In this document: one piece after another, positions 1 to 64,000 of the stretch | How the letters are laid out: the number at the start of each line of letters is the position of its first letter | Numbering within the stretch: position 1 is the stretch's first letter | DNA from: Naegleria gruberi | Lineage: Eukaryota | Strand: one strand, 5' to 3' | Assembly (NCBI GenBank): GCA_000004985.1 | Contig: GG738845.1 | Length of the DNA: 64,000 nucleotides | The notes under the pieces: model-generated | Told to the model about the DNA's origin: nothing | The model's database searches: none | The model's input: only the letters and a program-made list of their open reading frames with translations | Made by a program: the position numbers and the translations under genes

Positions 1-204
1 ATACATTGATCAGTTCCTAATAATATTTTTTTGATGGACCAATGGAACAAGCTAAGAATATGAAGTGGAACCAAATTAAAACCTATTAATAAATATTTCA
101 GTCAAAGTTCCTTACTTAAGAAAATATTTATTCTTTCTTCCGTAATTTTGTGATATTGTTCAATGTAATAATATTTATTAATTTTAATTTTTTAAATATA
201 AAAA

Positions 205-2082
205 ATGATGCAAAGGGTATCACGCTCAATTTCAGCTCGTTTGCCAACCTTGGTTTTGTACTCAAAAAAATCAAGTTTCGGAAAGAGTATTAGTAAATTA
301 CCTATTATTCATGTGGAACCTTGTGTAAAACAATATCATTCTAATTTTGTTAACTTGTCAATTAATCCAGAAAAATTTAAAATATTAGAATCAATTTACG
401 ACCAATTAGTTAATGTGGATATTGTACAACTTTTTGAGAGAGTAGAAAAACACAAGCAACAATTGCAATTAATGTCACTGGACAGAGTTAAAAATTCCGT
501 CACAACCGACAGATCCTCTTCAAATTCTCCAAAACCTAAATTAACTATTGAACCTCTTCAAGAAGATGTCAAGCTAAGAATATTAAAGAGTTTGGAAATT
601 CTTGCTTCATTACCGATTCCTCAAGAAGAAACTTTGGATGAACAAGGCAAACGTATAAAATACATTAAGAGCCAAGCTTTAAAGGCCTTAGGTGCAATAT
701 ACTCAGAGTTCTATCCATGGATGAAAATCGATAGAGATCCACATTTGGGTTTTTATTATATGCTCTCTTCTGCAAAACTTGACGATCCTGAGGCTTGTTA
801 TCATGTAGGAATTACATTCATGAATGCACTTAACTACTTAGCTGAACAAGAGTTAGAACCAGAAAAGTACAATTATATCAAGTCTTCGAGTTTTATGTAT
901 GGATCTGAGTATGATAAGGAAACAAGTACTTTTGTTTATATAGATGAAAAGTCCAGAAAGAAAAAGAACTTAATAGCTCAAGGAAAAGAAGAATTGTTAA
1001 AACAAAAAAAAACATCTGAAGAATACCTAAAGTATCCAGGAATTACAAAGGATGTTGTTTATATCAAGCTAAAGGAGAATGAAAAATTCTCTGTGGAATA
1101 TTTAAAAAAGGCTGCTGACTTAGGTGATGTAGATGCACAACTGATTATGTCTAAAATTTATTTGGAAGGAAAGGCTGGAGTTTCCTCAAATCTCAAATTT
1201 TCAATTCATTATGCGGAATTAGCAGCTAATCAACATAGTGGCCAAGCCCTTTTTAACTTAGGTAGTGTTTATCTGGTGGGAATGAGATCTCAAGTACCAA
1301 AACCTGGCTTTGAAGATTTTACTGACTATCAAATTCATACCACTCCAAATTCAACAGAGTTATTCGAAATTAAGAAAGATGTAGCAAAGGCAATCGAATA
1401 TTATGAACGTGCAACCCTTTGTAACTCCTCGGAAGCTGCATATTTCTTAGGGCATGCATACCATCACGGATTATATAATTTACCACAAAACACAGAGAAA
1501 GCCATCCTATATCTAAATCAAGCAATTAACTCAGCTCACAATGAAGCAGCTCACTACCTTTATTTAATGTATTTGACCGGGGAAAATTGCCAACAAGATT
1601 TACAAAAGGCTGAATACTATTTCAAAATAGCTATCCAATTACAGAGTCCAAATGCCCTTTTCGTTTTGGGTGATCGTTACTTCCATGGTAAAAATGGCTA
1701 TCCAGTTGACTATTCCAAGGCTTACGAGTTCTATACTATTGCTGGTGAAAGAAAGAATAAGAATGCATTGTATTGTTTGGGAGTTATGCATTATCATGGC
1801 ATCCATGTTGAGAAGAGCCACAGACTAGCTTACGAAAGGTATACACAGGCTGCTTCTGCTGGATCAAAAGAGGCTTACCTTGCCCTTTCTGATATGGTAC
1901 TTAAAGGAGAAGGTGGCGTACCTCGTGATGAACACTATGCAAAACAACTCAGAATAGCTCACGAACGTCTTGTGGCCATTGAAGAAGGAAGAGCAATTAA
2001 TCAATGTAAAGATACTGACCCAGCCATGGTTGCATCTGCAGGTTGTGGTAAATCAACTTGTCAATGTGCCCCACCACAGTAA
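205..2082 (+). CDS. Sel1-like repeat (SLR/TPR-like) protein with mitochondrial-type presequence
   Basis: Single 625-aa ORF with ATG at 205. N-terminus MMQRVSRSISARLPTLVLYSKKSS is R/S-rich and acid-free, presequence-like. Several ~36-aa Sel1-type repeats, e.g. AAYFLGHAYHHGLYNLPQNTEKAILYLNQA and ALYCLGVMHYHGIHVEKSHRLAYERYTQAA. Cys-rich C-terminus CGKSTCQCAPPQ. Confidence 0.6.
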   Translation: MMQRVSRSISARLPTLVLYSKKSSFGKSISKLPIIHVEPCVKQYHSNFVNLSINPEKFKILESIYDQLVNVDIVQLFERVEKHKQQLQLMSLDRVKNSVTTDRSSSNSPKPKLTIEPLQEDVKLRILKSLEILASLPIPQEETLDEQGKRIKYIKSQALKALGAIYSEFYPWMKIDRDPHLGFYYMLSSAKLDDPEACYHVGITFMNALNYLAEQELEPEKYNYIKSSSFMYGSEYDKETSTFVYIDEKSRKKKNLIAQGKEELLKQKKTSEEYLKYPGITKDVVYIKLKENEKFSVEYLKKAADLGDVDAQLIMSKIYLEGKAGVSSNLKFSIHYAELAANQHSGQALFNLGSVYLVGMRSQVPKPGFEDFTDYQIHTTPNSTELFEIKKDVAKAIEYYERATLCNSSEAAYFLGHAYHHGLYNLPQNTEKAILYLNQAINSAHNEAAHYLYLMYLTGENCQQDLQKAEYYFKIAIQLQSPNALFVLGDRYFHGKNGYPVDYSKAYEFYTIAGERKNKNALYCLGVMHYHGIHVEKSHRLAYERYTQAASAGSKEAYLALSDMVLKGEGGVPRDEHYAKQLRIAHERLVAIEEGRAINQCKDTDPAMVASAGCGKSTCQCAPPQ

Positions 2083-2119
2083 ATAGCTAAATCAAGCAAT
2101 CAAATAAAATTTATATCTN

Positions 2120-2179
2120 NNNNNNNNNNNNNNNNNNNNNNNNNNNNNNNNNNNNNNNNNNNNNNNNNNNNNNNNNNNN
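2120..2179. other. Assembly gap (60 N)
   Basis: Run of 60 n characters. It truncates the 3' end of the minus-strand ORF 2188..4620. Confidence 0.99.
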
Positions 2180-2187
2180 ACTCTTCT

Positions 2188-4620
2188 CTATATAAGGCTG
2201 GATTCCTCATTGGAAAGTTCATCAGAAAGAGTTTTTTCCATTGGACTAGTATTAACCTTTCTTTTGAAGGAAACAGAACAACCCCCATATAAATCCTTTA
2301 ACATCTTTTTGTTTAAAAGCATATATTGCTCAATTATCATCATTAGTAGAATGGTGAAATCCATAATCATCGATCTATTAATTCCAATAAAAACCCCAAA
2401 CAAATCCCAGCCAAATAAATAGGTTAACATAAATAAAGCACCAACCAGTATTAACAATAAGAAACAAATATCAGCAAATATCATAAATCTAGTAAACTGA
2501 GCAGCAAGGTTATTTAAGTAATGGAATATAATAAAAATTACCTTCAATCTGGCAAAAGAAACATTCTCTTTCATTGACTTTAGTTTGTAATACATTCTAA
2601 TCCCACTAAATAAAAATCCAATTGGGAAAATCCACAAATACATCATTCCAAATGCAATAAATACCATGAATATTATTGATAGTTTGGTAATAAAAAATGA
2701 CATGCAAATTACTGAAATAAGAAGAGCCAGTAAGGAAAGGTAAAATCCAGAAAGAATCAATTTGTTTCCAAGTGTAAGAGATTCTTGAGGACGTTCTTCT
2801 TTCTTAATTAGAGAAGATTTTTCAACTTGTTCAGACTTTTCCTCATCTTCAGGACAATCATTATTTTCTTGTTGGTCAGTTCTACTAGACCCTAATAAAG
2901 CTTTTCCAGTTGCTGCAATGCTTGCACTGATTCCAGAAATAAAATTATCATTTGTTGAGGTCATATGTTGCCAACTGACAAGCATACTTGCAAAGCTGCA
3001 ACATAAAAGTACCAAAGAAACCATTCTCATCATTCCATTACCCAATAGTAACATAAATCCGTTCTTTGATGTATTATCCTCTTGGTTATAAACATTTGAA
3101 AAAACATATAAATTAAAAAGATAGGCAAACACTTCCTGAGCGCTCATCCACAATATAGAAATAAATAAAATGGTATTACTTTGCATCCTTAAATCAAATA
3201 GAGATGTAACATAGGAATATTTACGATTATAATACTTAGTCCTGGCTTCTTTACATATTGCACAACATAAAGGTAATTGTAATAAGAAGATTGATGTAAA
3301 TAGCAGTAAAATAGTACATAAAAATATAAATATAGGTCCAAACTCGAATACAAACGGTATTATGAAATGTGAATAAACGTCACACTTATACCCAAATGTA
3401 AAATTTTTCATTCCTGGCACCAAGCTCAAACTATTACCCTCACAAAAGCAGTTATAAGGAAAATAAGATTGCTGGATAAACTTCATAAAATCATAAAATG
3501 ATAAAACATTTCTGAAGGCAGAAATATCCATTAAATCTGACGCCAAATAAAAAGTTCCTATTTTCATATTATCATTAACAGAATCTTCTATGCACTGTTG
3601 TTGAGCTTTTTGTACCACAATAGAGTTAAAAAGTGGGCAAGCATCTCTGTAGCCATCCCCATCACTGATGGTATTGTTAACTAAGAAAAATCTAAAATCC
3701 TTGCTATTATTGTTATTACAATAATAACAGTAATTATAAAACCATGAAAATTCATCCAATTGACTCCATGTTGTCAAATTCAATTTTCTATTTTCTACTT
3801 CATGATATTTTCCTGTTGATGTACAAAAAAATTGAATACATAGGTTTGATTCTTCATCAAATGTGTCATGTTCAACACTAAAAGGTAGATCAGAGACAGT
3901 AAGATAGTTTCTTGGAGGAGCATCAGAAGAGCACACATCTATCATTGGAGAATCAGGAGGATATAAGCTTACTGAATAATCCCCAACGCTGGCAAGTAAG
4001 CTATAGGAATAATTTGGAATGTAAAGTTTTGAATAAGAAGTACCATTTAGATCTGTCCTAACCCAAGGATTTTTAACAGTGTAGAGAGCAGGAAATTTTT
4101 TTGTAATAATATCAATCTCTGGAGAATATTGAACTGTGGGTGAAGCTGCGAAAAGGATGAGAATGATCATGGAGAAAGTGAGAATAAATACCAAATGTTC
4201 AATAAGAGGTCTAGATGTAAAGTAGGACAATAAAGAAGGATGAGAGGTTAATAGTAAAGACTTTTCGTTTGGTAAAATTGATGTCCTCCGCAACTTTTTT
4301 CTGTTAAGAAGTATTTGTGGTGGTGGTGGTGGGGAGGGATGTTGTTCTCTAAAGTGTTCTATAAAAACCTCTTTAAAAGATTTGGCTAATTGTTCAATAA
4401 TTATTTTTCTATTGTGATGACCCAGGACAATATTTGATGGTGTATCCAAATTGTTGGAAATACCATCTCCGAATGGTAGTATTGTAGATGATCGTGGAGG
4501 AGTTATGTGTTGTGAAGTACAATGAATTGGTATTGCCATTTTTTTAATATATATAACGGTTATTCTTAAAATCATAAGTAATATTAAAATAATAATACGC
4601 AATGTAGGACTCTGAATCAA
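2188..4620 (-). CDS. Multi-pass membrane protein with large N-terminal extracytoplasmic Cys-containing domain (3' end truncated by gap), function unknown
   Basis: 810-aa ORF. Signal-anchor MIQSPTLRIIILILLMILRITVIYI, then a ~380-aa hydrophilic Cys-containing domain, then about 8 predicted TM helices (e.g. FIIPFVFEFGPIFIFLCTILLLFTSIFLL, IIFMVFIAFGMMYLWIFPIGFLF). The ORF runs into the N gap, so the C-terminus and stop are unreliable. No family recognised. Confidence 0.45.
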   Translation of the reverse strand: MIQSPTLRIIILILLMILRITVIYIKKMAIPIHCTSQHITPPRSSTILPFGDGISNNLDTPSNIVLGHHNRKIIIEQLAKSFKEVFIEHFREQHPSPPPPPQILLNRKKLRRTSILPNEKSLLLTSHPSLLSYFTSRPLIEHLVFILTFSMIILILFAASPTVQYSPEIDIITKKFPALYTVKNPWVRTDLNGTSYSKLYIPNYSYSLLASVGDYSVSLYPPDSPMIDVCSSDAPPRNYLTVSDLPFSVEHDTFDEESNLCIQFFCTSTGKYHEVENRKLNLTTWSQLDEFSWFYNYCYYCNNNNSKDFRFFLVNNTISDGDGYRDACPLFNSIVVQKAQQQCIEDSVNDNMKIGTFYLASDLMDISAFRNVLSFYDFMKFIQQSYFPYNCFCEGNSLSLVPGMKNFTFGYKCDVYSHFIIPFVFEFGPIFIFLCTILLLFTSIFLLQLPLCCAICKEARTKYYNRKYSYVTSLFDLRMQSNTILFISILWMSAQEVFAYLFNLYVFSNVYNQEDNTSKNGFMLLLGNGMMRMVSLVLLCCSFASMLVSWQHMTSTNDNFISGISASIAATGKALLGSSRTDQQENNDCPEDEEKSEQVEKSSLIKKEERPQESLTLGNKLILSGFYLSLLALLISVICMSFFITKLSIIFMVFIAFGMMYLWIFPIGFLFSGIRMYYKLKSMKENVSFARLKVIFIIFHYLNNLAAQFTRFMIFADICFLLLILVGALFMLTYLFGWDLFGVFIGINRSMIMDFTILLMMIIEQYMLLNKKMLKDLYGGCSVSFKRKVNTSPMEKTLSDELSNEESSLI

Positions 4621-4705
4621 AACTATATAAATATAATATAATGAATTCCTTGTAAAGAGTTTGTAATATTTAATTAATCATCAAAATAAATATTGCAATA
4701 AAAAA

Positions 4706-7700
4706 ATGATCTCAACACAAAAAGCTATTCATCACATTGTGTTGCTGAGAAAGAAGCCTTTGCTTTTGCATTGGAACATTCTCATTTTCATGATTTTATA
4801 TCCTTTAGCTTCTTTGGGAATTAATGTCTACTTACTTCCTGCCATGTTGCACTCTCATTCCGATCATTCTCACCATCATCATCATCACGAATCACATTCA
4901 GATAATTTATTTTTTTATCATCTTGTTTGTTTGGGTCCTTTGGCTTTGATACATTTAGTTACATTCCTCTCAGCCTATTGGAATGTTAATATCAAGGCTT
5001 TTTTTCAATACTCACCTGTTGGTTCTGATTCCATCAGTGAAGGAATTGTTGTTAAAGTTGTTCCGAACAAACACAAAGGGTTCACAGAATTATGCCCTCT
5101 AAAATTAATAAGAGAGGAAAATGGGCAACAGCGATATTATTTCGAATATCAAAAGCGAGGCTTTTATTGGGATGAAAATTTAAAACAATTCGTTAGAAAC
5201 CGTTTTCCATATCAAAATTTGGAGCAAAAATCCCAAACACTCAAGGAATGGATCACAAAGACTGAGAAACAAGGTTTAACTGATAAGGAAACACACGTTA
5301 AGAGAAGAATTTATGGTCATAATCAATTTGAAATTCCAATACCAAAGTTCCTTGAGTTATTTATCGAACATGCATTAGCTCCATTCTTTGTATTTCAAGT
5401 ATTCTGTGTATTGTTGTGGTGTTTAGATGAGTATTGGTACTATTCCCTTTTTACACTTGTTATGTTGTTCATGTTTGAGAGTACTGTTGTAAATTCGAGA
5501 TTGAGAAGTCTTAACCAAATAAGACAAATGGCCACAAAGCCTCAATTCTTAAATGTCTATAGAGATGGCAAGTGGATAGAAATTTCAAGTATTGATCTCT
5601 TACCTAACGATATAATTTCTGTTACTCATCATGCTGAAGAAGGCCAAGTAACACCATGCGATATTTTATTAATTAGTGGCAAATGTGTAACGAATGAAGC
5701 CCTCCTTACTGGTGAATCTACTCCACAAATGAAAGAATGTATTCCTGTGGAAGAGTTGAAGGATAGAAAGAAGCTTGATATCAAAAATATTGATAAGAGT
5801 CATGTTATATTTGGAGGTACAGTTGTTTTACAACACACAACAGGAACAGCATGTGGAAAACAAGCTCCAGACAAAGGTGCTGTTGGTATTGTGTTGAGAA
5901 CAGGCTTTGAGACGTCTCAAGGAAAGCTCATTAGAACCATTTTATATGCTTCTGAACGTGTGAGCGCTAATAACGTAGAAGCACTATTGTTCATCTTGTT
6001 CCTTTTAATTTTTGCAATTATTGCTAGTGCATATGTGCTATATGAGGGATTAAAGAATCCTGAAAAGAGCAGATACAAATTGGCACTCAATTGCATTTTA
6101 ATTATTACTTCTGTAGTTCCTCCTGAATTACCAATGGAACTTTCTCTTGCAGTCAATAACTCTTTATTGTCACTCTCCATGTTAGGAATTTTCTGTACTG
6201 AACCTTTCAGAATCCCATACGCTGGTAAAGTTAACGTTTGTTGCTTTGACAAGACTGGTACCCTAGTCAGTGATAAGATGACACTCAAGGGAATTGCAAT
6301 GTCAGAAAATGATTCTGATGAATTATTGGAGAAACCAAGTGAAAAGAGTAGAATGGTATTGGCTGGTTGTCAATCCCTCATCGATCTGAATGGAAAAATA
6401 TTGGGTGATCCTATGGAAGTTTCTGGTCTTTCTGGTGTTGAATATGAAATCAATAAGGATATTATTCAAAGTACTTCATCAAAGACCATCAAATCCATCA
6501 AAATACTGAAGAGATTTCCTTTCAACTCAGTCCTCAAAAGAATGTCTACTATTGTTCATGTTGTAGAGAAGAATGACTCTAAGGTTACTCGTGTTCTCGT
6601 AAAGGGAGCTCCAGAGTTAGTAAAGCCATTCCTTACTGGAAGTGAAGTTCCAGGCGCTCTTCAATCCTATGACACTAGATTCCAACATTTAACCCAAATC
6701 GGTATGAGAGTAATCACACTTGCCTATAAGGATTTGAACACCACCGATCTTAATGTAGTAGAAAAATTAACTAGAGAAGAAGTAGAAAAAGATTTGATTT
6801 TTGCTGGCTTTGCTTCATTCCAAAGTGATATTAAGCCAAATACCAAAGAAACTATTCAAAATCTTAAAAATAGCTCACACAAGGTTATTATGATCACTGG
6901 CGATAATCCTTTGACCGCCTCACATGTTGCAAAAGAATTAGAAATGACAAACAAGCCAATTCTGTCCCTCAAACAAGACAATGAAAAATATTATTGGTTC
7001 GGAAATACTAGCAGTGGATGTGACTCGGACACGCACAAAGATTTTGATATTAGTACTATTCCAACACTTTCAAAATCATTTGATTTTTGTGTAAGTGGTG
7101 AACAAATGGCTAACCTTTCAGCACTTTCGAATGGAAAAACTATTTTGGATGTCCTTTCTTCCCATGTTGCAATTTTCGCTCGTGTTAGCCCCGAACAAAA
7201 AGAATCCATCTTGACATCACTCAAATCACAAAATTATCAAACTCTCATGTGTGGTGATGGTACTAATGATGTTGGTGCCTTGAAACAAGCTCATGTTGGT
7301 GTGGCACTTCTCGAAAATAAGCCCCAACCAAAGAAGGAAAACGAAACCCAACAACCAAATACACCCCTCCATAAGAAGAGCGATATTATCAAGGAACTTT
7401 CTAAAGTTAATCCATCAGTTAGTCCTCAAGCTCAACAAAAGAAATCCTTCACAGAGTTGTTGAAAGAAATGAAAGAAAAACAAGAACAGTTGGCAGCTCA
7501 AGAAGAGGCTAATCTTGTTAAGTTGGGAGATGCTTCAATTGCTAGCCCTTTCACTTCTCGTAAATCCACAATAGAATCATGTGCTCATATTATCATGCAA
7601 GGACGTTGTACATTAGTTACCACAATGCAAATGTACAAAATATTAGCTTTAAATTGTCTCATTTCTGCCTATTCTTTGAGCGCTCTCTACTTGGATGGTG

Positions 7701-8305
7701 TAAAGTTTGGTGATTCACAAATGATGATAACTGGCTTTGGAGTTGCCTTGTGCTTCCTTTTCATTTCAAGATCCAAACCTTTAGATACTTTATCCAAAGA
7801 AAGACCACATATTACTATTTTTTCTCCTTACATGTTAGCAACTGTGATGGGACAATTTATTGTTCACTTGACAACACTAGCTCTCAGTGTTCAGGCTGCC
7901 AAACTTGCTGCTCCTGAAGTGTTATTCGAACCAAAAGAAGCAGATTTTAAACCTAATCTTCTTAATACTATTGTTTTCATTGTTACTTCCCTTCAAACAA
8001 TTGTCACATTTGCTACAAATTATAAGGGAAGGCCATTCATGCAAGGCTTGACAGAAAACAAACCTCTCTTCTTCATTTTGGCAGGTATAGGAGCATTATG
8101 CATGTTATGTGCAAGTGGTTTAGTACCAGAATTGAATGCAACCATGGAATTAGTAGACATTCCTGAGGGAATTTCAGTTTTCCACACTTTTTCATTTAGA
8201 AGTTTCCTTTTGGTTCTTCTCTTTGCTAATATTGGAGCTGTTTTATTGGTAGAAAAGATGTGTGCTACTTTCTTCCCTGCAAGTGATTCAATTGATAATC
8301 TTTAG
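4706..8305 (+). CDS. SPF1: P5A-type P-type ATPase (Spf1/ATP13A1 family)
   Basis: 1199-aa single ORF. P-type motifs: CFDKTGTLVSDK (DKTGT phosphorylation site), LTGESTP, GDGTNDVGALKQAHVGVAL. The VVPPELPMELSLAVN motif in TM4 is diagnostic of the P5A subfamily. His-rich N-terminal tract HSHSDHSHHHHHHESHSD. Confidence 0.85.
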   Translation: MISTQKAIHHIVLLRKKPLLLHWNILIFMILYPLASLGINVYLLPAMLHSHSDHSHHHHHHESHSDNLFFYHLVCLGPLALIHLVTFLSAYWNVNIKAFFQYSPVGSDSISEGIVVKVVPNKHKGFTELCPLKLIREENGQQRYYFEYQKRGFYWDENLKQFVRNRFPYQNLEQKSQTLKEWITKTEKQGLTDKETHVKRRIYGHNQFEIPIPKFLELFIEHALAPFFVFQVFCVLLWCLDEYWYYSLFTLVMLFMFESTVVNSRLRSLNQIRQMATKPQFLNVYRDGKWIEISSIDLLPNDIISVTHHAEEGQVTPCDILLISGKCVTNEALLTGESTPQMKECIPVEELKDRKKLDIKNIDKSHVIFGGTVVLQHTTGTACGKQAPDKGAVGIVLRTGFETSQGKLIRTILYASERVSANNVEALLFILFLLIFAIIASAYVLYEGLKNPEKSRYKLALNCILIITSVVPPELPMELSLAVNNSLLSLSMLGIFCTEPFRIPYAGKVNVCCFDKTGTLVSDKMTLKGIAMSENDSDELLEKPSEKSRMVLAGCQSLIDLNGKILGDPMEVSGLSGVEYEINKDIIQSTSSKTIKSIKILKRFPFNSVLKRMSTIVHVVEKNDSKVTRVLVKGAPELVKPFLTGSEVPGALQSYDTRFQHLTQIGMRVITLAYKDLNTTDLNVVEKLTREEVEKDLIFAGFASFQSDIKPNTKETIQNLKNSSHKVIMITGDNPLTASHVAKELEMTNKPILSLKQDNEKYYWFGNTSSGCDSDTHKDFDISTIPTLSKSFDFCVSGEQMANLSALSNGKTILDVLSSHVAIFARVSPEQKESILTSLKSQNYQTLMCGDGTNDVGALKQAHVGVALLENKPQPKKENETQQPNTPLHKKSDIIKELSKVNPSVSPQAQQKKSFTELLKEMKEKQEQLAAQEEANLVKLGDASIASPFTSRKSTIESCAHIIMQGRCTLVTTMQMYKILALNCLISAYSLSALYLDGVKFGDSQMMITGFGVALCFLFISRSKPLDTLSKERPHITIFSPYMLATVMGQFIVHLTTLALSVQAAKLAAPEVLFEPKEADFKPNLLNTIVFIVTSLQTIVTFATNYKGRPFMQGLTENKPLFFILAGIGALCMLCASGLVPELNATMELVDIPEGISVFHTFSFRSFLLVLLFANIGAVLLVEKMCATFFPASDSIDNL

Positions 8306-8307
8306 TT

Positions 8308-10212
8308 CTACAACAATACCTCTCCAATAAATTTACATGATTTAAGAATATCTTGTTTTCCTGATTTTGAAACACGACAATCTGTCAAATCTAAAAATCT
8401 CAAACTCCACGATCTTTTTAAATAATCAATAATCTCATCTCCTATCAGTGTGTGTGAAATAATGAGAAGTTGTAATCTTCTGAAACCCCTTTTTGAATCC
8501 ACAATTCTATTGAATATTGCCTCACAAGCAGTGTTTGCAGCGATGTTTGTATGGCTCATATCCAATGAATGCATTCTTGGAGGTAAGGAGATTGGACTTT
8601 TAAAACAACCATTACTTATCTCATTATTGCGAGCAAGATTTAAAACCTTCAATGTTGATATCTGAAATATGGCATGACAACCAATATCGGTAATGTTATT
8701 CATTGACAAATCCAATTCTTCAATACCCCTATTTTCCTTTTGTGACTGAAAGTGCTCTGATATTTTTTGAGCACTACTAGAGGTCAACCCAGTATCAATC
8801 AGTTTTAGTATCCTTAGTGGTATTTTGCAATTTTCCAAAATAGTTTCAATATGTTGATTTGATATTGTAAAACTATTAATTTCCAAATATCTTAGATTGC
8901 ACGATTCTCTCATACAAACATTATGGTTAATCTTTAATTTGGTAATAAATTTTGAAGGTATTAAATCCTTTTCATTCTGCAAGCTTTTTCGAACATCCAA
9001 ACATTTAATATTTGGAAGCTTTCTTAAAATTGTATTCATTGATTCTGTGAATAGAGAAAGAGAATAATTTCCAGCAATTTTTAATACTTTGCAATTATTG
9101 ATATTATCCAACAATGTTAAAAATCCAGTAAAATAATCAAGTGAACAAAATGATAGATCAAGGTACTCCAATGACTTGTTAGTACAAGTCTCATATTTTT
9201 CATGATCCAATTTGATACCAATATTGTATTTCAATGAAAGTTTCTGTAAATTTTTCATAGTGGTTAATATTTCAACCAAACTGTCGTCTGTTAAATCACA
9301 CCCATCCAATGATAACTCTTTTAATGATACTTTTGATGAGCATAAGCTATGTACAATTGATTTAAATAATATTCGAGTTTCTTTAGAATATTCATCCTCC
9401 AGCTGATTATTTTCAATCGAACCAAAAAGATAATTTAGTTTCAGTACTTGTAATTTGGGTGAATTGTAAAATAATTTATCGAACCATCCAACACAATTCT
9501 GAATATAATCCAGAGAATTTCTGTAAAACTTCCGTTGACATGGAAATGTCATCCCAGAGAGATCTAAATATTTTAAATTATCCAACTTGTTTTCAATTAA
9601 AGCGTTGAAATTATGCAATAAAGAACTTTCATCGGATTTAATATTTAAATATCTAATAATTGAAATAAAACTTTGTTCTCTATTAATTATATTCATTCTA
9701 CTTTTTAAAAATTCATTATTCCATAATTTTAAAACTCTATACGAATAGGGAGAAAAATCCAATTTCTCAATTGTTAAATTATTTTTTCCATGTTTTAAAT
9801 ATTGACTCATAAAATTGATGGGACTAGACAACTTGGAATTCAGAGTTAATCCCCTACAGTGTGATGGTATAAAGTTGGAAAGTACAGATATTGTAAGATT
9901 AAAATCTTGATTCTTTCCATAGGGCCATTCATATAAATTACAATATTTAATATTTGGCCAAACCAGAAATATTCTACTTCTTCCTCCTCCTTCCTTGTAT
10001 CCAAATAGTAATTTAATAAAATAGGATTTCAAATAATATAATGGTGTTGATTCATCATAGAGAGAATATAAATTTTCCAGTAATGATTGTTGTTGATTTT
10101 GAATTTTACAATCCTCCAAATATTCAATAACATAAATTGAAATATTCAATTCTAAATATTCCATAATACAATAAACAATTTCGATTGGTAAATCAACATG
10201 GGCACGAAGCAT
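8308..10212 (-). CDS. F-box / leucine-rich-repeat protein
   Basis: 634-aa ORF. N-terminal F-box-like motif HVDLPIEIVYCIMEYLE, followed by many LxxLxLxxC/N LRR units (e.g. LRFLDLTDCRVS, LEYLDLSFCSLD, LRYLEINSFTIS). Confidence 0.55.
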   Translation of the reverse strand: MLRAHVDLPIEIVYCIMEYLELNISIYVIEYLEDCKIQNQQQSLLENLYSLYDESTPLYYLKSYFIKLLFGYKEGGGRSRIFLVWPNIKYCNLYEWPYGKNQDFNLTISVLSNFIPSHCRGLTLNSKLSSPINFMSQYLKHGKNNLTIEKLDFSPYSYRVLKLWNNEFLKSRMNIINREQSFISIIRYLNIKSDESSLLHNFNALIENKLDNLKYLDLSGMTFPCQRKFYRNSLDYIQNCVGWFDKLFYNSPKLQVLKLNYLFGSIENNQLEDEYSKETRILFKSIVHSLCSSKVSLKELSLDGCDLTDDSLVEILTTMKNLQKLSLKYNIGIKLDHEKYETCTNKSLEYLDLSFCSLDYFTGFLTLLDNINNCKVLKIAGNYSLSLFTESMNTILRKLPNIKCLDVRKSLQNEKDLIPSKFITKLKINHNVCMRESCNLRYLEINSFTISNQHIETILENCKIPLRILKLIDTGLTSSSAQKISEHFQSQKENRGIEELDLSMNNITDIGCHAIFQISTLKVLNLARNNEISNGCFKSPISLPPRMHSLDMSHTNIAANTACEAIFNRIVDSKRGFRRLQLLIISHTLIGDEIIDYLKRSWSLRFLDLTDCRVSKSGKQDILKSCKFIGEVLL

Positions 10213-10234
10213 TTTTTTTCTAATAACTTTTTAA
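10213..10234. promoter_or_regulatory. 22-bp divergent intergenic spacer between the ATGs of the F-box/LRR gene (-) and the Zn2Cys6 gene (+)
   Basis: Start codons at 10212 (minus) and 10235 (plus) are separated by only 22 bp (ttttttttctaataactttttaa). Implies a shared minimal bidirectional promoter and very short 5' UTRs. Confidence 0.4.
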
Positions 10235-12130
10235 ATGTTCCACCAAAGAATGTTTTTTTCTCTAACAATATATTGTAAAGATATGTTTATTGGTATTTTT
10301 ATTGCCTTAGAGAGCAAATCCAACAAGATTTACCAACACAATTTAATCTTGATTTCAAGAGAGAATGAGATGATTCATGCACCCTTGCTGCTAATAATAA
10401 AAAATTATTTAGAAAAAATGAAATTAACACAAATCAACTATCAAGAGGACGAAATAACAAAGGATTATTTGATTGGAGATTCTTGTCTAATCAATAATTT
10501 CGAATTAAAAGATACTAGGAATGATGAAATGAAGAGTTTAGAATTTATTTCCGATAACAATTCATCAATTTGTTTGTATGGTTTCCTTCAAAAACATCCA
10601 AGAAATACAACAAATTCTTTCTTCGTTAAGATTTTACATTTAAAACAGTGGAATTTTAGTGAAAGTGGAGATATTATTGTACAATCATCAAGATATTGGT
10701 ACAAATTATTGAATCCATCCCCTGAATATGCTCCAACATTTGATTTGTTCGAGCAAAGACATAATCTATGGAGAGAATTAAAACCTATTTTGATGAGTTG
10801 GACGAGCGATTTATCTAGATGTGAGGAAGAAGATGAATTGAGCATGATTAAAAACAACATTACTATTGAAAAAGTTTTGCAAAAATTACCGAACACAAAT
10901 GAAGATTATCTATTAGACCATGCCCAATTTTTATATGATCAAATACTTCAAGATACCTCATCCTTTTCCATTCATGGATCTGATGTGAATCAAATGATGA
11001 ACACTCCATTACTATTCTCATTAAAAGAGAACCGATTCAAAAAGAAAGAAAATCAAATGATCAAAATTACAAAAGAAACTGCCTTGATGGATGGTATAGA
11101 GCTATCAGATTCTGACTCATATGACGAAAAGGATTTTGGTACCACATCTGAAGATGAAAGTGAGGATACTAATAGTGAGCCCACACAAAGTAAATCAAAA
11201 AGAAGAAAATATAAAAAGAGAGAAACTCCTAATAAGAAGAAAAAAACCAATCATGAAGAAAAGGGTAAAAGACAAAAGAAGGCTATGAAACAAGTATACA
11301 CAACAGCACACAAAATGGAAGAAGGAATACCTTCACGAAATTATTTTTTAGAAAAAGAATTTTCACCTCAACTCCTTTCTGAGTTGAGTGTGAAATATGA
11401 ACCTGGAATATGTCATTCTGGTAAGTTGATTGATTTTACATTCCTTAATAACTTGAATTTCTAAGTATGCTTCCAATGCAAAAAGAGAAGAATAGCTTGC
11501 TATAAAGAAAGGCCTGCATGTTCCAATTGTCTGAAAGAAGGTCTTCAATGTACATACCCAGAACTTATGAGGCTTTCACGTATGTTTCTTATTTTGTAAT
11601 TAAATATTTAATATATTTACCTCCCAATAATAGCATGTGTTCCATGTGGAGAACGCGGTGGTAAAGTATGCAATAGAGAAAAACCAACCTGTGATATCTG
11701 TATAGAACGTAAGTATGATATTTTAATTTGGCATTTTAACATTTTGATATCAGGAAAAACCAATTGTTACTATTTTAGCTCTGATACTTTTCTCATTCTT
11801 GCAGAAAAGAATATTAATTCAGCAAAGGAACAAAACGAAGAAACCATTGAAAAGAAAACTAATATCACCACATGGAACGATGAAGCTTATTCTGAAATTT
11901 TAAAGGAAATGAATGAAAAGATTAACAAATATTCCAATGTTAAAGAAACAGAAATCTCAAAAATCCTTGAAAAAACAACCACTCAACAAAAGGTAACAAC
12001 AATGGAAGATCTTGAAGATTTGGAAGAACAAGTGGTAAGATGGAAAGCAAAAGCTGAAAAGGAAAAGAAAAAAAGGATTGGAATCAAAGAAAAATTAGAA
12101 CAATATATTGAAAAACTTGATGAACAATAG
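10235..12130 (+). CDS. Protein with two tandem Zn(II)2Cys6 binuclear-cluster motifs near the C-terminus plus C-terminal coiled coil (4 exons)
   Basis: Exons: 10235..11420, 11466..11579, 11634..11708, 11754..12130. Introns are 45, 54, 45 nt with 5' splice sites GTAAGT, GTATGT, GTAAGT. Exon 2 encodes CFQCKKRRIACYKERPACSNCLKEGLQC (C-x2-C-x6-C-x6-C-x2-C-x6-C). Exons 3+4 encode CVPCGERGGKVCNREKPTCDICIERKTNC (C-x2-C-x7-C-x6-C-x2-C-x6-C). This joins ORF 10235..11464 to ORF 11744..12130 in frame, giving about 583 aa. Acidic/basic low-complexity region upstream. Confidence 0.6.
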
Positions 12131-12141
12131 TAAATGTTACT

Positions 12142-13563
12142 TTATTCAAATTTTAAAACTAGCTTTCTAATTTTACACAAATCTCTAACCTTAGGTGGGG
12201 CAATTACAGGTTCGTAATGTGTGTTATCAACACCAAAATTAAATAATTCTTCGCGGTGTTGATTCACATTATTTTTAATATTGCCCATTTCTATCTCTGT
12301 AAAAATTCTACTTGATCTATAGTCATCTTCATTTTTCATTCTAATATTTGGTACTATTGAGTTTCTTTGACCTACCAAATCATCCCTCAAGATGATATTC
12401 GATAAATTCTTCCATTCTTCTTCAAAATTTTCAAAATCATCACTTTTAGAACTTGTCCATTTTCCAGTGACAAATGACGGAATAATTGGACCATATATTG
12501 TGTGGTCTTTTTCACCACCTCTTTTAACTTTTCTAGGGTGTAATGCTTTTGTTGTATAGTCAACATCCACAAAAGTCAATTTTGGTTTTTGTTGTTTTGA
12601 TGAATGTGAATTTTCATTAGCCTTATCTGAGTATGTATAAATGTTATTTTCGTTTTCATCGAGAGATTTATCACTAGAATCATCAGAAAAATCGATTTCT
12701 TCAACATCATTATCACTTTCATTTGCTCTTAATTGGGAGATAATGTTGATATCTACATCAAATTGTTCGTCATCATCTTTATCTGCAAACCGTTCTCTAG
12801 TCTCCTCGTTAACATATGTTTTTGAGGATGTGTTCTCCTGTTGTTGGGATAGAGTTTGACATTCTGCTGATTTCCAAAGATTTATCGCCCTTCTGGACAA
12901 GACATTAGTGACTGGTAACCTTGCTTGTGTGACAGTTACTTTTTCTTCAATTACTTCAGTAGCTCCAAACCAAAATCCTAATCCAATTAATAGTATTGAT
13001 ATGAGAATAATTACTGATATAAATCCTATAGAATAAAGAGTAAAATGAGAAATTATAAATCCACACGATATGCCAAACAATGTGCAAACAGATGTTATGG
13101 AAAGGTTAAATATTTTGTTAGGGTGAATTGACCGTTTTGTTGAAGTTGATTTTTGTTGAATCATTTCCTCATCCTCAAATTGGCTCAAGTTTTGGTAGTC
13201 TTGTAAGATTTTATCAACATCTATTACTGATTGAGGTAATTCTTGATCATTATTCTGTTCTGTGAAAGTGTCATCAGGTTTGTTTTGTTCCTTTTCATCA
13301 TCACTACTTTCAAAAAATTCCATGTCATCCGACGAATTTTCAGAATTATTAAAGTTTTTAATTTCCTGTAAGGAAGTAAACTGTGTTTTTTGATTTTTTT
13401 CTTCCAATTTTCTCCTTTGCTCAGATATAATATCATCATACTTATTGTCTATGCTAGTAGTCTCTATTTCTTGGTCACTTTCATCCCCTTCACTGTTGGC
13501 GAAAAATTCTTCTTCATCTATATTATCATCCTCTTGTGTTTCTTGAAGGGAATTTGAAGACAT
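12142..13563 (-). CDS. Hypothetical acidic Ser/Asp/Glu-rich protein with two central TM helices
   Basis: ORF 12142..13581; first ATG at 13563 (MSSNSLQETQEDD; the ORF-track start is TTG). Acidic CK2-like S/D/E clusters. Hydrophobic hairpin FGISCGFIISHFTLYSIGFISVIILISILLIGLGFWF. No family recognised. Confidence 0.4.
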   Translation of the reverse strand: MSSNSLQETQEDDNIDEEEFFANSEGDESDQEIETTSIDNKYDDIISEQRRKLEEKNQKTQFTSLQEIKNFNNSENSSDDMEFFESSDDEKEQNKPDDTFTEQNNDQELPQSVIDVDKILQDYQNLSQFEDEEMIQQKSTSTKRSIHPNKIFNLSITSVCTLFGISCGFIISHFTLYSIGFISVIILISILLIGLGFWFGATEVIEEKVTVTQARLPVTNVLSRRAINLWKSAECQTLSQQQENTSSKTYVNEETRERFADKDDDEQFDVDINIISQLRANESDNDVEEIDFSDDSSDKSLDENENNIYTYSDKANENSHSSKQQKPKLTFVDVDYTTKALHPRKVKRGGEKDHTIYGPIIPSFVTGKWTSSKSDDFENFEEEWKNLSNIILRDDLVGQRNSIVPNIRMKNEDDYRSSRIFTEIEMGNIKNNVNQHREELFNFGVDNTHYEPVIAPPKVRDLCKIRKLVLKFE

Positions 13564-13667
13564 TTTTTTATCTGTTTTCAATAATAATAATTCTTTGTAT
13601 GCTAAATAATAACATAAAAATTAATTATTTTTTAATAATTTATAATTTTATTCTAGTGATAATGGAT

Positions 13668-14510
13668 TTATCTTCTTTCTCTTCTTTCTCTCTTTGGATA
13701 TTCCTTCTTAACCTTCTTTTCAGAAAGGAACTTTGAGTGTTCAGCGAATGGAGAAACGAGTTGAGGATTGACGGTCCACAAATCTGGAGTCTTGAAGTTG
13801 TAAGTCTTCTTGATGGCAGCGAAAGTAGCAGAAACAAAGTTAGCAAGAGTCTTGGTGTTACCAACAGATGAAGTGAAAACATCAGAATAACCACCCAATG
13901 ACAAGAGCTTCTTTGGAACAGGGGAAGCAACCAAACCAGAACCACGAGGAGCAGGAACCAATCTGACTCTGACGGAACCGCACTTACCAGTCAATTTACA
14001 TGGAACAGTGTGTGGTTCACCGATCTTGTTACCCCAGTAACCCTTTCTGGTTGGAACAATGGACAACTTAGCCAAAATGATGGCACCTCTGATAGCAGTA
14101 GCAACTTCAGAAGCAACCTTGATACCCAAACCACAGTGTTGGACGGAGTCACCAACAACAACGACAGCCTTGAAACGAGTTCTTTGACCAGCAGTAGTTT
14201 GCTTTTGGACTGGAGAAATTCTCATGACTTCATCAGACAACTTTGAACCCAAGAAGTGATCAATGATTTGGTGTTCCTTGACTGGGATAGAGTGGACAAA
14301 GATGTCTCTAATATCCTTGACCTTACCTTCCTTGACCAATCTACCGAGCTTGGTGGTTGGGACCCATGAGCCGCTTTCGTCCTTTCTTGGACCTCTCTTT
14401 GGACCTCTCTTTCTTCTATCACCACCCTTTTGACCGAAGGTGTTTCTTCCTCTTCTTTCGCCAGCTTCTTGCTTTTGAACGTCAGTTGTTTGTTGCTTGT
14501 TATCGCTCAT
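13668..14510 (-). CDS. RPS2: 40S ribosomal protein S2 (uS5)
   Basis: 280-aa ORF. RG-rich N-terminus, then the highly conserved uS5 core [16 protein letters not shown]...[104 protein letters not shown] at 14510. Confidence 0.9.
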
Positions 14511-14850
14511 GTTGACTTTTTTTTTCGAACAAATTTTTAAAGTTGAGTCGTTCTTTTTCGCTTTTTACAATAATTTTTTTTATTCCAACAACAAACCTCG
14601 GTAAACAATTTGAACTTGCCGCCTTCAACAGAACAATTTTAATGAAAAACCAATCTTGTATTCTTATAATTAATAGGAAGATAAACATTATTCCTTTCTC
14701 TTTTCTGTTTTAAAAAGATTCATGATGACTCTACTACTTTTCATCGTAGCCATAACTAATAAAAATTTCATCTTTCAATCTCTACTGACATTTTATTAAA
14801 AAAAAGACTTTTGCACCTACCTGCCATCCTTCATCAGTGTACATTCAAAT

Positions 14851-15635
14851 ATGGCACCACAAAAACAAAGTTTGGATCATGTTCATGAAAAGATTGTTGT
14901 TCTCGGTTCTGGAGGTGTTGGTACGTACACAAATTTATTGTCACAATAATCCCACCAATTTGAAAAGGAAAATCTGCTGTCATTTTGCAGTTTATTCAAT
15001 CGGTTTTTGTGGAAGTTTATGATCCAACATTGGAGGATTCATACAAGAAGGAGATTATTATAGATTCCACTCCTGTTACTTTAGAAATTATTGATACAGC
15101 CGGACAAGGTAGGTTTAATTTTGAAAAAGAATAACTTATTATTATTATTTTGAATTTAAATAGAGGAGTTGACAAGGTAAGAGATTTTTATGGTGGAAAT
15201 ATTTACATACATTTCATCAGTTTACGTGATAATTATGTTAAAAATGGGGATGGATTTCTTCTTGTTTATTCAATAACTTCGAGTCAATCTTTTGAGGAAA
15301 TTGAAGATTTGATTGAACAAATTATGAGAGCTAAGAATATTGATTCTGAAAACCCAACAGAATTATCAAAAAATTTATCTGCTGTCATTATTGGAAATAA
15401 AGCAGATTTACAAAATGAGAGAGCAGTATCTAATCAATCATTACAAAAACTAGGAGAAAGATTCAAAGGTAAAATTCCAATATTTGAAACATCAGCAAAG
15501 GAGAAAATTAACATTGAGGAGTCTTTCATGGCATTGGCAAGACAAATTTTTGATAAAAAGACAGGTAAACAGCCTGCCAAAAAAGAAGGTGGAACATCTT
15601 CAAATAGCTCAGAATCGTGTTGTATTCTTTTATAA
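14851..15635 (+). CDS. Ras-family small GTPase (Ras/Rap-like, CAAX CILL), 4 exons including a 13-nt micro-exon
   Basis: Exons 14851..14920, 14968..15108, 15164..15176, 15221..15635; introns 47, 55, 44 nt. Spliced product [91 protein letters not shown]...IIGNKADL...ETSAK...CCILL. G1 GxGGVGKS, effector loop [9 protein letters not shown], G3 DTAGQE, G4 NKxD and SAK are all present only after splicing. The micro-exon encodes (E)ELT. Confidence 0.8.
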
Positions 15636-15778
15636 ATAATTTTATTACCATACTTTAATTTTAAACTACGTTGCATGAGGAAATGCCTTATTGTTAGTAT
15701 TGATATTCATGTTGCTTTTTTCTTCAATTATGGAAATTTTCAAAATCGCAATTAATTGCGTTTGTATTATTTTAAAAA

Positions 15779-16528
15779 ATGATTAAACGTGTTTCATCAT
15801 CTGCTTTAAAAACTAAATTACCTTCTCTCAACCTCTTGTTAGAAAAGTGTTATCAGACAAAATCCTTTTCCACTGAAGTAAATAGTGATGGAGTAGATAA
15901 AAGTGGATTAATTTGGAGAGAACCGGAAGAACTTGAAGATGAAATGAATATCAAAGGAATGATAAGAGTAGATCATGCAGGTGAATTAGGAGCAGTGACC
16001 ATTTGCAAATCTCATAAAATTGTACTAGGAGAGGATCCGATTGTTAATGAAATTTTGAGTCAAGAGGTTGATCATTTTGCAACTTTTGACAAAATGATAT
16101 TGGAACGAAGAGTAAGGCCAACCATTTTCAGGTCATTATGGCAACCTGCTGGTGTCATGTTAGGTGTTGGTACTGCCATGATGGGTAGAAATTATGCTAT
16201 GGCTTGTCATGAAGCAATTGAAAATACTATTTTCGATCACTACAATGAACAATTAAGAGATATTTATGACATGTCTATTAAGAAGACAGAGGAAAAGAAA
16301 GAATCAGACTCGGAAACTGATTACTATTTCAAATCAGATCATCAAAGACAGGAAATTCAAGAAAAAGATCTCAGAGATATAATTAAACAATACAGAGATG
16401 AAGAATTACATCATCATGATATTGCAAGAGATGCCAATACTGAAAAGGAAAATTTACTTTACAAATTAACTTATGGATTTGTATCAACAGGATGTTCTAT
16501 TGTTATTGCTCTTACCAAGAGACTTTAA
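15779..16528 (+). CDS. COQ7: Ubiquinone biosynthesis monooxygenase COQ7 (demethoxyubiquinone hydroxylase), mitochondrial
   Basis: 249-aa ORF. Di-iron carboxylate motifs MIRVDHAGELGA, EVDHFATF, RVRPT, AMACHEAIENTIFDHYNEQL, YRDEELHHHD and a C-terminal GC..VIAL..RL, all aligning with CLK-1/COQ7. Presequence-like N-terminus. Confidence 0.85.
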   Translation: MIKRVSSSALKTKLPSLNLLLEKCYQTKSFSTEVNSDGVDKSGLIWREPEELEDEMNIKGMIRVDHAGELGAVTICKSHKIVLGEDPIVNEILSQEVDHFATFDKMILERRVRPTIFRSLWQPAGVMLGVGTAMMGRNYAMACHEAIENTIFDHYNEQLRDIYDMSIKKTEEKKESDSETDYYFKSDHQRQEIQEKDLRDIIKQYRDEELHHHDIARDANTEKENLLYKLTYGFVSTGCSIVIALTKRL

Positions 16529-16615
16529 CTCTAGTTAATAATGATTTTATCATTGTTCATTGGGTAATCAGGGACATTATTTCGAATAATTACTTGATTT
16601 TGAAAATCAATAAAA

Positions 16616-17545
16616 CTACACTTGTTGTGTGGGTACTTTTACAAATTTAAAAAAACAATCGCTGTTTGACCCTATGGTATTTTCACTTCCAAACCAATAC
16701 TCAAATCTCTTTTGTTTCATAATTTGTTTGATTTTGCAATGTGTTGTTTCCTCTTTCCTACTAATCTTGAAAATTTTACTCTTTTTAACTCTAACCTTCT
16801 CCCAACATATAAATTCTGATGGTGATCCATACTTGGAAGAAATGATTAACTTCATATTTTCAAGCAAACTAAAAGGAAAATTATTTGAAACATCACTTGC
16901 AGTAATTGTGACATTCAATTCTGGACAGGTGAGCATTGGAGGTTCCTTTACTTCATTCCTTTTGTCATTGAATTGGATAAGAAAGGCATTGATAGACTTA
17001 TCTTCTCCAACCATAAATGATGCTTGAATGATAGTCTCTCCTCTATTTACATCCAAATCATACATCATTGTATCCATGATACCAATATTTGTATTAGGCC
17101 CATTAATCGATGAATGAAAAGTTCTAAAAGCATTAATTCCAAATATTTGGATCAATTCTGAAAATGTACTAGAATCACAGAGAGCCAATTTGGAAAATGG
17201 ATCGAATATTATTGTTTCTCGATTGCCATCATCTTGCTTTTGTAATTGAATATATTGAATATATGTTAATGATTGAAAATATTCTTGTAATTTGGAAAAT
17301 ATTTGACCGTCAGGACTATAAAAATTACTCTTAATGATTGATTGTATTGGTGTAATACTCTTTTCCACATCCAGAATATGAGATATATGAATCCATATTG
17401 GATTTTCCTTGACCAATTCTCGTATTTCCTTATTGATATTGAATAAAACAGAAATAAAATCAATCTTATCCACTGCAAATTCCAAAACAGTTAAAATAAT
17501 TTCTTTTGGTAAATCCGTGAACTTTTGCTTGGTTGGTAGCAACAT
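16616..17545 (-). CDS. F-box domain protein, otherwise uncharacterised
   Basis: 309-aa ORF; ATG at 17545. N-terminal F-box-like motif DLPKEIILTVLEFAVDKIDFISVLFNINKEIRELV. Rest not recognised. Confidence 0.45.
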   Translation of the reverse strand: MLLPTKQKFTDLPKEIILTVLEFAVDKIDFISVLFNINKEIRELVKENPIWIHISHILDVEKSITPIQSIIKSNFYSPDGQIFSKLQEYFQSLTYIQYIQLQKQDDGNRETIIFDPFSKLALCDSSTFSELIQIFGINAFRTFHSSINGPNTNIGIMDTMMYDLDVNRGETIIQASFMVGEDKSINAFLIQFNDKRNEVKEPPMLTCPELNVTITASDVSNNFPFSLLENMKLIISSKYGSPSEFICWEKVRVKKSKIFKISRKEETTHCKIKQIMKQKRFEYWFGSENTIGSNSDCFFKFVKVPTQQV

Positions 17546-17663
17546 GTTAACAATAGCTTGATTTGATGCGATGGTAGTGTGGATGTTTTTTTAATTTTTT
17601 GAATTTAAAAATAGGATTCTGTATTACAATAAAATTCTAATAATAAAAATTGCTTGACAAAAT

Positions 17664-19385
17664 ATGACGGAACAATGCAACACAACAAACCAAAATTTGA
17701 ACATCACTATGGAAGATATCCAATTAACTACAACCCCTCCTTCGAAGCTACAAACAATAGATAGGAGAAAAAACTTTGTTAATAGAAATGATCTGGTGAG
17801 ATTGATTGTGCAAGCATTGTATACTTTGGATTATAAAGAAAGTGCAGATTTGTTGGAAAAAGAGTCTGGCATTGATTACCTTTCAAAAGATATTTTACAG
17901 TTAAAAAATTGTATTTTAAAAGGAGATTGGAATCAATCACTCAATATAATTGATCAAACACTAAACAACTCAAATTGTAAGAATATTAATGCCGTAAAGT
18001 ATTACATACTCGAGGAAAAATATATGGAACAACTTTGTGATAGAAATGCAGAAAAAGCATTGATTACTTTAAGAGAAGAGATTACTCCTCTTGTAGTATC
18101 AATTCCCACTCAAAACAATTATACTTCTACTGTTACTAACAATAGTACAATAACTGTACATAATTTACAACAATTAGCAAGTTATCTTGTTTGCACTAAT
18201 ATAGAAGATTTGAAAAATTTGTCTAAATGGAAAAGTATCGAAGGTGGATCAAGAAATGAACTTTTGGAACAAATTCAAAAATTGATTTCCCCTTCATTGA
18301 TTATTCCAGAAAACAAATTAGAACAACTATTATTAACTGCCGTAGAAAATCAAAAAAGAGATTCAATGAGTGATGAGGATATTGATGAAAATGATATGGA
18401 TGAGTCTGAAGATGGAGTTGTATTGTTGAGCAAAAAGTTTTCAATTAATGAAGAAACTTCCATTAGGAAAATTCCAAACAAGATACTACTTACTTTGGAG
18501 GATCACGGTGACGAAGTTTGGATATGTAAATTTTCTAATAATGGACAATTACTGGCAACTTCTAGTATTGACCATTGTATCAATATTTATTCTGTTGAAG
18601 AAGTGTTATCGATAGAAAAAACGAGCCCAAAATTCAAATTACTTTCCTCTGGAAATGTAGTATCACTTTGCTTTTCCCCGGATGATAAGGATTTGCTAGC
18701 TGCAACATGTGACGGAAACGTACACATCTGGAATATTGTTAGTGGTGAACAAAGGGCTTGTTTGAAAAATTTTTCAAATATTGTGGCAGCTTTTTGGAAT
18801 GAAAGTGGGAATCAATTTATTACTATTTCTTCTGAAAAAAGCTCACAAATATCTGTTTGGGAGAAAGATTCAGTTACCATTACAAAATCATTCAAAATTG
18901 ATACACGTATTCAGGATGCTTCTTTATTGAAAGATAATTTAATTATCGTGGCTACTCATGAAAGACAATTACTTTGTTACAATTTGGAGGAGAAAAAACT
19001 TGTAGAGAAAATGAGTGAGGATTATCTCATAACAAGTCTCTGTTCTAGTAAGACTGGAAGATTTGTATTGGTTTCTTTCTGTTCTGAAGATGAAGATGAA
19101 CCTGCTTTAATTCATTTATGGGATTTAAGGGAAAAGAAGATTATTTCAACATTTGAAGGTCTTTGGTCTTTAAAATATGTGATGAGACCAATTTTTATGG
19201 GAAGAGATTTGGTGAGTTGTGGAAGTGAAGATTGTAAAATTTATATTTGGAACAAATCTACTGGTGAGCTTATTGAGACTCTTACTGGTCATTCAGGAGT
19301 TGTAAACTCTGTCGATTACAATGTAAAGTTTGGACTGATAGCTTCTGCCAGTGACGATACAACAGTAAAGATTTGGCGTGATTAA
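17664..19385 (+). CDS. LisH-CTLH-WD40 protein (WDR26/Gid7-like)
   Basis: 573-aa ORF. LisH-like LVRLIVQALYTLDYKESADLLEKESGI and CTLH-like DILQLKNCILKGDWNQSLNIID. C-terminal WD40 repeats (e.g. GHSGVVNSVDYNVKFGLIASASDDTTVKIWR). Confidence 0.7.
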   Translation: MTEQCNTTNQNLNITMEDIQLTTTPPSKLQTIDRRKNFVNRNDLVRLIVQALYTLDYKESADLLEKESGIDYLSKDILQLKNCILKGDWNQSLNIIDQTLNNSNCKNINAVKYYILEEKYMEQLCDRNAEKALITLREEITPLVVSIPTQNNYTSTVTNNSTITVHNLQQLASYLVCTNIEDLKNLSKWKSIEGGSRNELLEQIQKLISPSLIIPENKLEQLLLTAVENQKRDSMSDEDIDENDMDESEDGVVLLSKKFSINEETSIRKIPNKILLTLEDHGDEVWICKFSNNGQLLATSSIDHCINIYSVEEVLSIEKTSPKFKLLSSGNVVSLCFSPDDKDLLAATCDGNVHIWNIVSGEQRACLKNFSNIVAAFWNESGNQFITISSEKSSQISVWEKDSVTITKSFKIDTRIQDASLLKDNLIIVATHERQLLCYNLEEKKLVEKMSEDYLITSLCSSKTGRFVLVSFCSEDEDEPALIHLWDLREKKIISTFEGLWSLKYVMRPIFMGRDLVSCGSEDCKIYIWNKSTGELIETLTGHSGVVNSVDYNVKFGLIASASDDTTVKIWRD

Positions 19386-19438
19386 AAATATTTTCAACAT
19401 AAAAAATCTATTACTTAGTTACACCTCGGAACGATACT

Positions 19439-20397
19439 ATGAACAATCAAGTTAATAATAAATCAAAGCCAAAGTACATGTATAAAATTATTTTTGTTGG
19501 AGATAGTACTTGTGGAAAGACGTATGTAATTTATGATCAAATAATAATTGATATTATTTTGGATTTTATTAAAGAGCATTTATTCAACAATATGTAAATA
19601 ATTACTTCTCCAAGACTTATAAATCAACTCTAGGTGTGGACTTCTCATATAAAGAGTATGACTATGATGAAAATACATGTTTTAATTTACAAGTAGGTTA
19701 ATATTTATGTAACTTATTAATTATTCCAAATCAAAGTTTTGGGTAAGTTTTGTATTTTCATATTATGTTTAATCGAATAATAGGATATTGCAGGACAGGA
19801 AAGGTTTGTTTTGGATATTATTAATTATTATAAAAATTGTTAAAGATTCGGAAGTAAGTACTTTCCCAATTGTTCCAATAATTAACAAAGATTAAAGCCA
19901 TGACAAGTGTTTTTTATAGAGATGCTGTTGTTGCTGTGATTATGTATGATGTGACAAATCCTGTGACATTTGATCATACTAAAGATTGGAAAATTGATAT
20001 TGATTCAAAAGTTTTTCTTCCACCACTCAATGAAAATGATTCTGATGATATTCCAATACCTTGTATTCTAGTTGGAAATAAGATTGATTTAAACAAACAT
20101 GAGAAGCTTAATTTCAAACCAAACGAATTGGATGAATATGTTAAAAAACATGGATTTGCTGGATGGGTTGAAACAAGTGCAAAAGATAGGACAAATATGG
20201 ATAAGGCTGTAAAAATGATAGTGGAACAGGTATTAAAATATCACGAGAAGGAAGTTCAAAGAGAAATTAGACCAGAAAATCCAATGGCAATCAATATCGA
20301 TAAGCTTGTTGGAGATATGCCAAAGAGTGACGATGGATTGAATTCTGAGGATGCCAAGAAAAAGAATTCGTCTTCAGGATCTTGTTGTTCTAAATAA
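19439..20397 (+). CDS. Rab32/Rab38-family small GTPase, 6 exons including 6-, 20- and 8-nt micro-exons
   Basis: Exons 19439..19521, 19575..19692, 19737..19742 (ttttgg = FW), 19784..19803, 19846..19853, 19898..20397; introns 53, 44, 41, 42, 44 nt. Spliced product ...KIIFVGDSTCGKTTAFIQQYVNNYFSKTYKSTLGVDFSYK...[53 protein letters not shown]...ILVGNKIDL...ETSAK...CCSK. Junctions match the vertebrate Rab32 string [31 protein letters not shown] residue for residue. The ORF track sees only the last exon (19900..20397). Confidence 0.75.
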
Positions 20398-20446
20398 TCA
20401 TTTATAAAACATATGGAAATTCCAAACTTGACATTCAAGTAAAAAA

Positions 20447-21068
20447 ATGACTTTAAGCAAACACACAATCATTCCTCCAACAATCATTAACTTCTTTTCC
20501 GATGATAATCATGAGTCACAATTTGTTATTGAGTATTCTATTCATAAATGTCCTCTACTGTTAAAATCCGATATGAACAAAATATTTCCAAGTGCCAAAC
20601 AAATATTCGAGAAGCAACAACTCTACATAATACCAACCTTTCAACATGTATCATGCCCTCTGTTCGTTTTTGATGAGGAAAGTAGTAAACAAAAAGATGA
20701 CAGACTTCATAAGGTTTGTTTTATAATTATTTGAGAGTTATATCGTTTCGTAGTTTTATTCATTTTCTAATTGTTTGAAAGAGTATATTGACACTTTATC
20801 ACAAGGCTACTGGAGTGATTATACGGATCCAGTAACTGGTTATCCAATGTTATCAGAGAGAGGAGGAATGCTTTACAGTGATGTGGATGGTTGTGAAATG
20901 TTTTTAAAGAGCTACACCGTTGATTATTCAATTGCAGAGTGTAGACTCATTTCCCATCCACTTTGGAAAACTCAAGTATATCCTGCTACCTTTTTTACAA
21001 CATGCCCTCCAGAACTACTTGCCGATTTTTTCAACCATTATAAACTTGTGGACAGTAATATTATTTAA
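20447..21068 (+). CDS. MMADHC: MMADHC (cblD)-like cobalamin-trafficking protein, 2 exons
   Basis: Exons 20447..20713 and 20754..21068; 40-nt intron with GTTTGT 5' site, joining ORFs 20447..20734 and 20775..21068 in frame. The C-terminal half (GYWSDYTDPVTGYPMLSERGG...DVDGCEMF...CRLISHPLWKTQVYPATFFT) aligns with human MMADHC (GYWADFIDPSSGLAFFGPY...[25 protein letters not shown]). Confidence 0.6.
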
Positions 21069-21115
21069 ATTAAAATAAAAAATTAAATTATATTATTTTA
21101 AAATTAATAAAAAAA

Positions 21116-22801
21116 ATGAAAATCATCAAATCATCAACATCCTCCGTTTTGAATGCTTTTAACAGAGGAAGAACAGTATCACCTAAAGTTATTTTTCTTT
21201 CTGGAAATAAATTTACCATCAATAACAATAATTATCAAATAATTGCATTTAACAATGTTGGTGGAATGCTGAGAGCATTTTCTTCATTAAATTATTATAA
21301 TAATATTTCCCAAAGTTCTACAATTATTAATATCAATACTGGTATTGAACAAGACATTAGGAAAGCAAAAGACTTGCTCAAGGAGGGGTTTTCCGAGTTT
21401 GAAAATAGGCAATATTTAAAAAGCTATGAGCTTTTTATTAGGGCCTTTTTACTTTTTGACAAACATCAATTATTAACAAGAGAAATTAAGTTAAATGATG
21501 ATAATTTGACAGTTGACTCTTTATTAGCACTTTCAATTGGATTGAATAACTTTGCCGAAACTCTTAGATATATGGCAAAAAGTGGTATTGTGCCTCCAAC
21601 TTTGGCCAAATTGGGACTTAAAGCACCGTCAGTAACAACAGGAACTACAGCTCCTCTTGTTTATACCTCAAAAGATTCAATGAAATTTTATACACAGGCA
21701 GAACAATTATATGAACAGTATCAAAATTTTCTATTAAAGAACCAATCAAATAATAATAGAAAATTATTGGAATTGACACTTTGGAAAGGTACTTTATATA
21801 ACAATGTTGGACTTTATTTTATGGAAAATAGAAGAGATTTTTTCACTGCAACCAAATGGTTTGAAAAGAGTGCAACAGAAAGAGGAAAACTTGTGAAGGA
21901 ATTGGAGGAATTAGAAAATGACAAGGCCACCAAACACGAGGAAGTTGTAAATCAATATGGAGAATCTGAGGACCCATTGAATGCCAACGATCAAAGAATA
22001 CACTTTGCAATCACAAGAAACAATATTGCTCAATGCTATTCTAATTCTAAGCAAATTACTCTTGCCTTGGAAAGTTACAATTACGCTTTGAAGGTTTTTG
22101 AGGATATTAAGGCGAAATTGAAAGAGAAAGAAATCAAATGTATTACACCAGAGAGTAAGAATACTATTGCTAACAGACTTCACATAATTGTATTGAATAA
22201 TATGGGATTAATGTATCATGATCTTGGAAAGTATGAACAATCATTGACATACTTTTCTGAAGCATTTTTCATGTTCACAGGTGGACCAGTGAATGGAGAA
22301 AAACTTGGTGAAGAAGGGCTTATTGTTAATAATCAAATAGGAACTCAATATTTTGGAGAAGAGTTGGGTGTTACCTTGTCAAATATGGGTACAAGTTTAT
22401 TCATGTTAGGTAGATATAGAGAATGTGAACAATTTTACAGACAAGCTATGGGCTTATTTGATGTTATTTATGAAAATACTCCAAACCATAAGAATATTGC
22501 ACAAGTTAGTCTTCAATTAGCCCTTTGCTTGAAGCAAAAACATTCAGCAAAGGAGGGAGAAAAGCCAAACAAGGATTTACTGGCTGCTGCTACTTCATTA
22601 GCCCTCGCCAAACAGGACCCATCCTATTTTATCAAACTTGATTCGAATGCATCAGAAGAAATGATTGGAGATGAAAAGCAAGTTAGGCACTTGATAGAAA
22701 AGGCCAAGAAAATAACATCAACCTTTGCGGATGCAAATACAGAAGCAGTAGAGAATACCAAAAAGTCAATGTTTTCTAAAATGTTTGGAAAGAAAAAATA
22801 A
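21116..22801 (+). CDS. TPR-repeat protein (kinesin-light-chain-type TPR_10/12 repeats)
   Basis: 561-aa ORF. Repeats such as LYNNVGLYFMENRRDFFTATKWFEKSA, LNNMGLMYHDLGKYEQSLTYFSEA and LSNMGTSLFMLGRYRECEQFYRQAMGLFD. Confidence 0.55.
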   Translation: MKIIKSSTSSVLNAFNRGRTVSPKVIFLSGNKFTINNNNYQIIAFNNVGGMLRAFSSLNYYNNISQSSTIININTGIEQDIRKAKDLLKEGFSEFENRQYLKSYELFIRAFLLFDKHQLLTREIKLNDDNLTVDSLLALSIGLNNFAETLRYMAKSGIVPPTLAKLGLKAPSVTTGTTAPLVYTSKDSMKFYTQAEQLYEQYQNFLLKNQSNNNRKLLELTLWKGTLYNNVGLYFMENRRDFFTATKWFEKSATERGKLVKELEELENDKATKHEEVVNQYGESEDPLNANDQRIHFAITRNNIAQCYSNSKQITLALESYNYALKVFEDIKAKLKEKEIKCITPESKNTIANRLHIIVLNNMGLMYHDLGKYEQSLTYFSEAFFMFTGGPVNGEKLGEEGLIVNNQIGTQYFGEELGVTLSNMGTSLFMLGRYRECEQFYRQAMGLFDVIYENTPNHKNIAQVSLQLALCLKQKHSAKEGEKPNKDLLAAATSLALAKQDPSYFIKLDSNASEEMIGDEKQVRHLIEKAKKITSTFADANTEAVENTKKSMFSKMFGKKK

Positions 22802-22859
22802 TTCTTCATCTCATTTTGGAATACTTACAAACTTGTAACGTTGTTTACAATAAAAACAA

Positions 22860-23213
22860 ATGAAACAAAACCTCTCTGCAGAACCCTCTACCGAACATAT
22901 TTTCCCAGTCTTTATTAACGCCCAACTTTTTAAACCTCTCTCAATTCAAAAACCAAAACGTTTACTCAAACGCTCTCCATCAATAATCACAACTGTCGAT
23001 GTGCAACATTTAGGAAGAGCCTTCTCTGCTCAATTAGTACTCCAGTTTAGAGGTGAGATTGACAATGATCTCATCTATAAGAATTTGATAAGAAAGGCTT
23101 TGAGACCTCTTAATCCGGAAGACTACAATCTAAATGTTCAACAATCAATTAGGGCATCTAGAGAACTTATTTCCAAGTTAAATGAAAATGTTACCACAAT
23201 GTTCTTTATTTAA
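22860..23213 (+). CDS. Hypothetical small basic protein (117 aa)
   Basis: ORF with ATG at 22860; no recognisable domain. Its stop overlaps the stop of the convergent gene 23210..24892. Confidence 0.3.
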   Translation: MKQNLSAEPSTEHIFPVFINAQLFKPLSIQKPKRLLKRSPSIITTVDVQHLGRAFSAQLVLQFRGEIDNDLIYKNLIRKALRPLNPEDYNLNVQQSIRASRELISKLNENVTTMFFI

Positions 23214-24892
23214 TAATTTGTTGATATTGGAGCTGCTAGAGCTGAGTTGATTGGATATGTATTTTTCGAACACTTGAATGTAGATCCTTTTTTGATCATG
23301 TAGTATGCTTTCTTTTGCTTTACCAGATCAACTCTTAAATCTTGTACCGCTTGATAGGACATGTGTGAATAGTCTCTAAAAAAGAAAATAGACCTCAAAA
23401 GTAAAACAGCACCAATAACAATTGAAGCAAAACGTAATTGATTTCTAATATTCCTGTAAATATTCTCATTCCAGATTAGTGAGTGTAATACTTTTTCTAT
23501 GATATAATTCACAGTAATTAACAAAAGGAGGTAAACTCTCGCCTTGCTAGTGCATTTTGTGCTTGTCAATAAGAATGACATAATTACTGAAAAGAAGTAA
23601 AAGAGAAACGATTTAAAGTCCATAAACTCTCCAATCAAAGTTGTGTAATTATGTGATATTCCAATAATCCCATCCAGAATTTCCCTTACATGTTCATGTT
23701 GCGCATTAATATTTTGAACGGTCTCTTGTGAGTTACTCAAAATTTCAACCAATGTTTTTTGTGCAGTTTTGAATAGATTGACCTGTTCACTTTTCAACTT
23801 ATCAATAAATATCTCATATTCTTTTTGTTTCTCCATTAAAATTTCTTGGTTTTTCATTGAAATTTCAATGTTGGATCCTATCTCGGTTGTATATTTTTCA
23901 ATAATGCCCAGCTTACTAGACGTTATTTGAGCTATACTATTCTGAAGATTTTGTAACAATTGTTGTCCTTTCAATAGCTTTTTTTGATTTTTCATAGATC
24001 TAACAGTGTTGTCACTAATAATACTTTGTTTTTCTTGGAATGAATTTAAAATGTTGAGAGTATGTTCTTGGTCTTTCCTTATTTTTGTTGAATGGGAGAT
24101 AGATTGTTCTAAAGATGTCACTAATTGCTGATTGGATTTGTCAATATGATTGAAACCATTTAAAACTTCTTGTCTCATCATTGATTGTTCATCTGAAATG
24201 AGTTTGGATTCTTCATATAAGGATTTCGACATTGAATGAATATGAGAAAATTCTTTTTTCAAGCTCTCATAAAACTCCAGCTCTAATTTTTTCATTAGCG
24301 AAAGTGCCTTGTCAAACTTGTTCTGCTCTTGCAAAATTCGGGTTTGAATTTCTTCTGAAAAGGAGAGAGTTTCCTTAATATTCATCGATTGCTCCTTTAG
24401 ATTTTCAATTTCACGGAGGGAGTTCTCTGTTTCATTTACCAATTGCTCCACTAGTCTCTCTGATTCTTCTTGAAAGGACTCTGATTTGATGTAGAAACAA
24501 ATTTGATCCACATGAGTGCTGAATTCAGTGTAAGCATTAAAAGCTATTGGAGATGATATCATGTCTTTTGTACACTCTTCTACAGTCATCATTTCAGTAC
24601 ACTCAAAGGTTTTCAGTCCAGATTTTGCTAAATGGCAGTTGGTTAATTGAATTGCAAGTTTACTTCTAATCTCTTCTCTTGTTTTAATTTCTTTGCATGA
24701 ACGAGTCATGGAATCAACAGCAACCTTCCAACAGTTCGACCAATCTGATTTAGCTTGATATTTTACTAACAAGGTTTTACCTTTGTCTTGTTGATCATGG
24801 AAATCTTGAATGTTGAAAATTGACCAACAGAAAACATCACTATTCAAACCAATAATGCAGATGGCTATTAGGGCTACTAATTGTTTGTTCAT
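23210..24892 (-). CDS. Secreted/membrane coiled-coil protein with N-terminal Cys-rich domain and C-terminal TM helices; KAR5/GEX1/Brambleberry-like architecture
   Basis: ORF 23210..24922; first ATG at 24892 (MNKQLVALIAICIIGLNSDVFC, a signal peptide). About 130-aa domain with 8 Cys (CWK..SCKEIKTREEIRSKLAIQLTNCHLAKSG..FECTEMMTVEECT..ICF). Long heptad-repeat region. Two C-terminal hydrophobic helices (FLFYFFSVIMSFLLTS..., FASIVIGAVLLLRSIFFF). The call rests on architecture only. Confidence 0.45.
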   Translation of the reverse strand: MNKQLVALIAICIIGLNSDVFCWSIFNIQDFHDQQDKGKTLLVKYQAKSDWSNCWKVAVDSMTRSCKEIKTREEIRSKLAIQLTNCHLAKSGLKTFECTEMMTVEECTKDMISSPIAFNAYTEFSTHVDQICFYIKSESFQEESERLVEQLVNETENSLREIENLKEQSMNIKETLSFSEEIQTRILQEQNKFDKALSLMKKLELEFYESLKKEFSHIHSMSKSLYEESKLISDEQSMMRQEVLNGFNHIDKSNQQLVTSLEQSISHSTKIRKDQEHTLNILNSFQEKQSIISDNTVRSMKNQKKLLKGQQLLQNLQNSIAQITSSKLGIIEKYTTEIGSNIEISMKNQEILMEKQKEYEIFIDKLKSEQVNLFKTAQKTLVEILSNSQETVQNINAQHEHVREILDGIIGISHNYTTLIGEFMDFKSFLFYFFSVIMSFLLTSTKCTSKARVYLLLLITVNYIIEKVLHSLIWNENIYRNIRNQLRFASIVIGAVLLLRSIFFFRDYSHMSYQAVQDLRVDLVKQKKAYYMIKKGSTFKCSKNTYPINSALAAPISTNY

Positions 24893-25089
24893 TTTTTTAA
24901 TGTTAATTGTAAAAAAGAACAAACTTACATCAATTAAACATTAATCTCCAACGAGTGGCAAATCTTTTTAAACACTTCTAAAGTTTGGTTGTTACACGAT
25001 GGATGGGAAAATGTATTTTTCAACAGTTCTAATGTTGGTCCTCTCTTTAGTACTCTTTTAGCCTTGAAAAAGTTAATTATGACTTCAAT

Positions 25090-28000
25090 CTAACAACTTA
25101 CATCAACATAAAGTGAAAGGTAGGTCCACATTAAGTTGGCGGAATAATACATGATGGATGTATTACCTTTGAGAAGTGTTGCTATTTTTAGAACTAAAAC
25201 ACACAATTCTTCCACTCTTAATATTAAGGTGCTCATACTTCTACAAAATAGTAGATTTCTGAATATTATAACGAGATATTCTTTCACTGCTTCGTTTGGG
25301 CTTTTTTCGAATTGTTCAAATAAATGGTCAATAGTATCAGATTGTAAGAAAGATTCATGGCAATCTTCAAAGAATGACAAATGAGACAACAGCTTTAAAC
25401 AGTATTCCATTCTTGTGTCATCTTTCTTCTTGATAAATATTTCTTTAAGACCATTGATGATTTTATCAACTAGTCCATACTTTAACATGGAATATCTAAC
25501 CTCTCCTGTACTAATCAGAGAACTTAATAACATGAAATAGGCATGACTATTAGTGAGCTTGCTTTTGGCTGATAATGATCCGCTAACAATATCAAGTAGA
25601 AGAGAATTGTTTTTGTTCTTGTTAATATCTTTTGCAAACTCAAGTTTGCTTCTCTCACAATTAGTGACCATATTTAGATAAACGTAAAGCAATGATAACC
25701 TTATTTCTGAGTCTGTAAAATCAGAGAACCAAATATATTTTAGATCTTGAAATAGGTTAAAGTCATTAGATACCTTCTTGGCATGGTTAGATAGAAATAA
25801 GTGTTGGAAAATGGAAAGGTTGAGGACAAGTTGATGTTTTAGCTTATCAATACTGTTACACTTTTCTGACCTGGAGGTGTGCATAAAATCGATAGAAAGG
25901 GAAGAAACAATCTTTCTGTTGAATGTACAATTACTCTCAATTATAGACTCTTGAACCTTTTCTTTTGTGGTTGTGTAAATGTTCAGAATCCAAGATAGAG
26001 ATTTACCAAGTATAAAACATTCCTCACAATCGATATTTGCAAAAAAGTTATCTTGACTTGAATAGTACAATCGTTGAATCTCGTCCACTATTTGCATCAC
26101 ATATTCATTTTCTCCTAGTTCAGAATTATATGGAAAACATTTTCTTCCAATTAGGGTTGTTACATATTTTGAAACTGTTATATTCACATTAATAGAGAGT
26201 GATGACTGGAGGGTAGCAGAAATAATTTTTAGAGTATTTTCCCTAGTTTTCAAATATTCTAGAGATAGATCATCATTTTTGGCAAATGCAACTAGATTAT
26301 TCATAATACAAAACGCTAATTCTATCAATTTGTCAGTTTTCTTAACTGTTAGTAATGTTCCAACAATCTTTTGTATATTATCCACCAATGTAGTGTCTCT
26401 GATCAGGTATGAAGCAATATCATTATTGTTTTGTATGATTTTCTTAACAACTTTCAATAAATTTTCTAAGGAATTATAAGAGATTGTTCCTAAATAGGCT
26501 ACATCCTCTAATTTTTGCAATATATAATTTAAAGAACTGTTTTCAAAGAGAACCTTACTCTGTGAAGATGGATCCCTCAGTAATAATTGATATATAAGAG
26601 CAGTTACAGATTCTAAATTTCTATCTCCTAGATTGAATAATTGTGGGAATGGAATACATTCCAAAAATCTATTCAAAGGCTCTGAGCTTAGAGAAATGTA
26701 TTTACATATTATCCAAATGCATTGATCCTTAACTATGTCAGTATCTGCGCTGGAAAGTTTGCTCACTATTAATTCTACCAGCTTTGGGTTTGATTTCTCT
26801 AACAGTCCAAAAGTTTCTTTGGTGTGCAATCCGTTCGAAATTATGCTGAAAATGCTCTCTCGTACATTAAAATTTTTCGAAAATATTAAAGAAAGAAATA
26901 TTTCGTGTTCTTTAACAATATCTATCCACGATATTTCGTATTTTCTTAATAATCCTGAAAGGGACTCTAACGACTTCAAACAAATGTGTTCGCAATGTGA
27001 CCCAAAACAAACTCCAGCTTCAAACGCTTCTCTTTCTTGTAAGAGTACTTGCAAAATATCTTCAAAAGTGGATTTCAATATCTCTAAACTATCAATAGAG
27101 AATATTTTACCACTCATTCCAATCCTACAAATACATCTTAACGAGTCTACTCTTAGATCATAGGGAATCTTCTTTTTGATAAAATTTCTTAGGGAAATAA
27201 GTAGCAACTCATCATTCAGTAATAATTTCAACTCATCTACACACTCTTCTTCCTGTAGGGATTGTGTGCAAAAATCTAAAAATTTCAGCATACAAGCCCT
27301 TAAGCTTGTACGATCATGAACCAGGTGATCTGTTTGGCTTGGTTGTAAAATAGTAATAAAGTTTTTGCAAAAACAATAAGAGAGTTCAGAAATCAAATCC
27401 CTCTCAAATCTCTTTTTTTTCGCTATTGTAGAGAAAAAACCTATTAAATTTTCCAAAACAAGATCATCTGCTTTGCTGGTAGGCGCTTTTTGTAAGAACT
27501 TGAAGATTACTCTTCTCCAGTCACTTTCACAAAAGATATCGAAACAATGTTCATCCATCATTAGAAAGTCCTGAAGAATTTGAAGATTTGTTAGGAATTC
27601 TCCATGACTTCTAGATTGTGAAAGCTTTAAAAGTGAGTTCTTAATAAAAATTTTTGGATGGATTTCATAAAGAACTTCAAATTGTTGGTCTTCTGAATTT
27701 TCGGTGAATGATTTGTTAAATTTGAAAAAATTCACTAATTCTGTTGAGTAGACTTTCGTATCACTTTCACATTCAATTTTGTAAAATGAGGAGTGTGGAA
27801 ATGTGTAAAATGATTCTGATATATTTTTTAGAATTGGATTTGCTTTCTCATTTGTTTCAAACACCATCTGTGTTTTGAATCCATTACTATTCCTTACATA
27901 TCTGTCCTTAGAAAACACTATTCTACTTAGAAACATAAAAGAGAGCTTTCTAACTACTAAATCAACATGGAAAAGTACTAAGGGAACTAAGAAAATAGAA

Positions 28001-30362
28001 TATGACCAATTAACTTACATTTGTATAGGGAGGAAAGTTTGGATTCTTCCATTGCAAATTCTTTGTTATCAAAAATAAGAATTAATAACACAAGCAACTC
28101 CTTAGAAATATTTTCTAATGTTCTGTTTAAGACTATTTCTGCTACCTCCTTAGATAAAATTTTGCTGTTGAGTGGTTGAATTCTCAACAGAGTACATAAT
28201 TGATTAGCAACTGATTTCAAAATAAGAGAGTCCTCTGTGTCTCTCATTAGTGATACTAGTGATTCAATATCAATATCAAAACTATCATTTGGGATGGGTG
28301 AATCAAAAAATCTATCCACATCCTCTAAATAGCAACTTAAAAAGGGATCACCTTCTTTGAGTTCGATATAATTTTCTGTTTTCAAATCTAAAATAAATAG
28401 AGATTTGAGGTTAACACTTGCTGTCTCTCTAATCCACTTATATTTGTGGAATAAAAATCTCGTGTGATAAGCCAATAGTTCTTCCTTTGTCATTAGTCTT
28501 TCAAATAATTGAAGAGTAGAAGTAACTTCATCTAAACTATCTTTAGCTGAGAGAATATTTTCAGAGTATTTGATAGTGCATTGTAATAAGGGAAGGTTTG
28601 GTAAAAATCCTCTTATTGAACAAGGACTGTTTTGAACGATATCCAAAGTAGTCTTTACCGATTCTTCCAATTCTATGGAGTGAAGAGATATTAGGTAGAA
28701 TATATCTTCAGAAGCAAGCTTTTCAAGAAACACATGTTGATCTTCTGCAATGAATTTAATTGCATAGCTTCTAATATCCTTATTATTACAAGAAAGCAAG
28801 TCCAACAACAACTCTCTACAAGAATCTTCTAAAAACTCGGATGTTATAAATAATTCTTGCATGTATCTTTCTAAAATTCGCGCATCGAATGTATGTGGTA
28901 GTATTAGAAATATGTTACGAAGCCTGCTTAGATGTGCTTCTGCATCAGGTAGTACATCACAATCTTCGTCCATCAATTGTTCCAACAGCTTGAAAGATTT
29001 TTCAATCTCTGGGAGTGTATTGAAATTGTTGCACGCCTTATTCTCAAAACGTTGAACTTGATTCAAAACTTGTTTGTGTATTTGAGGAAAACACAAATAT
29101 AAATTATTGTCAAATAAAAAATTCTCCAAAATAGGGCTAAGTTTTTCAATACAGTCCATTAACTGAAATTAGTTAATAAATAAGGATAAATATATTAGGA
29201 TACTTACGATGGTAGAGCTTGATCTGTTCAAAATTGTTGTTAGTAGATCGACAATTTTATAAGTATCCAAAATATCTAGTTTCTCGTGCAATAAATTTCC
29301 AATATCCTCATAAATATTTATCAAACTTTCCATTAATGTGAGCTTGTCTAATGAACAAATTTGTTCTAAGAAACAATTCAAAATCAATTTAAGGATATCA
29401 ACAAGTCTTCCCAGCAATGAAGGTTTAAGTTTGAAAATATATATAAATTTAGAATAACAATATTTGAAAATATATAGCATTGAATCAGTGTCAACAAATG
29501 TATAGCTCTCTAGAGAATTATTAAGAATTTTCAAAGACGCTTTGTCAAATAAAACACTCAAACATTCTAAAACTTGTAAATCTATTGCCATTCCAAAATC
29601 ACTCTGAATCGATGACACCAAGGACTACATAATTTAAGTCAATTAATTGATCTCAAACTTACCCTAATAATTTCTGGGCTTTGAACAAAGTATTCGATTG
29701 GAAACTCCAATAAGGGTGATTTTTTGAGATCTGAAAGAGCCTCTTGTATCAAGTCCACTCTCCTTTGTTGAAGTTTTACGTTGATTTCAAATAAATATTG
29801 TTTGTCCAATTCTGCCAAATCAGCTTTTTTAATAGCCTTCCTAGTATTTTTTGGTTCTTTCTGTGGCATGTTTTCTCTTGTAGAATATATCTGAAATCGA
29901 GAAGTATGTAAATCAGTAGATGATTGATTTAAAATAGATTGCTCTTGGTAAATAGTGACAATATTTTCCTTCTCATTTCTTACTTGTTTTAATACTTCCA
30001 CTATTGAATCAACATCGGAATGAATATCTTCAGGAGCATACAATCTCAAAGTTTGAAAAAATCCTATAGCTCCAATCTCTATCAAAATCAAAGCACTTGT
30101 TTTACTCTGTTCTGAGTTAGTGTTTTTGGATATTGTTACAAACCTTAGCAAATTCTCGCACAAGTTGTATTACTTGCCGATAATAAAAACAAGGATTATT
30201 GTTGAACCATTTCAACAAGGCTACTAATAGCTGCTCATCATCCTCGGAAGACTGCACATTAACAACTCCATATTTGAATTTATTTAATAAATTTGCCATT
30301 GCTCTCTTCTTAATTTCAATGTTGGGATTATCCAACTTTTCCAGCAATCCCGAACAAGTCAT
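25090..30362 (-). CDS. Very large (~1710 aa) alpha-helical ARM/HEAT-like repeat protein, 5 exons, function unknown
   Basis: Minus-strand exons 30362..30144, 30106..29663, 29624..29208, 29162..28019, 27977..25090. Introns are 37 nt (GTTTGT...cactaactcagaacAG), 38, 45 and 41 nt (GTAAGT sites). This joins five track ORFs (30117..30362, 29639..30163, 29169..29621, 27987..29159, 25090..27936) into one frame. Leucine-rich helical composition throughout. Confidence 0.55.
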
Positions 30363-30399
30363 TTTTTTTTGTATTCTGGATTGTTTCTTTTATTAGAAC

Positions 30400-32336
30400 T
30401 TAGTTAGTGAATAGGCAAAGAATTCCATCATCACCTCCACTTACAAGGTACTTTCCATCAGGATCAAATTTTACTACTTGCACTCCTTCCTTGCTTCCCT
30501 TCAAATCTCCAAGAGTAAAGTTTGATTTAGAGCTTTCTTCTTGGTCTTTTACTCCATCTGGTGCAAACAATCTTACAGAACTATCTGATGAGGCAACCGC
30601 CAGCACTTTTCCGCTCTGATCAAACGTACACTTGTTTGCAGATACAGGTACATCACTTATGTTGAATTGATTTCTTATTTTTTGGGTTCTCATATCCCAC
30701 AACAAGACCAGACCATCACAATCAGTTGAGGCGATAGTATCTCCTTGGAGATTAATTGTAACACTATTACAACTATTCTTATGCCCATAATAAGTCTGAA
30801 CACAAATACTCTTACTGTCAACCCTCATATCCCAAAGAGAAAGTGTCTTATCTGCTGAAGCTGAGAGCAATAGATTTGTAAAAGGAACACAAACCACACT
30901 ATTTACACTGTCCTTATGTCCTCTAAAAGTTGTGACGCACTTCTCAGATCTAATATCAAACAACTTTGCTGTTTGATCCATTGAGCAACTCACTAAAAAA
31001 TCTCCTGAATGGTGGAACTGACATTCCCAAACAGGAAGTGTATGGTCCTCAAAAGTTGAAGAGCAACTGGCAGTAGTAAAATCCCACAACTTGACTGTAC
31101 AATCACCTCCAGAAGTTGCCAAATGAGTCCCAAAAGGATGAAAATCTATTCCACTCACCCAATCAGTATGACCCTCACCGCTCATTATCACTTTAGAGGT
31201 TGGTAATGACCAAGCTTTCCAGGTTCCATCATCTGAAGCTGAGGCCACTATTGGTTTTTTGGAGTGAACAGCTAAACCAGTTATTGCCATAGAATGACTT
31301 TCATAATTTTGAGTAAGAGTGAAGGTTTCAGCCATTACTCTTGAAAGCTTCTTTTCCTTATAAGGATTCTTTTTTTCAAGAGGAAGAGTTGAATCCTTTT
31401 TCTTTACAGATTTCTTTTGAGTGTTGGTAATTGATGATTTCATTTTCTTTTTTTCTATTTCTTGAGTATTTACACTAGAGATTGGCTCGGTTTGCTTAAA
31501 ATTGTCGAGCTCATTCAATCTATTAAGTAGCCTATCCCTTTCCAAACAAACGAGTGTCTTTTCTTTAAAAACCTTGTCATATTTAAGAGTAAGTTCAGCA
31601 ATAAAAGGTTCGTACTTGGCGCAGTGATTTCTCATTCTTTCTAATTCTTTCCTTAATTGATCCTTTGTTTGGACAGTTTGCATATGGTTCATTTTGTGGT
31701 GATCTTTCACCCTTTTGAGCTTTTCAAACTTTTGTACAATATTTCTATTTCTTTCAAACAATCATATAATAAATGATAAACTTACTCTGAGAGCTGTTTT
31801 TGTTGTTCCATTTGCTTTTTACAATAACTAAGCTCTTCTTCCACTCTCTGAAGTTGGATGTAAACATCAGGGACTGAATCAGCAAAATCCTCAATTTCTC
31901 CTTTTTGTTTTTTTTCATATAATTCATCATTGAACATTCGTAAACTGTCCTCCAAACCCCTTTTTGAAAGAAAATTTCTAATAAAATCTTCTACAACTTC
32001 TGGTTCTTTTTTCAATTCTGGAAGAGGTGCTTGCTTTCTTTTCAATTCTGGAACCTTTTCGTCTTCTTGTTTCTTTTTTTTCTTTTCCAACAATCTAAGA
32101 GTACCTTCAAGAGTGTTATCATCATCCTCATCCTCATCCACCATTAATGTATTCTCGCTATCAAGTGATCCTCTTGGAGATATATCCAGCACTCTTGATT
32201 TCTGTTTTTTGGATTGAAATATTTCCTCCTCTTCCTCCTTGAGTTCTCTGAAATACTCTTCATCCTCACTATCCATTAAAGCCGAGTAAAGCTCACTCCT
32301 AGTTAATTTAGCCTCCGTTGTAGCATTTGCCTTCAT
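30400..32336 (-). CDS. LisH motif + coiled-coil + 7x WD40 protein (2 exons)
   Basis: Exons 32336..31786 and 31750..30400, joined by a 35-nt intron (GTAAGTttatcatttattatatgattgtttgaaAG). Exon 1 is acidic with a LisH-like VEDFIRNFLSKRGLEDSLRMFNDE. Exon 2 has a coiled coil then WD40 repeats (ITGLAVHSKKPIVASASDDGTWKAWSL, GHTDWVSGIDFHPFGTHLATSGGDCTVKLWD, etc.). Confidence 0.6.
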
Positions 32337-32411
32337 TTTTTTACGATTGTTTTTTATAAAGTTGTACCTGTTTTTGGCGCCAAAAATATAAATGAAAAAT
32401 TTTAATGAAAA

Positions 32412-34069
32412 TTACCAACTATCCACATCGGATCCATCAGAGTCATCTTCTGATTGTGGACGTTTTGGTGGAGGGGGCATTTTAGGCAATTCGGTAGCAG
32501 CTGAAGAATCTGGTGCTGTCGAGTTTGGGGTAAGATTTGGAGTTGGGACTGGTGGAATAGGTTCTTCTGGTTTCTTTTCCTTCTTTTTCTTCTTTGGTTT
32601 TTTTTCATCCTTACTTCCCTCAATGGCATTTCTTCTTAACCCAATTTTTCTGAATAAATCTGTCATCATGTCACCACCTGAAGACTTTTGAGGAGCAGAA
32701 GCTTCTTTGGAGGATTCCTTATCACGAATTTTGTTGGCTTTTTTAAGTTTGTTCTTTGAGAAATTTCTAATAGAAGCCAAAAGATCGCTTCTATCACCTC
32801 CTCCACTTTCTGTATTCTCATTTTCATCTGTATCATTATCACCAGTACCTTCTGCACTTGGTGTTACGATCGGAATAGAAGGTGGTTGAGGTACGCCACT
32901 TGGAGGTGGTGGTACACTACTAGATGACATTACAGGAGGTGGTGGTACATTACCCATAGTGACAGGAGGTGGTGGTACAACGCCTGTAGAGGTAACAGGA
33001 GGTGGTGGTACATTTGTTGGTACAGATGGTATTGATGAAGATGTTGGATCAATTGAAGATGGAACTGCATTTGTGTTGAGAGATGTTGTACTATTGTTAT
33101 TTCCTAAATCTAATGAAGGTAGAGAAGAAGGAGCAATGGATGGCATATTATCTAAAGATAAATCCCACTGGGCTGTATCCACAATATTTGGTAATCCTAA
33201 ATTGGAAGGAAATTCAAACATTGGCAATTCTCTTCTTGTAGGTGCAAATGCCTTAATGTTTTGTTCCTGACTTGCCGAACTTCCCCAATACATATCATAG
33301 ATAGAATCTTTGGACAGAGAAGGAGGAGCTGGATCAATATATAAATTGTTAGCGGAGGCAAAGTCATGATTCTTATCGTTTTTGTTTGATGTTCCTTCCA
33401 TGGCCATCATCATCATTGTGGTATGATAATTTGCCTGAAGAGGATCGGCACCATGATACTTGTGATAAACATTCATATTGGTATTAAAACAAAGTAATTC
33501 ACTAACAGATTGTACATTCTTGAATGGTAGTTTACCTACTCCTTCATCTAATTTCTTTGGAATTTTGTTGTGTGATTGTTTGTTTTGCCTTGTAGGAGAC
33601 TTTTCGAAATGTTCAATAGGATTATATAATTTATGCTAAATTATTTTGTGATGATCAATTTTAAATTTCCAGATTAAAAACTTACATTGAAAAGAATATT
33701 GTTCGGACCAGGATTAAACTTGTGAAACTCCATTTGTTGAATCCCAATTCTGTCACGAGCTGCAAAGGTTGGTGAATATTCTACATTACTGATATCCTTG
33801 TCTGGGTAGTGTGGGCTACTGAGAACTCTGGTTGCTTCATTCTTCCTCTCTTTTTGTACCCATTCTACTGCTTTTTTGCAAACAGCAGCACGTTGTTGCA
33901 CTTTTTGAAGAGTATTTCTTTGCTCGGTGACTTTGTCAGTTATTTTCTGGAATACAGATACACTAATTCTTTCTAGGTGTTCCAAGGAATCCAACATTTG
34001 TTGGATATTTTCAATCCTGTTTTGTTGGTAAACAACAGGAAATTCATAAATATGAGGTATTGCTGACAT
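32412..34069 (-). CDS. SCAR: SCAR/WAVE actin nucleation-promoting factor (2 exons)
   Basis: Exons 34069..33686 and 33518..32412; 167-nt intron. Exon 1 is the SCAR homology domain (IENIQQMLDSLEHLERISVSVFQKITDKVTEQRNTLQKVQQRAAV, compare WAVE [32 protein letters not shown]). Exon 2 has poly-Pro repeats (VPPPPVTSTGVVPPPPVTMGNVPPPPV), a WH2 motif DRSDLLASIRNFSKNKLKK (WAVE ARSDLLSAIRQGFQLRRV), a C-region TDLFRKIGLRRNAIE, and an acidic tail ending DDSDGSDVDSW. Confidence 0.75.
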
Positions 34070-34130
34070 TTTTTTTAATAGATTTTTTTAATGTCTCCGA
34101 GAACGGTGTTGGATTCTCCTTGAAAAATAT

Positions 34131-36740
34131 TTAGGACAAGGTGAAATTACCTGTAGTACAGACAAGCCCTATATCCACTTTTTGATCTTTCTTGACTTTC
34201 CTCAGTCCAGTATCTAGTGGAGGTTTTAATTTTGGTTTTTTCTTATAGCTGGCATTCTCCTCCTTGTGATGTGATTCTTCTGCCGAATTGTTGGGCAGAT
34301 TTGTGGAAATGGAAAGCATCTCACTCATGGAAGCTGGTTGTTTTGTCAGATTAAGATTTTTTACAGCATCGAAAGGATTAACAGTACTAAAATCATACGT
34401 ATCTCTGGGTGCTTCATCTATTTCACTCATAGCACTTCTGTTCAATCCAGAACTTGAGGTATTCTCTTCCAGAACCATTTTTTGGAATTCTGTTACTAGA
34501 CTGTTTCCCTTACTCTTATTTTTCCTTGTTTGATCATGTTGTGAATAATTCTCAGAATTTTCCTTTACATTTGGAGAATATGGGTTAAATAATTTCAGCT
34601 TTGTTTCTGAAAAAGTGGTTGCTAGTGCATATAAACTTTTCTTTGGTTTTGGAATTTTCTTTTTCTGTTTGGACAGTTCCTTTTCAATCATTACATCTTG
34701 AAGATTCCACTTTTTAGTTTGGAGGGTTGGTTCTGATTGCTTCTTGGATGGAGCTGATTGTGGTCTTGAAATTTTTGCTTGTTGCAAAGTTTCTGATATT
34801 TCTGAATTGGAAACAATTGATTGTCTTCTCTCACAATGTTGAGAATTACTGTCATTTTTGTTGTTTGATTTTTGATTACCAAATTTCACTTTTCTGCTTA
34901 CATCATTAGAAAACAGAGTACTATTAAGATGCTCAATTATGTTTAGTTGTTTCAAAATATCTTCCTTATTCTTTTCATGATATTCTAATAAATTAGAGGA
35001 AGTTCTTGTGGTATCAACTAAATTAGGACTAGCCGATCGCAGGGTTGAGTTACTGGGAGTAAGAGAGTTCTTATTTTTTGGTGGAATTTGTGCAGCTTCT
35101 ATCTCAGGTGCTATTCTTGCTGGATGAACGGTGTTCAATACTGCTTGGAGTTGGAATCTTGTCAATCTCTTTCTATGTTCATAAATTCCCTTTAAATTTG
35201 CTTCTTTTTTTCGTGCTTTTTCTTGAGCAATCATAACCTTGTACTTTTTTTTAAGTGTCCACTTTATCTTCACTTTATCCTTATTATTAATTTCAGAAAG
35301 TAGATTGAACATTTGGCATAATATTGAATTTTCGTTAAATAAATCTGGAGATATTCCTTTTTGTTTTGTTAGTTCTCGTTTTGTTGAGCTTCTTCTGTAT
35401 TCTATTGTTGGAGGAATTAACTTTGAAGAGCTTGAAGTCGATGCCACCAACAAGTTATTCGAACTTACACTTCCCAGTATTTTTTCAACCCTTAGCTGAG
35501 AACCACACCTTTGTAATGAGCTCTTCATTGATTCAATTCTTTTTTTAAGGTTTGCTGTGCCTAGCTTTAGTTTATCCCATGTGGTCAAACTTGAAGTTTG
35601 ACTAGAAATTAATTTTTCGCTATCAACTCTTTTAGGAGGCATTTCAGGAAAAGAGTCAATATTCTTCTTATTTGAATTGTAAGTTTTCATACCTTCATAT
35701 TTCACCTTCTTTCTGTCTCTGACATACTCCACATTGTTTGAATTATCAATAAAAATTTTAAGAGTTGATTTCTTCCTTGTCTGATTTTCTATCAATTGCT
35801 CAACCTGCTTTTCTAATGAGTTATTGTTAAAAAACGGCTGCGTTGAGCCTGGTCTAGGATTTTCAGGTTTTCTTTGGGTTGAATAGAGAGTATCCATAGC
35901 TTTCTCCAAATTTTTAATAACATTATTCGATTTAGGTTCTGGAGTATTTGTAATTGGCCTTGAAAGAGGAGCTGATCCTGATCTCTTTGATGTTAAAGTC
36001 CTACTGAAATGAATTCTTTGGTTGATGGCTTTTTGAAGATTGGATTGATTATTTTTGGTTGCTGGATTTGGTTGTTTCAAGGTTCTAAGGGAAGGAGTTG
36101 GTCTTTTTGTTTTGTTATTTACATTATCATAATTTACAGTATTTGAGTTATTTTCAAAAATTGGAATTTTGAATTCGTCTTTGAGCAGGTCTTTGATTAG
36201 TTTGTCTTGTATTTCTTCTAAATGACTACAAGGTAAGGCTTGAGATTGGTCCACAGTACTAAAAGGTTGTGAGTTAGATTCTTTCCCAATTATAGGAGTT
36301 TCAACTTGGTGTAAGCAAATTGGACTTTCCGGCTCTATTACCACTCGGTACGATAGTCTTGAATCGGATGGTTGGTTTACTCTAGGTGATGGGTTTATGG
36401 ATGATGCACCTGAGGAAAGATCATCAAATAAACTGTTTTCAATATCATCAAATTCCATATTTCCATATCGTTGATTTACTCCTCTATGTACAAATAATTT
36501 GTTATGGTTATGATGATGTGGCTGATGAAATAATTTAATGTTATCTATAATAATAAACTCGGAGGAACAACCTGTTGAAGGTTGGTTAATTATGGGAATT
36601 GGTGATTGTGGAGGTATCCCAATCACAATACTATCAAAATCTCCAGTTGGATAAGGACAATCACTAAAACCCCCTCCTTCTCTGAATGCATTTATGGAGG
36701 GGTTTAATGACATCTTTTTTTTAATGTTTTTTACAAACAC
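34131..36740 (-). CDS. Hypothetical low-complexity (S/N/K/P-rich) protein, 869 aa
   Basis: Long single ORF; ATG at 36740 (a second Met 9 codons in). Polar low-complexity composition. Basic stretch KVKIKWTLKKKYKVMIAQEKARKKEANLKGIYEHRKRL. No domain recognised. Confidence 0.4.
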   Translation of the reverse strand: MFVKNIKKKMSLNPSINAFREGGGFSDCPYPTGDFDSIVIGIPPQSPIPIINQPSTGCSSEFIIIDNIKLFHQPHHHNHNKLFVHRGVNQRYGNMEFDDIENSLFDDLSSGASSINPSPRVNQPSDSRLSYRVVIEPESPICLHQVETPIIGKESNSQPFSTVDQSQALPCSHLEEIQDKLIKDLLKDEFKIPIFENNSNTVNYDNVNNKTKRPTPSLRTLKQPNPATKNNQSNLQKAINQRIHFSRTLTSKRSGSAPLSRPITNTPEPKSNNVIKNLEKAMDTLYSTQRKPENPRPGSTQPFFNNNSLEKQVEQLIENQTRKKSTLKIFIDNSNNVEYVRDRKKVKYEGMKTYNSNKKNIDSFPEMPPKRVDSEKLISSQTSSLTTWDKLKLGTANLKKRIESMKSSLQRCGSQLRVEKILGSVSSNNLLVASTSSSSKLIPPTIEYRRSSTKRELTKQKGISPDLFNENSILCQMFNLLSEINNKDKVKIKWTLKKKYKVMIAQEKARKKEANLKGIYEHRKRLTRFQLQAVLNTVHPARIAPEIEAAQIPPKNKNSLTPSNSTLRSASPNLVDTTRTSSNLLEYHEKNKEDILKQLNIIEHLNSTLFSNDVSRKVKFGNQKSNNKNDSNSQHCERRQSIVSNSEISETLQQAKISRPQSAPSKKQSEPTLQTKKWNLQDVMIEKELSKQKKKIPKPKKSLYALATTFSETKLKLFNPYSPNVKENSENYSQHDQTRKNKSKGNSLVTEFQKMVLEENTSSSGLNRSAMSEIDEAPRDTYDFSTVNPFDAVKNLNLTKQPASMSEMLSISTNLPNNSAEESHHKEENASYKKKPKLKPPLDTGLRKVKKDQKVDIGLVCTTGNFTLS

Positions 36741-36778
36741 AAAAACAGTTTTAATTTTGGCGCCAAAATTTAATTACA

Positions 36779-38812
36779 TCAATTTTTCTGTGCTTCAAAA
36801 ACAAGAGACAATAATACCTTTACCCATTCATCTCTCTTTTCAATTTCATGTTCAATAATTTCAAAGTTTAAAATTACAGTAGGGGAAATAATAGAGAAGG
36901 TAAGTTGCTCTCTCTTGATTTCTCCATATTCTATTAAGGTTTTTGTTTGGAATCCTGGAAGAATATCTACTATATCTTTTAGGTTCAAAACAATCTCTTC
37001 ACCATTCATCATGTTTAGTACAAGCACCTTCCTGTCTGACTTTAGAGATATATTGGATCTTCTTAGAGGATTTGCCATCTCTCCTGTTTCTTCAATTAGA
37101 ACGAACAACTTTTCAGCGTCTAACTTGTCAAGATATGGAATTCTATTATCTTGTTTTCTTTTAAGATTATGATGGAATGGTGAAGACAAAACAGTTTGAT
37201 AACCAACTCGTAAGATTTCATGATTTGATTGTATCTCTTCAAATTTCTTCAAATTTGGAATAACTGAATCAGAGTATGATGATATAATTTTCTTTTTTGT
37301 TTCTAACCATTTGTATTCCAAGTCCTTTTCTTTGAGATCGTTTTTGAGTTTTAATAACTCGTTAACATTGATAACTTTAGGAGGTTCTGGTACATCAGAA
37401 AGTAAATTTTCAAACCTAGATTTGACTAAGTATTCATCATTAAGAGGCCTTTTTGGTTTTGAACTTTCCAAACTTTGTACTTCATATGGATAATCATCAT
37501 ATGGATTGCTATCTATCATTTCAATTATATCTGAAACATCTTCTCCAATGAGAGAGGATACTTTGTGAATGGCTTTCTTTAAAATTTCCTCCTTTGTCTT
37601 GTTGAGCTTTAAGATTCTCATCATTTCTACATATTCATACAATTTTTCATCTTGGCTTTGCTTCTTTTGTTCTGAAAGGAATTGGTTGATTACCTTTTCA
37701 CTAATACATTGATCTTTAAGTGATTCTGATCCAATAATATTATTAAATGATGGAGTGAAACCTTTAGCCATTTCAATAAATTGGTTAGTCATGTCAATTT
37801 CAGCTTTAACTTTTCTCAGCATGAAATGTTCAGCAGTTCCATAACGATTTTGCTTTTTCTTTTGAAGTTGTTTCTTCTTCTCTTCGTCTGATACTGATTT
37901 TCTCTTTGCAGAATTATTGTTAAATTCTTCTAAATCTTGCTCGTGCTCTTTTAAAATTTTTTGCTCATGCTGGGAAAGGAGCTTTTCAGCTTGTTTAAGG
38001 AAATAATCTTCTGCCAACTTTTGAGCTTCTAACATGGCTTCCAGTTTGTAAATATCCTCAACCAAGGAGTCATGCTCCCTATATTTTTCATCCAAAGAAG
38101 GTCCACCTATTTCAGAATCTCTAGATTTTCTTAATTGTTCAAAACTTTCTCTAGACTCATTGTATTTTTGTTTTGTTTCTTGCAACTTTACATCTACAGA
38201 TTGAATTTTTTTTTCCAGTTCTTCCTCTTCCTTTCTGTATTGGTCTTTTACTTTAGCTAACTCGGCTTCCCATTTTTCAACTTCTTTTTTAAGCTCGGCT
38301 TCTTTTTCCAAGTATTCTTTTTCTGTTGTGACTAACTGCTTCGTTTTTTGATTGAATTCTTTCTTTTTCTCTCTCTGAGTTTCAAGTGCTTGTTCTTTTC
38401 TTTTTCTAAGGGTATCAATTTCAGTGTGAAGATTTTCAATTTTAACTAGCATGTCCCTCTTCTTTTGTTGAAGATTATCAAACTCTTGTTGTGCTTGCGC
38501 AAGTTCTTTACAGCTATTTTTATATTGATCCTTAATTTCAGTAGAATTTTTAGACAATTCCTTCTCTTTTCTTTTCCTATCGGCAATATTTTCCTTTGCA
38601 ATCTCAATCTCGGCTGTTAATTCTTTTTCAATTTTATCATTTTCGTTGAGCTCTTTCTGTAGTAAGGACTGATGTTTTTTCATCTCATAAATCTCCTTTT
38701 CTTGAAGATCAAATTCATTCTTAACTTGTATCTTCTTCATTTCTAGCTCCTTTTTCAACTCTTCCAGCGTGGTAGCTTGGGAGCCAAAAGATTGAAGCAT
38801 ATCTACAGACAT
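36779..38812 (-). CDS. Coiled-coil protein with C-terminal PH-like domain
   Basis: 677-aa ORF. About 400 aa of E/K-rich heptad repeats. C-terminal ~110 aa (..RKVLVLNMMNGEEIVLNLKDIVDILPGFQ...EWVKVLLSLV) has the beta-rich pattern and terminal W-x-x-x-L helix typical of PH domains. Confidence 0.45.
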   Translation of the reverse strand: MSVDMLQSFGSQATTLEELKKELEMKKIQVKNEFDLQEKEIYEMKKHQSLLQKELNENDKIEKELTAEIEIAKENIADRKRKEKELSKNSTEIKDQYKNSCKELAQAQQEFDNLQQKKRDMLVKIENLHTEIDTLRKRKEQALETQREKKKEFNQKTKQLVTTEKEYLEKEAELKKEVEKWEAELAKVKDQYRKEEEELEKKIQSVDVKLQETKQKYNESRESFEQLRKSRDSEIGGPSLDEKYREHDSLVEDIYKLEAMLEAQKLAEDYFLKQAEKLLSQHEQKILKEHEQDLEEFNNNSAKRKSVSDEEKKKQLQKKKQNRYGTAEHFMLRKVKAEIDMTNQFIEMAKGFTPSFNNIIGSESLKDQCISEKVINQFLSEQKKQSQDEKLYEYVEMMRILKLNKTKEEILKKAIHKVSSLIGEDVSDIIEMIDSNPYDDYPYEVQSLESSKPKRPLNDEYLVKSRFENLLSDVPEPPKVINVNELLKLKNDLKEKDLEYKWLETKKKIISSYSDSVIPNLKKFEEIQSNHEILRVGYQTVLSSPFHHNLKRKQDNRIPYLDKLDAEKLFVLIEETGEMANPLRRSNISLKSDRKVLVLNMMNGEEIVLNLKDIVDILPGFQTKTLIEYGEIKREQLTFSIISPTVILNFEIIEHEIEKRDEWVKVLLSLVFEAQKN

Positions 38813-38946
38813 TTTTTTTTACTGAGTAAATAAATGATCATCACAGTATGTTCAATATTACTTTTGTTTTAATACTTGCGAAATAGTAGTAATAAGTAAT
38901 TGCTATTAATTTACCTTAGGTTTGCTTTTTTAAATACGTATCATAA

Positions 38947-40593
38947 ATGGCTAAAACATTAAACTCTAAAAAAATGTCTTTACTTCGGCTCAACACCTCT
39001 CTCTATGGTAGCCGCAACTTCCGATACTTCATCGTGATGTTGTCACCATTACAAACGGTACAAACTATATCTAGGAGCTATTCAACAACACCAAACATTG
39101 ATAGACGGGCACATGCTGTTGAAAGTGTTCAAAATACATACATCAAACAACAACAACTTCTTGAAACATACAGAATAAGATTTAAAAAAATATATCCAAC
39201 AAATTACGATGATATGCTGGCCAAATTTGAAGTATTTTTTGGGGAGTGCAAAGATGTAGGAGATTATGAGAAGGAATTAGAAAGAATTTTAATAGAATTA
39301 TTTATTTTAAAAGATAAAAAGAAATATTTGCAAATGAAGGCTCTATTCCACAATGAATTTATTCCTATTTTTACAAAAAACAAGAAAGAAATTATACAAA
39401 AAATCAACTATGAATTGCAAAACAGAATACACAATATGAATATTATCCCAAGATTACATTACGTAATTATTAATGAATATTTGAATGCCATTTTAAAACT
39501 TGGATTACACACTAAAGCCATTAATACACTTAGAATCCTTGACGATGGAAAATATTTCCCTACACATATGCACGTGTCCACTGTAATTAGGTCAATAACA
39601 AAGGATCCAACTAGAACTTTAGAAGCTGCAGAACTCTTGGAACATTTCAAGTATACATATAGAACAGACAGATACTCCACTTTTGCCAACCAATACTCAG
39701 AGTCTTGTCTATGCGTTTTACATGGATTTGATCTAGCTGGTTCATATAATGAGGCAATTGATTTTGTGTTGAGAAATGATATTTTAAAGTTTGTAGAACA
39801 GACGAGATGTGGAAAACTATTGGCCAAAATATTGTCTATTCTATTGAGACAAAAAAATTTTACATTATTCAATCAACTCAAGTCTAAATACCTCGAAAAC
39901 ATTTTCTCTTCAGATTATCCCTTCATTAAGTCAAAAGATAGATTATTGTATGTCTTGATTAACTATCATTCTTTGCTTGGAGAAGTAGACCAAACAACTC
40001 AGTTACTGTCAAAGGTAGAAATGCGAGATTCAAAGCTATATCTTTCAGTAGTTAAACAACTTTACACTAAGAAGTCAGCAGAGTTTCTAGAAAAATTCAT
40101 ATTTGAAGCTATACCACCTATTTACAGAAATAATTACCATTTGGGCTATCTTATTAGAAAATTAGTAGATGAGAAACAATATGAAAAGGCAAAGCAAATT
40201 TTTATATCAATACCCCATAATGAAAGAACATATATTTTATGTGATCAATACCTAAGAGGACTTTATATGGAAAAGAATCCAAAACAAAATATCATCGAGG
40301 CTCTCACCATTTACGAAGAGTTGGTAAAAACCAAGCAAGAAACTGAAAGCCTTATCTATACAAATGTTTGTGCTTACTATGTAATGCAAATACTCTATGA
40401 TGGAGGATTTAATGTTCAATTAGAATCTTTTTTCAACAACCTTGGTACTGTCACAATACCTCAATTAATGTTGATGGCAAAGTACTATTTGGAAGTAAAT
40501 AATATTGAGAAAGTTGAAATGTGCAGAGAAGAAATTAAAAAGGTAAGGCCTCTAGCCCAAAACTTTAGAGAGTACATGACAATAAGCAATTAG
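38947..40593 (+). CDS. Mitochondrial helical-repeat (PPR-like) protein
   Basis: 548-aa ORF. Presequence-like MAKTLNSKKMSLLRLNTSLYGSRNFRYFIVM..SRSYSTT. About 35-aa alpha-helical repeats throughout (e.g. YNEAIDFVLRNDILKFVEQTRCGKLLAKILSILL). Assignment by composition and architecture only. Confidence 0.4.
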   Translation: MAKTLNSKKMSLLRLNTSLYGSRNFRYFIVMLSPLQTVQTISRSYSTTPNIDRRAHAVESVQNTYIKQQQLLETYRIRFKKIYPTNYDDMLAKFEVFFGECKDVGDYEKELERILIELFILKDKKKYLQMKALFHNEFIPIFTKNKKEIIQKINYELQNRIHNMNIIPRLHYVIINEYLNAILKLGLHTKAINTLRILDDGKYFPTHMHVSTVIRSITKDPTRTLEAAELLEHFKYTYRTDRYSTFANQYSESCLCVLHGFDLAGSYNEAIDFVLRNDILKFVEQTRCGKLLAKILSILLRQKNFTLFNQLKSKYLENIFSSDYPFIKSKDRLLYVLINYHSLLGEVDQTTQLLSKVEMRDSKLYLSVVKQLYTKKSAEFLEKFIFEAIPPIYRNNYHLGYLIRKLVDEKQYEKAKQIFISIPHNERTYILCDQYLRGLYMEKNPKQNIIEALTIYEELVKTKQETESLIYTNVCAYYVMQILYDGGFNVQLESFFNNLGTVTIPQLMLMAKYYLEVNNIEKVEMCREEIKKVRPLAQNFREYMTISN

Positions 40594-40771
40594 ATTTATT
40601 ATTTGGAATTTTTAATCATAAACGGTGTCATTTCTGGCAAAATACAAGCTATTTAATTGCTATTTTTCTTCTCTGATTGACCACCTATTTAAAAGAAAAC
40701 AGTTCATGTGAATAATTATGACTGGCTTAAAAATCAATTTGAATGATTTCAATATAATTTTATACATATGA

Positions 40772-42130
40772 TTACAAATATTGGTGAGGAAAAGCAGATT
40801 TTGAGGCACTTTCAATCTCTGCTCTCAATTCCTCAGGTAAAATAGCAAGATCTTTCTTTGACAATACACCTTTTGGTAAATATTTGAGAATTTTCGCAGC
40901 ATGTTCTTTGATAAGTTTTGCCTTTTCTTGTTCCACCATTCGTTGTTTTTCTTCTGCTCTTTGTATTTCCTTATTCTGTTCAAGAATTAACTGTTGTCTC
41001 TCCATCTCCTTCATTTGAGTTCTTTGGTTCAAGTAATCTTCAACATCCCTTCTAAACTCGGCCATTTTCATTCTCTTCTTTTGGGCACTCATCTGAGCAA
41101 CTTTTTCGTCTTCCTCGAATTTCTGAATAAGTAATTGTCTAAATGCCTCTTCATGCAGTTTTTCTTCTTGAATTCTGTTTTGTTTTAACATTAATTGTTC
41201 ATGATTTACCCTTAACATATCTGATTTTTGTTGTTGCTTTCTCTCTGATTCCTCAATCTCTTTAAGCCTTTCTCTCTCTTTCTTTTCTTCAGCATAAAGT
41301 TCATTAAGAAGCTCTTCAGTTTCTTCCATGAGTCTTCTTTGATTTTCAAGTTCCTTTGATTGTATTTCCAAAAGTTTGTCTCTTCTCTCTTGAACTGTTG
41401 CTTTTTTGAGTTTTTCTTCCTCTTCTCGCATTTGCAGGTATTTTTGGTATTGTATAATGCTTTGTTCTTCGAGGTCTTTCTGCCTTTTTTCTCTATCCTT
41501 TGATGACTGTCTTGCTTCCTTAAACTCGTCAATAAATGTTTGAACCATCTTCTTCTTTTCAAAACGTTCTTTCATTTCTCGGTCCTCTTCTTCCATAACT
41601 CTCTTTGTAATAGCATCAATCATTTCCTTATCTCTTAAATACTCGAGATAGGCCATTTCTTTTTCTCTTTCCTTTTCTTCCATTTGCTCTTGCAACTTTT
41701 GTTTGGCCAAAAGGTTTTGGGCTTTCCTTTGCTCCTCAATGTCATTAAGTTGTTGGATAATCTTTTGTCTTTCTCTTTCCATATCGGACTCTTGCTGCTT
41801 TTCAAATTCCCTGTGCTTTTGAGCAATATCTTCTTTATGTTTGAGTTGTCGGTCTCTCTCAACATTGACGTATGCTGTTCTAAGTTTCATCTCTAAAATT
41901 CTAATCTCTTCACTCTCCAATCTAACTTGTTGGATAGCTTTTTCGCTTCTTAATTGTTCATTCTTTTTTCTTTGAATGTTTTGATTGATGAGCTCATCCT
42001 GTTTTTTTAATTTTTCTCTTAACATCCTTTCTTTCAACTCCATCTCCTTCATCTTTTCTTCTTGCGCAGCCTTTTGGGTGGCGAGGAGCTTGTTTCTCTG
42101 TCTGACTCTTTGTAGTTGTTCGTCGTTCAT
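40772..42130 (-). CDS. MNS1: Meiosis-specific nuclear structural protein 1 (MNS1) homolog; axonemal TPH-domain coiled-coil protein
   Basis: 452-aa ORF. ER/K-rich coiled coil with KLRTAYVNVERDRQL (mouse KLKAAYMNKERAAQI). Diagnostic C-terminus KAKLIKEHAAKILKYLPKGVLSKKDLAILPEELRAEI (mouse LRLLKEHAAKLLGYLPKGVFKREDDVDMLGEEFRKAY). Confidence 0.75.
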   Translation of the reverse strand: MNDEQLQRVRQRNKLLATQKAAQEEKMKEMELKERMLREKLKKQDELINQNIQRKKNEQLRSEKAIQQVRLESEEIRILEMKLRTAYVNVERDRQLKHKEDIAQKHREFEKQQESDMERERQKIIQQLNDIEEQRKAQNLLAKQKLQEQMEEKEREKEMAYLEYLRDKEMIDAITKRVMEEEDREMKERFEKKKMVQTFIDEFKEARQSSKDREKRQKDLEEQSIIQYQKYLQMREEEEKLKKATVQERRDKLLEIQSKELENQRRLMEETEELLNELYAEEKKERERLKEIEESERKQQQKSDMLRVNHEQLMLKQNRIQEEKLHEEAFRQLLIQKFEEDEKVAQMSAQKKRMKMAEFRRDVEDYLNQRTQMKEMERQQLILEQNKEIQRAEEKQRMVEQEKAKLIKEHAAKILKYLPKGVLSKKDLAILPEELRAEIESASKSAFPHQYL

Positions 42131-42472
42131 TTTTTTTGTATGTTTTTATGATGTTGTTCAATCCTATGGCGGGAAATGTGTAGATGTTGGCGGGAAAATT
42201 ATGAGTGATATGTTTCTTTGTCTTAGTAATTTGTTCCTGTACACAAAGAGCATCCAAGAATACATTCCTCCCCGTTATCAGCATGATTTCCACCTGTTGG
42301 GCATTTACCAACACCAAGACATTTTGGAAGTTGATTTTTTGGGGTTTTTGTTAGAGCCTGAGTTTCTACTTGTTTTCTGTGGCATTTGTCACAAAAATGG
42401 GTTGTTCCCCAACAAAACCAAGTGGCCATATTACTGTTCTCAATGTTATTGATAGCATCTTTGATTTTAAAC

Positions 42473-44209
42473 TTACCAACAGAATTTACACTTGTACGAA
42501 ATAAACTCAGCTCCATGCACTTCACAGACACCTTCTTGTCTAACCTTTTTAGCACAACAGGAACCACAAACAAGCTCCTCTGGATTGAAATTATCATCCT
42601 CATTCTGTTCTCCACATTGAATCTTTCCTCCGTAGTATGGACTTTTGCATTCATGGCACATGTAGAATGAAAAAGAGTTCATTGCATACTCTAAAGGTTT
42701 GTTATAATATTTTCCAGATGGAGACGTAATTTCCTCAATCTTTAAAAGACCCTCTTGCTCTAGTTTGACCAGTGATTTTTTTTCTATTATCGATTTGAGT
42801 GCTCTTACTTGGGTTGTTTCATCTTTTAGAGCTGGATGATGGATAGAAGTGTTGCATAGAGGACATTTCTCAAATGAAAAGCTCACTCTTGCCCCATGCC
42901 ATTTCTTTTCCAGCTTTTTCTTTATGCATTCAAAATGGAAAATATGTCCACAATTAAGCTGTATGCAAGGAGCATGATTCAAGGAGCTAATCCAACAAAT
43001 ATTGCAATAGTCATCACCACTTTGGCAAGTATCTCTTGAAGAGCAATTCAAACAGGGAAGGTGCTCAAATTCATCCTTAATTCCACAACAATGATGACCA
43101 CATGTATGCTTGTGATTGCAAGAATTCAGAGCTTTTTGCTTGCATTCTTCATTCTCACAAATATCACCATTGCAATTAATATCAATAGATGAATCACAAT
43201 ATCTACACCTTTTCGAAGAAAGGTATTCTAAAAATGTGTCACAAGTAAATCCTTCGTGATATGGAGATTTTAAGCATTTTGAGCAAAATTCTAAGGAGCA
43301 AACTCTACATCTAAATCTGAACTCTTCTTTGTGAATGTCATCTTCTTTGATTGGCCTTTTTTGAGATTCAAGTTCAGAAATGATTTCCTCTCTCTTCATG
43401 TGGATTCTTTCAACAATATTTTTACATGAAGAGTTTGGACAAGTAATAAAAGTGTTTCCGGTGTCAGCATTCTTCAATGCTCTCCTCAATTCCATATCTA
43501 ATAACTTTGAGTATTCTTTTTCAGAAAGAACCGAGGAAATTAATTGAGACGGTACTGTCTGACAGCATCCATTTGCTGGGCAAAGGATCGACAATTCATC
43601 AAAGTCCAAAGAGTCATCAGTTTCGTCCCCAAAGGAAAGAAAATACTTTCTCAAACATTCTTCACAAAATACATGAACACAACTCTCCATAAAGAATGAC
43701 ATGTCTATGGTCAAGTATTTACCACAACAATCACATTTCATTTTCTCCTCGTTTTCCAATTGTTTTTTATGCTCCTTAAGCTCTACCAAGTATATTTGCC
43801 TAGCCATCTGTTCATCCTTTCTTTGCTGATCCGGTGATGTAGTGCTAAATAAAAAAGCATCATAATAGGAAGTAAAATCTTTAGGCGAGTAAAGTTTTGG
43901 TTTTTTCTTACTTTGAGGAGTTAAGCAAGAAACCCCAGTAGACCTCAACATGTTCCTTAAATTAAGGCATTCATCAATATGTTGTTCAATATTTCTTGAA
44001 GAAAATTCTTTTTCACACACAGGGCAAGTAACCAGGGAATTTCTGGGTGTATTTAATTCCTCTCTGTTAGGAGTTGAGGGAGGAGAAAAAGAATAAAAAC
44101 ACTCTCCATCTGTGAAGCAGGTTGTGCTGGAGGTGTCATCCACATTATCATTAAGCATTTTTTTTGAAACCTTGTCCCTTAAAGGACATATTTGGCGGGC
44201 AATAATCAT
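42473..44209 (-). CDS. RBR-type (RING1-IBR-RING2) E3 ubiquitin ligase with extra C-terminal RING-H2/zinc-finger modules
   Basis: ORF 42473..44257; first ATG by frame arithmetic at 44209 (MIIARQ). UBZ-like CPVCEKEFSSRNIEQHIDEC. RING1 CDCCGKYLT..CVHVFCEECL, IBR ITCPNSSCKN, RING2 FRCRVCSLEFCSKC..HEGFTC. Then CGHIFHFECIKKKL...CPLC and further C4 modules. Confidence 0.6.
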   Translation of the reverse strand: MIIARQICPLRDKVSKKMLNDNVDDTSSTTCFTDGECFYSFSPPSTPNREELNTPRNSLVTCPVCEKEFSSRNIEQHIDECLNLRNMLRSTGVSCLTPQSKKKPKLYSPKDFTSYYDAFLFSTTSPDQQRKDEQMARQIYLVELKEHKKQLENEEKMKCDCCGKYLTIDMSFFMESCVHVFCEECLRKYFLSFGDETDDSLDFDELSILCPANGCCQTVPSQLISSVLSEKEYSKLLDMELRRALKNADTGNTFITCPNSSCKNIVERIHMKREEIISELESQKRPIKEDDIHKEEFRFRCRVCSLEFCSKCLKSPYHEGFTCDTFLEYLSSKRCRYCDSSIDINCNGDICENEECKQKALNSCNHKHTCGHHCCGIKDEFEHLPCLNCSSRDTCQSGDDYCNICWISSLNHAPCIQLNCGHIFHFECIKKKLEKKWHGARVSFSFEKCPLCNTSIHHPALKDETTQVRALKSIIEKKSLVKLEQEGLLKIEEITSPSGKYYNKPLEYAMNSFSFYMCHECKSPYYGGKIQCGEQNEDDNFNPEELVCGSCCAKKVRQEGVCEVHGAEFISYKCKFCW

Positions 44210-44245
44210 CAAAAATAATTTTATTTTCCAATCAATCAAAAAAAA
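44210..44245. promoter_or_regulatory. 36-bp divergent spacer between the RBR E3 gene (-) and the mitochondrial carrier gene (+)
   Basis: First in-frame ATGs at 44209 (minus) and 44246 (plus). A-rich spacer (...caatcaatcaaaaaaaa). Confidence 0.35.
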
Positions 44246-45190
44246 ATGAACAAACAAGCAGACAAAGAATTACAGCCAAATAACCTACCTGATGATTCGG
44301 AGAGTAAAAGAGAGCCAAAAACCCGAGACACCATGATTGCGGGTGCACTGGCTAGATGTGGTGCTGCCACAATAATGTATCCAATAGATGTTTGTAAAAC
44401 TAGAATGCAATTTCAGAGACGTTCCGCTCACTTTCATACAGTATACAGAAACAGTTTCCATTGTTTGTCTAGTATGATGAAAACAGAAAGATTTGGAATA
44501 TATAGAGGATTATCACTGCGATTGTTTTATATTGGTCCAGGTGCTGCAATTACATTTACAGCTTATGAAGGATATAAAAAACATGCAGAAAAAGCCAAAC
44601 AAAAAGGGGAAAGTATTCTTACATCTGGAGCCTTATATTCTCTAATTATTGGTGGATTGGGAAGAGCAGTCGAGTCAGGAATTAAAACTCCTTTCAACAT
44701 TATAAAACAACAATTGCAAGTTGAGGGACAATTGACAACCCAGTTCAACCGAGGATTGGTAAAATCAGTGAAACATATTATGGAAACAAAAGGAGTTGGT
44801 GGATTATTTGTTGGATATTCTGTTACACTTTGTAGAGATTTACCCTTCTCATTTCTATATTTTGCAAGTTATGAATTTATCAAAAACAAATCAGAAAATT
44901 ATTCCATTCCACTTCTCAAAGACTATGCTGCTGTTAGAGGTGCTATTGCTGGAAGTTTTGCATCTGTTTGTACTTTACCTTTTGATGTGATCAAAACAAG
45001 GATACAAACACAACACAAAATTTCATCCGATGCACACTATTCAGGTTATAAGGATGCTGTCTCTAAAATATTTAAACAAGAGGGTTTTGCTGGATTTTTT
45101 AGAGGTATAACTCCACGATTAATTTATACAATCCCGTCCACTAGTATTACATTCCATCTCTATGAAGTATTAAAAAATTATTTAAAATAA
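44246..45190 (+). CDS. Mitochondrial carrier family (SLC25) protein
   Basis: 314-aa ORF with three carrier signature motifs PIDVCKTRMQ, PFNIIKQQLQ, PFDVIKTRIQ and six TM helices. Substrate not assignable. Confidence 0.8.
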   Translation: MNKQADKELQPNNLPDDSESKREPKTRDTMIAGALARCGAATIMYPIDVCKTRMQFQRRSAHFHTVYRNSFHCLSSMMKTERFGIYRGLSLRLFYIGPGAAITFTAYEGYKKHAEKAKQKGESILTSGALYSLIIGGLGRAVESGIKTPFNIIKQQLQVEGQLTTQFNRGLVKSVKHIMETKGVGGLFVGYSVTLCRDLPFSFLYFASYEFIKNKSENYSIPLLKDYAAVRGAIAGSFASVCTLPFDVIKTRIQTQHKISSDAHYSGYKDAVSKIFKQEGFAGFFRGITPRLIYTIPSTSITFHLYEVLKNYLK

Positions 45191-45622
45191 TTAACTACGG
45201 GTAGAGGATTGTACCAATCTCTTATACCTTTCACTTTGTTGTTCCGATAAGAATTTAGTTCTCCTATAAAATAACACCCCAATAACTATGATTAAAACAA
45301 ATATTGTACATTCAAAAATAATTAAATTTTGAACAGTAAAAGGAGTGTATATGATATCTGGCCTACAGCTTTCTTTTCTTTTGGTTTTTTCTTTTGGATC
45401 ATCTTTTTTGGTACACATGATCAAGTGGTAGTATTTGGTTGCATCACAATACTGATGCTTTAAATCATCCATTGTACAAGGAATACATTCCGATATTGTT
45501 TCACAAATAAATTGATGTCTAGGTATGGAGTGTGTTGATGAAGTTTCAGGTTGGGGATTTGCTAAAAGGAAAGGACAACAAATAAAAAGGATGGTAAGTG
45601 AGAGGAAAAAGTTTTTGATCAT
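45191..45622 (-). CDS. JTB-like small type-I membrane protein
   Basis: 143 aa. Signal peptide MIKNFFLSLTILFICCPFLLA. Cys-rich ectodomain with CETISECIPC (human JTB VVAEECSPC) plus further Cys. Single TM IIFECTIFVLIIVIGVLFY and a short basic tail. Its stop codon abuts the stop of the carrier gene (45188-45193 = taatta). Confidence 0.4.
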   Translation of the reverse strand: MIKNFFLSLTILFICCPFLLANPQPETSSTHSIPRHQFICETISECIPCTMDDLKHQYCDATKYYHLIMCTKKDDPKEKTKRKESCRPDIIYTPFTVQNLIIFECTIFVLIIVIGVLFYRRTKFLSEQQSERYKRLVQSSTRS

Positions 45623-45710
45623 TTTTTTTGTTCTATTAAATTTAAATCATCATAGTTGGCGCCCTTTATGTACATTATAAAAATTGTTGGCGCTCAAAAA
45701 ATCAAAAAAA

Positions 45711-47731
45711 ATGACTGACAATATGAGGTTCTCCTCGCTTACCTCACAATTTGTGCAGAAGCATTTGGAGGCTGAAACGTTATTTAAAGAAAGACTGAAA
45801 GAGTGCGATGATCGGATTCGAAAATTTGAAGCCACAATACAAGAATTAAAAGGGGAACTTGAAAAAAAGGAGAAAAATTATGAACAACTAAGAAACGATT
45901 GCGAGTATAATTATTTATTGGTTAAGGAGAGAGACCACGAATTGGCTACTGTTGAGAATGAGGCTTTAAAATTGAACGAACATAATTCAAGACTGTAAGT
46001 AAATAGATACACCTTTGTTTATGTTGTCACAGTAAACAAGAGCTAGAATCGTTACAAAAGGAAAAACTTGTGTTAGAAACAGAAAAAAAGAAGGAGAGTG
46101 CAAGAAATAATGAAATAGAGGTCTATTACCAGGAAAAGATGCAAGAGCTAAGAAATGATCAAGACCTTATAAAAAAAGAGTTAGAAGAGAAAAACCAAAT
46201 GATAATTAAAGAATTCGAAGTTACATTGAGAGATCAGCAAAGGCAATATGAATCAAAGTATGAATTATTGGAAAAGCAAAGAATTTCCCTAGAAAATGAT
46301 TTCAAAAACTCCTTGAATGAAAAAGATGATCAAATTAGAAAATTATTGCAACAGATAAGGGAAAAAGAACTCATAGCAAACAAATATATTTCTGAAAATG
46401 ATTCTATCAAGAGGAATTATTCATCAAAGATAAAATTACTGGAGGAGGAGAAACAATCCTTGGATCAAACCATCAATGAATTGATATTAAATCATAAGAA
46501 TCAGTTACAAGAGTTACAAAGAGAGTCATCCAAACAGCAGCAGCAATTGGTGGCATCTTATGAGCCTACTCTGCAAAGATTGAAACAAGATATTGAAGAA
46601 TCTCAAAATGTAATTAAAACGCAGAAAGAGAATATTAAACTTTATCAAAGACAATCAGACGACAATGAAAAACAGAGATTATTTGACATTAACTCACTAA
46701 GAAATGAGTATGAGGAAAAAATTAGAAAAAGAGAAAAAGACTACGAACAGTTGAAAGAAAAAGAATGGGAACTAACTCAAAAACTAGAGAGCAAGGAAAA
46801 TATTATCACTACTTTAAAAAAGAACTGCGAAGAAAATGCTAAAGATATGGAAAAACTTCAAGAGGATATTAAACAGGCCTTCGAAAGAGAAAATACTACA
46901 AAGAGAGAAGTGTTAAGATTAAATCTACAAATAGAACACGAAAAGGAAGCTAAAGTGAAAGAGATTTCAGATAAGCAAGATCAAATTCTACAAATATTCA
47001 GGAAGGAATTAGACGAAGCCAACGTGATAGTTGAAGACAAGGAAAGACAAATTGATGAATTAAGAAAAGAAATAATGATGCTAAATACTGAACTCTCCAT
47101 AGCCAACACTCTAAAATCAACCCCATACAACAAGCTTAAACCACAACAAAAATCGAATCAAAAATACCAACAAATGTTATCACAGGTGGAAGATGAGCTC
47201 GGTTTGGGTTCAATAGATTCTGTATCTTCCCCTTCTTCAATTGATGGCTTATCTGTAATTAATAAGGACGATTATAAGAATTCAATAGAAAATCATAATT
47301 ATTTGGAAAATAGCATGACATCTCCAATTGACAAACTCAAACTTAGCAGTGTGCACATTGATCAAATCACTAAAATGAACTCTCTAATGACAGAATTAAG
47401 ACTTGATCTGGAAAGTCAAAAAGAAAAGGTATTCAGAGCTGAAGAGAAACTGATCGATATGGCTACAGAAAATAAGATTCTGAGATCCAAGCTAAAGGAG
47501 GCTGTGAAAGATTTAAAACGAGTGTACAAAGAGAAAGAACAACTCACAGATATTAGTAACATGTTAAAATCTGAGCTGACAAAAACAAAAGAAGCCCTCT
47601 TTTATGCAAGAGAAGCAGCTGTATTAGTTAGTGTTGAAAAACCTGCCTCTCCCAAACCATCAAATGATAATCTAGGTGTAAATGGTAAATCAAAAACTAT
47701 CTCACAAAGAAAAAAGAAGCTAGGATATTAA
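45711..47731 (+). CDS. Long coiled-coil protein (~660 aa), 2 exons
   Basis: Exons 45711..45994 and 46033..47731; 38-nt intron (GTAAGTaaatagatacacctttgtttatgttgtcacAG). Joins ORF 45684..45998 (ATG at 45711) to ORF 46070..47731. Heptad-rich E/K/Q composition throughout. Function unknown. Confidence 0.5.
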
Positions 47732-47767
47732 ATGAAATACACTAAATATAAAGAACGAATTTAGTCT

Positions 47768-49675
47768 TTATTTATTATTCTTTTTTGCTAAGGCAAGTTG
47801 ACGACAATATTCAAAACGTTCCTTACAATCTTTTGCTGACTTTCCTGGAACAATCTCAGAAATTTTTTCCCATTTAGAATCACCCTTGAGTTCCTTGAAT
47901 TGTCTAATACCAGTCTCTAGAGCTTTTTGTTGAAGTGCTGTCCAATTTTCAGTTCCACTCGAGCTAGAATCAACATTATTTGTTTGATTATTGATATTAT
48001 ATTGTTCGTCCATTTTTTTTTCCTCTTCTCTTTTTTTGGCTGTTTGATTCTTTGAATTTGTCTTTTGAAAATCTCCAAAATAGTCTTTTTCTTCTCTCTT
48101 TGGTAGAACGTCTTGAATAGATGTCATTTTACGAATTTCTCCTGTTTTTTGTTGAACTTCTTCTGGTGTCTTGGTTTTAACATACTCAGCTACTTTGATC
48201 CATCTTTGTGGAGTGCCACCAGGAAACATTGATATAGCCTTTGCTAAAAGACTCAATTCCTCATGATTCCACTCTGAAGTCTTTTGTTTTTCATTCTTTT
48301 TTTGTTCTTGGGTTTGTTGTTTCTTGTCTTCTTCTTTTTTCTTGACAATTTCTCTCACCTTTGTCTCTAAATCATAAAAAGCAGTCACAAACTTTGAATC
48401 ATCTTTTGTTTTTTGAGCCTCTACAAATGTTGGTTCTAACTTTTGTACCATTTTTACCAAATTCTCAATGGGTAAATGGGTCAATACAAATTCAACATCC
48501 TCTGGTCTAATATTCGTCATTTTGTCTTGTTTTTTAACTGGCTTCATCAAAAGTAACAAATAAGGATCACACATTTCTCTCATTCTCTTGATAGTTTGAG
48601 TTTTTTCCTGTTGTTTTCTTTCATTTTCCTCTTTTTCTTTTTGCTTTTTCTCTCTTTCTTCTTGCTCAACTTTTTTAATTCTTTCCTCTTCTTCCTTTCG
48701 TTCCTTTTCTTCTCTTAATATTCTTTCCAACTCACGCTTGTTCTTTTCTTCCTCCTTTCTCTTACGCTCTTGTTCTATTTCTTCATTCTTTTTCTTTACT
48801 CTAGGATCATTTTTACGAGCAAGTTCAACCAAATCTGTGAGCTTTTTCTTCTCTTCCTTTTTTCTTTTTTGATTAATTTTGTCGTTTTGACGTTTCATCC
48901 AACGACGTTCCTCTCTAGAATCAGCAGTTGATTCGTCATATTCACTTTCGCCACTGAAGTCACGCCAACTTTTAAAGGTTGACCAAAAAACATAAAATCT
49001 TTCCAATTCCTCAAAAGAAGTTTTCATATCACCTAACTTTGGAACATTTGGGAAAGAACGTGACCATTTAGACCATCTCTCAAAAACTGGAGCAAAGGTG
49101 GAGAAGAATCTCTTTTGTTCCTCTTCTTCAGTAAGAGGAGTTGAAGGAGCAGAGTAAGTTGGAATTGAATCATCAAAAGGTTCACTTGAATCATAACATA
49201 ATTTCTTTCTCTCATCTAATAACGTTTCATATGCACGAGTTAAAGCTTTAAACATGGTATCATCTCCACTAGTTGTTTCACCATTTTCTCCTGTTTTTTT
49301 GAAATGGTCAGGGTGATACTCTTTTACTTTCTTCTTGTAGGCTTTACGAATATCATCAGGAGTTGAAAGCCAACGTTTTTCCAATCCTAATATTTCATAA
49401 TAGTCATAATCTTCCTCTTCTTTTTCGTATCCTTCACTATTCTTTATCATTCTCTTCTTTTTCATTAATTTTTGAACATCTACACCAGCATTAATTTCGT
49501 CATCATCAGAATCATCAGAGTCAGCCGATGAGGATTGTGATGTTTTTTTACTATATTTGTTATTAACATCATGAGTTTGTTGAAATAACATTTGGAAGAA
49601 TCCACGGCCAATATATTGTTCAACTTTACTCAGATCCAACTCATTATTGACAGCGTCTTTTGTTGATGCACTCAT
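47768..49675 (-). CDS. DNAJC2: Zuotin / DnaJC2 (ZRF1)-type ribosome-associated J-protein with SANT domains
   Basis: ORF 47768..49831; likely ATG at 49675 (MSASTKD). J domain DYYEILGLEKRWLSTPDDIRKAYKKKVKEYHPDHF. Charged E/K/R zuotin-homology region. Two C-terminal SANT/Myb-like domains (WNHEELSLLAKAISMFPGG..RWIKVAEYV; WTALQQKALETGIRQF....WEKISEIVPGKSAKDCKERF). Confidence 0.8.
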   Translation of the reverse strand: MSASTKDAVNNELDLSKVEQYIGRGFFQMLFQQTHDVNNKYSKKTSQSSSADSDDSDDDEINAGVDVQKLMKKKRMIKNSEGYEKEEEDYDYYEILGLEKRWLSTPDDIRKAYKKKVKEYHPDHFKKTGENGETTSGDDTMFKALTRAYETLLDERKKLCYDSSEPFDDSIPTYSAPSTPLTEEEEQKRFFSTFAPVFERWSKWSRSFPNVPKLGDMKTSFEELERFYVFWSTFKSWRDFSGESEYDESTADSREERRWMKRQNDKINQKRKKEEKKKLTDLVELARKNDPRVKKKNEEIEQERKRKEEEKNKRELERILREEKERKEEEERIKKVEQEEREKKQKEKEENERKQQEKTQTIKRMREMCDPYLLLLMKPVKKQDKMTNIRPEDVEFVLTHLPIENLVKMVQKLEPTFVEAQKTKDDSKFVTAFYDLETKVREIVKKKEEDKKQQTQEQKKNEKQKTSEWNHEELSLLAKAISMFPGGTPQRWIKVAEYVKTKTPEEVQQKTGEIRKMTSIQDVLPKREEKDYFGDFQKTNSKNQTAKKREEEKKMDEQYNINNQTNNVDSSSSGTENWTALQQKALETGIRQFKELKGDSKWEKISEIVPGKSAKDCKERFEYCRQLALAKKNNK

Positions 49676-49698
49676 ATTTTTTTTCAACTTCAAAAATA
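49676..49698. promoter_or_regulatory. 23-bp divergent spacer between zuotin (-) and DHHC palmitoyltransferase (+) start codons
   Basis: ATG at 49675 (minus) and ATG at 49699 (plus), by frame arithmetic from the ORF track. Spacer is atttttttttcaacttcaaaaat. Confidence 0.4.
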
Positions 49699-51033
49699 AT
49701 GCCCAGCTTCTTCGCCGACATCTATGCAAGAAGGCAGGAAGGATCTCTTGCTTCCACAACCACACACAACAAGGAAAACAATATTTTACTAATAGATGAT
49801 GAAGAACAATATGATGATACTTCTGTTGCAAATCCCATCAATGATAATAATTTATTCACTACAAACAAGTACCATCAGGTTCAGAGAGCTCCTCAAATTT
49901 TAAATAACAGGAAGTGGTATACATGGATATTTCCAATAATTGCTTTTATTTTAATTATTTGGGTTGTTTTAGGTTATGTATTTGGATTTCTTTTACCTAT
50001 TATTATTTCTTCTTCGGAAACAGTATTCGTCAGAGTACTTCATAGTTTCTACTTTATTTTATTTTCGTTTATGTCTGTGTGTATTATTTATCCATTCATC
50101 AAGTGTATATTTACAAATCCTGGATTTGTATTTAAAGATGATAAAGTATGGCGACTTTCAAAGGATCAAATCAAACATTACAAAAAACGAGGACCTGGAT
50201 TTATTGCTGATTTGGAAAAGGAAATCAAACAAATTATGAGCTACAGAAATGAAATCAGAGATTTAATAAATGGATCACAGGAGGTTGAAGTGGACGAAAA
50301 TAGTCAGGAAATCCATCAAGAGGATTTATCATTCAATGATTCTTTAACGTCAGAATTGAACTCAAGAGGTCAAGGTATGTTATTATTTCTATCATAACTT
50401 CAACCTTAATCGATCATTTAGTTAGAATTTGCGAGAAATGTTGGATTAGAAAACCAGATCGTAGGTGAGTTGTTTAGTAGTACTTAATTATTGATTGTCA
50501 ATAGTCATCATTGCAGACAATTGAATTGTTGTGTTTTGAGAATGGACCACTTCTGTCCATGGTTCAATAACTGTATAGGATATTACAACCACAAATATTT
50601 CTTTACATTTCTTTCATGGATAGCCATTACAGGGTTTTTCATTGTTGCAACAATGTCTAAAGTCATGTTCAAGACACTTCAACAACATGGATCCCAAAGT
50701 ACATTTAATTTCTTTACTTTCAATAATCTATGGGTCTATATTTTGAGCTTTTGCTTTGGTTTCTCAATGTTTTTCTTTGCTGGCTATCATTTTAAACTTA
50801 TAATTTGCAATACCACTACCATTGAATCTTTAGATAAGGAGAGAAGATTATATGAACAACATCACTGTGAGGCTCCCTATGATATTGGTGTATTGAGAAA
50901 TATTAAATCAATACTGGGAGATAATCCAATTTTATGGCTTTCCCCTTTCCACATTGATTATGAGGGAGATGGATGCCATTATCCATTGAAATCATCCAAC
51001 AACTATGAGGTTGTTGCTTCAGTTGATAATTAA
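49699..51033 (+). CDS. DHHC-CRD protein S-acyltransferase (3 exons, 43-nt middle exon; catalytic motif reads DHFC)
   Basis: Exons 49699..50374, 50422..50464, 50505..51033; introns 47 nt (GTATGT) and 40 nt (GTGAGT). Splicing restores the canonical CRD: ..VRICEKCWIRKPDRSHHCRQLNCCVLRMDHFCPWFNNCIGYYNHKYF (C-x2-C-x3-KP-x-R-S-HHC ... DH[H>F]CPW..NC.G..N..YF). Two TM helices before and two after. Confidence 0.7.
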
Positions 51034-51127
51034 TATTTTCTAAAATTCATAAGAATAAACTCTAAAACCACAATAGTAGAAAAAATTTGGAGAGAATGAA
51101 AAGACGAGAGTTCATACTTCTGTAATC

Positions 51128-51218
51128 AAAACAATGATGATACGATTCTAACTGCGTTATCTTTCCGATAGTAATATGAGGACGCAAAACATCGATTTGC
51201 ACGTCAGACTGATAATGG
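51128..51218 (+). ncRNA. Candidate box C/D snoRNA in intergenic region
   Basis: In the 270-bp DHHC-bL28m spacer, a locally GC-richer segment carries a C box aATGATGA (51134-51140) and, about 70 nt downstream, a D box CTGA (51209-51212) near its 3' end (...gcacgtcagaCTGAtaatgg). No clear terminal stem or D'/C' boxes. Strand and exact ends uncertain. Confidence 0.25.
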
Positions 51219-51303
51219 TCAAATACTTGTGTTAATAATGCTGTGTTTTATTATTTAAAATGATAATAATTTTAGAGAATAAAATATTTAAATAAAGAAA
51301 AAA

Positions 51304-52104
51304 ATGGTTGAAGCCACTCCTATTATCAAAGTCAAAAACGCTTTAAAATTTTCAAAAATCCCAACAAGGCCAAAGAGATTCGACAAAGGTCTCTACCACG
51401 ACACATTAATTCAAACTGGTAACCAAAGAAGTTTTTCGGAAAGAAAAACTAAGAGAAAATGGATGCCAAACTCTCACTGGGTTAAACTTTATAGTGAAGC
51501 TTTGGATACTAGAGTTCAATTGAGAGCCACATCCAAGGCTTTGCGTTGTATTGACAAGTCAGGTGGTCTTGATAATTATTTAATTGAAACTAGACCAGAG
51601 CTTGTTGGATCAAGATATGGCATTTGGTTAAAGAGAAAGATTTTAGCACAACAAGTTGAAAATAAGAAGGAAAAGGAATTGAATGAACGTTTGGAATCAA
51701 CAGCACAAAGCTTGGCTACATTTTTGAAGGAAAATCCTTCCGAATATGAGCAAGTTATTAATTTTGAAAGACAGCAATCTAACGGAGAACAATTGCTTCA
51801 ATACTTTAACTCACTCTCTCAAGACCAACAAAATCATTTGTTAAAACTTCAAGAAACTGAAATTCAAAATTTGAAACAAGGTTTAAAGAAGAAGAACTTC
51901 TTAGCAACTCTCGAAAGAAAGAAGCCAAAACAAGTAAAGAAGGAAGAAAGAGAATTGAAGAAGAATACCTACGTTTACGATATCCACTTGAGTGAAGCAA
52001 AGAGACGAGCTCTCACTTCAAGAAGACAAAAGAATATTCAAGAATACGAAAAATTACAAAAGATGGGCAAGGCTCAAGATGCTGCTGTGCAAGAAAATAT
52101 ATAA
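51304..52104 (+). CDS. Mitochondrial ribosomal protein bL28m (yeast MRPL24 / human MRPL28 family)
   Basis: 266-aa ORF. KGLYHDTLIQTGNQRSFSERKTKRKWMPNSHWVKLYSEALDTRVQLRATSKALRCIDKSGGLDNYLIETRPELVGSRYGIWLKRKI aligns with yeast MRPL24 ([70 protein letters not shown]...GWKLRYRVLKRK). Confidence 0.7.
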   Translation: MVEATPIIKVKNALKFSKIPTRPKRFDKGLYHDTLIQTGNQRSFSERKTKRKWMPNSHWVKLYSEALDTRVQLRATSKALRCIDKSGGLDNYLIETRPELVGSRYGIWLKRKILAQQVENKKEKELNERLESTAQSLATFLKENPSEYEQVINFERQQSNGEQLLQYFNSLSQDQQNHLLKLQETEIQNLKQGLKKKNFLATLERKKPKQVKKEERELKKNTYVYDIHLSEAKRRALTSRRQKNIQEYEKLQKMGKAQDAAVQENI

Positions 52105-52191
52105 ATTTAATATTAAATTTAAAGGTTACTAAGAATTATTAATTTAGTCTCGGAATGAGAGGGCTCAACTGTTTTATGCAATTTAAAAAAA

Positions 52192-53507
52192 ATGAAACAA
52201 GCTCTGATATCAAAGATAAAAGCCAAAAAGCAAGAAGTTGTAAAATTTGATGAATCTAGTGACGAAGAAGAATCAAATATTACCATTCCACAACCAAGTT
52301 TAAAGAGGGCCCCTTCAAAATCGATACAACAATCAAACAAAAAAATCAAAACATCTTTTGCTTGGAATAACATCCCAACTTCTACAGCTGCTATCACCAA
52401 CAATATCAAAACATTAGAAACTCCCTCCGATGAGGAATCTGATGAGGAATCTGACTATGAAGAAAAGGAGGAATCCACCTCACCTCATAAACACATCATG
52501 ATGTTCACCACCTTACCGAAACAGAAATTGCAGAAATAGAAGAGTCTTTACCAAACAAGGCACCAACCAGTGAAGCAGATTTTGAGAGATTAGTTATAGG
52601 TGAACCAAATAATTCATTTTTATGGATTCAATACATGACATTTATGTTGAACACTTATGGATTCGAAAAAGCTAAGGAAATTGGTGAAAGGGCTGTTAAT
52701 AGAATACACTTCTCCAAGGAAAATGAACGTTTCAATTTGTGGAGTGCAATACTCAGTCTGTATGTGTCAAATAATAGAGGTAATGTGGACAGTGTAATTG
52801 AAAAGGCACTCCAAGGTGCTAGTAAGCCACATCTTATTTATCTACAATACGCAAAGATTTTGAACAAGTTATACGAAAAGAAGAAGCAAAGAATGGATGC
52901 AACTGAAGAGGAAGAAGATTCACAAAGTGAAAATGAGGAAGATGAAGAATTAAAAAACAAGAGAGCTAATGAACTAGAAGAATTACTCACTAAAATTGAC
53001 CAAGTTTATAGAAAGGCCTGTAAAAAATATAGAAATGAAAAGAAGGTATTTGAAGAATATGAACAGTGGTGTATTTCAACATTAAAGGACATCAAAAAAG
53101 CTGAACATGTATTGAATAGATCTTTGAAGGTTTATCCACAAAAAGAACACATTTCCCTCAAATCCAAGTTTGCAATCATTTTATACAAGTGTGAAAATAC
53201 TATTGAGGCAAGAAATGCCATGGAAAACATAATACAAAATAGTCCAAAGAGATCTGATGCATGGTCGATATATTTAGATTGTGAACAACAACATACTAAT
53301 GACCAGAGATATATCAGAGAGTTGTTTGAGCGTGTGTGCAATCTCACAACTCTTTCCACAAAAAAGATGAAATCATTCCTGCAAAGATATCTAAAGTTTG
53401 AAACACAACATGGTGATTCAGAGAGGCAAGAACACGTCAAACAAATTGCCAAAGAATATATCCAAAGCAAACTTGAAAAATCCAAGATTGATACTAATAA
53501 AGATTAA
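52192..53507 (+). CDS. RRP5/PDCD11-like protein consisting only of the acidic linker + C-terminal HAT repeats; reading frame broken near 52480-52540 (frameshift or unresolved intron)
   Basis: ORF 52192..52539 has an acidic S/E-rich segment (SDEESDEESDYEEKEE). In the +2 frame from about 52479, with no ATG, the sequence runs SEADFERLVIGEPNNSFLWIQYMTFMLNTYGFEKAKEIGERAVNRI... through ORF 52635..53507. That stretch aligns with the human PDCD11 C-terminus ([42 protein letters not shown]...KRYLDYEKQHG). No GT-AG pair restores the frame. No S1 domains upstream; the bL28m gene ends at 52104. Confidence 0.5.
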
Positions 53508-53713
53508 TTCCACTTTAAAACATAGCCTGTGTGGTAAATATTGTATTCTTGTAAAGTTTTTGTATAGTCAACCTCCTTTCCACAATAATATAAACATGAT
53601 CCAGAAGCTGAAGATAGCATAATTACTCTTTCTTTGAGGTCTTGGAAAGTATCTACCGATGCCTCACACTCTATGAAGAGTATTTTGTTTTGTGTCTTGA
53701 CAAATATTTTCAT
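53504..53713 (-). CDS. Small ubiquitin-fold (UBL) protein, 69 aa
   Basis: MKIFVKTQNKILFIECEASVDTFQDLKERVIMLSSASGSCLYYCGKEVDYTKTLQEYNIYHTGYVLKWN. Ubiquitin-like beta-grasp pattern (MxIFVKT..., L.DY.I...). No C-terminal GG, so not a conjugatable modifier. Its stop overlaps the stop of the HAT-repeat gene (shared ttaa at 53504-53507). Confidence 0.45.
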   Translation of the reverse strand: MKIFVKTQNKILFIECEASVDTFQDLKERVIMLSSASGSCLYYCGKEVDYTKTLQEYNIYHTGYVLKWN

Positions 53714-53737
53714 TTTTTTTTAATATTAAAATAAAAA
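53714..53737. promoter_or_regulatory. 24-bp divergent spacer between UBL gene (-) and acidic protein gene (+)
   Basis: ATG at 53713 (minus) and 53738 (plus); spacer tttttttaatattaaaataaaaa. Confidence 0.4.
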
Positions 53738-54295
53738 ATGAGTGATGAAGATTTGAGCGATTCGGAAAGTGAAAATAACCAAGAGGAAGACGAGGAATTT
53801 ACATCAGATGATGAACAGTTAACTGATAATGAATTTCAGGAATCAGATATAGAAGATACAATTCAAAGTGACGATAATATTGAAGAATTCGAACAAGGAC
53901 TAACAATATCTAATAGAATGAGAGTGAAACACGCACGTAAATTATTTTTCGATGACAAACAAAAACAATATAATTCAATAATAGCTAAAGAAGTTTCTCA
54001 AAAAGTTAAAGAAAAATGGACAGATATTATGGATACGGTAGGAGAACAATCAATGTTTGAGTTTAATATTTTAAAAAGTTTGGTAAATGGTGATAGTCAA
54101 TCTACCAAAGGGACTAGTACAACACATACAGAAGAATTAGAAATTAAACAAAAAGGAGATGAATGGGACTATACAATTGGATTGAAAGAGGAAATTGAGA
54201 AATCGCTCAACTCTATTGATGATAAGGAAGAAACAAGCGATACAGAAGAAAATGAATCAGAAGAGGACGAAGAAATTACTGATGATGAGGATTGA
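53738..54295 (+). CDS. Hypothetical acidic protein (185 aa)
   Basis: D/E/S-rich N- and C-termini (SDSESENNQEEDEEF...; ETSDTEENESEEDEEITDDED) with a central conserved-looking core (RVKHARKLFFDDKQKQYNSIIAKEVSQKVKEKWTDIMDTVG). No family recognised. Confidence 0.35.
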   Translation: MSDEDLSDSESENNQEEDEEFTSDDEQLTDNEFQESDIEDTIQSDDNIEEFEQGLTISNRMRVKHARKLFFDDKQKQYNSIIAKEVSQKVKEKWTDIMDTVGEQSMFEFNILKSLVNGDSQSTKGTSTTHTEELEIKQKGDEWDYTIGLKEEIEKSLNSIDDKEETSDTEENESEEDEEITDDED

Positions 54296-54413
54296 ACAAA
54301 TTTTCTTTTGTGTGAGGAAGTGGTTAATTTAAGTATTAAGGCTTTGCCTATTAGAGCTTTAACGAATTACTGAAGTATAAATCAGAATAAATACTTATTG
54401 GTCAAAGTATCTT

Positions 54414-56588
54414 TTATTTTATAGTTGTGGCTAATACTTCTTCTGCCTTTTTAATATAATTCTTAAGCAAGTAGTTTTCTAGCTTTACAAGTATTTGTGA
54501 CATTTTGGGGCGTTTTTCTGGAACCTGAATACAATCAGCAACAATTTCTTTAAAGGCAGCTCTGTAGCTCGAAGGAATACAACTAAATTTGGAATCAATT
54601 TGTTTTTCAATATTACCAATGGAGTAATAGTTTGCAAATGCAATGTGTTCATTGGGATATTTAGCAAAAAATTCAATTGGTGATAAATCCATAAACATTT
54701 CAGCAAGAAGTATCCCATAACTATAACAATCAAGACTTGTAGATGCGGTTTTTGGTTCTAGGAGATCAGAATAGTGAATATAACCTGAAGTTCCACATAT
54801 TGTCCCAGACCCAACACTTTGTTTTACAGCAATATCAAAATCAACAAGTCTCACTTTTGCAATTGTTTTGGGAGAATTTCTATGATATTTCAATGTAATA
54901 TTTTCAGGTTTAACTGAAATAATGCTTAATAAACTCAAGTCTGTAATTACTTACTATCTCTATGAATAATATTTTTAGAATGTAAATAAGAAATTCCTCT
55001 TGCCACATTAATGAGAAAGAATAATAGCTCGAACACATATTCTCTAGTTTCCTTTGTAATTTGGGATTTAAAATCGGAAATAAACTTTCTTGCATTACAA
55101 TCCATTAATTCCATGTAAATGAAAATGGAGGTTTCTGTTGAATTCTTCAGGATTCTAGCATTGTAAAATCTTATAATGTTTGGATGTGTTAGATAGGTCA
55201 ATAAATTGATTTCTCTCACAGTTCTATCTTGATTATTCTGTAAAACAACCTTTTTGACGGCGCAATCTATTTTCCCCGTTATAGGAAGATTGACGGTACA
55301 CTGTACAACCTTACCAGTTGCCCCTCTTCCCAATAAACGTTTCTCGCCTAAAAATTGTTTGAATGAATTTGTGAAATTGATTAATCAACATACCAACTAC
55401 AGAGTATAAATCTTTTTCATTAGGAGATAATCTAACAGACAATCCACCAATACCATTATCACTTCCTTGTCTTATGTAATTATGAGCCTCAATTGAGGCA
55501 ATGTCATATAATTTACCAGGATGAAGCATAACGTCAACCAAAAAAAACTTTTGAATAGTTGGATTTGATGCTTCACAATCAATAATTGATACAACATTCC
55601 AAGCATGATTTCCTCCATTAACATTTCCTCTAACCAAACGGCATCTGATGTCATTTACGAGACCGAATACAAATAAATGATCACATAAATATTTGAAAAG
55701 AATTGCTCTATGTCTACACACTCCAAAACGTATATCTCCTAACATGATTCTTTGACTTTTTGATTTCTTTAAAAAGTTTTCTATAAAAGCGTTTGATAAT
55801 TCTACAATATTATTAGAATTTCCTCCAAAACATGAGTTGACATAATTACTAAGCAGGGAAAATAGCTCCAAAAGAGTTTTGCTGTTGAATTTGTTAGACT
55901 GAAATTTTGTTGTACCAAACTTCTTCATAAATATTGATCGAAACGTTTCTACTATTAACATTAACCCCTCATCCCTCTCTTCATCAATTACAATGATTTC
56001 TCTATTGGAAGAGTTTTTCCTTCCCCCATCAAGAAATATTTTTCTTCTATTAACACTCGAGATATGATCATCAAAATCCAAGAGTGAAGTATTCTTGTAT
56101 TTCGAAGTTTCATCTCCTTTCACAATAGAATAACTAATATCTTCTGCCAGATATCTGAGTGATTTTAGAATGAAATACTTTTCCAAAGATAATATGCTCT
56201 TCACTGTAAAGCATTCATCCAAGTAATGAGTAAAATATTTCCTGATTCTCTCCACTAGGGTTTCAGCATTAATGAATAATTTAATTCTGGTTTGTGAATC
56301 AATTTTCTTTTGATTATCAACCAAACCCTTAATTGTATAAATGTTGTGATGAGAGGGTAGCTGGTTTTTTTCTAACATTGCAATACAATCACGAAATGCA
56401 GAGCTCAATTTTTTCTCTATATCTTTCTTTGCATCAGTAAACGTTGACTGAACAGAATTTCTTATTTTTTTGTCCTTTTTGTATGGGTGATTGTGGTGAT
56501 TTTTCTTTTCGTCATAATAAAGTTGAAGAGCGAGTGCTTGATCATAATCGTGCCTTTCCGAAGAGGAAGCAGAAGGCTTTTCTTTCAT
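54414..56588 (-). CDS. EDR1-domain Raf-like MAP kinase kinase kinase (3 exons)
   Basis: Exons 56588..55394, 55347..54955, 54913..54414; introns 46 nt (GTATGT) and 41 nt (GTAAGT). Exon 1 ends in an EDR1/CTR1-type N-terminal domain (GVCRHRAILFKYLCDHLF..IRCRLVRG...HAWNVV). Splicing restores the kinase core: GEKRLLGRGATGKVV (subdomain I), AVKKV (II), HRDIKPEN (VIb, split by intron 2), DFDIAV (VII, DFD for DFG). Confidence 0.7.
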
Positions 56589-56730
56589 TTTTGATTGTGC
56601 TAATAAAAAAACAGGTTTCTTTCAAGAATTTTTTAAAAAATTCCAATGAAAAGAATTCTGAATTGGTTGACTGGAATTTTTTTTAATGGAATTTTTTACA
56701 TTGTTTAAAGGGTTTTTACACATGATATTT

Positions 56731-58095
56731 TTATTGAATTACAACAACAGCCTCTCTGCCTGCTCCTACACCAATCCACTTTACAGGAACACCAACTTTT
56801 TCCTGAATTCTCTTGACGAATGTTTGGGCATTTTGAGGCAAGTCTTCGAACTTTCTTACCTTTGAAATGTCAGTCTTCCATCCTGGATAAGTTTCATAAA
56901 TGACCTCAACCTTATCTAAATCATCAGCACTGTATGGTACAGTGTCGAGTTCAACACCATTGAGTCTATACCCAACTCCCAATTTAACTTCATCTAATTG
57001 ATCCAATACATCAAGCTTGGTTAAACACAACGCATTAAATCCATTAATCATACATCCATATTTTACAGCAACAACATCCAACCAACCACAACTTCTTGGT
57101 CTTCCTGTGGTAGTACCAAATTCACCACCAATTTTTCTTATCAAATCACCAGTTTCATCTTTTAATTCTGTTGGAAATGGTCCTGAACCAACACGTGTGC
57201 AGTAAGCTTTGATTACACCATAAACTTCTGAAATGGCACGTGGAGGAATACCCAACCCAGTACAGGCACCACCAATACAAGGATTTGATGAAGTAACAAA
57301 TGGATATGTACCAAAATCCAAATCTAACATTACTGCATTGGCACCCTCAAGTAATACATCACGACCTTCAACATAAATTGCCTTATGAAGATAAGTGACT
57401 GTATCAATAATCATTGATTTGATACGAGGAATGAAAATATTCTTATAAGAATCCAATTCTCCTTGGGCATCGTAGCTATTCAATTCTTCGCAGGTTGGAT
57501 ATTGACTCTTTAAAGTTTTCAATAATTTGTTATATTTTTTCTCAAAAGTTTCAAAATCTGAAAGTAAATCTCCTGTACGTAAACCAGAACGAGCTGCTTT
57601 GGTTGTATAGGTTGGTCCGATACCACGTTTTGTGGTACCAATTTGAGAACCACTTTCTTTGAGAACTCCTTCTTGGAATCCATCAATTGCTTTATGGAAT
57701 CCGAAAACAAGATGTGTACGATCAGATATCAGGATACGTTTCTCCAGATCATGTATAACGTTGTCATCATCATTTTTCTTCTTTTCCAACAGATTATCAA
57801 TTTCGGAAAACAATTTTGGAATTTCCAATACAACGCCATTACCAATGAGGTTTATACAACCAGGGGTAAGAACACCTGAAGGTAACAAGTTAGTGGCATA
57901 TTTACGACCTAATTCGTCAACAATTGTGTGACCAGCATTGGCACCACCATTATATCTACAAATAATTTGATGTTGTTTGGCAATGAGATCAACAAGTTTT
58001 CCTTTACCTTCATCACCCCATTGACCACCGATAACAGCACAAACACTAGCTTTTGGTTGTGTATAGTTACTTGTGCTAGATGACAGAGAACTCAT
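56731..58095 (-). CDS. ADSS: Adenylosuccinate synthetase
   Basis: 454-aa ORF with the P-loop GGQWGDEGKGKLVDL, GHTIVD, TTKRGIGPTY, GTTTGRPRSCGWLD and the C-terminal GVGAGRE region, all canonical PurA/ADSS motifs. Confidence 0.9.
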   Translation of the reverse strand: MSSLSSSTSNYTQPKASVCAVIGGQWGDEGKGKLVDLIAKQHQIICRYNGGANAGHTIVDELGRKYATNLLPSGVLTPGCINLIGNGVVLEIPKLFSEIDNLLEKKKNDDDNVIHDLEKRILISDRTHLVFGFHKAIDGFQEGVLKESGSQIGTTKRGIGPTYTTKAARSGLRTGDLLSDFETFEKKYNKLLKTLKSQYPTCEELNSYDAQGELDSYKNIFIPRIKSMIIDTVTYLHKAIYVEGRDVLLEGANAVMLDLDFGTYPFVTSSNPCIGGACTGLGIPPRAISEVYGVIKAYCTRVGSGPFPTELKDETGDLIRKIGGEFGTTTGRPRSCGWLDVVAVKYGCMINGFNALCLTKLDVLDQLDEVKLGVGYRLNGVELDTVPYSADDLDKVEVIYETYPGWKTDISKVRKFEDLPQNAQTFVKRIQEKVGVPVKWIGVGAGREAVVVIQ

Positions 58096-58337
58096 ATTGA
58101 AACAAAAAGAGAAAATAACAGAATAGTATTAGAGAATTTTTTTCACATTTTATTATTTGGGTTGTCTTCGTGTTTGTTGGTGTTTTATGTATTTTGAAGT
58201 GGGTACTTGCGAACTGGGCACCAGCTTGGTGGGTACATAGGAGATAACTTTACATTGTAATAATTTACTGTGGCACCACTACAATTAGAGCGGCACTTTT
58301 AATTACAATTGTTAATGTGTTAATCCTCTCTTGTGTT

Positions 58338-59829
58338 TCATTTAGATTTCATGGAAGAAACAGGTGGGTCTTGAACAGTCTGTTTGCTAATCAACACATA
58401 ACCAGTCAATCCAGAAACAATTAAACATAAAAATGATGACAAAAGACCAATATCAGAACCAGATCCATGAGAAAATGTAAGAGAAAGCCAAACTAATCCA
58501 ATCATTAAAGATGAAAGAGAAATTGTTGATAAAAAAATATCTGTACCACTAGTAATGTAGTCTCCAAGCATAACCAATGAAATGACAACAGCCCAGATAA
58601 TAATTAAAATTCTAGCTCCAAGTAATGTAGACCACCTATAAATACTAATGGTTGCATCAAACAATTCTCTTGGTGAGTTGAACTGGCCTTCATGTACCTC
58701 ACCTACATTGTATCCATTGGATGCCTTTAAAAGTTCTATCTCTCCATTTGTGCTCACTTGTCTACCAATGATAGTTACACCCTTTCCTAGTGCTGGCTTT
58801 TGGTCAATAAATTTAATTCTAATATCTCCTGCTTCACAACTGGTAAATAAATCAGCAACTTGCCAATCCAAAAGAGATCCTTCTACAAATCCAAATAAAG
58901 TACGCAATGTTTTTTCAAAATTTGATGGCTCATAGGCAGAAAAGAAATAGCCAGATCCAATATATTTGAAATTGTGTTGAGTATTAGCAACAGTTCCCCT
59001 GATGGATTCTAATTGATTTTTAGAGAAGGAGATGGTTCTTTCTGGAATTTGATTTTTTGTAATCAAAGTAGGTCCAATATGATATTTTCCAACTGATACC
59101 CCAGAAGCATGGCTCTTCATACTCGGAAATGGATTTCTTTGAGGATTATGATGTGCAGCTGGTTGGTCGAAAGCTAAACTTGGGATAAGATGGTCAACCC
59201 AGCCTTTTTATCAGAACCACCAAATTGAGTGAAGAATATTAATAAGAGTAAGCTACCCTCCAATTTTAAATACATACCTTTTGTATAATAGTAAGTTCTA
59301 ACTGTAGTTTCAGAGCCATCTCTATTTTTTACTGTTTCGTCTCTAGAACTCTCTATCCACTGACAAAACTCAACTTGTCTTTTAACACTTAATGCATCGC
59401 TAAATGAAAGACCAAAATCATGATCAACAATAGGATAATCAGTTTGAACTTGTTCACTTGGTACGTGGAAGAAAATTAATTTTTGATTATTGGTTTCGGA
59501 TGGTTTTGAATAAATAGGATCGTGAATAATGACAGCCTTATCAGATACTTCGTTGAATGCTCTGATCATCAATGCTGATTCATTCTCAGCATAAAAAAAG
59601 TACAATGGTCCACCAACCAGTACGATGAAAAACAAAAGATATAAAAAGTATTTTACACAAGTATTTTCTATCTGTTTCAAATGATTAACCGATGCAAACA
59701 AAAATAAAAACAAACCTCTAATTGACTGTTATTAATTATTCTAGATCTACCAACACGAGTGCTGAACACCGTCGAAAAAAAGCCTGTATGTCCTCTGGTA
59801 GAAGGATTACTGGGGAAGAACAATGTCAT
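58338..59829 (-). CDS. TMEM43: TMEM43/LUMA-family nuclear-envelope membrane protein (3 exons)
   Basis: Exons 59829..59716 (MTLFFPSNPS...NNSQLE), 59671..59278, 59173..58338; introns 44 nt (GTTTGT) and 104 nt (GTATGT). The ORF-track pieces 59174..59713 and 58338..59120 lack an in-frame ATG until spliced. Product aligns with human TMEM43: TM + ENESALM (NEGRAL), VKRQVEFCQWIESSRDETVKNRDGSETTVRTYYYTK ([37 protein letters not shown]), AFDQPAAHHNPQ (NFDREIGHKNPS), and C-terminal TM helices. Confidence 0.65.
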
Positions 59830-60072
59830 TGTTATTATTATTTTTTTAATGAATGTATTCTTCTTCTATCGGGGAAGAGAAGCAAACTGAAGAAAAAACA
59901 CGTGGTAAACACGTTTTTCTACCAAAACTAATGGTTGCAGAAATCGGTTCCTCATTACTTTTGGTGGGTCTTTAAGAGACAATACTAAGAGCATTCGATG
60001 TAAAAAAGTGTTCAATATTATTTCATTCAAAAGAATTGTGTAATTAATTTTTTAAAAGAAAGACAGAAAAAA

Positions 60073-63000
60073 ATGCCACCAAAAGACAACAAGAAGATAC
60101 CCAACAAAAGTGCTACATCGTCGGGAGCAGGATTGAATCCAACATCAACACCTACAGAAAAGAAAAAACTGGATGCTCGTATCAAAACTTTAATAGAAAA
60201 TTGTGTAAAGAAGAGACATAGATCATTTTTTGTTGTTGTTGGAAACAGAGCACGTGAACAATTGGTGCATTTGCACTACATGTTAGCAAAGGCTAGAGTT
60301 AAGACAGCACCATCTATTTTGTGGTGTTATAAAAAAGAATTGGGATTTATTGCGTAAGTAGAGTTCAATGATTCGGTAATGTATTTATTTCACATTTCAG
60401 TGATGCCAAGAGTAGAAATAGAACCATAATTAAAAACTATGGAAAACAAGGAGATGAAGAAGTTCAAAAACATTTAAATACCCCATTCAATTTATTCCTT
60501 TCTGCTAATGAAATTCGTTATTGTTATTTCAAGGAAACTCAAAATATTCTTGGTAATACATATGGAATGTTGGTTTTACAAGATTTTGAAGGTGTTACTC
60601 CAAATGTTTTGGCAAGAACTGTGGAAACAGTTGAAGGAGGAGGCATGGTTGTTTTGTTACTTCCAGAAATGAATTCTCTTAAACAACTTTACACAATGAC
60701 TATGGATGTTCACTCTCGTTTTAGAACAGGCCATGAGGATGTGGAAATTACAGCTAGATTCAATGAAAGATTTCTTTTATCTTTGGCATCTTGTAAGAAT
60801 TGCCTAGTTGTGGATGATCAACTTAATATTTTACCTATTTCTTCTCATATTAAGGACATCAAACCAATAGTTTTACAAGAAGAAGAAAGATTGGAAAATC
60901 ACATATTATCTCCTAAGGAAAAGGATCTTGTTGATCTCAAACACAAATTAGAAGAGAATCAACCTCTTGGAACATTAGTTTCTCAAGCAAGATCACTTGA
61001 CCAAGCTAAAGCTATTCTTAAATTTGTGGATGCAATTTCCGAAAAGTCTCTTCAAACTACTGTTGCCCTTTTGGCTTCAAGAGGTAGAGGTAAATCTGCA
61101 GCTTTAGGTCTTGCTATTGCATCTGCAGTTTCATACGGCTATTCAAACATATTTGTGACATCACCAAGCCCTGAGAACTTGAAAACACTTTTTGAGTTTA
61201 TAATCAAGGGTTTAGAAGTTCTCAAATACAGGGATCAACAAGATTATGAAATTGTTCAATCAACAAATCCAGCTTTTAATAATGCTGTAGTTAGATTGAA
61301 TATATTCAAAAATCACAGACAAACAATCCAATATATCCAACCAGAAGATAGTCAAAAATTAGGTCAATGCGAGTTATTGGTAATTGACGAAGCTGCTGCT
61401 ATTCCATTACCTCTTGTTAAAAAGCTTTTAGGACCTTATTTGATTTACATTTCTTCAACTATTAATGGTTATGAAGGAACAGGTAGATCTCTTTCTTTGA
61501 AGCTTTTAGAACAATTGAAGGAAAAAGGTCAAAAACAAACAGGAAAACAGCTCACATCAGCAAGAAAATACTTTGAAGTTAAGTTGGAAGAGCCAATCAG
61601 ATATGGAGAAGGAGATTCCATTGAAAGATGGTTATATGACGTTTTGTGTCTTGATGCTACTTCTGCAGTACCATTAAGTTCCAAATGTCCTCATCCTTCT
61701 GATTGTAACCTTTACTATGTTAACCGTGACACACTTTTTTCATATAATCAAGCTTCTGAGGCTTTCTTACATGTAAGTTAGGACATTATTTTTTATTTCT
61801 AACTCTTTCTGTAGAATATGATGTCTCTCTACGTATCATCTCACTACAAAAACACACCAAATGACCTTCAATTAATGTCTGATCATCCATCTCACCATTT
61901 ATTTGTATTGCTTGGTCCAATTGATGAAAATAGCGCAACATTGCCAGATATTTATTGTGTTATCCAAGTTTGTATGGAAGGTAAAATTAATAGACAAACT
62001 GTTCTTGCAAATTTATCAAAGGGTCTTAACCCTGGAGGAGATTTGATTCCTTATTTGGTATCAAGACAATACCAGGAATCTGATTTTGCTGCCTTGTCAG
62101 GCGTAAGAGTTGTAAGAATTGCTACTCATCCAGAGTATAAGAGAGTATGTAGTAATTAATTTTATGAATAATTAACCGAAAAAAGATGGGCTATGGTACC
62201 AGAGCTCTTGAACTTTTAACTAAATATTACCAAAATGAAATTCAAAACCTTGATGATACACTCGAAGAAGACGAGAAGGAAACTGTTAATGAAGTCAGAG
62301 CTGTAGGATTGGCTAATGAAATTATAAAACCTCGTGGTAAAAACGAACTTCCTCCATTACTTCAATCACTTGAAGAGCGATCTCCAGAGCAAATTCACTA
62401 CATGGGAGTTTCATATGGTATGACACAACAACTTTATAATTACTGGAAGAAGAACGGATTTGCTCCAGTCTATATTCGTTTAACCTCTAATGAACTTACA
62501 GGAGAACATTCATGTGTAATGTTGAAGTCACTTTCTACAACTCCTGAAGATACAAGAAATTGGCTGAATTCCTTTGTTGAAGATTTCAAACGAAGATTCC
62601 TTGCATTACTTTCCTACGATTTCTCTACATTCAACGCAGCACTTACACTCAGTATCTTGGATTACAAGATGGAAGATAATAATGAGTTAGGAAACAAATC
62701 ACTTACTGTTTCTGAAATGGATCAATATCTCTCCAAGTTTGATTTGAAGAGACTTGCCTCTTATTCAAAGAACTTGGTTGATTATCATGTAATTCTAGAT
62801 TTACTTCCAACTTTAACAAGATTTTTCTTTTTGAATAAGATGCCATTTAACTTGTCATATGCCCAGGCAGCAATCTTGTTAGGTGTAGGTTTGCAACATA
62901 AAAAAATAGAAGATGTTGGAAAGGATATTGATTTGCAAAGTAATCAAATCTTGGCCCTCTTCAATAAGAGTATTAGAAAGTTTGTTAAATACTTCAAGAT

Positions 63001-63580
63001 TATTGACAAGCAACGTTTCATCTCTGCCTCAAGTTTAATTCAACCAAAAGTTGAAGATAATATGGAAGAAAGTGAGGATGAAGCAAATGAAACCGATAAG
63101 GGAAATGTTGCATTTGAGGAATTAGATGAAATGGAAAGCGAAGACGAAGATGAGAAGAAACCTGCTTCTAAAGACATTTTGGATTTATTTGAAAAACCAA
63201 TAGAAACAGACGAGAGATTTAAAACTGCTTCCAAGAAAAGAAAACAAATTAGTAAGGACGCCAAGGAAGAAGAGCCAGAAAATAAGAAGAGAAAAGATGA
63301 TCCAAAGAGAAAGGAGTTCCTCAAGCAAGCTATTTCTAACAGTGAATTTAAAATATCAGGAATTTCTGAAGAAGATTTAGAAAAGGGTGTTGAGGAGAGT
63401 GGAGGTAAGGGAGCTCTTGCTTCTGGTTCTGTCATTGTAGGAACACAAAAAGAGGAGCAAAAAAAGGAAGTGAAAAAGTATATGATGAAGAGTGAAAAGG
63501 AAATCAAAGAAATTGAAAAGAAATACCAAAACCAATTATTCAAGAAGGGAGGAAAGAAGAAGAGAGATGTTAAACATTAA
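60073..63580 (+). CDS. NAT10: RNA cytidine acetyltransferase NAT10 / Kre33 (4 exons)
   Basis: Exons 60073..60353, 60401..61772, 61815..62144, 62186..63580; introns 47, 42, 41 nt (GTAAGT, GTAAGT, GTATGT). Colinear with human NAT10: SFFVVVGNRAREQLVHLHYMLAKARVKTAPSILWCYKKELGF, helicase P-loop GRGKSAALGLAIASAVSYGYSNIFVTSPSPENL, LVIDEAAAIPLPLVKKLLGPYL..STINGYEGTGRSLSLKL, GNAT region HPEYKR|MGYGTRAL, tRNA-binding C-terminus and K-rich tail. Confidence 0.85.
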
Positions 63581-63584
63581 ATAA

Positions 63585-64000
63585 TTATTCTTTTGTACTG
63601 TTTGGTCTTGGTGGCTTAAGGATTGGATTTAGCGTACTAGCTGTTTTTCTAATGACTCTTCGAACCGGAATTATGGGTTCTTCAGGCGGTTCGGATGGGG
63701 TTGGTTCTGCAATCCTAACTTTTATCTTTTTAATATCTGTGCTGTCTTGGGCTTCTGTTGTTGATAGAAATGTAGGATTTTGGGTTGGCTTTGTGGCCAC
63801 TGCTCTTTTTCTTCTGGTTGACTGATCAGATTCAGGTTCCATTGTGCTTCTCAAAGGTTGAGTTTGAATTGTGGATTGATTTTGTGAAAGTGGTTTGGGC
63901 ATACATGACATTCTTCTTGTTGGTGCTCTTTGTTGTCTGACTCCTTGAATTGGGTTTTTAAACCCCACAAGTTGTTCTTTTGTTTTTTCCTTAAATGTTT
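63585..64000 (-). CDS. 3' part of an uncharacterised basic P/T/S-rich protein; CDS continues beyond window end
   Basis: The minus-strand frame is open from the window edge to the stop at 63585 (...RRKRAVATKPTQNPTF...PILKPPRPNSTKE*). The listed M at 63968 is a GTG; the true start lies outside the window. Confidence 0.3.
   Translation of the reverse strand, partial: TFKEKTKEQLVGFKNPIQGVRQQRAPTRRMSCMPKPLSQNQSTIQTQPLRSTMEPESDQSTRRKRAVATKPTQNPTFLSTTEAQDSTDIKKIKVRIAEPTPSEPPEEPIIPVRRVIRKTASTLNPILKPPRPNSTKE

Follow-up and report, generated by a model that had tools for sequence, protein, structure and literature searches.

Bidirectional promoters depleted of nucleosomes occur in budding yeast and Dictyostelium; they carry poly(dA:dT) tracts and switch from T-rich to A-rich sequence at the start site. 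The divergent spacers of yeast, typically a few hundred base pairs long, hold two separate core promoters. Transcription in Giardia lamblia initiates inside an AT-rich element adjoining the ATG, leaving 5′ UTRs of ∼3-25 nt, and a head-to-head spacer of 153 bp has been documented (PMC1885649). E. cuniculi, a microsporidian, has 5′ UTRs shorter than 7 nt (PMC2803860). For Naegleria gruberi itself, direct RNA sequencing gave a median 3′ UTR of 39 nt, and in ∼11-13% of genes the AAUAAA poly(A) signal and the stop codon overlap (PMC11529991).

The 64-kb stretch of N. gruberi DNA analyzed here (the window) contains two pairs of divergent genes with only 23 and 24 bp between their start codons. As in yeast and Dictyostelium promoters, a T-run is followed by an A-run on each strand, leaders would be A-rich, and an A/T-rich region is shared; unlike in yeast, the entire spacer is smaller than one core promoter. 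Both spacers (87 and 100% A+T) also resemble G. lamblia (PMC1885649) in placing an A/T-rich element directly beside the start codon, and the two organisms have in common very short intergenic regions and UTRs; the AT-rich elements of Giardia work both ways, and one short head-to-head spacer is on record. The systems differ in that start sites were mapped in Giardia and are inferred here, in spacer length (153 bp vs. 23-24 bp), and in way of life, Naegleria being free-living and Giardia a parasite whose TBP is divergent and whose set of general transcription factors is reduced. The second AT-rich element found ∼30 bp upstream in Giardia has a possible counterpart at only one of the four genes in our two pairs, that for an acidic protein (AAAATATTT).

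The locus further shares with E. cuniculi and Antonospora locustae (PMC2803860) the displacement of signals into neighboring genes, an unavoidable overlap of transcription and, putatively, very short 5′ UTRs. As in microsporidia, its spacers are too short for the UTRs and signals of both neighbors (23-24 bp between divergent starts, −4 to 11 bp between stops), and just as a pre-ATG motif corrects start codons and removes most apparent overlaps in E. cuniculi, such a motif changed the picture for two of four pairs here. The microsporidian motif is CCC-like, however, rather than an A-run, and the genomes are those of obligate parasites, 2-3 Mb in size with ∼1 gene per kb throughout, whereas this window is a locally dense region. 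We found no description of the arrangement for Naegleria in the literature searched. It is half as large as an earlier note on this DNA had claimed, its mechanism is inferred, and overall we regard it as a modest and mostly ordinary finding.

Gene density and start-codon context

The N. gruberi genome is ∼41 Mb in size and only roughly 58% coding overall. In the window (32.7% GC), ORFs of ≥60 aa in a greedy ATG-ORF map covered 88.7% of the sequence, and the gene map comprised ∼41 genes with ∼21 strand switches, i.e., a change of strand about every two genes. An assembly gap of 61 N (2119-2179) lies between two convergent genes, and tRNA and Rfam scans of the 64 kb returned no match. Exact matches of window ORFs to N. 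gruberi NEG-M reference proteins included XP_002683040.1, XP_002683047.1, XP_002683052.1, and XP_002683387.1, among others, and identify the stretch as nuclear DNA of N. gruberi. A public ENA "metagenome" assembly (ERZ929261) holds contigs 100% identical to N. gruberi NEG-M and is the only known source of several window proteins. Five of the eight genes named in the earlier note are absent from the v1.0 reference models or truncated there: the 634-aa LRR and 69-aa ubiquitin-like (UBL) genes seem to be missing from the set, and the models for Zuotin (455 aa, partial), the RBR ligase (409 aa, from residue 170), and the mitochondrial carrier (285 aa) are shortened. Because of these gaps and truncations, the tight pairs are invisible in the reference annotation. 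Among the protein labels proposed in that note, LRR, RBR/IBR, mitochondrial carrier, Zuotin, DHHC (in later exons), and UBL were supported by Pfam, and "Zn2Cys6" was not.

The start codons of the earlier note, all eight of which we located in the sequence, were the first ATGs of each open frame. Inspection of the 60 nt preceding each long ORF, however, showed an A-run before most starts. We built a position weight matrix from 22 training starts outside the eight named genes and scored every ATG in the window; the training starts were self-chosen, and the reference models are not ground truth. Among the 22, the frequency of A was 0.77-1.0 at positions −5 to −1. Over the 26 starts outside the tight pairs, T reached 0.44-0.48 at −25 to −16 (a modest shoulder at n = 26) and A reached 0.50-0.88 at −15 to −1. 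In two genes the A-run rule passed over the first ATG and picked the start of the reference annotation, 10418 in one and 4539 in the other. The latter belongs to the gene at 2188-4575(−), whose first ATG (4575) has a poor context and whose A-run ATG is the start of XP_002683387.1; this gene is an independent check of the rule. The same A-run precedes 8 of 12 annotated N. fowleri genes at one fetched locus. It could be purely a translation-start context, uninformative about the transcription start. It is a useful rule for picking start codons in Naegleria annotation, and a genome-wide count of tight pairs would be meaningful only after starts have been corrected with it.

Table 1. Genes, spacers, and gene junctions discussed in the text; coordinates are positions in the window, and start-context percentiles refer to the matrix described above.
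Feature	Position	Strand	Remarks
LRR protein, 634 aa	8308-10212	-	Pfam LRR_4 6.8e-8; start-context percentile 0.979
Spacer, LRR/348-aa protein, refined	10213-10417		most likely 205 bp; the 22 bp claimed earlier (10213-10234) are its left end only
348-aa protein, XP_002683040.1 / NAEGRDRAFT_61147	10418-11464	+	exact match
RBR/RCR-type E3 ligase, first exon	42473-44158	-	Pfam IBR and RING; likely start 44158, not 44209
Spacer, RBR/carrier, refined	44159-44245		likely 87 bp; RBR start moved to 44158
Mitochondrial carrier	44246-45190	+	Pfam Mito_carr 7.6e-64; start-context percentile 0.997
Head-to-head spacer, 88 bp	45623-45710	.	T-run/A-run ends; two TTGGCGC motifs
Zuotin/DNAJC2 (DnaJ + ZHD + 2 Myb/SANT), 635 aa	47768-49675	-	Pfam; start-context percentile 0.973
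Head-to-head spacer, 23 bp, attttttttcaacttcaaaaata	49676-49698	.	T-run belongs to the start context of the - gene (an A-run on its strand), A-rich run to that of the + gene
DHHC palmitoyltransferase	49699-51033	+	exons 49699-50374, 50422-50464, 50505-51033; Pfam DHHC 3e-26, last exon
Ubiquitin-like protein (UBL), 69 aa	53504-53713	-	Pfam ubiquitin 1.7e-4, residues 3-59; start-context percentile 0.995
Head-to-head spacer, 24 bp, ttttttttaatattaaaataaaaa	53714-53737	.	100% A+T; AG on neither strand
Acidic protein, 185 aa, XP_002683052.1 / NAEGRDRAFT_44973	53738-54295	+	exact match; start-context percentile 0.990
Convergent stops	8305/8308		2 bp
Convergent stops	12130/12142		11 bp
Convergent stops	23213/23210		−4 bp
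Convergent stops	45190/45191		0 bp
Convergent stops	53507/53504		−4 bp
Convergent stops	63580/63585		4 bp

Divergent gene pairs after start-codon correction

Of the four tight head-to-head pairs in the earlier note, said to have 22-36 bp between their ATGs, Zuotin/DHHC (49675/49699) and UBL/acidic protein (53713/53738) stood, and the other two dissolved when a start codon moved downstream (10235 to 10418; 44209 to 44158), an outcome that the earlier note had itself named as a refutation. The Zuotin start is fixed, since 49675 is the sole in-frame ATG before a conserved block, KVEQYIGRGFF, that begins at about residue 14; the protein is 77% identical to that of N. fowleri, 76% to that of N. lovaniensis, and 53% to that of Willaertia. 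For the DHHC gene, ATG 49699 has a start-context percentile of 0.925 vs. 0.009 for the alternative in-frame ATG 49666, which would make the two coding sequences overlap, and the next in-frame Met lies >110 codons downstream, beyond the first transmembrane segment. An independent ENA contig (k127_543861 of ERZ929261) is identical over 47524-50230, a range that spans the spacer. The GT..AG introns of the DHHC gene restore the frame and the CRD motif. They are very short (50375-50421, 47 nt, gtatgt...tttag; 50465-50504, 40 nt, gtgagt...aatag) and are separated by an exon of 43 nt; similar GTAAGT...AG introns of ∼45-60 nt were seen upstream of ORFs at 19900, 29159, and 61818.

Zuotin lies head-to-head with a neighbor in all four species, with RFC at 481 bp in N. 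fowleri, RFC at 212 bp in N. lovaniensis, an unknown gene at 152 bp in Willaertia, and DHHC at 23 bp in N. gruberi (the first three gaps are 9519-10001, 5788-6001, and 5848-6001 in the coordinates of each fetched locus). Given that the neighbors differ, spacers cannot be compared between species. No other window gene maps to the Zuotin loci of N. fowleri, N. lovaniensis, or Willaertia, and other Naegleria loci (∼50 kb sampled) held no spacer as short as 23-24 bp. Judged from these loci, gene order around Zuotin is not conserved and the tight junctions look lineage-specific; a rearrangement in the N. gruberi lineage seems to have placed Zuotin and DHHC side by side. Scanning metagenomes with the Zuotin sequence brought up distant J-domain matches only.

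In the second pair, residue 1 of UBL aligns with residue 1 of PDB ubiquitin, and the start of the acidic protein, whose coding score is in the 98th percentile, is that of its reference model; on these grounds both ATGs were retained.

The pair with the smallest claimed spacer, 22 bp at 10212/10235, did not survive. Its LRR protein carries an F-box-like LPIEIV motif at residue 8, just after the start at 10212, and its gene is apparently missing from the reference annotation, in which the flanking accessions are consecutive and leave no slot. On the opposite strand, the start-context percentile rises from 0.69 at ATG 10235 to 0.99 at 10418, the start of XP_002683040.1, and the 61-codon extension beginning at 10235 scores in the 8th percentile of true coding windows. 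We rejected 10235-10417 as a real N-terminal extension because of its poor start context and coding score and the disagreement with the reference annotation. That it forms an open frame is weak evidence, since the coding DNA of the window contains 155 stop-free stretches of ≥50 codons in wrong frames. The spacer is most likely 205 bp and not 22 bp. We also rejected the Zn2Cys6 identity of the 348-aa protein, for which Pfam gave only weak DNMT1-RFD and UBR4_N matches.

The RBR/carrier pair, claimed to be separated by 36 bp (44209/44246), likewise widened. The RBR start-context percentile is 0.277 at ATG 44209 vs. 0.974 at 44158, and an RNA-guided N. fowleri ortholog model (XP_044562231.1) opens with "ML" aligned exactly to the second Met of the N. 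gruberi protein, at 44158; the longer N. fowleri RBR models have an unrelated N-terminal extension. The carrier probably starts at 44246 rather than at the reference position of 44333, as the N-terminal segment from 44246 scores as coding and has 41% GC. These starts point to a likely spacer of 87 bp, which would be larger if the reference start of the carrier is correct. The upstream neighbor of the N. fowleri RBR ortholog is an importin gene and not a carrier, and GGCGCCAAA lies upstream of that ortholog. An E2F-like sequence, tttggcggg (44194-44202), falls within the 17 disputed RBR codons.

Spacer anatomy and compaction at both gene ends

After refinement, the divergent ATG-ATG distances in the window are 23, 24, 87, 88, 118, 134, 166, and 205 bp; those of 88 (45623-45710), 118 (17546-17663), and 134 bp (38813-38946) were measured as the earlier note gave them. 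The two tight pairs fit the definition of head-to-head genes (opposite strands, adjacent 5′ ends, <1 kb). Back-to-back ATGs of good context within 60 bp of each other occur eight times in the window, three times with ORFs of ≥60 aa on both sides, and no such pair with both ORFs of ≥60 aa appeared in 40 block-shuffled windows. Two of the three are the tight pairs themselves. The third, at 32336/32392, was set aside, its 99-aa ORF on the + strand lying inside the gene at 32412-33476(−) and being probably spurious.

All four claimed spacers are rich in A/T, as described earlier (86-100% A+T). Both genuine ones read CAT-T(8)...A-rich-ATG, and all four of their start codons have a good context. They look like two generic A-run start modules placed in opposite orientation with nothing else between them. 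In the tight pairs, a TATA-like element is not consistently present ∼30 bp before the putative start sites, and three of the four genes have none; this position falls within the coding sequence of the neighbor. The sole case is the AT palindrome of the acidic protein gene, which is made by the first codons of UBL.

Seven convergent junctions in the window have stop-codon distances of 2, 11, −4, 0, 36, −4, and 4 bp, including a 4-bp overlap of the UBL stop with that of its neighbor. With stops −4 to 11 bp apart at six of them and a median 3′ UTR of 39 nt, convergent transcripts must overlap, and on this reasoning from distances the mRNA 3′ ends at these junctions must be antisense to the coding sequence of the neighbor. 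Clean tandem gaps measure 58-65 bp, which, minus a 3′ UTR of median length, leaves ∼20-25 bp for promoter and leader. This squeeze runs through the window, and the tight head-to-head pairs stand at one extreme of it rather than forming a special class of locus; the earlier note missed this wider picture, in which compaction takes in the whole window, including abutting and overlapping gene 3′ ends. The ultrashort 3′ UTRs reported for N. gruberi (PMC11529991) show the same tendency in the same organism, in work that covers 3′ ends only, and we found no description of a 5′ counterpart in the literature searched. AATAAA overlaps or abuts several of the convergent stops in the window.

Probable short leaders and competing explanations

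The earlier note was right that the genuine pairs leave no room for ordinary signals: 23-24 bp are too few for two conventional core promoters and two ordinary 5′ UTRs, so either the leaders are very short and begin within the A/T spacer or the neighbor's coding sequence is where transcription starts. Since a core promoter spans ∼35 nt on either side of the start site (PMC2803860), promoter recognition of the four genes would extend over codons of the neighbor under any model. Most likely the genome has simply been compacted in the ordinary way, leaving mRNAs with very short leaders, and no new mechanism of making 5′ ends is involved. On balance we think it probable that initiation takes place within the spacer or at its edge and that leaders are at most ∼25 nt long.

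The process may be pictured as follows. Non-coding DNA is squeezed at both gene ends in this gene-dense stretch; each gene retains an A-run at roughly −1 to −10, and the bases from about −16 to −25 are usually richer in T. In the tight pairs, intergenic DNA is reduced to two such modules, the A-run of one gene doubling as the upstream T-run of the other. Most likely, RNA polymerase II would initiate both ways within the T-to-A switch or at its edge, giving leaders of ≤∼25 nt, and the rest of the pre-initiation-complex footprint, together with upstream regulatory sites, would lie over the first codons of the neighbor. The A/T tract would probably also keep the site free of nucleosomes. Short leaders are favored because the T-to-A switch sits ∼15 nt before the ATG, because E2F-like palindromes are located 38-53 nt upstream, and because compact eukaryotes provide precedents; the palindromes, which precede ATGs 32336 and 36713, fit leaders shorter than ∼40 nt. 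In a stronger version, which we think unlikely, the 23-24 bp T-run/A-run module of this free-living eukaryote would by itself suffice as a symmetric initiator for both directions, with each A-run serving as a near-leaderless 5′ UTR and as the T-tract element of the other gene, and with other promoter recognition placed over coding sequence. In the literature searched, we came across no mapping of transcription start sites or of 5′ UTRs for Naegleria.

Several consequences would follow. If start sites lie inside the 23-24 bp spacers, Naegleria would offer a free-living, culturable, and transfectable system for minimal two-way initiation by RNA polymerase II, and would also test how ribosomes handle leaders of ∼10-20 nt. 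Under the stronger version, and if the Zuotin/DHHC junction arose by rearrangement, Naegleria genes may need only ∼10-12 bp of upstream DNA of their own.

Transcription might instead start tens to hundreds of nucleotides inside the coding sequence of the neighbor, so that 5′ UTRs are antisense to it, as known from microsporidia and nucleomorphs, and the spacer is translation context only. The spacer is indeed far below the span of a core promoter (∼35 nt on each side of the start), the 3′ ends in the window already must overlap (median 3′ UTR of 39 nt; PMC11529991), and long 5′ ends antisense to neighboring coding sequences have been reported in Antonospora and E. cuniculi (PMC2803860). The Zuotin/DHHC junction, absent from N. 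fowleri, N. lovaniensis, and Willaertia, could perhaps have obtained promoter information from newly adjacent DNA. The most compact of the mapped comparators, however, have very short leaders (PMC1885649, PMC2803860), and a start site near the ATG is suggested both by the T-to-A switch (about −15) and by the E2F-like sites (−38 to −53). A long DHHC leader would moreover include the in-frame ATG 49666, and a long Zuotin leader an ATG ∼45 nt upstream. A count of upstream ATGs was dropped as a gauge of leader length, since it has no power when only four genes are available and an ATG is expected every ∼55 nt. We rate such deep overlap as less likely, yet to be taken seriously.

It is quite improbable that both surviving pairs are artefacts of gene models, through a wrong start, a missed upstream exon, or a spurious UBL ORF. 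Start correction did away with two of the four claimed pairs, just as it eliminated 120 of the 129 overlaps, head-to-head or head-to-tail, that had been apparent in E. cuniculi (PMC2803860), and UBL is open to question: it is 69 aa long, its sequence is absent from the reference protein set and comes from ENA only, its Pfam score of 21.7 bits is below the gathering score of 25.4, and a single-sequence AlphaFold model reached a pLDDT of only 45 (low confidence). Against this, the alignment of UBL to ubiquitin begins at residue 1 and its start context is in the top 0.5%, the acidic protein starts where its reference model does, conservation pins the start of Zuotin, and choosing the next DHHC Met would cost more than 110 codons and the first transmembrane segment. 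Upstream exons would need to lie on the opposite strand of the neighbor's coding sequence.

Trans-splicing of a spliced leader onto longer primary transcripts, as in Euglenozoa, was raised in the earlier note and would dispense with a promoter in the spacer; Heterolobosea are related to Euglenozoa within Discoba (10.64898/2026.07.29.740908). The spacers nevertheless offer no sense-strand AG acceptor for DHHC, UBL, or the acidic protein gene and a single one for Zuotin (49688-49689), and the ATG is abutted by an A-run rather than by a pyrimidine tract and AG. The frequent strand switches and the lack of long same-strand arrays in the window also speak against it, in keeping with the roughly two genes per directon and absence of long directional clusters described for Heterolobosea (10.64898/2026.07.29.740908). 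The 64-kb window contains no spliced-leader RNA or other Rfam family, although such a gene could sit elsewhere in the genome, and the literature searched yielded no report of trans-splicing in Naegleria or Heterolobosea. We consider this option hardly credible and prefer compaction with short leaders.

E2F-like TTSGCGC motifs occur eight times in the window vs. 0.76 expected, and none of 100 shuffles reached eight. The sites lie at 32374-32383, 36757-36766, 45656-45662, 45687-45693, 28877-28883, and 31616-31622, in addition to the related sequence among the disputed RBR codons. Four of the eight matches are both strands of the palindromes TTGGCGCCAA upstream of ATGs 32336 and 36713, and two fall in the 88-bp head-to-head spacer. 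The genes downstream of the E2F-like sites had no Pfam matches. GCGC-type sites are also present upstream of RFC and of the RBR ortholog in N. fowleri.

Follow-up and report, generated by a model that had tools for sequence, protein, structure and literature searches.

A predicted 13-nt micro-exon at the start of switch II in a Ras gene of Naegleria gruberi

Constitutive coding micro-exons of at most 15 nt have been described in plants (Yu et al. 2022, PMC8831610); they are conserved, the reading frame depends on them, and annotation pipelines often miss them. The 13-nt exon that we analyze here is like those plant exons in its size, its conservation and the need for it in the frame, and a Rab32-like gene nearby is like them in the failure of its annotation. 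Unlike the plant cases, however, the two genes belong to a heterolobosean, have introns of 41–55 nt flanking their tiny exons, and lie in an intron-poor genome; N. gruberi has 1.7 exons per gene, and its exons average 894 bp (PMC8296547). The window, by which we mean the whole 64,000-nt stretch of N. gruberi NEG-M DNA that was analyzed (GenBank assembly GCA_000004985.1, contig GG738845.1), is AT-rich, with a G+C content of about 32%. Segments that stay open for 70 codons or more cover 95% of it, and the largest gap between them is the micro-exon cluster of the Rab32-like gene. Because the genome is intron-poor and the window is 95% open, the Ras and Rab32-like genes are exceptions in this genome. 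In the searchable literature, we found no discussion of the Ras micro-exon itself and nothing specific on micro-exons in Naegleria or Heterolobosea or on intron clustering in small-G-protein genes.

The Ras-family gene and its published model

The Ras-family GTPase gene occupies positions 14851–15635 on the + strand and consists of four exons separated by three GT...AG introns, as follows.

14851–14920, + strand: exon 1, 70 nt; runs from the ATG at 14851 through GSGGVG to base 1 of the next Gly codon, and so splits the P-loop
14921–14967, + strand: intron 1, 47 nt, gtacgt...aaaag; phase 1, interrupting the codon of the Gly that precedes GKS
14968–15108, + strand: exon 2, 141 nt; (G)KSAVILQ...YDPTLEDSY...IIDTAGQ plus G; completes the P-loop and contains switch I and the DxxGQ motif
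15109–15163, + strand: intron 2, 55 nt, gtaggt...aaatag; phase 1, interrupting Ras codon 62, which codes for the first Glu following Gln
15164–15176, + strand: exon 3, the putative micro-exon, 13 nt, AGGAGTTGACAAG; codes for (E)ELT(S) of switch II
15177–15220, + strand: intron 3, 44 nt, gtaaga...atcag; phase 2, interrupting the codon of the Ser at Ras position 66
15221–15635, + strand: exon 4, 415 nt including TAA; begins T TTA CGT GAT (S-LRD) and carries GNKAD, ETSAK and CCILL (CAAX box)

Exon 2 ends with GAT ACA GCC GGA CAA G at 15108, followed by gtaggt, and the 13-nt exon has canonical borders (aaatag before it and gtaaga after it) and falls within the limit of at most 15 nt used for internal coding micro-exons. 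The exon coordinates given in an earlier note on this DNA, including 15164–15176 for the 13-nt exon, are all correct.

The spliced product is 212 aa long and contains all of the G1–G5 motifs (G1 as GxxxxGK[ST], the G2 Thr in switch I, DxxGQ, GNKAD and ETSAK), and its C terminus, CCILL, is a predicted CAAX prenylation box. It matches the Pfam Ras profile PF00071 with 166.8 bits (E 3.9e-49; cut-off 21.6) over profile positions 1–161 of 162. The best match in the PDB is Rap1b (E 2.1e-49), and switch II aligns without a gap to the structures of Rap1b (PDB 4m8n) and HRas (PDB 8elv), with which the Naegleria product has the G-domain fold family, the nucleotide-binding motifs and the CAAX end in common. 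Rap1 has Thr at position 61, whereas the Naegleria product has Gln there, as in Ras, so the residue that marks Rap1 is lacking; Herman et al. 2021 (PMC8296547) apply the name Rap1 to three other N. gruberi genes and call this one, XP_002683041.1, Ras.

Letter for letter, the 212-aa product is GenBank EFC50297.1 (RefSeq XP_002683041.1, UniProt D2UXJ8), "ras family small GTPase [Naegleria gruberi]". An exhaustive search of exon chains found a single GT-AG path in the window that encodes EFC50297.1, with introns at 14921–14967, 15109–15163 and 15177–15220. Since the database protein is identical to the product and can be encoded by this path only, the 13-nt exon is already in the reference annotation, and EFC50297.1 and the Ras gene of the window are the same object, with no difference between them. 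Thus, the 13-nt exon is already known, having been within the published N. gruberi gene model since the genome release of 2010. The Ras-superfamily models of N. gruberi and N. fowleri were later checked by hand, and XP_002683041.1 was listed uncorrected as "Ras", with "Ras26" as its N. fowleri partner (Herman et al. 2021, Table S8, PMC8296547). The exon alone therefore matters little, being long annotated and accepted by expert curators.

That the gene is unannotated is rejected by an exact-sequence look-up, which matched EFC50297.1; this protein is masked by the representative of its 90% cluster, P0001, a 161-aa metagenome ORF that reads through intron 3. By exact-sequence look-up, long ORFs elsewhere in the window likewise match NEG-M proteins (EFC50295.1, EFC50299.1 and EFC50301.1), which are encoded on a 1.56-Mb scaffold.

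Splicing paths through switch II

We enumerated all paths with at most two GT-AG introns between fixed anchors and scored them against the Willaertia orthologue. Twenty-two paths are in frame and free of stops; the micro-exon path has the top score of 230, the next best scores 203, and among the 22 only the micro-exon path restores a full-length switch II (QEELTSLRD). The earlier note had held that only this path keeps the frame, which is too strong because 22 paths do so; as the sole route to a full-length switch II, the path stands. By chance, about 2e-7 segments of the form AG|13 nt|GT coding for EELTS would be expected in the 112-nt interval, and none was obtained in 200,000 shuffles, in which a loose switch-II pattern arose five times; a chance origin of the match is thereby excluded. 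Skipping of the micro-exon shifts the frame and brings a stop after 88 aa, and inclusion would therefore be obligatory. The note was thus right that the exon is needed for a full switch II. We predict that the exon is included in N. gruberi mRNA on the basis of the reference model, conservation and the logic of the frame. The predicted fold of the pre-mRNA around the micro-exon revealed no unusual structure (z = +0.98, with 161 of 200 shuffles equal or better).

We consider it very likely that the gene of EFC50297.1 has a constitutive 13-nt coding micro-exon, including the splicing mechanism and the intron-gain origin that we propose here and in the next section. The micro-exon would supply E-E-L-T(-S), the start of switch II, between GT-AG introns of 55 and 44 nt, and introns this short would be recognized as units (intron definition), as general knowledge of splicing suggests. 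The length of the exon would then matter little because the splice sites probably pair across the 41–55-nt introns. An exon of 13 nt is too short for 3′ and 5′ splice-site complexes to assemble on it simultaneously. The two introns flanking such an exon are probably removed sequentially, as an exon of 6–14 nt cannot hold both complexes. A lineage-specific capability for splicing very small exons, suggested in the earlier note, is not needed, and exons of comparable size are known from plants and other eukaryotes (PMC8831610).

There are two ways in which the locus could lack such an exon. In one, a single intron at 15113–15220 is removed, and switch II is three residues shorter, reading DTAGQ-G-SLRD. 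This path keeps the frame, meets no stop and uses GT-AG sites, and its product still passes the Pfam Ras profile with 153.4 bits. That score, however, is 13 bits lower than the 166.8 bits of the micro-exon product, the path itself scores 196 against the Willaertia orthologue compared with 230 for the micro-exon path, its donor, gtttaa, is poor, and the residues that it drops are identical in four species. An equivalent of this shortcut is absent in N. fowleri, and in a collection of 15 billion sequences, the exact single-intron protein is absent and the micro-exon product is present. We regard this reading as extremely unlikely, although the DTAGQ-G-SLRD product may occur as a minor isoform of the Ras gene. 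The other reading, that the locus is a pseudogene or an artefact of gene prediction, draws on the unusual size of the exon, which is its sole support from the gene itself, and on the behavior of prokaryote-style gene callers, which on metagenome contigs give just the last-exon ORF (P0001). Against it, the spliced ORF is intact from the G1–G5 motifs to the CAAX box, the synteny of the locus is conserved, the codon differences between N. gruberi and N. fowleri comprise 75 synonymous and 43 non-synonymous changes, and the N. fowleri equivalent is present in two GenBank accessions, KAF0984507.1 and CAG4711548.1. The earlier note had named a pseudogene as one of the things that would overturn its reading, and on this evidence we give that possibility practically no weight.

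Intron turnover around the micro-exon

The Ras gene lies next to a ribosomal protein gene that served as a synteny anchor.

13668–14510, − strand: uS5 ribosomal protein gene, divergent from the Ras gene and 100% identical to N. gruberi uS5

The same head-to-head uS5/Ras pair is found in four genomes, namely N. gruberi, N. fowleri (L010), a relative seen in metagenomes (L002/L012) and Willaertia magna (L001), and because each Ras gene adjoins uS5 in this way, we take the four to be orthologues. The N. fowleri orthologue was not in the locus that holds the Rab32-like gene (L007); it was found beside uS5. Protein identity to N. gruberi is 79.5% for N. fowleri, 72% for L002 and 64% for Willaertia. 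The string QEELTSLRD is identical in all four species, and the micro-exon codons differ only by synonymous changes (GAG/GAA, GAG/GAA, TTG/CTC/TTA/CTA and ACA/ACG). A metagenome scan for further orthologues yielded one locus only, which was 31% identical and unusable.

The metagenome relative (JGI 3300002220, ENA ERZ27315067) is a Naegleria-like species. A third metagenome contig, L003 (ENA ERZ929261), is identical to N. gruberi over 15050–15755. Prokaryote-style gene callers give only ORFs that read through introns on L003, L002 and L012.

The N. fowleri model has exons of 67, 140, 14 and 412 nt and introns of 61, 87 and 112 nt, and its product is KAF0984507.1 (FDP41_000406). It has the four-exon layout, the positions of introns 1 and 3 and an EELT(S) micro-exon in common with N. 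gruberi, and the gene models of N. fowleri that contain this equivalent micro-exon were built with RNA-seq hints. The two species differ in that the N. fowleri micro-exon is 14 nt long with an upstream intron of phase 0, whereas the N. gruberi micro-exon is 13 nt long with an upstream intron of phase 1, a shift of 1 nt. Exons of the two genes are 64–81% identical, and the introns differ in length and cannot be aligned, which is why cross-species alignment of DNA in the Ras intron regions was uninformative.

We therefore compared the positions of introns near switch II in H-Ras numbering, in which the Gln of DTAGQ is Q61 and, for example, 62-1 denotes codon 62, phase 1.

N. gruberi Ras: codon 62 phase 1 and position 66 phase 2
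N. fowleri Ras: between 61 and 62, phase 0 (CAA|gtatgt...tttag|GAAGAA); 66 phase 2
L002/L012 Ras: 66 phase 2 alone; QEELT follows on from the upstream exon without a break
Willaertia Ras orthologue: codon 63 phase 2 alone
Willaertia paralogue P0012: 64 phase 1
Willaertia paralogue P0016: no intron near switch II
Acrasis P0018: 60 phase 1

The earlier note had proposed a comparison with Ras and Rab genes of relatives. Among the heterolobosean genes mapped, 62-1 occurs only in N. gruberi and 66-2 only in Naegleria and L002, and none of the more distant orthologues or paralogues among them has an intron at either codon and phase. Further upstream, the position of intron 1 is common to N. gruberi (47 nt), N. 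fowleri (61 nt) and L002 (41 nt), and intron 3 is common in position and phase to N. gruberi (44 nt), N. fowleri (112 nt) and L002/L012 (54 nt). The Ras orthologues of N. gruberi (14851–15635) and Willaertia magna (L001 3001–3862) have three introns each and no position in common, which indicates high intron turnover between these genera.

As judged from these positions, the 66-2 intron would be older than the split between Naegleria and the L002 lineage. The intron upstream of the micro-exon is found in N. gruberi and N. fowleri only and is absent from L002/L012 and Willaertia; given this distribution and the order of the protein identities (79.5% > 72% > 64%), its gain in the ancestor that N. 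gruberi shares with N. fowleri probably created the micro-exon, an argument from parsimony over few taxa to which loss in the L002 lineage is the alternative. In the order of events that we propose, the older 66-2 intron would have been present first, and a second intron gained 13–14 nt upstream of it would have set off the micro-exon.

The upstream intron differs by 1 nt between the two Naegleria species at both ends with the same peptide encoded (N. gruberi 15108/15109 and 15163/15164, CAAG|gtaggt...atag|AGGAG; N. fowleri L010 4127/4126 and 4040/4039). Discordant introns 1 nt apart were described by Fekete et al. 2017 (PMC5587772), and the intron upstream of the Naegleria micro-exon resembles them in its 1-nt displacement. 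The four-species comparison is thus a clean small case of intron turnover, with a 1-nt shift included, in a lineage usually called intron-poor.

The Rab32-like neighbor

A second small-GTPase gene in the window contains even shorter exons.

19439–20397, + strand: Rab32-like GTPase gene; exons 19439–19521, 19575–19692, 19737–19742, 19784–19803, 19846–19853 and 19898–20397

The exons are 83, 118, 6 (TTTTGG, coding for FW), 20, 8 (ATTCGGAA) and 500 nt long, and the introns between them 53, 44, 41, 42 and 44 nt. The predicted product of 244 aa matches human Rab32 (E 2.9e-51) without a gap through the micro-exon stretch LQFWDIAGQERFGTMT, with gaps only downstream. Both the 6-nt and the 8-nt exon are identical in N. 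fowleri, and the Rab32-like gene of Willaertia has a 14-nt exon and has a codon-63 phase-2 intron in common with Naegleria.

The 8-nt exon (19846–19853) directly follows DIAGQE(R), so the earlier note correctly placed a tiny exon just after DxxGQ in both GTPases. Its wording that the two are at the same structural position holds approximately, but the introns are at 62-1 and 66-2 in Ras and at 63-2 and 66-1 in the Rab32-like gene, 4 nt and 1 nt apart. The note offered a retained ancient intron-dense region as one explanation. On such a reading, the tiny exons of both genes would be relics of one stretch from the common ancestor of the small GTPases. The closeness of the introns, which after DxxGQ lie only a few bases apart in the two N. 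gruberi genes, speaks for this, as does codon 63 phase 2, which the Rab32-like gene uses in N. gruberi, N. fowleri and Willaertia and the Ras orthologue uses in Willaertia. The positions and phases in the two N. gruberi genes are nevertheless unlike, the codon-62 intron of Ras is absent from L002/L012 and Willaertia, the paralogues have 60-1, 64-1 or no intron, and the Naegleria and Willaertia Ras orthologues have no intron position in common. This scattered distribution counts against a retained ancient cluster, which we find highly unlikely, and we keep to a more recent gain of the codon-62 intron as the probable origin of the Ras micro-exon.

A different question is whether the stretch from β3 into switch II (Ras codons 55–66) is a hot spot of intron gain in the small-GTPase genes of Naegleria and its relatives, repeatedly producing exons of 6–14 nt that are conserved across the genus, along with introns discordant by 1 nt. 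Ten heterolobosean Ras and Rab32 genes have 10 distinct intron positions within these 36 nt and 8 in the other ~460 nt of the G domain, counts that come from a small sample partly picked for these introns (window 15084–15250 and 19693–19897, L001, L004, L005, L007, L008 and L010). We regard the hot spot as possible but doubtful. If it were general, Naegleria would be a compact system, poor in introns, in which their recent gain and sliding could be studied, and would be suited to asking how the spliceosome handles 6-nt exons.

The reference model of the Rab32-like gene, EFC50300.1 (XP_002683044.1), lacks FW and reads ERF-IKA-MTS in place of ERF-GT-MTS, as its introns at 19693–19783 and 19808–19890 engulf both the 6-nt and the 8-nt exon. 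Correction by hand in Herman et al. 2021 (Table S8, PMC8296547) restored FW but left IKA in place, so the 8-nt exon is still missed there. Thus, what is new at this locus is the predicted 8-nt exon, which is in neither the reference nor the curated model. The Pfam Ras scores are 126.9 bits for the reference, 134.1 for the curated sequence and 139.3 for our homology-guided model, a gain of 12 and 5 bits, respectively. In N. fowleri, the Rab32-like protein P0121 (FDP41_003219) lacks the conserved FW, and the 150-nt "intron" of its model contains ag|TTTTGG|gtatgt; the missed 6-nt exon is L007 6347–6352 (GCA_008403515.1, contig VFQX01000033.1). Because the 8-nt exon is missing from the curated N. 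gruberi sequence and the 6-nt exon from the N. fowleri GenBank model, errors in switch II remain in the Naegleria small-GTPase catalogues, and protein-guided splicing would mend them.

Two other models may need a check of their starts or exons. The ORF at 205–2079 (+ strand) has 625 aa compared with 536 aa for EFC50294.1, the N. gruberi protein in the same 90% cluster, and the ORF at 27990–29159 (− strand) has 390 aa compared with 560 aa for EFC50649.1, likewise the N. gruberi protein in its 90% cluster.

What the first reader, a model, noticed from the sequence alone, without database searches (positions are those of the whole stretch)
19439..20397. Rab32-family GTPase gene assembled from six exons including 6-nt and 8-nt micro-exons
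Reading across the locus, the conserved Rab32 string [31 protein letters not shown] is encoded in pieces. ttttgg (FW, 19737-19742) is flanked by caaAG| and |GTAAGT. gatattgcaggacaggaaag (19784-19803) is followed by GTTTGT. attcggaa (19846-19853) is flanked by ttaaAG| and |GTAAGT. The final exon starts at 19898. Every junction restores both the frame and the residue-by-residue match to Rab32 ([31 protein letters not shown]), including the invariant W of WDxAGQE. Exons of 6 and 8 nt separated by 41-44-nt introns are at the extreme of what spliceosomes are known to handle and would be missed by standard gene finders. The ORF track shows only the last exon.
Basis: partly seen in the sequence, partly recalled or inferred. 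Interest (0 to 1): 0.75.

Follow-up and report, generated by a model that had tools for sequence, protein, structure and literature searches.

The report
Naegleria Rab32 gene with micro-exons

Summary
Every coordinate, splice dinucleotide and the 244-aa product check out. The window is Naegleria gruberi NEG-M. The locus is the annotated gene XP_002683044.1 / UniProt D2UXK2, "rab family small GTPase".

No transcript could be retrieved, so support for the six-exon chain (83/118/6/20/8/500 nt) is comparative, but it is strong:
- N. fowleri and N. lovaniensis carry identical TTTTGG and ATTCGGAA micro-exons with intact splice sites, inside introns otherwise no more alike than shuffled sequence.
- A metagenomic relative has the 20- and 8-nt exons fused. 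Willaertia magna has LQFWDI and RFGSMTS uninterrupted. Each junction is therefore confirmed by a relative that lacks that intron.

The product is a Rab32/38/29-type GTPase (human Rab32, E = 3e-51).

Novelty is low:
- The N. lovaniensis reference protein already uses this exact chain.
- A 2021 manual curation of the N. gruberi gene already includes FW.
- New here: the N. gruberi reference and curated models miss the 8-nt exon (ERFIKAMTS instead of ERFGTMTS), and the N. fowleri reference protein lacks FW.

Exons of 1-5 nt are validated elsewhere, so "extreme" is overstated.

The parts
19439..19521 (+). Exon 1 (83 nt). Start codon and the P-loop GDSTCGKT. It ends 2 nt into codon T28 (phase-2 intron follows).
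   Evidence: The same N-terminus is in reference model XP_002683044.1. This intron position is shared by all five species.
19522..19574 (+). Intron 1 (53 nt), GTATGT...AAAG, 15% GC.
   Evidence: It lies at the same position in N. fowleri, N. lovaniensis, L006 and Willaertia.
19575..19692 (+). Exon 2 (118 nt), A29-Q67, including switch I (YKSTLGVDF).
   Evidence: The exon is 118 nt in all four Naegleria-type sequences and 81-82% identical to N. fowleri and N. lovaniensis.
19693..19736 (+). Intron 2 (44 nt), GTAGGT...AAAG, phase 0.
   Evidence: It is absent in Willaertia, where LQFW is contiguous. Its interior is no more similar to the N. fowleri intron than shuffled sequence.
19737..19742 (+). 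Exon 3, a 6-nt micro-exon TTTTGG encoding F68-W69. W69 is the tryptophan of the WDxAGQE motif.
   Evidence: AG|TTTTGG|GT is identical in N. fowleri L001 3348-3353, N. lovaniensis L005 3330-3335 and L006 2643-2648. Willaertia reads TTCTGG, a synonymous change, inside a longer exon. The exon is present in the N. lovaniensis reference protein and in the Herman et al. 2021 curated model.
19743..19783 (+). Intron 3 (41 nt), GTAAGT...ATAG, phase 0.
   Evidence: The matching introns are 89 nt in N. fowleri, 66 nt in N. lovaniensis and 49 nt in L006.
19784..19803 (+). Exon 4, a 20-nt micro-exon GATATTGCAGGACAGGAAAG encoding D70-E75 plus 2 nt of R76 (DIAGQE, the G3 motif and start of switch II).
   Evidence: All 2-4 differences from each of the four other species are synonymous.
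19804..19845 (+). Intron 4 (42 nt), GTTTGT...AAAG, phase 2.
   Evidence: It is absent in L006, where CAAGAACGATTTGGAA is contiguous. It is present at the same position in Willaertia. The same AAG|GTTTGTTTT donor is used by the 40-nt intron of the neighbouring MMADHC-like gene.
19846..19853 (+). Exon 5, an 8-nt micro-exon ATTCGGAA. It supplies the last base of R76, then F77, G78 and the first base of T79.
   Evidence: The 16-mer AG|ATTCGGAA|GTAAGT is identical in N. fowleri L001 3514-3521 and N. lovaniensis L005 3475-3482. L006 has ATTTGGAA fused to exon 4. The exon is included in the N. fowleri and N. lovaniensis reference proteins (RFGT). It is missing from the N. gruberi reference and curated models.
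19854..19897 (+). Intron 5 (44 nt), GTAAGT...AAAG, phase 1.
   Evidence: It is absent in Willaertia, where RFGSMTS is contiguous.
19898..20397 (+). Exon 6 (500 nt including the TAA stop). It encodes the rest of the GTPase domain (NKID, ETSAK), the C-terminal tail and the CCSK prenylation motif.
   Evidence: This is the 165-aa ORF 19900-20397 seen.
19804..19897 (+). Stretch where the rival model differs. The reference and curated chain uses exon 19784-19807 (24 nt), one intron 19808-19890 (GTTTTG...AAAG) and a last exon from 19891. This gives ERFIKAMTS.
   Evidence: It is judged less likely for three reasons: the donor is weaker, it is impossible in N. fowleri and N. lovaniensis, and its Pfam and orthologue scores are lower.

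Best explanation
Window 19439-20397 (+) is the Naegleria gruberi NEG-M gene annotated as XP_002683044.1 / D2UXK2. It encodes a Rab32-family small GTPase of a paralogue found so far only in heteroloboseans.

Its pre-mRNA carries five short GT-AG introns (41-53 nt). Four of them are packed into the 205 nt that encode beta-strand 3 and switch II, leaving three consecutive micro-exons of 6, 20 and 8 nt. Removing all five introns gives a 244-aa protein. It has intact G1-G5 motifs, the Rab32-type [10 protein letters not shown] signature and a CCSK prenylation tail.

Shown: the sequence, the frame, the homology, and conservation of the exon-intron structure across the genus.

Inferred:
- The introns are recognised one by one across the intron (intron definition), each with its own donor, branch-site-like TNA motif and AG.
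- Because the acceptor and the next donor are only 6 or 8 nt apart, the flanking introns are probably removed one after the other rather than at the same time.
- All three micro-exons are constitutive. Skipping the 20- or 8-nt exon breaks the frame, and skipping the 6-nt exon deletes the conserved F-W of strand beta-3.
- By family analogy, the protein cycles between GTP and GDP states on endolysosomal or lysosome-related membranes.
For: Source:
- Three window ORFs are exact matches to N. gruberi NEG-M proteins, including the gene immediately upstream, XP_002683043.1.

Identity:
- Pfam Ras scores 139 bits.
- The top nine PDB sequence matches are Rab32, Rab38 and Rab29 (E = 3e-51 to 5e-46), against 3e-32 for Rab7. 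The alignment is gapless through the micro-exon region.
- Herman et al. 2021 list this gene as Rab32.

Exon chain:
- N. fowleri and N. lovaniensis have 62/118/6/20/8/515-nt exons. Their micro-exons are 6/6, 17-18/20 and 8/8 identical to the window. Intron interiors score at or below shuffled controls, and intron lengths differ.
- Every substitution in the micro-exons among the five species is synonymous, except for Thr to Ser at codon 79 in Willaertia.
- L006 fuses the 20- and 8-nt exons. Willaertia has LQFWDI and RFGSMTS contiguous.
- The N. lovaniensis protein XP_044552657.1 contains both micro-exons and was predicted with BRAKER1 and RNA-seq.
- The chain is the best of 1,667 alternatives.
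- It has the highest Pfam score among four candidate products: 139.3 against 134.1, 132.2 and 126.9 bits.
Against: - No transcript or cDNA of N. gruberi was available. A degenerate search for the spliced junction in JGI metagenome and metatranscriptome contigs found nothing. The 244-aa product is not in the 15-billion-protein collection.
- The reference model and the 2021 manual curation for N. gruberi both use a different, legal GT-AG path (24-nt exon, ERFIKAMTS) instead of the 8-nt exon.
- The N. fowleri model was also built with RNA-seq hints, yet it omits FW. FW skipping as a real isoform is therefore not excluded.
- The splicing mechanism, including intron definition and order of removal, is inference only.
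Confidence: 0.85

Rival explanations
1. N. gruberi does not use the 8-nt exon. Exon 4 runs 4 nt further (19784-19807, reading GAA AGG TTT). A single 83-nt intron (19808-19890, GTTTTG...AAAG) is removed and the last exon starts at 19891 (ATT AAA GCC ATG). This gives ...[16 protein letters not shown]..., as in the reference model XP_002683044.1 (without FW) and the Herman et al. 2021 curated model (with FW).
For: The path is a legal, in-frame, stop-free GT-AG chain and ranks third of 1,667. It is the path chosen by the JGI annotation and kept by expert manual curation. The product is still a recognisable Ras-family domain at 134 bits.
Against: - The donor TTT|GTTTTG matches the U1 consensus only at +1 and +2.
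- In N. fowleri and N. lovaniensis the read-through is GAA AGG TAA, a stop codon, so they cannot use this path.
- The 16-mer AG|ATTCGGAA|GTAAGT is retained unchanged inside what would be a neutral intron, although intron interiors are randomised at this divergence.
- ERFG[TS]MTS is invariant in the five orthologues, and the Gly is present in human Rab32.
- The path adds one residue to switch II and scores lower.
Confidence: 0.1
2. The 6-nt FW exon is skipped, either always or in a regulated isoform. Exon 2 is then joined directly to exon 4 (...NLQDIAGQE...), as annotated in N. fowleri (XP_044562610.1) and in the N. gruberi reference model.
For: Skipping keeps the frame. Two public annotations use it, and one of them was built with RNA-seq hints.
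Against: - AG|TTTTGG|GT(A/T/G)(A/T/G)GT is conserved in four sequences whose surrounding introns are unalignable.
- Willaertia encodes FW inside an ordinary exon.
- The Trp is in the WDxAGQE motif and aligns without a gap to Rab32 structures.
- The N. lovaniensis model, made with the same pipeline, includes it.
- Short-read aligners are known to lose exons this small (PMC8831610).
- The Pfam score falls by 7 bits.
Confidence: 0.04
3. The locus is a decaying pseudogene, and the apparent micro-exons are leftovers of a disrupted Rab coding sequence.
For: A continuous ORF exists only for the last exon. The coding sequence is interrupted four times within 205 nt.
Against: - Every interruption has GT..AG ends and restores the frame.
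- The same interruptions occur in orthologues at 62-76% protein identity, and substitutions within the micro-exons are synonymous.
- All G motifs and the prenylation tail are intact.
Confidence: 0.01

Closest known systems
Naegleria lovaniensis XP_044552657.1 (C9374_000104, 242 aa), the orthologous gene model
   Same: It has the same six-exon chain with 6-, 20- and 8-nt exons at the same codon positions and phases. Its protein reads ...[25 protein letters not shown]....
   Different: It is a different species. Its introns are 47-90 nt rather than 41-53 nt, its N-terminus is shorter and its genomic neighbours differ.
Naegleria gruberi XP_002683044.1 / EFC50300.1 / UniProt D2UXK2, and its manually corrected version in Herman et al. 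2021 (PMC8296547, Table S8, 'Rab32')
   Same: It is the same locus, with the same exons 1 and 2 and nearly the same last exon. The curated version already contains the 6-nt FW exon.
   Different: The reference model lacks FW. Both versions replace the 20-nt plus 8-nt exons by a 24-nt exon and start the last exon 7 nt earlier, giving ERFIKAMTS instead of ERFGTMTS.
Human RAB32 / RAB38 / RAB29 (Rab32 subfamily; e.g. PDB 5oed, 6ff8, 6s5h, 6hh2)
   Same: These are the best sequence matches (E = 3e-51 to 5e-46). They share the [10 protein letters not shown] signature, the G1-G5 motifs and a C-terminal cysteine motif.
   Different: Identity is about 45-50%. The Naegleria protein has a roughly 7-residue insertion (LPPLNENDSDDIPIP region) and a longer C-terminal tail. 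Herman et al. give this paralogue no 'yes' in their Table S8 column for orthologues outside Heterolobosea. Its function in Naegleria is untested.
Conserved ultra-short micro-exons that annotation pipelines miss (plants: Yu et al. 2022, PMC8831610; human MPC1 4-nt exon, PMC9929638)
   Same: These are coding micro-exons of 15 nt or less, flanked by canonical introns and conserved across species. They are often absent from reference annotation, which yields slightly wrong proteins. Adjacent micro-exons occur too, such as the rice 5-nt and 12-nt pair.
   Different: The lineage here is Discoba (Heterolobosea) and the genome is intron-poor (1.7 exons per gene; PMC8296547). Three micro-exons lie in a row, separated by introns of only 41-44 nt. 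A full-text search found no paper describing micro-exons in Naegleria.

Membership tests
Rab32 subfamily of Rab small GTPases (Rab32/Rab38/Rab29) | Ras-superfamily GTPase domain with G1-G5 motifs (GxxxxGK[ST], switch-I Thr, DxxGQ, NKxD, SAK). | tested here: met
   The motifs are GDSTCGKT, T46 in YKSTLGVDF, DIAGQ, NKID and ETSAK. Pfam Ras PF00071 scores 139.3 bits over profile positions 1-161 of 162.
Rab32 subfamily of Rab small GTPases (Rab32/Rab38/Rab29) | C-terminal cysteine motif for geranylgeranylation. | tested here: met
   The product ends in ...GSCCSK, a CCxx motif. The orthologues end in CCGGK or CCGK, or carry CCGG near the end of a longer tail (Willaertia).
Rab32 subfamily of Rab small GTPases (Rab32/Rab38/Rab29) | Closer to Rab32/38/29 than to any other Rab subfamily. 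| tested here: met
   The nine best PDB sequences are all Rab32, Rab38 or Rab7L1 (161-178 bits). The next best is Rab7 at 115 bits. The named database hits outside the Naegleria and Willaertia relatives are Rab32 and Rab7L1.
Rab32 subfamily of Rab small GTPases (Rab32/Rab38/Rab29) | The switch-II signature [10 protein letters not shown] (Ile instead of the usual Thr of WDTAGQE). | tested here: met
   [11 protein letters not shown] is produced by the six-exon chain and aligns to human Rab32 [11 protein letters not shown]. That this signature is diagnostic for the subfamily rests on my own knowledge.
Rab32 subfamily of Rab small GTPases (Rab32/Rab38/Rab29) | Placement inside the Rab32 clade in a Rab-wide phylogeny. 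| not tested
   No tree was built here. Herman et al. 2021 label the gene 'Rab32', alongside Rab32A and Rab32B, and give it no 'yes' in the 'orthologs outside Heterolobosea' column.
Rab32 subfamily of Rab small GTPases (Rab32/Rab38/Rab29) | GTP binding and hydrolysis, activation by a BLOC-3-type exchange factor, and localisation to endolysosomal or lysosome-related organelles. | not testable with these tools
   These are biochemical and cell-biological properties.
Coding micro-exons (internal exons of 30 nt or less; ultra-short if 15 nt or less) | Bounded on both sides by canonical introns, and restoring the reading frame. | tested here: met
   AG|TTTTGG|GTAAGT, AG|GATATTGCAGGACAGGAAAG|GTTTGT and AG|ATTCGGAA|GTAAGT. 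The frame is kept through 735 nt.
Coding micro-exons (internal exons of 30 nt or less; ultra-short if 15 nt or less) | Exon and splice sites conserved in other species while the flanking introns diverge. | tested here: met
   The exons are identical or synonymously changed in N. fowleri, N. lovaniensis and L006. Intron interiors are no better than shuffled.
Coding micro-exons (internal exons of 30 nt or less; ultra-short if 15 nt or less) | The same codons are contiguous in relatives that lack the intron. | tested here: met
   L006 has GACATTGCTGGACAAGAACGATTTGGAA contiguous. Willaertia has CAATTCTGGGATATA and ATTTGGATCAATGACA contiguous.
Coding micro-exons (internal exons of 30 nt or less; ultra-short if 15 nt or less) | Presence of the micro-exon in mature mRNA. 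| not testable with these tools
   No transcript was found. The only support is indirect: the N. lovaniensis model with both micro-exons came from BRAKER1 with RNA-seq hints.

The most novel reading that the evidence does not exclude
The 6/20/8-nt exon cluster has been kept for the whole Naegleria radiation in an otherwise intron-poor genome. It may be more than an annotation trap. With an acceptor and the next donor only 6 nt apart, the two flanking introns cannot be engaged at once. Splicing would then follow an obligatory order. Inclusion of the in-frame FW exon could be a regulated switch that produces an inactive Rab32 at particular life stages (amoeba, flagellate, cyst). The FW-less, RNA-seq-informed N. 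fowleri model would then reflect a real isoform.
Probability: 0.08. Interest if true: 0.5.

Novelty: already known. Interest (0 to 1): 0.22.

Why it matters
- It gives a concrete correction for two reference proteomes. N. gruberi D2UXK2 / XP_002683044.1 should read ...[18 protein letters not shown]... (244 aa). N. fowleri XP_044562610.1 should contain FW (242 aa). Both errors fall in strand beta-3 and switch II, the parts of a Rab that contact effectors and exchange factors. Structure modelling or phylogeny based on the deposited sequences is therefore slightly wrong.
- It documents conserved ultra-short exons in a discobid protist, a group for which a full-text search found no description of micro-exons.
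- It offers a compact natural substrate for asking how short-intron spliceosomes deal with micro-exons: three micro-exons and four introns in 205 nt.
- None of this changes what is known about Rab32 or about splicing in general.

Tried and rejected
1. Direct transcript evidence: none found.
- A degenerate back-translation of [18 protein letters not shown] was scanned against JGI metagenome contigs and gave 0 hits.
- The search for related loci with the 244-aa protein gave only one distant Rab, at 35% identity (L007).
- The exact 244-aa product is not in the protein collection.

2. A homologue search with the 67-aa exon 1-2 peptide returned nothing, because of the tool's word index. The reference model was instead identified by exact look-up of ten candidate chains.

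3. Introner or duplication origin of the introns: not supported.
- Introns 1, 2 and 4 share short AT-rich strings. Intron 4 contains TTTTGGATATT, which resembles the spliced FW|DI junction.
- Smith-Waterman scores against dinucleotide shuffles are not significant after correcting for multiple tests. The minimum p is 0.024 among the 10 N. gruberi pairs and 0.004 among all 42 pairs.

4. Other features at the locus: rejected.
- Rfam gave no match in 17000-23000.
- Minus-strand ORFs are 70 aa or shorter and lie antisense to the Rab coding sequence.

5. Synteny gave no extra support. The neighbours differ between N. gruberi and N. fowleri or N. lovaniensis.

6. Look-ups of the N. gruberi neighbour gene and of the Rab32A paralogue by exact protein found no record. 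The N. lovaniensis paralogue was used instead.

7. Structure prediction was not run. The gapless alignment to solved Rab32 chains already places FW and RFG in strand beta-3 and switch II.
Full report
**1. Observation**

- An ATG at 19439 opens an 83-nt exon encoding MNNQVNNKSKPKYMYKIIFVGDSTCGKT.
- After a 53-nt GTATGT..AG intron, a 118-nt exon runs to ...CFNLQ at 19692.
- Three very short coding pieces follow: TTTTGG (19737-19742), GATATTGCAGGACAGGAAAG (19784-19803) and ATTCGGAA (19846-19853).
- The last exon runs from 19898 to the stop at 20397.
- The four introns around the short pieces are 44, 41, 42 and 44 nt. All are GT..AG with 14-27% GC.

Joined, the six exons give 735 nt in frame and a 244-aa protein ending in CCSK. 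A six-frame ORF list shows only a 52-aa read-through of exon 1 and the 165-aa last exon.

**2. Source of the window and existing annotation**

Three long ORFs of the window are exact matches to Naegleria gruberi strain NEG-M proteins. One is the WD40/LisH gene just upstream, XP_002683043.1.

I tested ten alternative splice chains by exact look-up. The reference protein at this locus is XP_002683044.1 / EFC50300.1 / UniProt D2UXK2, "rab family small GTPase". It is a 243-aa, four-exon model (19439-19521, 19575-19692, 19784-19807, 19891-20397) reading ...[19 protein letters not shown].... It has neither the 6-nt nor the 8-nt exon.

Herman et al. 2021 (PMC8296547, Additional file 10) list the same accession as a manually corrected "Rab32". 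Their sequence reads ...[21 protein letters not shown].... The FW micro-exon had therefore already been recognised, but the 24-nt exon path was kept.

**3. Gene identity**

- Pfam Ras matches over the whole domain at 139 bits.
- Against PDB sequences, the nine best matches are human or mouse Rab32, Rab38 and Rab29/7L1 (E = 3e-51 to 5e-46). The next family, Rab7, is at 3e-32.
- The micro-exon-encoded stretch aligns without gaps to Rab32.
- The G1-G5 motifs, the Rab32-type [10 protein letters not shown] and a CCxx tail are all present.
- The database neighbours are N. fowleri (76% identity), Willaertia magna (62%) and two metagenomic fragments, followed by canonical Rab32 proteins at about 50% or less.
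- Naegleria has three Rab32 paralogues. This one has no 'yes' in the curators' column for orthologues outside Heterolobosea.

**4. Comparative test of the splice chain**

I fetched the orthologous loci and rebuilt the gene structures.

| Sequence | Exon lengths (nt) | Notes |
|---|---|---|
| N. fowleri (L001) | 62/118/6/20/8/515 | AG\|TTTTGG\|GTATGT and AG\|ATTCGGAA\|GTAAGT at the same codon positions |
| N. lovaniensis (L005) | 62/118/6/20/8/515 | same as N. fowleri |
| Uncultured relative (L006) | 101/118/6/28/494 | FW exon kept; intron 4 absent, so ...CAAGAACGATTTGGAA is contiguous |
| Willaertia magna (L002) | 101/55/75/14/532 | LQFWDI contiguous, RFGSMTS contiguous, and a 14-nt exon of its own |

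- In N. fowleri and N. lovaniensis the introns have different lengths (47-112 nt). Their interiors are no more similar to the N. gruberi introns than shuffled sequence.
- Every nucleotide difference inside the micro-exons among the five species is synonymous. The one exception is Thr to Ser at codon 79 in Willaertia.
- The N. lovaniensis reference protein XP_044552657.1 contains both micro-exons. It was predicted with BRAKER1 using RNA-seq.
- The N. fowleri reference protein contains the 8-nt exon but omits FW.

**5. Alternatives within N. gruberi**

I enumerated all GT-AG chains through 19640-19960, with introns of at least 30 nt and at most four introns. This gives 1,667 stop-free in-frame products. 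The curated path ranks third.

Pfam Ras scores for the four candidate products:

| Product | Ras score (bits) |
|---|---|
| Curated model | 134.1 |
| FW skipped | 132.2 |
| Reference model | 126.9 |

The rival 24-nt exon path has four weaknesses.
- It needs the donor TTT|GTTTTG, which is much weaker than AAG|GTTTGT.
- It cannot exist in N. fowleri or N. lovaniensis, where the read-through is GAA AGG TAA.
- It would leave a perfectly conserved AG|ATTCGGAA|GTAAGT stranded inside an intron.
- It replaces the conserved ERFG with ERFIKA.

The donor GTTTGT itself has a local precedent. The neighbouring MMADHC-like gene needs a 40-nt intron starting AAG|GTTTGTTTT, and a single Pfam match spans that junction.

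**6. Mechanism**

What is shown is the gene structure and its conservation. What follows is inferred.
- With introns of 41-53 nt, each carrying its own donor, a TNA-type branch candidate 12-25 nt upstream of the AG, and an acceptor, recognition is presumably across the intron. Exon length then matters little.
- An acceptor and the next donor lie only 6 or 8 nt apart, so the neighbouring introns are probably removed one after the other.
- Both ultra-short exons are followed by a perfect GTAAGT in N. gruberi.
- Skipping the 20- or 8-nt exon would shift the frame. Skipping FW would delete two residues of strand beta-3, including the conserved Trp. All three are therefore expected to be constitutive.

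**7. Comparison with what is known, and novelty**

- Micro-exons that annotation pipelines miss are well documented. Examples are 2,398 exons of 15 nt or less in ten plants (most of them unannotated), validated 1-nt exons, a validated adjacent pair of 5 and 12 nt in rice (PMC8831610), and a constitutive 4-nt exon in human MPC1 (PMC9929638). Six and eight nucleotides are therefore small but not extreme.
- The exact chain is already in the public N. lovaniensis annotation. The FW exon of the N. gruberi gene is already in a published curated table.
- Two things are new. The N. gruberi reference and curated models miss the 8-nt exon, and the N. fowleri reference protein misses FW.
- A full-text search found no paper describing micro-exons in Naegleria.
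- A cluster of four introns in 205 nt is unusual for a genome averaging 1.7 exons per gene.

**8. Limits**

No N. gruberi transcript could be retrieved, so the chain rests on comparative evidence. Regulated skipping of the in-frame FW exon is not excluded. No Rab phylogeny was built.

**Verdict**

Novelty is low: the gene and the kind of feature are both already known, and the practical value is a gene-model correction.

Noticed in passing
L001 3348-3353 (N. fowleri VFQX01000033.1): The N. fowleri reference protein XP_044562610.1 / KAF0977897.1 (240 aa) reads NLQDIAGQE. It skips a perfectly conserved AG|TTTTGG|GTATGT micro-exon, and the corrected product would be 242 aa. This is probably an annotation error in the Trp of the WDxAGQE motif.
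   Followed up: partly
L002 3001-3986 (Willaertia magna JBEGDK010000020.1): The Willaertia orthologue has a different micro-exon, the 14-nt GCTGGACAAGAAAG. Its upstream intron lies after DI, 6 nt downstream of Naegleria intron 3 and in the same phase. This could be intron sliding or an independent gain. Its extra intron at KAT|VGVDF is at the same position as an intron of the N. lovaniensis Rab32A-type paralogue (L008).
   Followed up: partly
window 20447-21025 (+), intron 20714-20753: The downstream gene is MMADHC-like (Pfam PF10229, E = 8e-18) once a 40-nt intron is removed. That intron starts with the same AAG|GTTTGTTTT as intron 4 of the Rab gene. The single Pfam stretch spans the junction.
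   Followed up: partly
window 19809-19819 (inside intron 4): Intron 4 contains TTTTGGATATT, which resembles the spliced exon 3 / exon 4 junction TTTTGG|GATATT. Introns 1, 2 and 4 also share short AT-rich strings. Shuffle tests give no significant intron-to-intron similarity, so this is probably chance.
   Followed up: yes
L003 and L004 (ENA ERZ929261 / Logan ERR1078381, PRJEB11402): A sample labelled as a metagenome holds contigs whose sequence matches this N. gruberi locus base for base on reading (introns included), so this amoeba or a very close strain was present in that sample.
   Followed up: no
L006 (JGI 3300002220, contig MLSBCLC_10178769) 2335-3256: An uncultured heterolobosean orthologue (66% identity) keeps the 6-nt FW exon but has lost, or never had, intron 4. 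This gives a 28-nt exon and shows intron turnover within this small region.
   Followed up: partly
window 16000-23000 compared with L001 and L005: The Rab gene is not syntenic. In N. gruberi it sits between a WDR26-like LisH/WD40 gene and the MMADHC-like gene. In N. fowleri and N. lovaniensis it sits between an RCC1-like gene and an ArsA/GET3-like ATPase gene.
   Followed up: no
PMC8296547, Additional file 10 (N. gruberi sheet): Many N. gruberi Rab models, including Rab32B XP_002678585.1, needed manual correction or were newly created. Mis-modelled short exons may be common in this gene family.
   Followed up: no

Follow-up and report, generated by a model that had tools for sequence, protein, structure and literature searches.

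The gene on the minus strand at positions 23210–24892 of the window (the whole 64,000-nucleotide stretch of Naegleria gruberi DNA that was analysed) is very probably the N. gruberi orthologue of KAR5/GEX1/Brambleberry, with a role in karyogamy that would be shared with the rest of this family. The open reading frame (ORF) runs from an ATG at 24892 to a stop codon at 23210–23212, its 1683 nt making up 560 codons plus the stop (the translation was re-checked), and an in-frame TTG at 24922 merely lengthens the mechanically called ORF. These coordinates are exactly those given in the earlier note on this DNA and the ORF is real, as judged from the ORF list and from comparison with XP_002683391.1. 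This N. gruberi protein (EFC50647.1, NAEGRDRAFT_61156, D2UXK4) carries only the name "predicted protein"; the translation matches it with 100% identity and coverage, and the gene is therefore complete, single-exon and intronless. A second N. gruberi-like assembly also encodes this protein, differing by a single substitution (P0203). The neighbouring genes (WD40/LisH, Ras-like GTPase, TPR, COQ7, ribosomal uS5, P-type ATPase, Sel1 and LRR) are unrelated and no cluster of sex genes surrounds the KAR5/GEX1 gene.

Genuine membership of the KAR5/GEX1/Brambleberry family, as first proposed from the DNA letters, is supported by sequence comparisons. In BLASTP searches the Naegleria protein matched "protein brambleberry-like [Cyprinus carpio]" with 39% identity over 119 aa of the Cys-rich domain (CRD; E = 9e-27) and "GEX1 protein [Polyodon spathula]" from paddlefish (E = 5e-23). 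A profile of the CRD matched "Gamete expressed 1 [Carpediemonas membranifera]" (E = 2e-24) and a Prymnesium protein with the UniRef name "Protein brambleberry", and CRD searches also matched a GEX1-named protein at E = 1.9e-28; all of these names were assigned by databases or authors and do not denote experimentally characterised proteins. When the heterolobosean alignment was compared by hhalign with named or Pfam-positive members the probability was 100% (E = 2.8e-55), with both the CRD and the transmembrane (TM) region covered. Out of 1.84 billion representatives the CRD profile retrieved 949 proteins at E ≤ 1e-3, of which 443 also reach E ≤ 1e-10. Full-length homologues from Branchiostoma, sea urchin, starfish, Ptychodera and Lingula ranked among the top profile matches, and the same architecture was found in all 12 of the full-length matches inspected, a resemblance well outside anything that chance would give. 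A database search with the CRD alignment gave mostly short fragments in addition to named Brambleberry (Bmb) and GEX1 proteins, and in a search of a large database with the full-length alignment of 69 sequences coiled-coil words dominated and only the three Naegleria proteins were recovered. The earlier note had treated the assignment as architectural only, on the grounds that conservation in the family is weak; the homology seen in sequence is far stronger than was expected.

A direct match to Pfam PF04163 (Tht1-like nuclear fusion protein, gathering score 21 bits), which had been suggested as a check, was not obtained for this protein, even with the cutoff relaxed to E ≤ 10. The DUF1163 (E = 0.04) and Mce4_CUP1 (E = 0.057) hits in the Pfam scan of this protein are noise. 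The PF04163 model is narrow, since at E ≤ 0.01 it is matched by only one of the 69 full-length homologues (P0128, 29.4 bits, above the gathering score); a sub-threshold match (12.8 bits) was given by P0086 when 20 homologues were scanned at E ≤ 0.1, and no Pfam domain is recorded in the database records of proteins named brambleberry or GEX1. The BLASTP alignment of P0128 to the Naegleria protein (E = 1e-32) covers residues 57–519, from the CRD through the last TM, and judged from these alignments the tie of the Naegleria protein to PF04163 is a transitive one, via P0128. As it does not itself match PF04163, the protein is classed in the wider KAR5/GEX1/Bmb family and not in the Pfam model.

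Residues 1–22 (MNKQLVALIAICIIGLNSDVFC; 24827–24892, minus strand, as are all features given below) form a hydrophobic, signal-peptide-like N-terminus, in agreement with the signal peptide originally called; Kyte–Doolittle values reach up to 2.1 (19-residue windows) over a stretch of about residues 4–22/24, and similar hydrophobic N-termini are found in the homologues from Acrasis, Willaertia and N. fowleri (P0206). The signal peptide is apparently missing from the N. fowleri and N. lovaniensis gene models at NCBI. Cys residues lie at positions 12, 22, 54, 66, 86, 98, 107, 132, 447 and 541 of the 560-aa protein. The earlier count of eight Cys in about 110 aa takes in C12 and C22, which are not conserved and lie in the signal peptide, leaving a mature CRD with six Cys within 79 residues (C54–C132). 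This domain, predicted to be lumenal, takes in residues 50–140 (24473–24745) on the evidence of Cys conservation, sequence identity, AlphaFold2 and BLASTP. C54, C66, C86, C98, C107 and C132 are invariant across 51 diverse homologues and invariant or at least 90% conserved across 150. The Cys motif quoted at the outset was located by translation as KLAIQLTNCHLAKSG (residues 78–92; 24617–24661), for which the consensus of the 51 homologues is RLAxxLTNCHLxKSG, and A80, N85, C86 and G92 are nearly invariant in the set of 150. An AlphaFold2 model of residues 36–170 is all-helical (pLDDT 90.1, pTM 0.74); comparison of the CRD fold with PDB structures gave no resembling solved structure, and a phmmer search of PDB sequences with the Naegleria protein gave no match.

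The CRD is followed by a long coiled-coil region (residues 141–420; 23633–24472) that is poorly conserved in sequence and is recognized from its composition, its heptads and AlphaFold2. Pro, Cys and Trp are absent from about residue 140 to 420 and the region is rich in E, S, L, I, Q and K. Enrichment of hydrophobic residues at heptad positions a and d is 0.38 compared with 0.277 ± 0.032 in shuffled sequences, a value reached in none of 200 shuffles, and this signal together with some 280 Pro-free residues bears out the long coiled coil previously proposed. AlphaFold2 places two helices of about 150 residues here (115–264 and 274–419). For the full-length protein AlphaFold2 gave a model of low quality (pLDDT 60, pTM 0.27), which was left out of the fold search.

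Two closely spaced TM helices had been expected at the C-terminus, but hydropathy and AlphaFold2 indicate three hydrophobic segments instead. Segment 1 (TM1, residues 426–444, FKSFLFYFFSVIMSFLLTS; 23561–23617; AlphaFold2 helix 426–442) aligns with the TM region of the Pfam Tht1-positive P0128 and of named family members. It is followed by a short loop (residues 445–452, TKCTSKAR; 23537–23560), recognized by its conservation and charge, which lies within the conserved LTSTxxTxxAR and has three basic and no acidic residues, so that by the positive-inside rule it is predicted to face the cytoplasm or nucleoplasm. Segment 2 (residues 453–473, VYLLLLITVNYIIEKVLHSLI; 23474–23536; AlphaFold2 helix 446–472) is only moderately hydrophobic (mean Kyte–Doolittle 1.7 over residues 455–473) and contains the conserved polar residues N462 and E466, which do not vary among heteroloboseans; it probably spans the membrane as TM2. 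Segment 3 (TM3, residues 488–506, FASIVIGAVLLLRSIFFFR; 23375–23431; AlphaFold2 helix 476–503) has Kyte–Doolittle values of up to 2.0 and is immediately preceded by R487. T443, R452, E466 and R487 are each at least 90% conserved in the 69 full-length homologues. The basic C-terminal tail (residues 507–560; 23213–23374), with eight K/R against three D/E, is poorly conserved by sequence identity and has pLDDT below 50 for residues 534–560 (AlphaFold2); if all three segments are membrane-spanning, the tail is predicted to lie on the cytoplasmic or nucleoplasmic side. The combination of LTSTxxTxxAR with a subsequent N...E(K/R) embedded in the membrane has persisted from Naegleria through metazoans, and judged from the alignments the conserved family core may include this second module besides the CRD.

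Orthologues are present in N. lovaniensis, N. fowleri, Acrasis kona, Willaertia magna, Heterolobosea sp. BB2 and Pharyngomonas kirbyi. Among heteroloboseans identity is 63–71% in the CRD, 19–36% in the coil and 11–35% in the tail, and the difference between CRD and coil argues for purifying selection on the CRD. As the homologues from Heterolobosea sp. BB2 and Pharyngomonas come from transcriptome assemblies they are transcribed, and expression may therefore extend beyond gametes. The Acrasis and Balamuthia homologues bear uninformative or misleading names and the Naegleria proteins are still "predicted" or "uncharacterized" in NCBI and UniProt.

By extension from Kar5p (PMC4291462) and Arabidopsis GEX1 (PMC7586128), the Naegleria protein would enter the ER and the nuclear envelope. 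That would leave the CRD and coiled coil in the perinuclear lumen, whose oxidising conditions would allow disulfides to form among the six Cys, while the basic tail and the short TM1–TM2 loop would be exposed to the cytoplasm or nucleoplasm. Once nuclei meet after cell fusion the protein would gather at the contact site, couple the outer and inner nuclear membranes and promote fusion, of the inner membrane especially, possibly via trans-oligomerisation of the lumenal coil and CRD. The protein would in this way act after the gamete fusogen HAP2 and bring karyogamy to completion in a sexual cycle that has yet to be observed. The co-occurrence of HAP2 and meiotic genes, which the earlier note proposed to look for, is on record: HAP2 and a meiotic toolkit have been reported for Naegleria, and population data suggest recombination (PMC9928731). 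From family membership we infer a capacity for nuclear fusion and sex in Naegleria.

To our knowledge neither a sexual stage nor karyogamy has ever been observed in Naegleria, which is consistent with a non-sexual job for a true member of the family, in vegetative nuclear-envelope fusion such as might occur in multinucleate culture amoebae or in post-mitotic resealing or merging. Brambleberry, which serves both pronuclear fusion and the mitotic fusion of karyomeres (PMC4291462, PMC7586128), acts outside sex too, so that the gene is no proof of a sexual cycle, and the transcription seen in Heterolobosea sp. BB2 and Pharyngomonas points the same way. We nevertheless consider a purely vegetative role unlikely, as the sexual phase of yeast, Chlamydomonas, Plasmodium and Arabidopsis both induces the family and requires it (PMC7586128), and Naegleria has HAP2, the meiotic toolkit and the suggested recombination (PMC9928731). 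Similarly improbable is the proposal that the polar pair within the membrane provides the active part of the long-sought fusogen of the inner nuclear membrane, and/or that the protein vegetatively merges nuclei in multinucleate amoebae and does not serve sex alone, although if this were true the gene would be more than a mere sex-toolkit entry.

The lack of any sighting of sex would also suit a non-functional relic of a lost sexual cycle, as would the fast divergence of coil (19–36%) and tail (11–35%) among heteroloboseans. Three Naegleria species and four further heteroloboseans, however, carry an intact ORF, the six Cys and the LTSTxxTxxAR...N...E motif are retained and the CRD is 63–71% identical, all of which makes a relic very improbable; such retention across deep divergences would not be expected of a pseudogene, and that explanation was rejected. 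It is less probable still that the resemblance is one of architecture only, the protein being a coiled-coil membrane protein, secreted or of the ER, that has no relation to the family and whose Cys pattern arose by chance. Direct matches to PF04163 and structural matches in the PDB are absent and coiled coils draw spurious similarity, but the similarity here sits in the non-coil CRD and in the TM region, where it is backed by BLASTP (9e-27, 5e-23 and 1e-32), by the hhalign probability of 100% and by six invariant Cys, and an orthology assignment has been published (PMC8516963). Both the chance Cys pattern and the generic coiled-coil protein are effectively refuted by the BLASTP and hhalign results on the CRD and TM region.

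KAR5/GEX1 and HAP2 are two widely used genomic markers of nuclear- or cell-fusion capacity and thus serve as markers for cryptic sex in protists. The Naegleria protein was probably listed already in at least one of Ning et al. 2013, Speijer et al. 2015 and Abrams et al. 2012. The identity of XP_002683391.1 as Gex1/KAR5 is in any case already known and not new, and the orthologue is an ordinary under-annotated gene of the sex toolkit. In supplementary file 4 of Salas-Leiva et al. (2021; PMC8516963) Ngru_XP_002683391.1 stands in the row Gex1 / Nuclear fusion / KAR5, beside Arabidopsis Q681K7; Naegleria accessions were not found in the main texts of papers, the prior assignment sitting in this supplementary table. 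Little new is therefore added to the orthology itself, and the N. gruberi KAR5/GEX1 fits the existing picture of HAP2, meiotic toolkit, heterozygosity and recombination signals. The 2023 Naegleria pangenome paper gave GEX1 as "not recovered"; contrary to this, it is encoded by N. gruberi, N. fowleri and N. lovaniensis alike, and we read the pangenome result as a detection failure. The practical value of the present analysis lies in better annotation and in the correction of that result, and the KAR5/GEX1 gene is a good reporter candidate for an undiscovered sexual stage in Naegleria, the pathogen N. fowleri included.

The family has been defined by a signal peptide, six conserved Cys, one or two coils and two or three C-terminal TMs (Rogers & Rose 2015, PMC4291462, after Ning et al. 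2013), and all of these sequence features are found in the Naegleria protein, although the membrane span of the middle segment is one that we infer. Localisation to the nuclear envelope, with most of the protein inside the lumen, is known for Kar5p, Bmb and GEX1 (PMC4291462, PMC7586128); the signal peptide, the CRD and the distribution of charges suggest that the same may hold in Naegleria. The domain order is the same as in Saccharomyces cerevisiae Kar5p and the Cys spacing is almost so (12/20/12/9/25 in Naegleria vs 12/23/14/11/25 for C56...C141 of Kar5p), while Schizosaccharomyces pombe Tht1 shares with the Naegleria protein an extra hydrophobic segment beyond the Kar5 pair; the Naegleria protein differs from both in itself falling short of the PF04163 model. 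At the spindle pole body Kar5p relies on two fungal partners, Prm3p and Mps3p, and, because it ends directly after TM2, has a lumenal C-terminus (PMC4291462). GEX1 of plants, Chlamydomonas and Plasmodium resembles the Naegleria protein in its signal peptide, six-Cys CRD, coiled coils and three C-terminal hydrophobic segments, which would put the C-terminal tail outside the lumen (PMC7586128). It differs in that similarity is low beyond the CRD and the TM-loop motif, and in that the Naegleria middle segment is moderately hydrophobic with conserved Asn and Glu.

Mitosis in Naegleria is closed. Brambleberry of zebrafish and other metazoans, which works in karyomere fusion of cleavage-stage zebrafish embryos in addition to pronuclear fusion (PMC4291462, PMC7586128), provides the closest named sequence match (carp, CRD, E = 9e-27), but is described with two TMs (PMC7586128) as against the three hydrophobic segments in Naegleria. 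The three-segment anchor thus makes the Naegleria protein GEX1/Tht1-like rather than like Kar5 and Bmb with their two TMs.

The gene lies on the minus strand at window positions 23210-24892, and these coordinates, as the earlier note had them, fit one uninterrupted ORF of 560 residues (ATG at 24892, stop codon at 23210-23212; translation checked). The full-length translation is identical to XP_002683391.1 (EFC50647.1, NAEGRDRAFT_61156, UniProt D2UXK4), which is named only 'predicted protein' or 'uncharacterized protein' by NCBI and UniProt. The window is nuclear DNA (GC about 30-37% in 2-kb windows) with densely packed, mostly intronless ORFs, and the gene's neighbours are unrelated housekeeping or signalling genes (LisH/WD40, Ras-like GTPase fragment, TPR, COQ7, ribosomal uS5, P-type ATPase, Sel1 and LRR). 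A 117-aa ORF (22860-23213, plus strand) is convergent with the gene and overlaps its 3' end by 4 nt. On the gene's own strand, 197 nt upstream, is a 948-aa ORF (25090-27936, minus strand). Pfam gave no match for either ORF.

The signal peptide previously claimed corresponds to a hydrophobic, signal-peptide-like segment at residues 4-22. Cysteines occur at positions 12, 22, 54, 66, 86, 98, 107, 132, 447 and 541, and the eight formerly assigned to the N-terminal Cys-rich domain (CRD) are reduced to six, because C12 and C22 lie inside the signal peptide; these six fall within 79 residues of the mature domain, and the motif KLAIQLTNCHLAKSG quoted earlier is found in the translation at residues 78-92. 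Residues 141-420 lack Pro, Cys and Trp, have a high content of E, S, L, I, Q and K, and show enrichment of hydrophobic residues at heptad a/d positions (0.38 vs 0.277 +/- 0.032 for shuffled sequences, with none of 200 shuffles reaching 0.38). The AlphaFold2 model has two helices of ~150 residues each in this region and so, with the heptad enrichment, bears out the long coiled coil proposed from the sequence. In place of the two C-terminal transmembrane (TM) helices first proposed, three hydrophobic segments were counted (residues 426-444, 453-473 and 488-506), the second of them only moderately hydrophobic and holding N462 and E466; a basic tail of 54 residues follows the third (eight K/R vs three D/E).

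The primary check suggested in the earlier note, a direct match of the Naegleria protein to Pfam PF04163 (Tht1), was negative. The PF04163 model is narrow: at E <= 0.01 it matches only one (P0128, 29.4 bits vs a gathering score of 21) of 69 full-length homologues, a second homologue (P0086) has a sub-threshold match in the CRD among 20 scanned at E <= 0.1, and NCBI proteins named brambleberry-like or GEX1 have no Pfam domain recorded in the database. Direct homology was found by BLASTP to 'protein brambleberry-like [Cyprinus carpio]' (E = 9e-27, 39% identity over 119 residues), to 'GEX1 protein [Polyodon spathula]' (E = 5e-23, 35% over 107 residues) and to the Pfam-positive P0128 (E = 1e-32, from residue 57 in the CRD through the coil to 519, past the last TM), so that the assignment is no longer architectural only, as it had been. 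A CRD profile matches 'Gamete expressed 1 [Carpediemonas membranifera]' (E = 2e-24) as well as a protein from Prymnesium listed in UniRef as 'Protein brambleberry', and hhalign of five heterolobosean sequences against eight named or Pfam-positive members gave a probability of 100% (E = 2.8e-55) in an alignment spanning the CRD and the membrane region. All the features listed for the family (signal peptide, six conserved Cys, one or two coils and two or three C-terminal TMs; PMC4291462) are present, and the intervals between the Cys (12/20/12/9/25) resemble those in yeast Kar5 (12/23/14/11/25). The KAR5/GEX1/Brambleberry identity first suggested is thus supported by strong sequence evidence.

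Close homologues sharing this protein's architecture are encoded by N. lovaniensis (41% identity), N. fowleri (42%) and Acrasis kona (32%), to which profile searching added Willaertia magna, Heterolobosea sp. BB2 and Pharyngomonas kirbyi. Identity among heteroloboseans is 63-71% in the CRD, 19-36% in the coil, 31-44% in the TM region and 11-35% in the tail. The BB2 (P0008, GEZU01026885) and P. kirbyi (P0019, GECH01010462) sequences derive from transcriptome assemblies and the gene is therefore transcribed in both organisms, which bears on whether it is expressed only in a sexual stage. A search of 1.84 billion representative proteins with the heterolobosean CRD profile yielded 949 matches at E <= 1e-3, of which 443 reach E <= 1e-10. 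Those inspected have the same signal peptide-CRD-coil-TM order and belong to Amoebozoa (Acytostelium, Balamuthia), haptophytes (Prymnesium), chlorophytes (Tetraselmis), Rhizaria (Paulinella), metamonads (Carpediemonas) and metazoans (Branchiostoma, echinoderms, Lingula, Ptychodera), and an alignment of 51 diverse CRDs has no invariant column other than the six cysteines. A short metagenomic subfamily (P0178, P0180-P0187, P0189, P0192 and P0196; 170-213 aa) keeps the CRD core (CW..A..SC...LALAFTNCHL.(Q/E)SGRP ... MSDATFAIYTEFFTHT..LCFHLQGEH), lacks the loop bearing the fourth and fifth conserved Cys and the long coiled coil, and has a hydrophobic stretch ~30 residues after the CRD. One copy (L001:10001-10642, plus strand) was located on a contig of 36.6 kb and about 54% GC that has very long ORFs free of introns, and the genes around it gave no confident match to a Pfam domain; the contig may come from a picoeukaryote or a virus.

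XP_002683391.1 had already been tabulated as Gex1/KAR5, adjoining Arabidopsis Q681K7, Dictyostelium Q54JR8 and T. brucei Q38EN8 (Salas-Leiva et al., 2021; PMC8516963, supplementary file 4). The protein listed there is exactly the one encoded in the window, and its KAR5/GEX1 assignment is already known, not new. The surveys of Ning et al. in 2013 and Speijer et al. in 2015 may have listed it too. The practical value of the finding lies in corrections to annotation. According to a 2023 Naegleria pangenome study (PMC9928731), GEX1 could not be recovered from N. gruberi, N. fowleri or N. lovaniensis; we read this as a detection failure, since all three encode clear orthologues. The NCBI models for N. 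lovaniensis (XP_044543496.1, P0002) and N. fowleri (XP_044557946.1, P0003) start at an internal Met (MAWSFLGW...) without a signal peptide. In a 608-aa N. fowleri version taken from a different assembly (P0206), 32 further residues at the N terminus include a hydrophobic signal sequence, and both deposited models are probably missing their 5' ends. Database names that say little or mislead are carried by the homologues from Acrasis kona (KAL0487889.1, P0004; '2 TM domain-containing transmembrane protein') and Balamuthia mandrillaris (KAL6079595.1, P0022; 'TRP domain-containing protein'), and a number of those from metazoans (Branchiostoma, sea urchin, starfish, Lingula, Ptychodera) are entered as 'uncharacterized'.

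A second conserved module lies in the membrane anchor (residues 426-506, window 23375-23617, minus strand) and consists of LTSTxxTxxAR and, after it, N...E(K/R) embedded in the membrane. In an alignment (A4) of 69 full-length homologues drawn from a wide range of eukaryotes, conservation reaches at least 90% at T443, R452, E466 and R487, which modifies the view in the literature that sequence conservation is confined to the CRD (PMC4291462).

Yeast Kar5p gathers at the site of fusion and links the outer nuclear membrane to the inner one, possibly by trans interactions of lumenal domains; fusion of the inner membranes requires it, and its conserved cysteines and coils are essential (PMC4291462). 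The Naegleria protein may likewise complete karyogamy once HAP2 has mediated cell fusion. HAP2 and a meiotic toolkit, whose co-occurrence had been proposed as a check, are both reported in Naegleria, where population data suggest recombination (PMC9928731). The main alternative, that the protein has a non-sexual role in envelope fusion, finds an analogy in the part played by Brambleberry in karyomere fusion, and we consider it unlikely. By analogy with the family, the signal peptide would target the protein to the ER, itself continuous with the nuclear envelope, and would place the CRD and long coil in the perinuclear space, the six cysteines being suited to an oxidising lumen. Three spanning segments would then turn the basic loop TKCTSKAR and the basic tail toward the cytoplasm or nucleoplasm, a placement consistent with the positive-inside rule. 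This predicted topology is of the GEX1/Tht1 type, whereas Kar5 and Brambleberry have two TMs rather than the three predicted in Naegleria (PMC7586128, PMC4291462).

Follow-up and report, generated by a model that had tools for sequence, protein, structure and literature searches.

The locus described here lies on the plus strand of a 64,000-nucleotide stretch of Naegleria gruberi DNA (contig GG738845.1; referred to below as the window), which is AT-rich with a G+C content of 32.7%. Two overlapping open reading frames follow a gene of the Ribosomal_L28 family. The features are listed in order of position.

51304..52104, + strand: upstream Ribosomal_L28-family gene (Pfam PF00830, E = 3.6e-19), which served as the synteny anchor
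52192..52494, + strand: 5' coding part, codons 1-101, frame 0; disordered Ser/Lys/Glu-rich N-terminus beginning MKQALISKIK
52354..52368, + strand: SFAWN motif, corresponding to the GFxW(D/N) motif in the linker of canonical Rrp5, 74 residues before ADFERL
52489..52497, + strand: frame-break site, with 1 nt absent relative to every orthologue, in a conserved His run
52495..53507, + strand: 3' coding part, frame +2; rest of the His run, conserved LTETEIAEIEESLPNKAPTSEADFERL segment and Rrp5-type TPR/HAT module, with the TAA at 53505-53507
52512..52634, + strand: coding segment omitted from the public 290-residue model; first TPR helices and surface patch EPNNS (equivalent to yeast NPNSS, 1471-1475)
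52537..52539, + strand: TAG ending ORF1, an apparent by-product of the frame error and not the true stop; the frame-0 sequence IMMFTTLPKQKLQK before it is without counterpart in the orthologues
52875..52982, + strand: acidic insertion EKKKQRMDATEEEEDSQSENEEDEELKNKRANELEE within the TPR module, present in Naegleria and Willaertia

The first reading frame (ORF1, 52192..52539) is ATG-initiated and consists of 115 codons and a TAG; its product is acidic and Ser-rich, and no domain was found in it with Pfam. The second (the HAT frame) is offset by +2 relative to ORF1, is open from 52491 to the TAA at 53505-53507 and includes the sequence ...HHDVHHLTETEIAEIEESLPNKAPTSEADFERLVIGEPNNSFLWIQYM.... It is directly preceded by an in-frame TAA at 52488-52490, overlaps ORF1 by 49 nt and has as its earliest ATG, GTG or TTG the ATG at 52635, which lies within the HAT block. 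This layout agrees with the initial annotation of the locus, which had described an acidic ORF in a different frame from the HAT block, no ATG opening the HAT frame and an upstream gene ending at 52104. Pfam returned HAT_PRP39_N, HAT_Syf1_CNRKL1_N and Suf on the HAT frame. Crooked neck/Clf1, Syf1, CstF77/Suf, SART3, Prp39 and Utp6 all belong to the same half-a-TPR repeat class, which is the source of these matches.

The HAT frame was compared with known structures and sequences. In a phmmer search of the PDB, the yeast Rrp5 TPR structures 5WWM, 5NLG and 5C9S were matched at E values of about 1e-42 (3e-42 for 5WWM and 5NLG), and the match covered residues 1418-1729 of the 1729-residue chain in 5WLC. 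The next families were Crooked neck (E = 3e-06), then CstF77 and others, down to 4e-04. The HAT-frame translation was modelled with AlphaFold2 (pLDDT 88.7, pTM 0.81). Ranks 1-7 of the Foldseek search were all Rrp5 TPR domains, with TMt values of 0.71-0.88 (six of them 0.82-0.88) and identities of 24-29%; SART3, Syf1/Crn and CstF77 were clearly lower, at TM 0.5 or below. A profile search gave 3116 relatives, and most of the best 150 are proteins of 1400-2200 residues matched at their extreme C-terminus, that is, canonical Rrp5. Judged by sequence and by predicted fold, the gruberi protein carries a true Rrp5 TPR module and is not a member of another HAT family. The earlier alignment of the HAT block with the C-terminus of Rrp5/PDCD11 is borne out by the phmmer E value and by the seven leading Foldseek ranks. 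With the seven-repeat C-terminal TPR/HAT module of yeast Rrp5 (human PDCD11, KEGG K14792; residues ~1400-1729 in 5WWM, 5NLG, 5C9S and, within the 90S particle, 5WLC) it shares the same fold and clear homology, with 28-29% identity at TMt 0.82-0.88, whereas the other HAT proteins are much more weakly related (E values of 3e-06 to 4e-04) and are relatives at the superfamily level only.

The likeness extends to the surface of the module. The conserved surface patches named for yeast Rrp5 comprise N1471-S1475, R1508-E1512, E1642, K1650, D1653, D1660, R1677 and K1689 (Perebaskine et al., PMC6168700), and in cryo-EM models conserved surface residues of the yeast protein face Utp22/Rrp7 and 18S helix 24 (PMC6168700). 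In the phmmer alignment 11 positions are identical in gruberi (P1472, N1473, S1475, E1510, E1512, E1642, K1650, D1653, D1660, R1677 and K1689), and N1471, S1474, R1508 and E1635 differ. The gruberi protein therefore has most of the named surface residues in common with yeast Rrp5, together with the KKMKxFxxRYLxFE motif at the C-terminus and the GFxW motif of the linker. One difference within the TPR array is the acidic insertion EKKKQRMDATEEEEDSQSENEEDEELKNKRANELEE of ~36 residues, which is absent from the Acrasis kona protein (P0008), from the metagenomic sequence P0006 and from yeast Rrp5 (alignment columns ~330-370). In the yeast alignment it coincides with a gap between two matched stretches, and in the AlphaFold2 model with lower pLDDT (residue blocks 140-150).

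The N-terminal part could also be placed on canonical Rrp5. Many canonical matches in the profile search extend into the N-terminal region of the Naegleria protein, and the gruberi N-terminal part aligns with the linker that follows the last S1 domain. The motif F.W[DNGSET] was found in 49 of 79 long Rrp5 homologues, 54-85 residues before DFER in the 40 examples listed. Its gruberi form, SFAWN, occupies residues 55-59, and across the Naegleria, Willaertia and Acrasis proteins the variants are SFAWN, GFAWG, GFQWN and DFQWN. From the extension of the matches and the position of the GFxW motif, the heterolobosean protein corresponds to canonical Rrp5 from just past the last S1 domain to the C-terminus.

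Orthologues were identified by protein search in N. fowleri (487 aa), N. lovaniensis (480 aa), Willaertia magna (453 aa) and an uncultured Naegleria represented in two metagenomes (484 aa as called), along with a related metagenomic sequence (P0006, 406 aa). Two near-identical entries from Acrasis kona (396 and 397 aa) were obtained by profile search. All of these are single polypeptides with an identical order of parts. The N-terminus is rich in Lys, Ser and acidic residues, starts with an M(N)KQALLKK-like sequence and continues with a (K)KLKTSFAWN-type motif and an acidic run, downstream of which come a run of His residues (in Naegleria, HHHHHDVHH), the invariant LTETEIAEIEESLPNKAPTSEADFERL and the HAT module. 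The gruberi protein starts with MKQALISKIK, those of N. fowleri and N. lovaniensis with MNKQALLKKL and that of the metagenomic Naegleria with MKKNALLKKI. At the DNA level, uninterrupted single ORFs were found in N. fowleri, N. lovaniensis, two metagenome Naegleria contigs and Acrasis kona, and the N. fowleri ORF was identical in an independent Logan read-set assembly. In the Willaertia gene the sole interruption is an annotated intron of 44 nt behind codon 3, and the frame is intact at the break site. Five other heterolobosean species thus have the S1-less gene with a frame unbroken at the position of the gruberi break.

The L28 gene lies immediately upstream, 15-200 bp away, in N. fowleri, N. 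lovaniensis and the metagenomic Naegleria, as it does in gruberi. This shared neighbour indicates that the Naegleria loci are orthologous and leaves no space for upstream exons. One match per species was obtained in the protein searches, Acrasis being represented by its two near-identical entries. No second gruberi copy was found in the protein searches, including one with a broader HAT profile that gave just 24 proteins, none longer than 791 aa. On the strength of the L28 neighbour and the single match per species, the gruberi gene is taken to be the orthologue of the lineage and not a paralogue. The initial annotation had suggested a short HAT-only Rrp5 paralogue with an assembly indel: the short S1-less gene (in five species) and a 1-nt gap are upheld, the paralogue is not, and an assembly error is the probable source of the gap.

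The frame break was located by nucleotide alignment. N. gruberi DNA is colinear with that of its orthologues except for one gap of 1 nt, with matching sequence to either side; at the gap gruberi reads CCT CAT AA-A CAC ATC ATG ATG TTC ACC and N. fowleri reads GCT CAT CAC CAT CAT CAC GAT GTT CAC CAT. In other words, the gruberi assembly has CAT AAA CAC ATC ATG where CAT AAA CAC (C)AT CAT GAT is expected. The conserved HHDVHH begins at 52494 in the gruberi HAT frame; since the TAA at 52488-52490 stands in the same frame, the missing base must fall within 52489-52497. The deficit had previously been placed near 52480-52540, an interval that holds and is narrowed by the alignment. With one base added after 52494, the two parts form an ORF of 438 codons that includes ...SPHKHHHDVHHLTETE... 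and ...EEKEESTSPHKHHHDVHHLTETEIAEIEESL...; nothing in any orthologue corresponds to IMMFTTLPKQKLQK, the frame-0 translation past the break. ORF1 and the HAT frame are the two halves of a single intronless gene of ~438 codons.

Synonymous and non-synonymous differences between gruberi and three Naegleria orthologues were counted by the Nei-Gojobori method in three segments. From the break to the annotated Met (46 codons, 52498-52637) there were 19-21 synonymous and 1-7 non-synonymous differences (pS ~0.7, pN 0.009-0.063). Within the annotated 290-residue part, 120-130 were synonymous and 89-111 non-synonymous (pS 0.74-0.80, pN 0.13-0.16), and for ORF1 the counts were 43-48 and 102-114, respectively (pS 0.73-0.78, pN 0.45-0.49). 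Comparison of N. fowleri with the metagenomic Naegleria over this disordered region gives values similar to those of ORF1. With pN/pS well below 1 in all three segments, both halves of the gene are under purifying selection. The 46 codons ahead of the Met differ almost only synonymously, as an untranslated stretch would not, so that they are translated in the HAT frame, and any real lesion would have to be extremely recent.

The public gene model begins downstream of this segment. The database entry 'RRP5 protein [Naegleria gruberi]' (P0001, 290 aa) is 100% identical to the translation of 52635-53507. In the AlphaFold2 model residues 28-37 and 42-56 form high-confidence helices, and the annotated Met (52635) is model residue 49, in the middle of helix 42-56 with a pLDDT above 90. 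Given its position inside this helix, the 290-residue model is truncated within the fold. For the genome record, gruberi RRP5 should be given as a protein of ~438 aa encoded by 52192-53507 with one base restored near 52494.

We consider that the break is probably a base-calling or assembly error in the NEG-M Sanger draft, and that the cell makes the full 438-residue protein. The NEG-M genome is a Sanger assembly, and it alone represented gruberi in a 2023 comparison of 14 genomes (PMC9928731). An error is preferred to a real lesion given that RRP5 is essential in yeast (PMC6168700), that no second gruberi copy was seen and that the gene shows no decay. Against it counts the position of the missing base outside any homopolymer, homopolymers being the commonest sites of indel errors. 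Searches for further gruberi sequence were made in three ways: a search of metagenome contigs for closer gruberi relatives gave 49 pattern matches, none of them a relative; a degenerate DNA pattern for DVHHLTETEIAEIEE gave zero matches in metagenome contigs; and an exact look-up of the 290-residue model returned nothing on record. The same ordinary, non-repetitive sequence at the break, where Sanger indel errors are less expected, lends some weight to the reading that the NEG-M haplotype carries a real 1-nt deletion. This would be a very recent loss-of-function allele, either offset by an intact allele in a polyploid or heterozygous laboratory strain or tolerated through re-initiation at Met 52635. 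Naegleria strains do vary in ploidy and heterozygosity (PMC9928731), and the sequence data fit a deletion and an assembly error equally. Neither half of the gene has decayed, however, and the 46 codons that would otherwise go untranslated show almost only synonymous differences; with a start at 52635, moreover, the first TPR helix would be incomplete and the conserved patch-1 surface lost. Together with the essential role of the yeast gene and the lack of a second copy in the protein searches, this leaves a real deletion rather unlikely, if a serious candidate. Decay on a larger scale is a far weaker proposition. ORF1 and the HAT frame might be two unrelated genes, or the locus a decaying fragment of a full-length S1+HAT RRP5 in which ORF1 is incidental and the 290-residue product is the only one, or none is made. 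The public annotation as a 290-residue 'RRP5 protein' and the lack of a Pfam domain in ORF1 would suit such a case. The orthologues nonetheless share the start, layout and SFAWN motif of ORF1, and in them this part runs in frame into the HAT module; the S1-less form is common to Naegleria, Willaertia and Acrasis, and pN is well below pS throughout. The suggestion of a pseudogene fragment is likewise not supported by a locus with a single disabling change and preserved L28 synteny, and we regard this group of explanations as very improbable.

Two mechanisms by which the assembled sequence could be read as it stands were also weighed. A programmed -1 (or +2) ribosomal frameshift, or transcriptional slippage, might bypass the break in the overlap at 52491-52536. 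The frames do share 49 nt, and the last two codons of ORF1 are AAA-TAG, a motif that acts as a frameshift site in Euplotes. A shift at that site would, however, exchange the conserved HHDVHHLTETEIAEI for IMMFTTLPKQKLQK. No heptamer of the form X XXY YYZ occurs in the overlap, and the predicted fold of the 135 nt that start at the break is no more stable than that of shuffled sequences (z = -0.21). None of the other species examined would have to shift frame here, and such recoding is not known from Naegleria. The frameshift proposed in the initial annotation is accordingly given hardly any credence. An unrecognised intron joining the two frames is the least probable of all the explanations. 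It had been stated that no usable GT...AG pair exists; three frame-compatible GT..AG pairs are in fact present, all from a donor at 52503 (the shortest being 52503-52570, 68 nt), as are several GC..AG pairs, so that the statement holds only in the sense that none of them is usable. All enumerated GT/GC..AG pairs were rejected, since each deletes conserved or alignable coding sequence and the GT pairs delete the most conserved part. The candidate intron would remove VHHLTETEIAEIEESLPNKAPTS, which is identical in all Naegleria species with only synonymous differences in the DNA, and gruberi is colinear with intronless orthologues, with no extra sequence and only the 1-nt deficit. Short introns do occur in gruberi, among them two in a neighbouring EDR1-domain kinase gene on the minus strand, at 54914-54954 (GTAAGT...TTTCAG, 41 nt) and 55348-55393 (GTATGT...TTTTAG, 46 nt), the removal of which gives a clean 695-residue ORF. 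The donor at 52503, GTTCAC, is unlike the GTAAGT and GTATGT donors of these real introns. This leaves two accounts of the break, a sequence error in the draft, which is favoured, and a very young deletion in the sequenced haplotype.

The absence of S1 domains, by contrast with the frame break, is a property of the whole lineage. Canonical Rrp5 has 12 S1 domains ahead of its TPR module and a length of 1700-1900 aa, whereas the Naegleria protein has none and is ~440 aa long. With Pfam no S1 domain was found in ORF1 or in the HAT frame. None was found in the Acrasis orthologue by a direct Pfam scan in which S1 was detected in control Rrp5 proteins, and none is recorded for the other orthologues in precomputed Pfam lists. 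A tblastn search with three S1 regions gave no match at E <= 1, either in the window or in the seven orthologous loci (L001-L007), which extend up to 10 kb (less on short contigs) from the orthologues. The lack of S1 domains reported for this gene earlier is thus confirmed at the locus and extends to the orthologues. Loss of S1 from the RRP5 gene is conserved in all heterolobosean genera sampled (Naegleria, Willaertia and Acrasis). A form common to these three genera is an old, maintained architecture and not a remnant specific to gruberi, nor is it an accident of annotation. Two other short proteins, P0007 and P0156 (TARA), are N-terminally incomplete fragments, and among the sequences retrieved there was no evidence for S1-less forms outside Heterolobosea.

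A separate S1 gene was sought with an S1 profile built from 14 Rrp5 proteins. Only bacterial S1 proteins and fragments of up to 699 aa were returned; the source proteins of the query itself were not recovered, and the search seems unable to return long eukaryotic proteins. Its top match, P0172, was rejected as a separate S1 gene, being one ORF of a canonical S1+HAT gene that is probably fungal (it has a HET-domain neighbour). It is possible, if doubtful, that Heterolobosea have no S1-array Rrp5 at all and that the ~440-residue linker+TPR protein is the sole Rrp5 descendant. In that case the small-subunit (SSU) processome would have to do without the S1 tether, which in yeast binds ITS1 and links 40S and 60S maturation. 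A milder alternative is that the gene has undergone natural fission and that the S1 array may be encoded elsewhere.

Separation of the two parts has a precedent in yeast. Rrp5 split experimentally into N- and C-terminal halves is reported to complement in trans, the N-terminal S1 domains serving A3 cleavage and the C-terminal part the A0-A2 cleavages (PMC6168700). Separability of the yeast halves makes a natural stand-alone C-terminal module plausible. The cut differs, however: the functional yeast C-terminal half keeps S1 10-12 for RNA binding, whereas in the heterolobosean protein the boundary falls behind the last S1 domain and only linker and TPR module are left, a tighter cut than in the experimentally split protein. 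The isolated yeast TPR module showed neither RNA binding nor stable Utp22 binding in vitro (PMC6168700).

We conclude that the gruberi gene encodes the heterolobosean Rrp5, consisting of the disordered linker that follows the S1 domains in canonical Rrp5, with its GFxW-type motif, and a complete C-terminal TPR/HAT module, with no RNA-binding domain. By analogy with the yeast structures, from which we infer a scaffold role in the SSU processome, the protein would dock in the early particle beside the UTP-C proteins Utp22/Rrp7 and near 18S helix 24 and the central domain, and would assist the early pre-18S cleavages, though it would not itself bind RNA. Tethering to RNA would either fall to an S1 protein encoded by another gene or be dispensed with.

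The usual picture of Rrp5 is of a 12-S1 + TPR protein that forms a physical link between the assembly of the small and large subunits. In the lineage-wide S1-less form the TPR module persists as a separate polypeptide under strong purifying selection, which raises the question of its stand-alone role and of a possible S1 partner in these amoebae. No paper mentioning both Rrp5 and Naegleria was found in the collection of papers searched. Rrp5 without S1 domains is a genuine variant of a known protein, extends across the lineage and is of moderate interest to specialists; the break in the frame has no biological meaning of its own and calls only for a correction of the record.

Trypanosomatids and Heterolobosea both belong to Discoba. 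Trypanosomatid RRP5 proteins (T. brucei 679 aa, T. cruzi 669 aa and Leishmania ~740 aa) have been found in SSU-processome pull-downs (PMC13248013). Compared by length alone, they are also markedly shortened, yet remain 200-300 residues longer than the heterolobosean proteins. Were the S1 array truly missing from Heterolobosea, these proteins of 670-740 aa would suggest that it is shortened or missing more widely in Discoba.

The features of the window considered here, within the S1-less Rrp5 gene and on either side of it, are the following.

49660-51033, plus strand: DHHC palmitoyltransferase gene in two ORFs (49660-50397 and 50491-51033)
52875-52982, plus strand: highly acidic insertion of about 36 residues within the TPR array of the Rrp5 gene
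53504-53713, minus strand: 69-codon ORF with a ubiquitin-like start (MKIFVKTQNK)
54414-56588, minus strand: EDR1/CTR1-type gene encoding an EDR1_CTR1_ARMC3 peptidase-like domain and a protein kinase domain
55348-55393, minus strand: intron of the EDR1/CTR1-type gene (46 nt, GTATGT..TAG)
54914-54954, minus strand: intron of the EDR1/CTR1-type gene (41 nt, GTAAGT..CAG)

The acidic insertion was found in the Rrp5 proteins of Naegleria and Willaertia and is missing from the Acrasis kona protein (P0008), a related metagenomic sequence (P0006) and yeast Rrp5. In the predicted structure it belongs to long helices, with lower confidence in this region.

The metagenomic Naegleria orthologues (L004, 942-2396; L005, 954-2408), located on contigs from separate metagenomes (JGI 3300002220 and ENA ERZ27315067), encode identical proteins but differ in coding DNA. 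Their called product of 484 aa is probably 33 codons too long at the N-terminus, because the conserved start MKKNALLKKI is internal to it; with these codons removed, the actual protein would probably comprise about 451 aa. The annotated model of the Willaertia magna orthologue (L006, 5001-6406) obtains its start codon only by means of a 44-nt intron (GTTAAA...GATAG) placed immediately after codon 3. The donor of this intron is atypical and the actual 5' end of the gene is therefore uncertain.

The longest protein returned in any of the homologous-protein searches was 791 aa, and these searches also failed to recover the source proteins of their own query alignments. Negative results for long eukaryotic proteins in these searches do not amount to absence. 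Upstream of the A. kona Rrp5-like gene lies a 7.4 kb stretch with no called genes (L007, 1822-9205), in which tblastn with S1 regions gave no match.

Downstream, the 69-codon ORF is convergent with the Rrp5 gene, the two sharing 4 nt at the Rrp5 stop codon, and gave no match in Pfam. At the other Naegleria loci a minus-strand gene of 353-373 aa lies downstream of Rrp5, whereas the N. gruberi window has a different neighbour. The two ORFs of the DHHC palmitoyltransferase gene are presumably separated by an intron. The coding sequence of the EDR1/CTR1-type gene is divided into three ORFs by its two short canonical introns, the splicing out of which yields a 695-aa ORF; these introns provide a convenient local reference for the appearance of N. 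gruberi introns.
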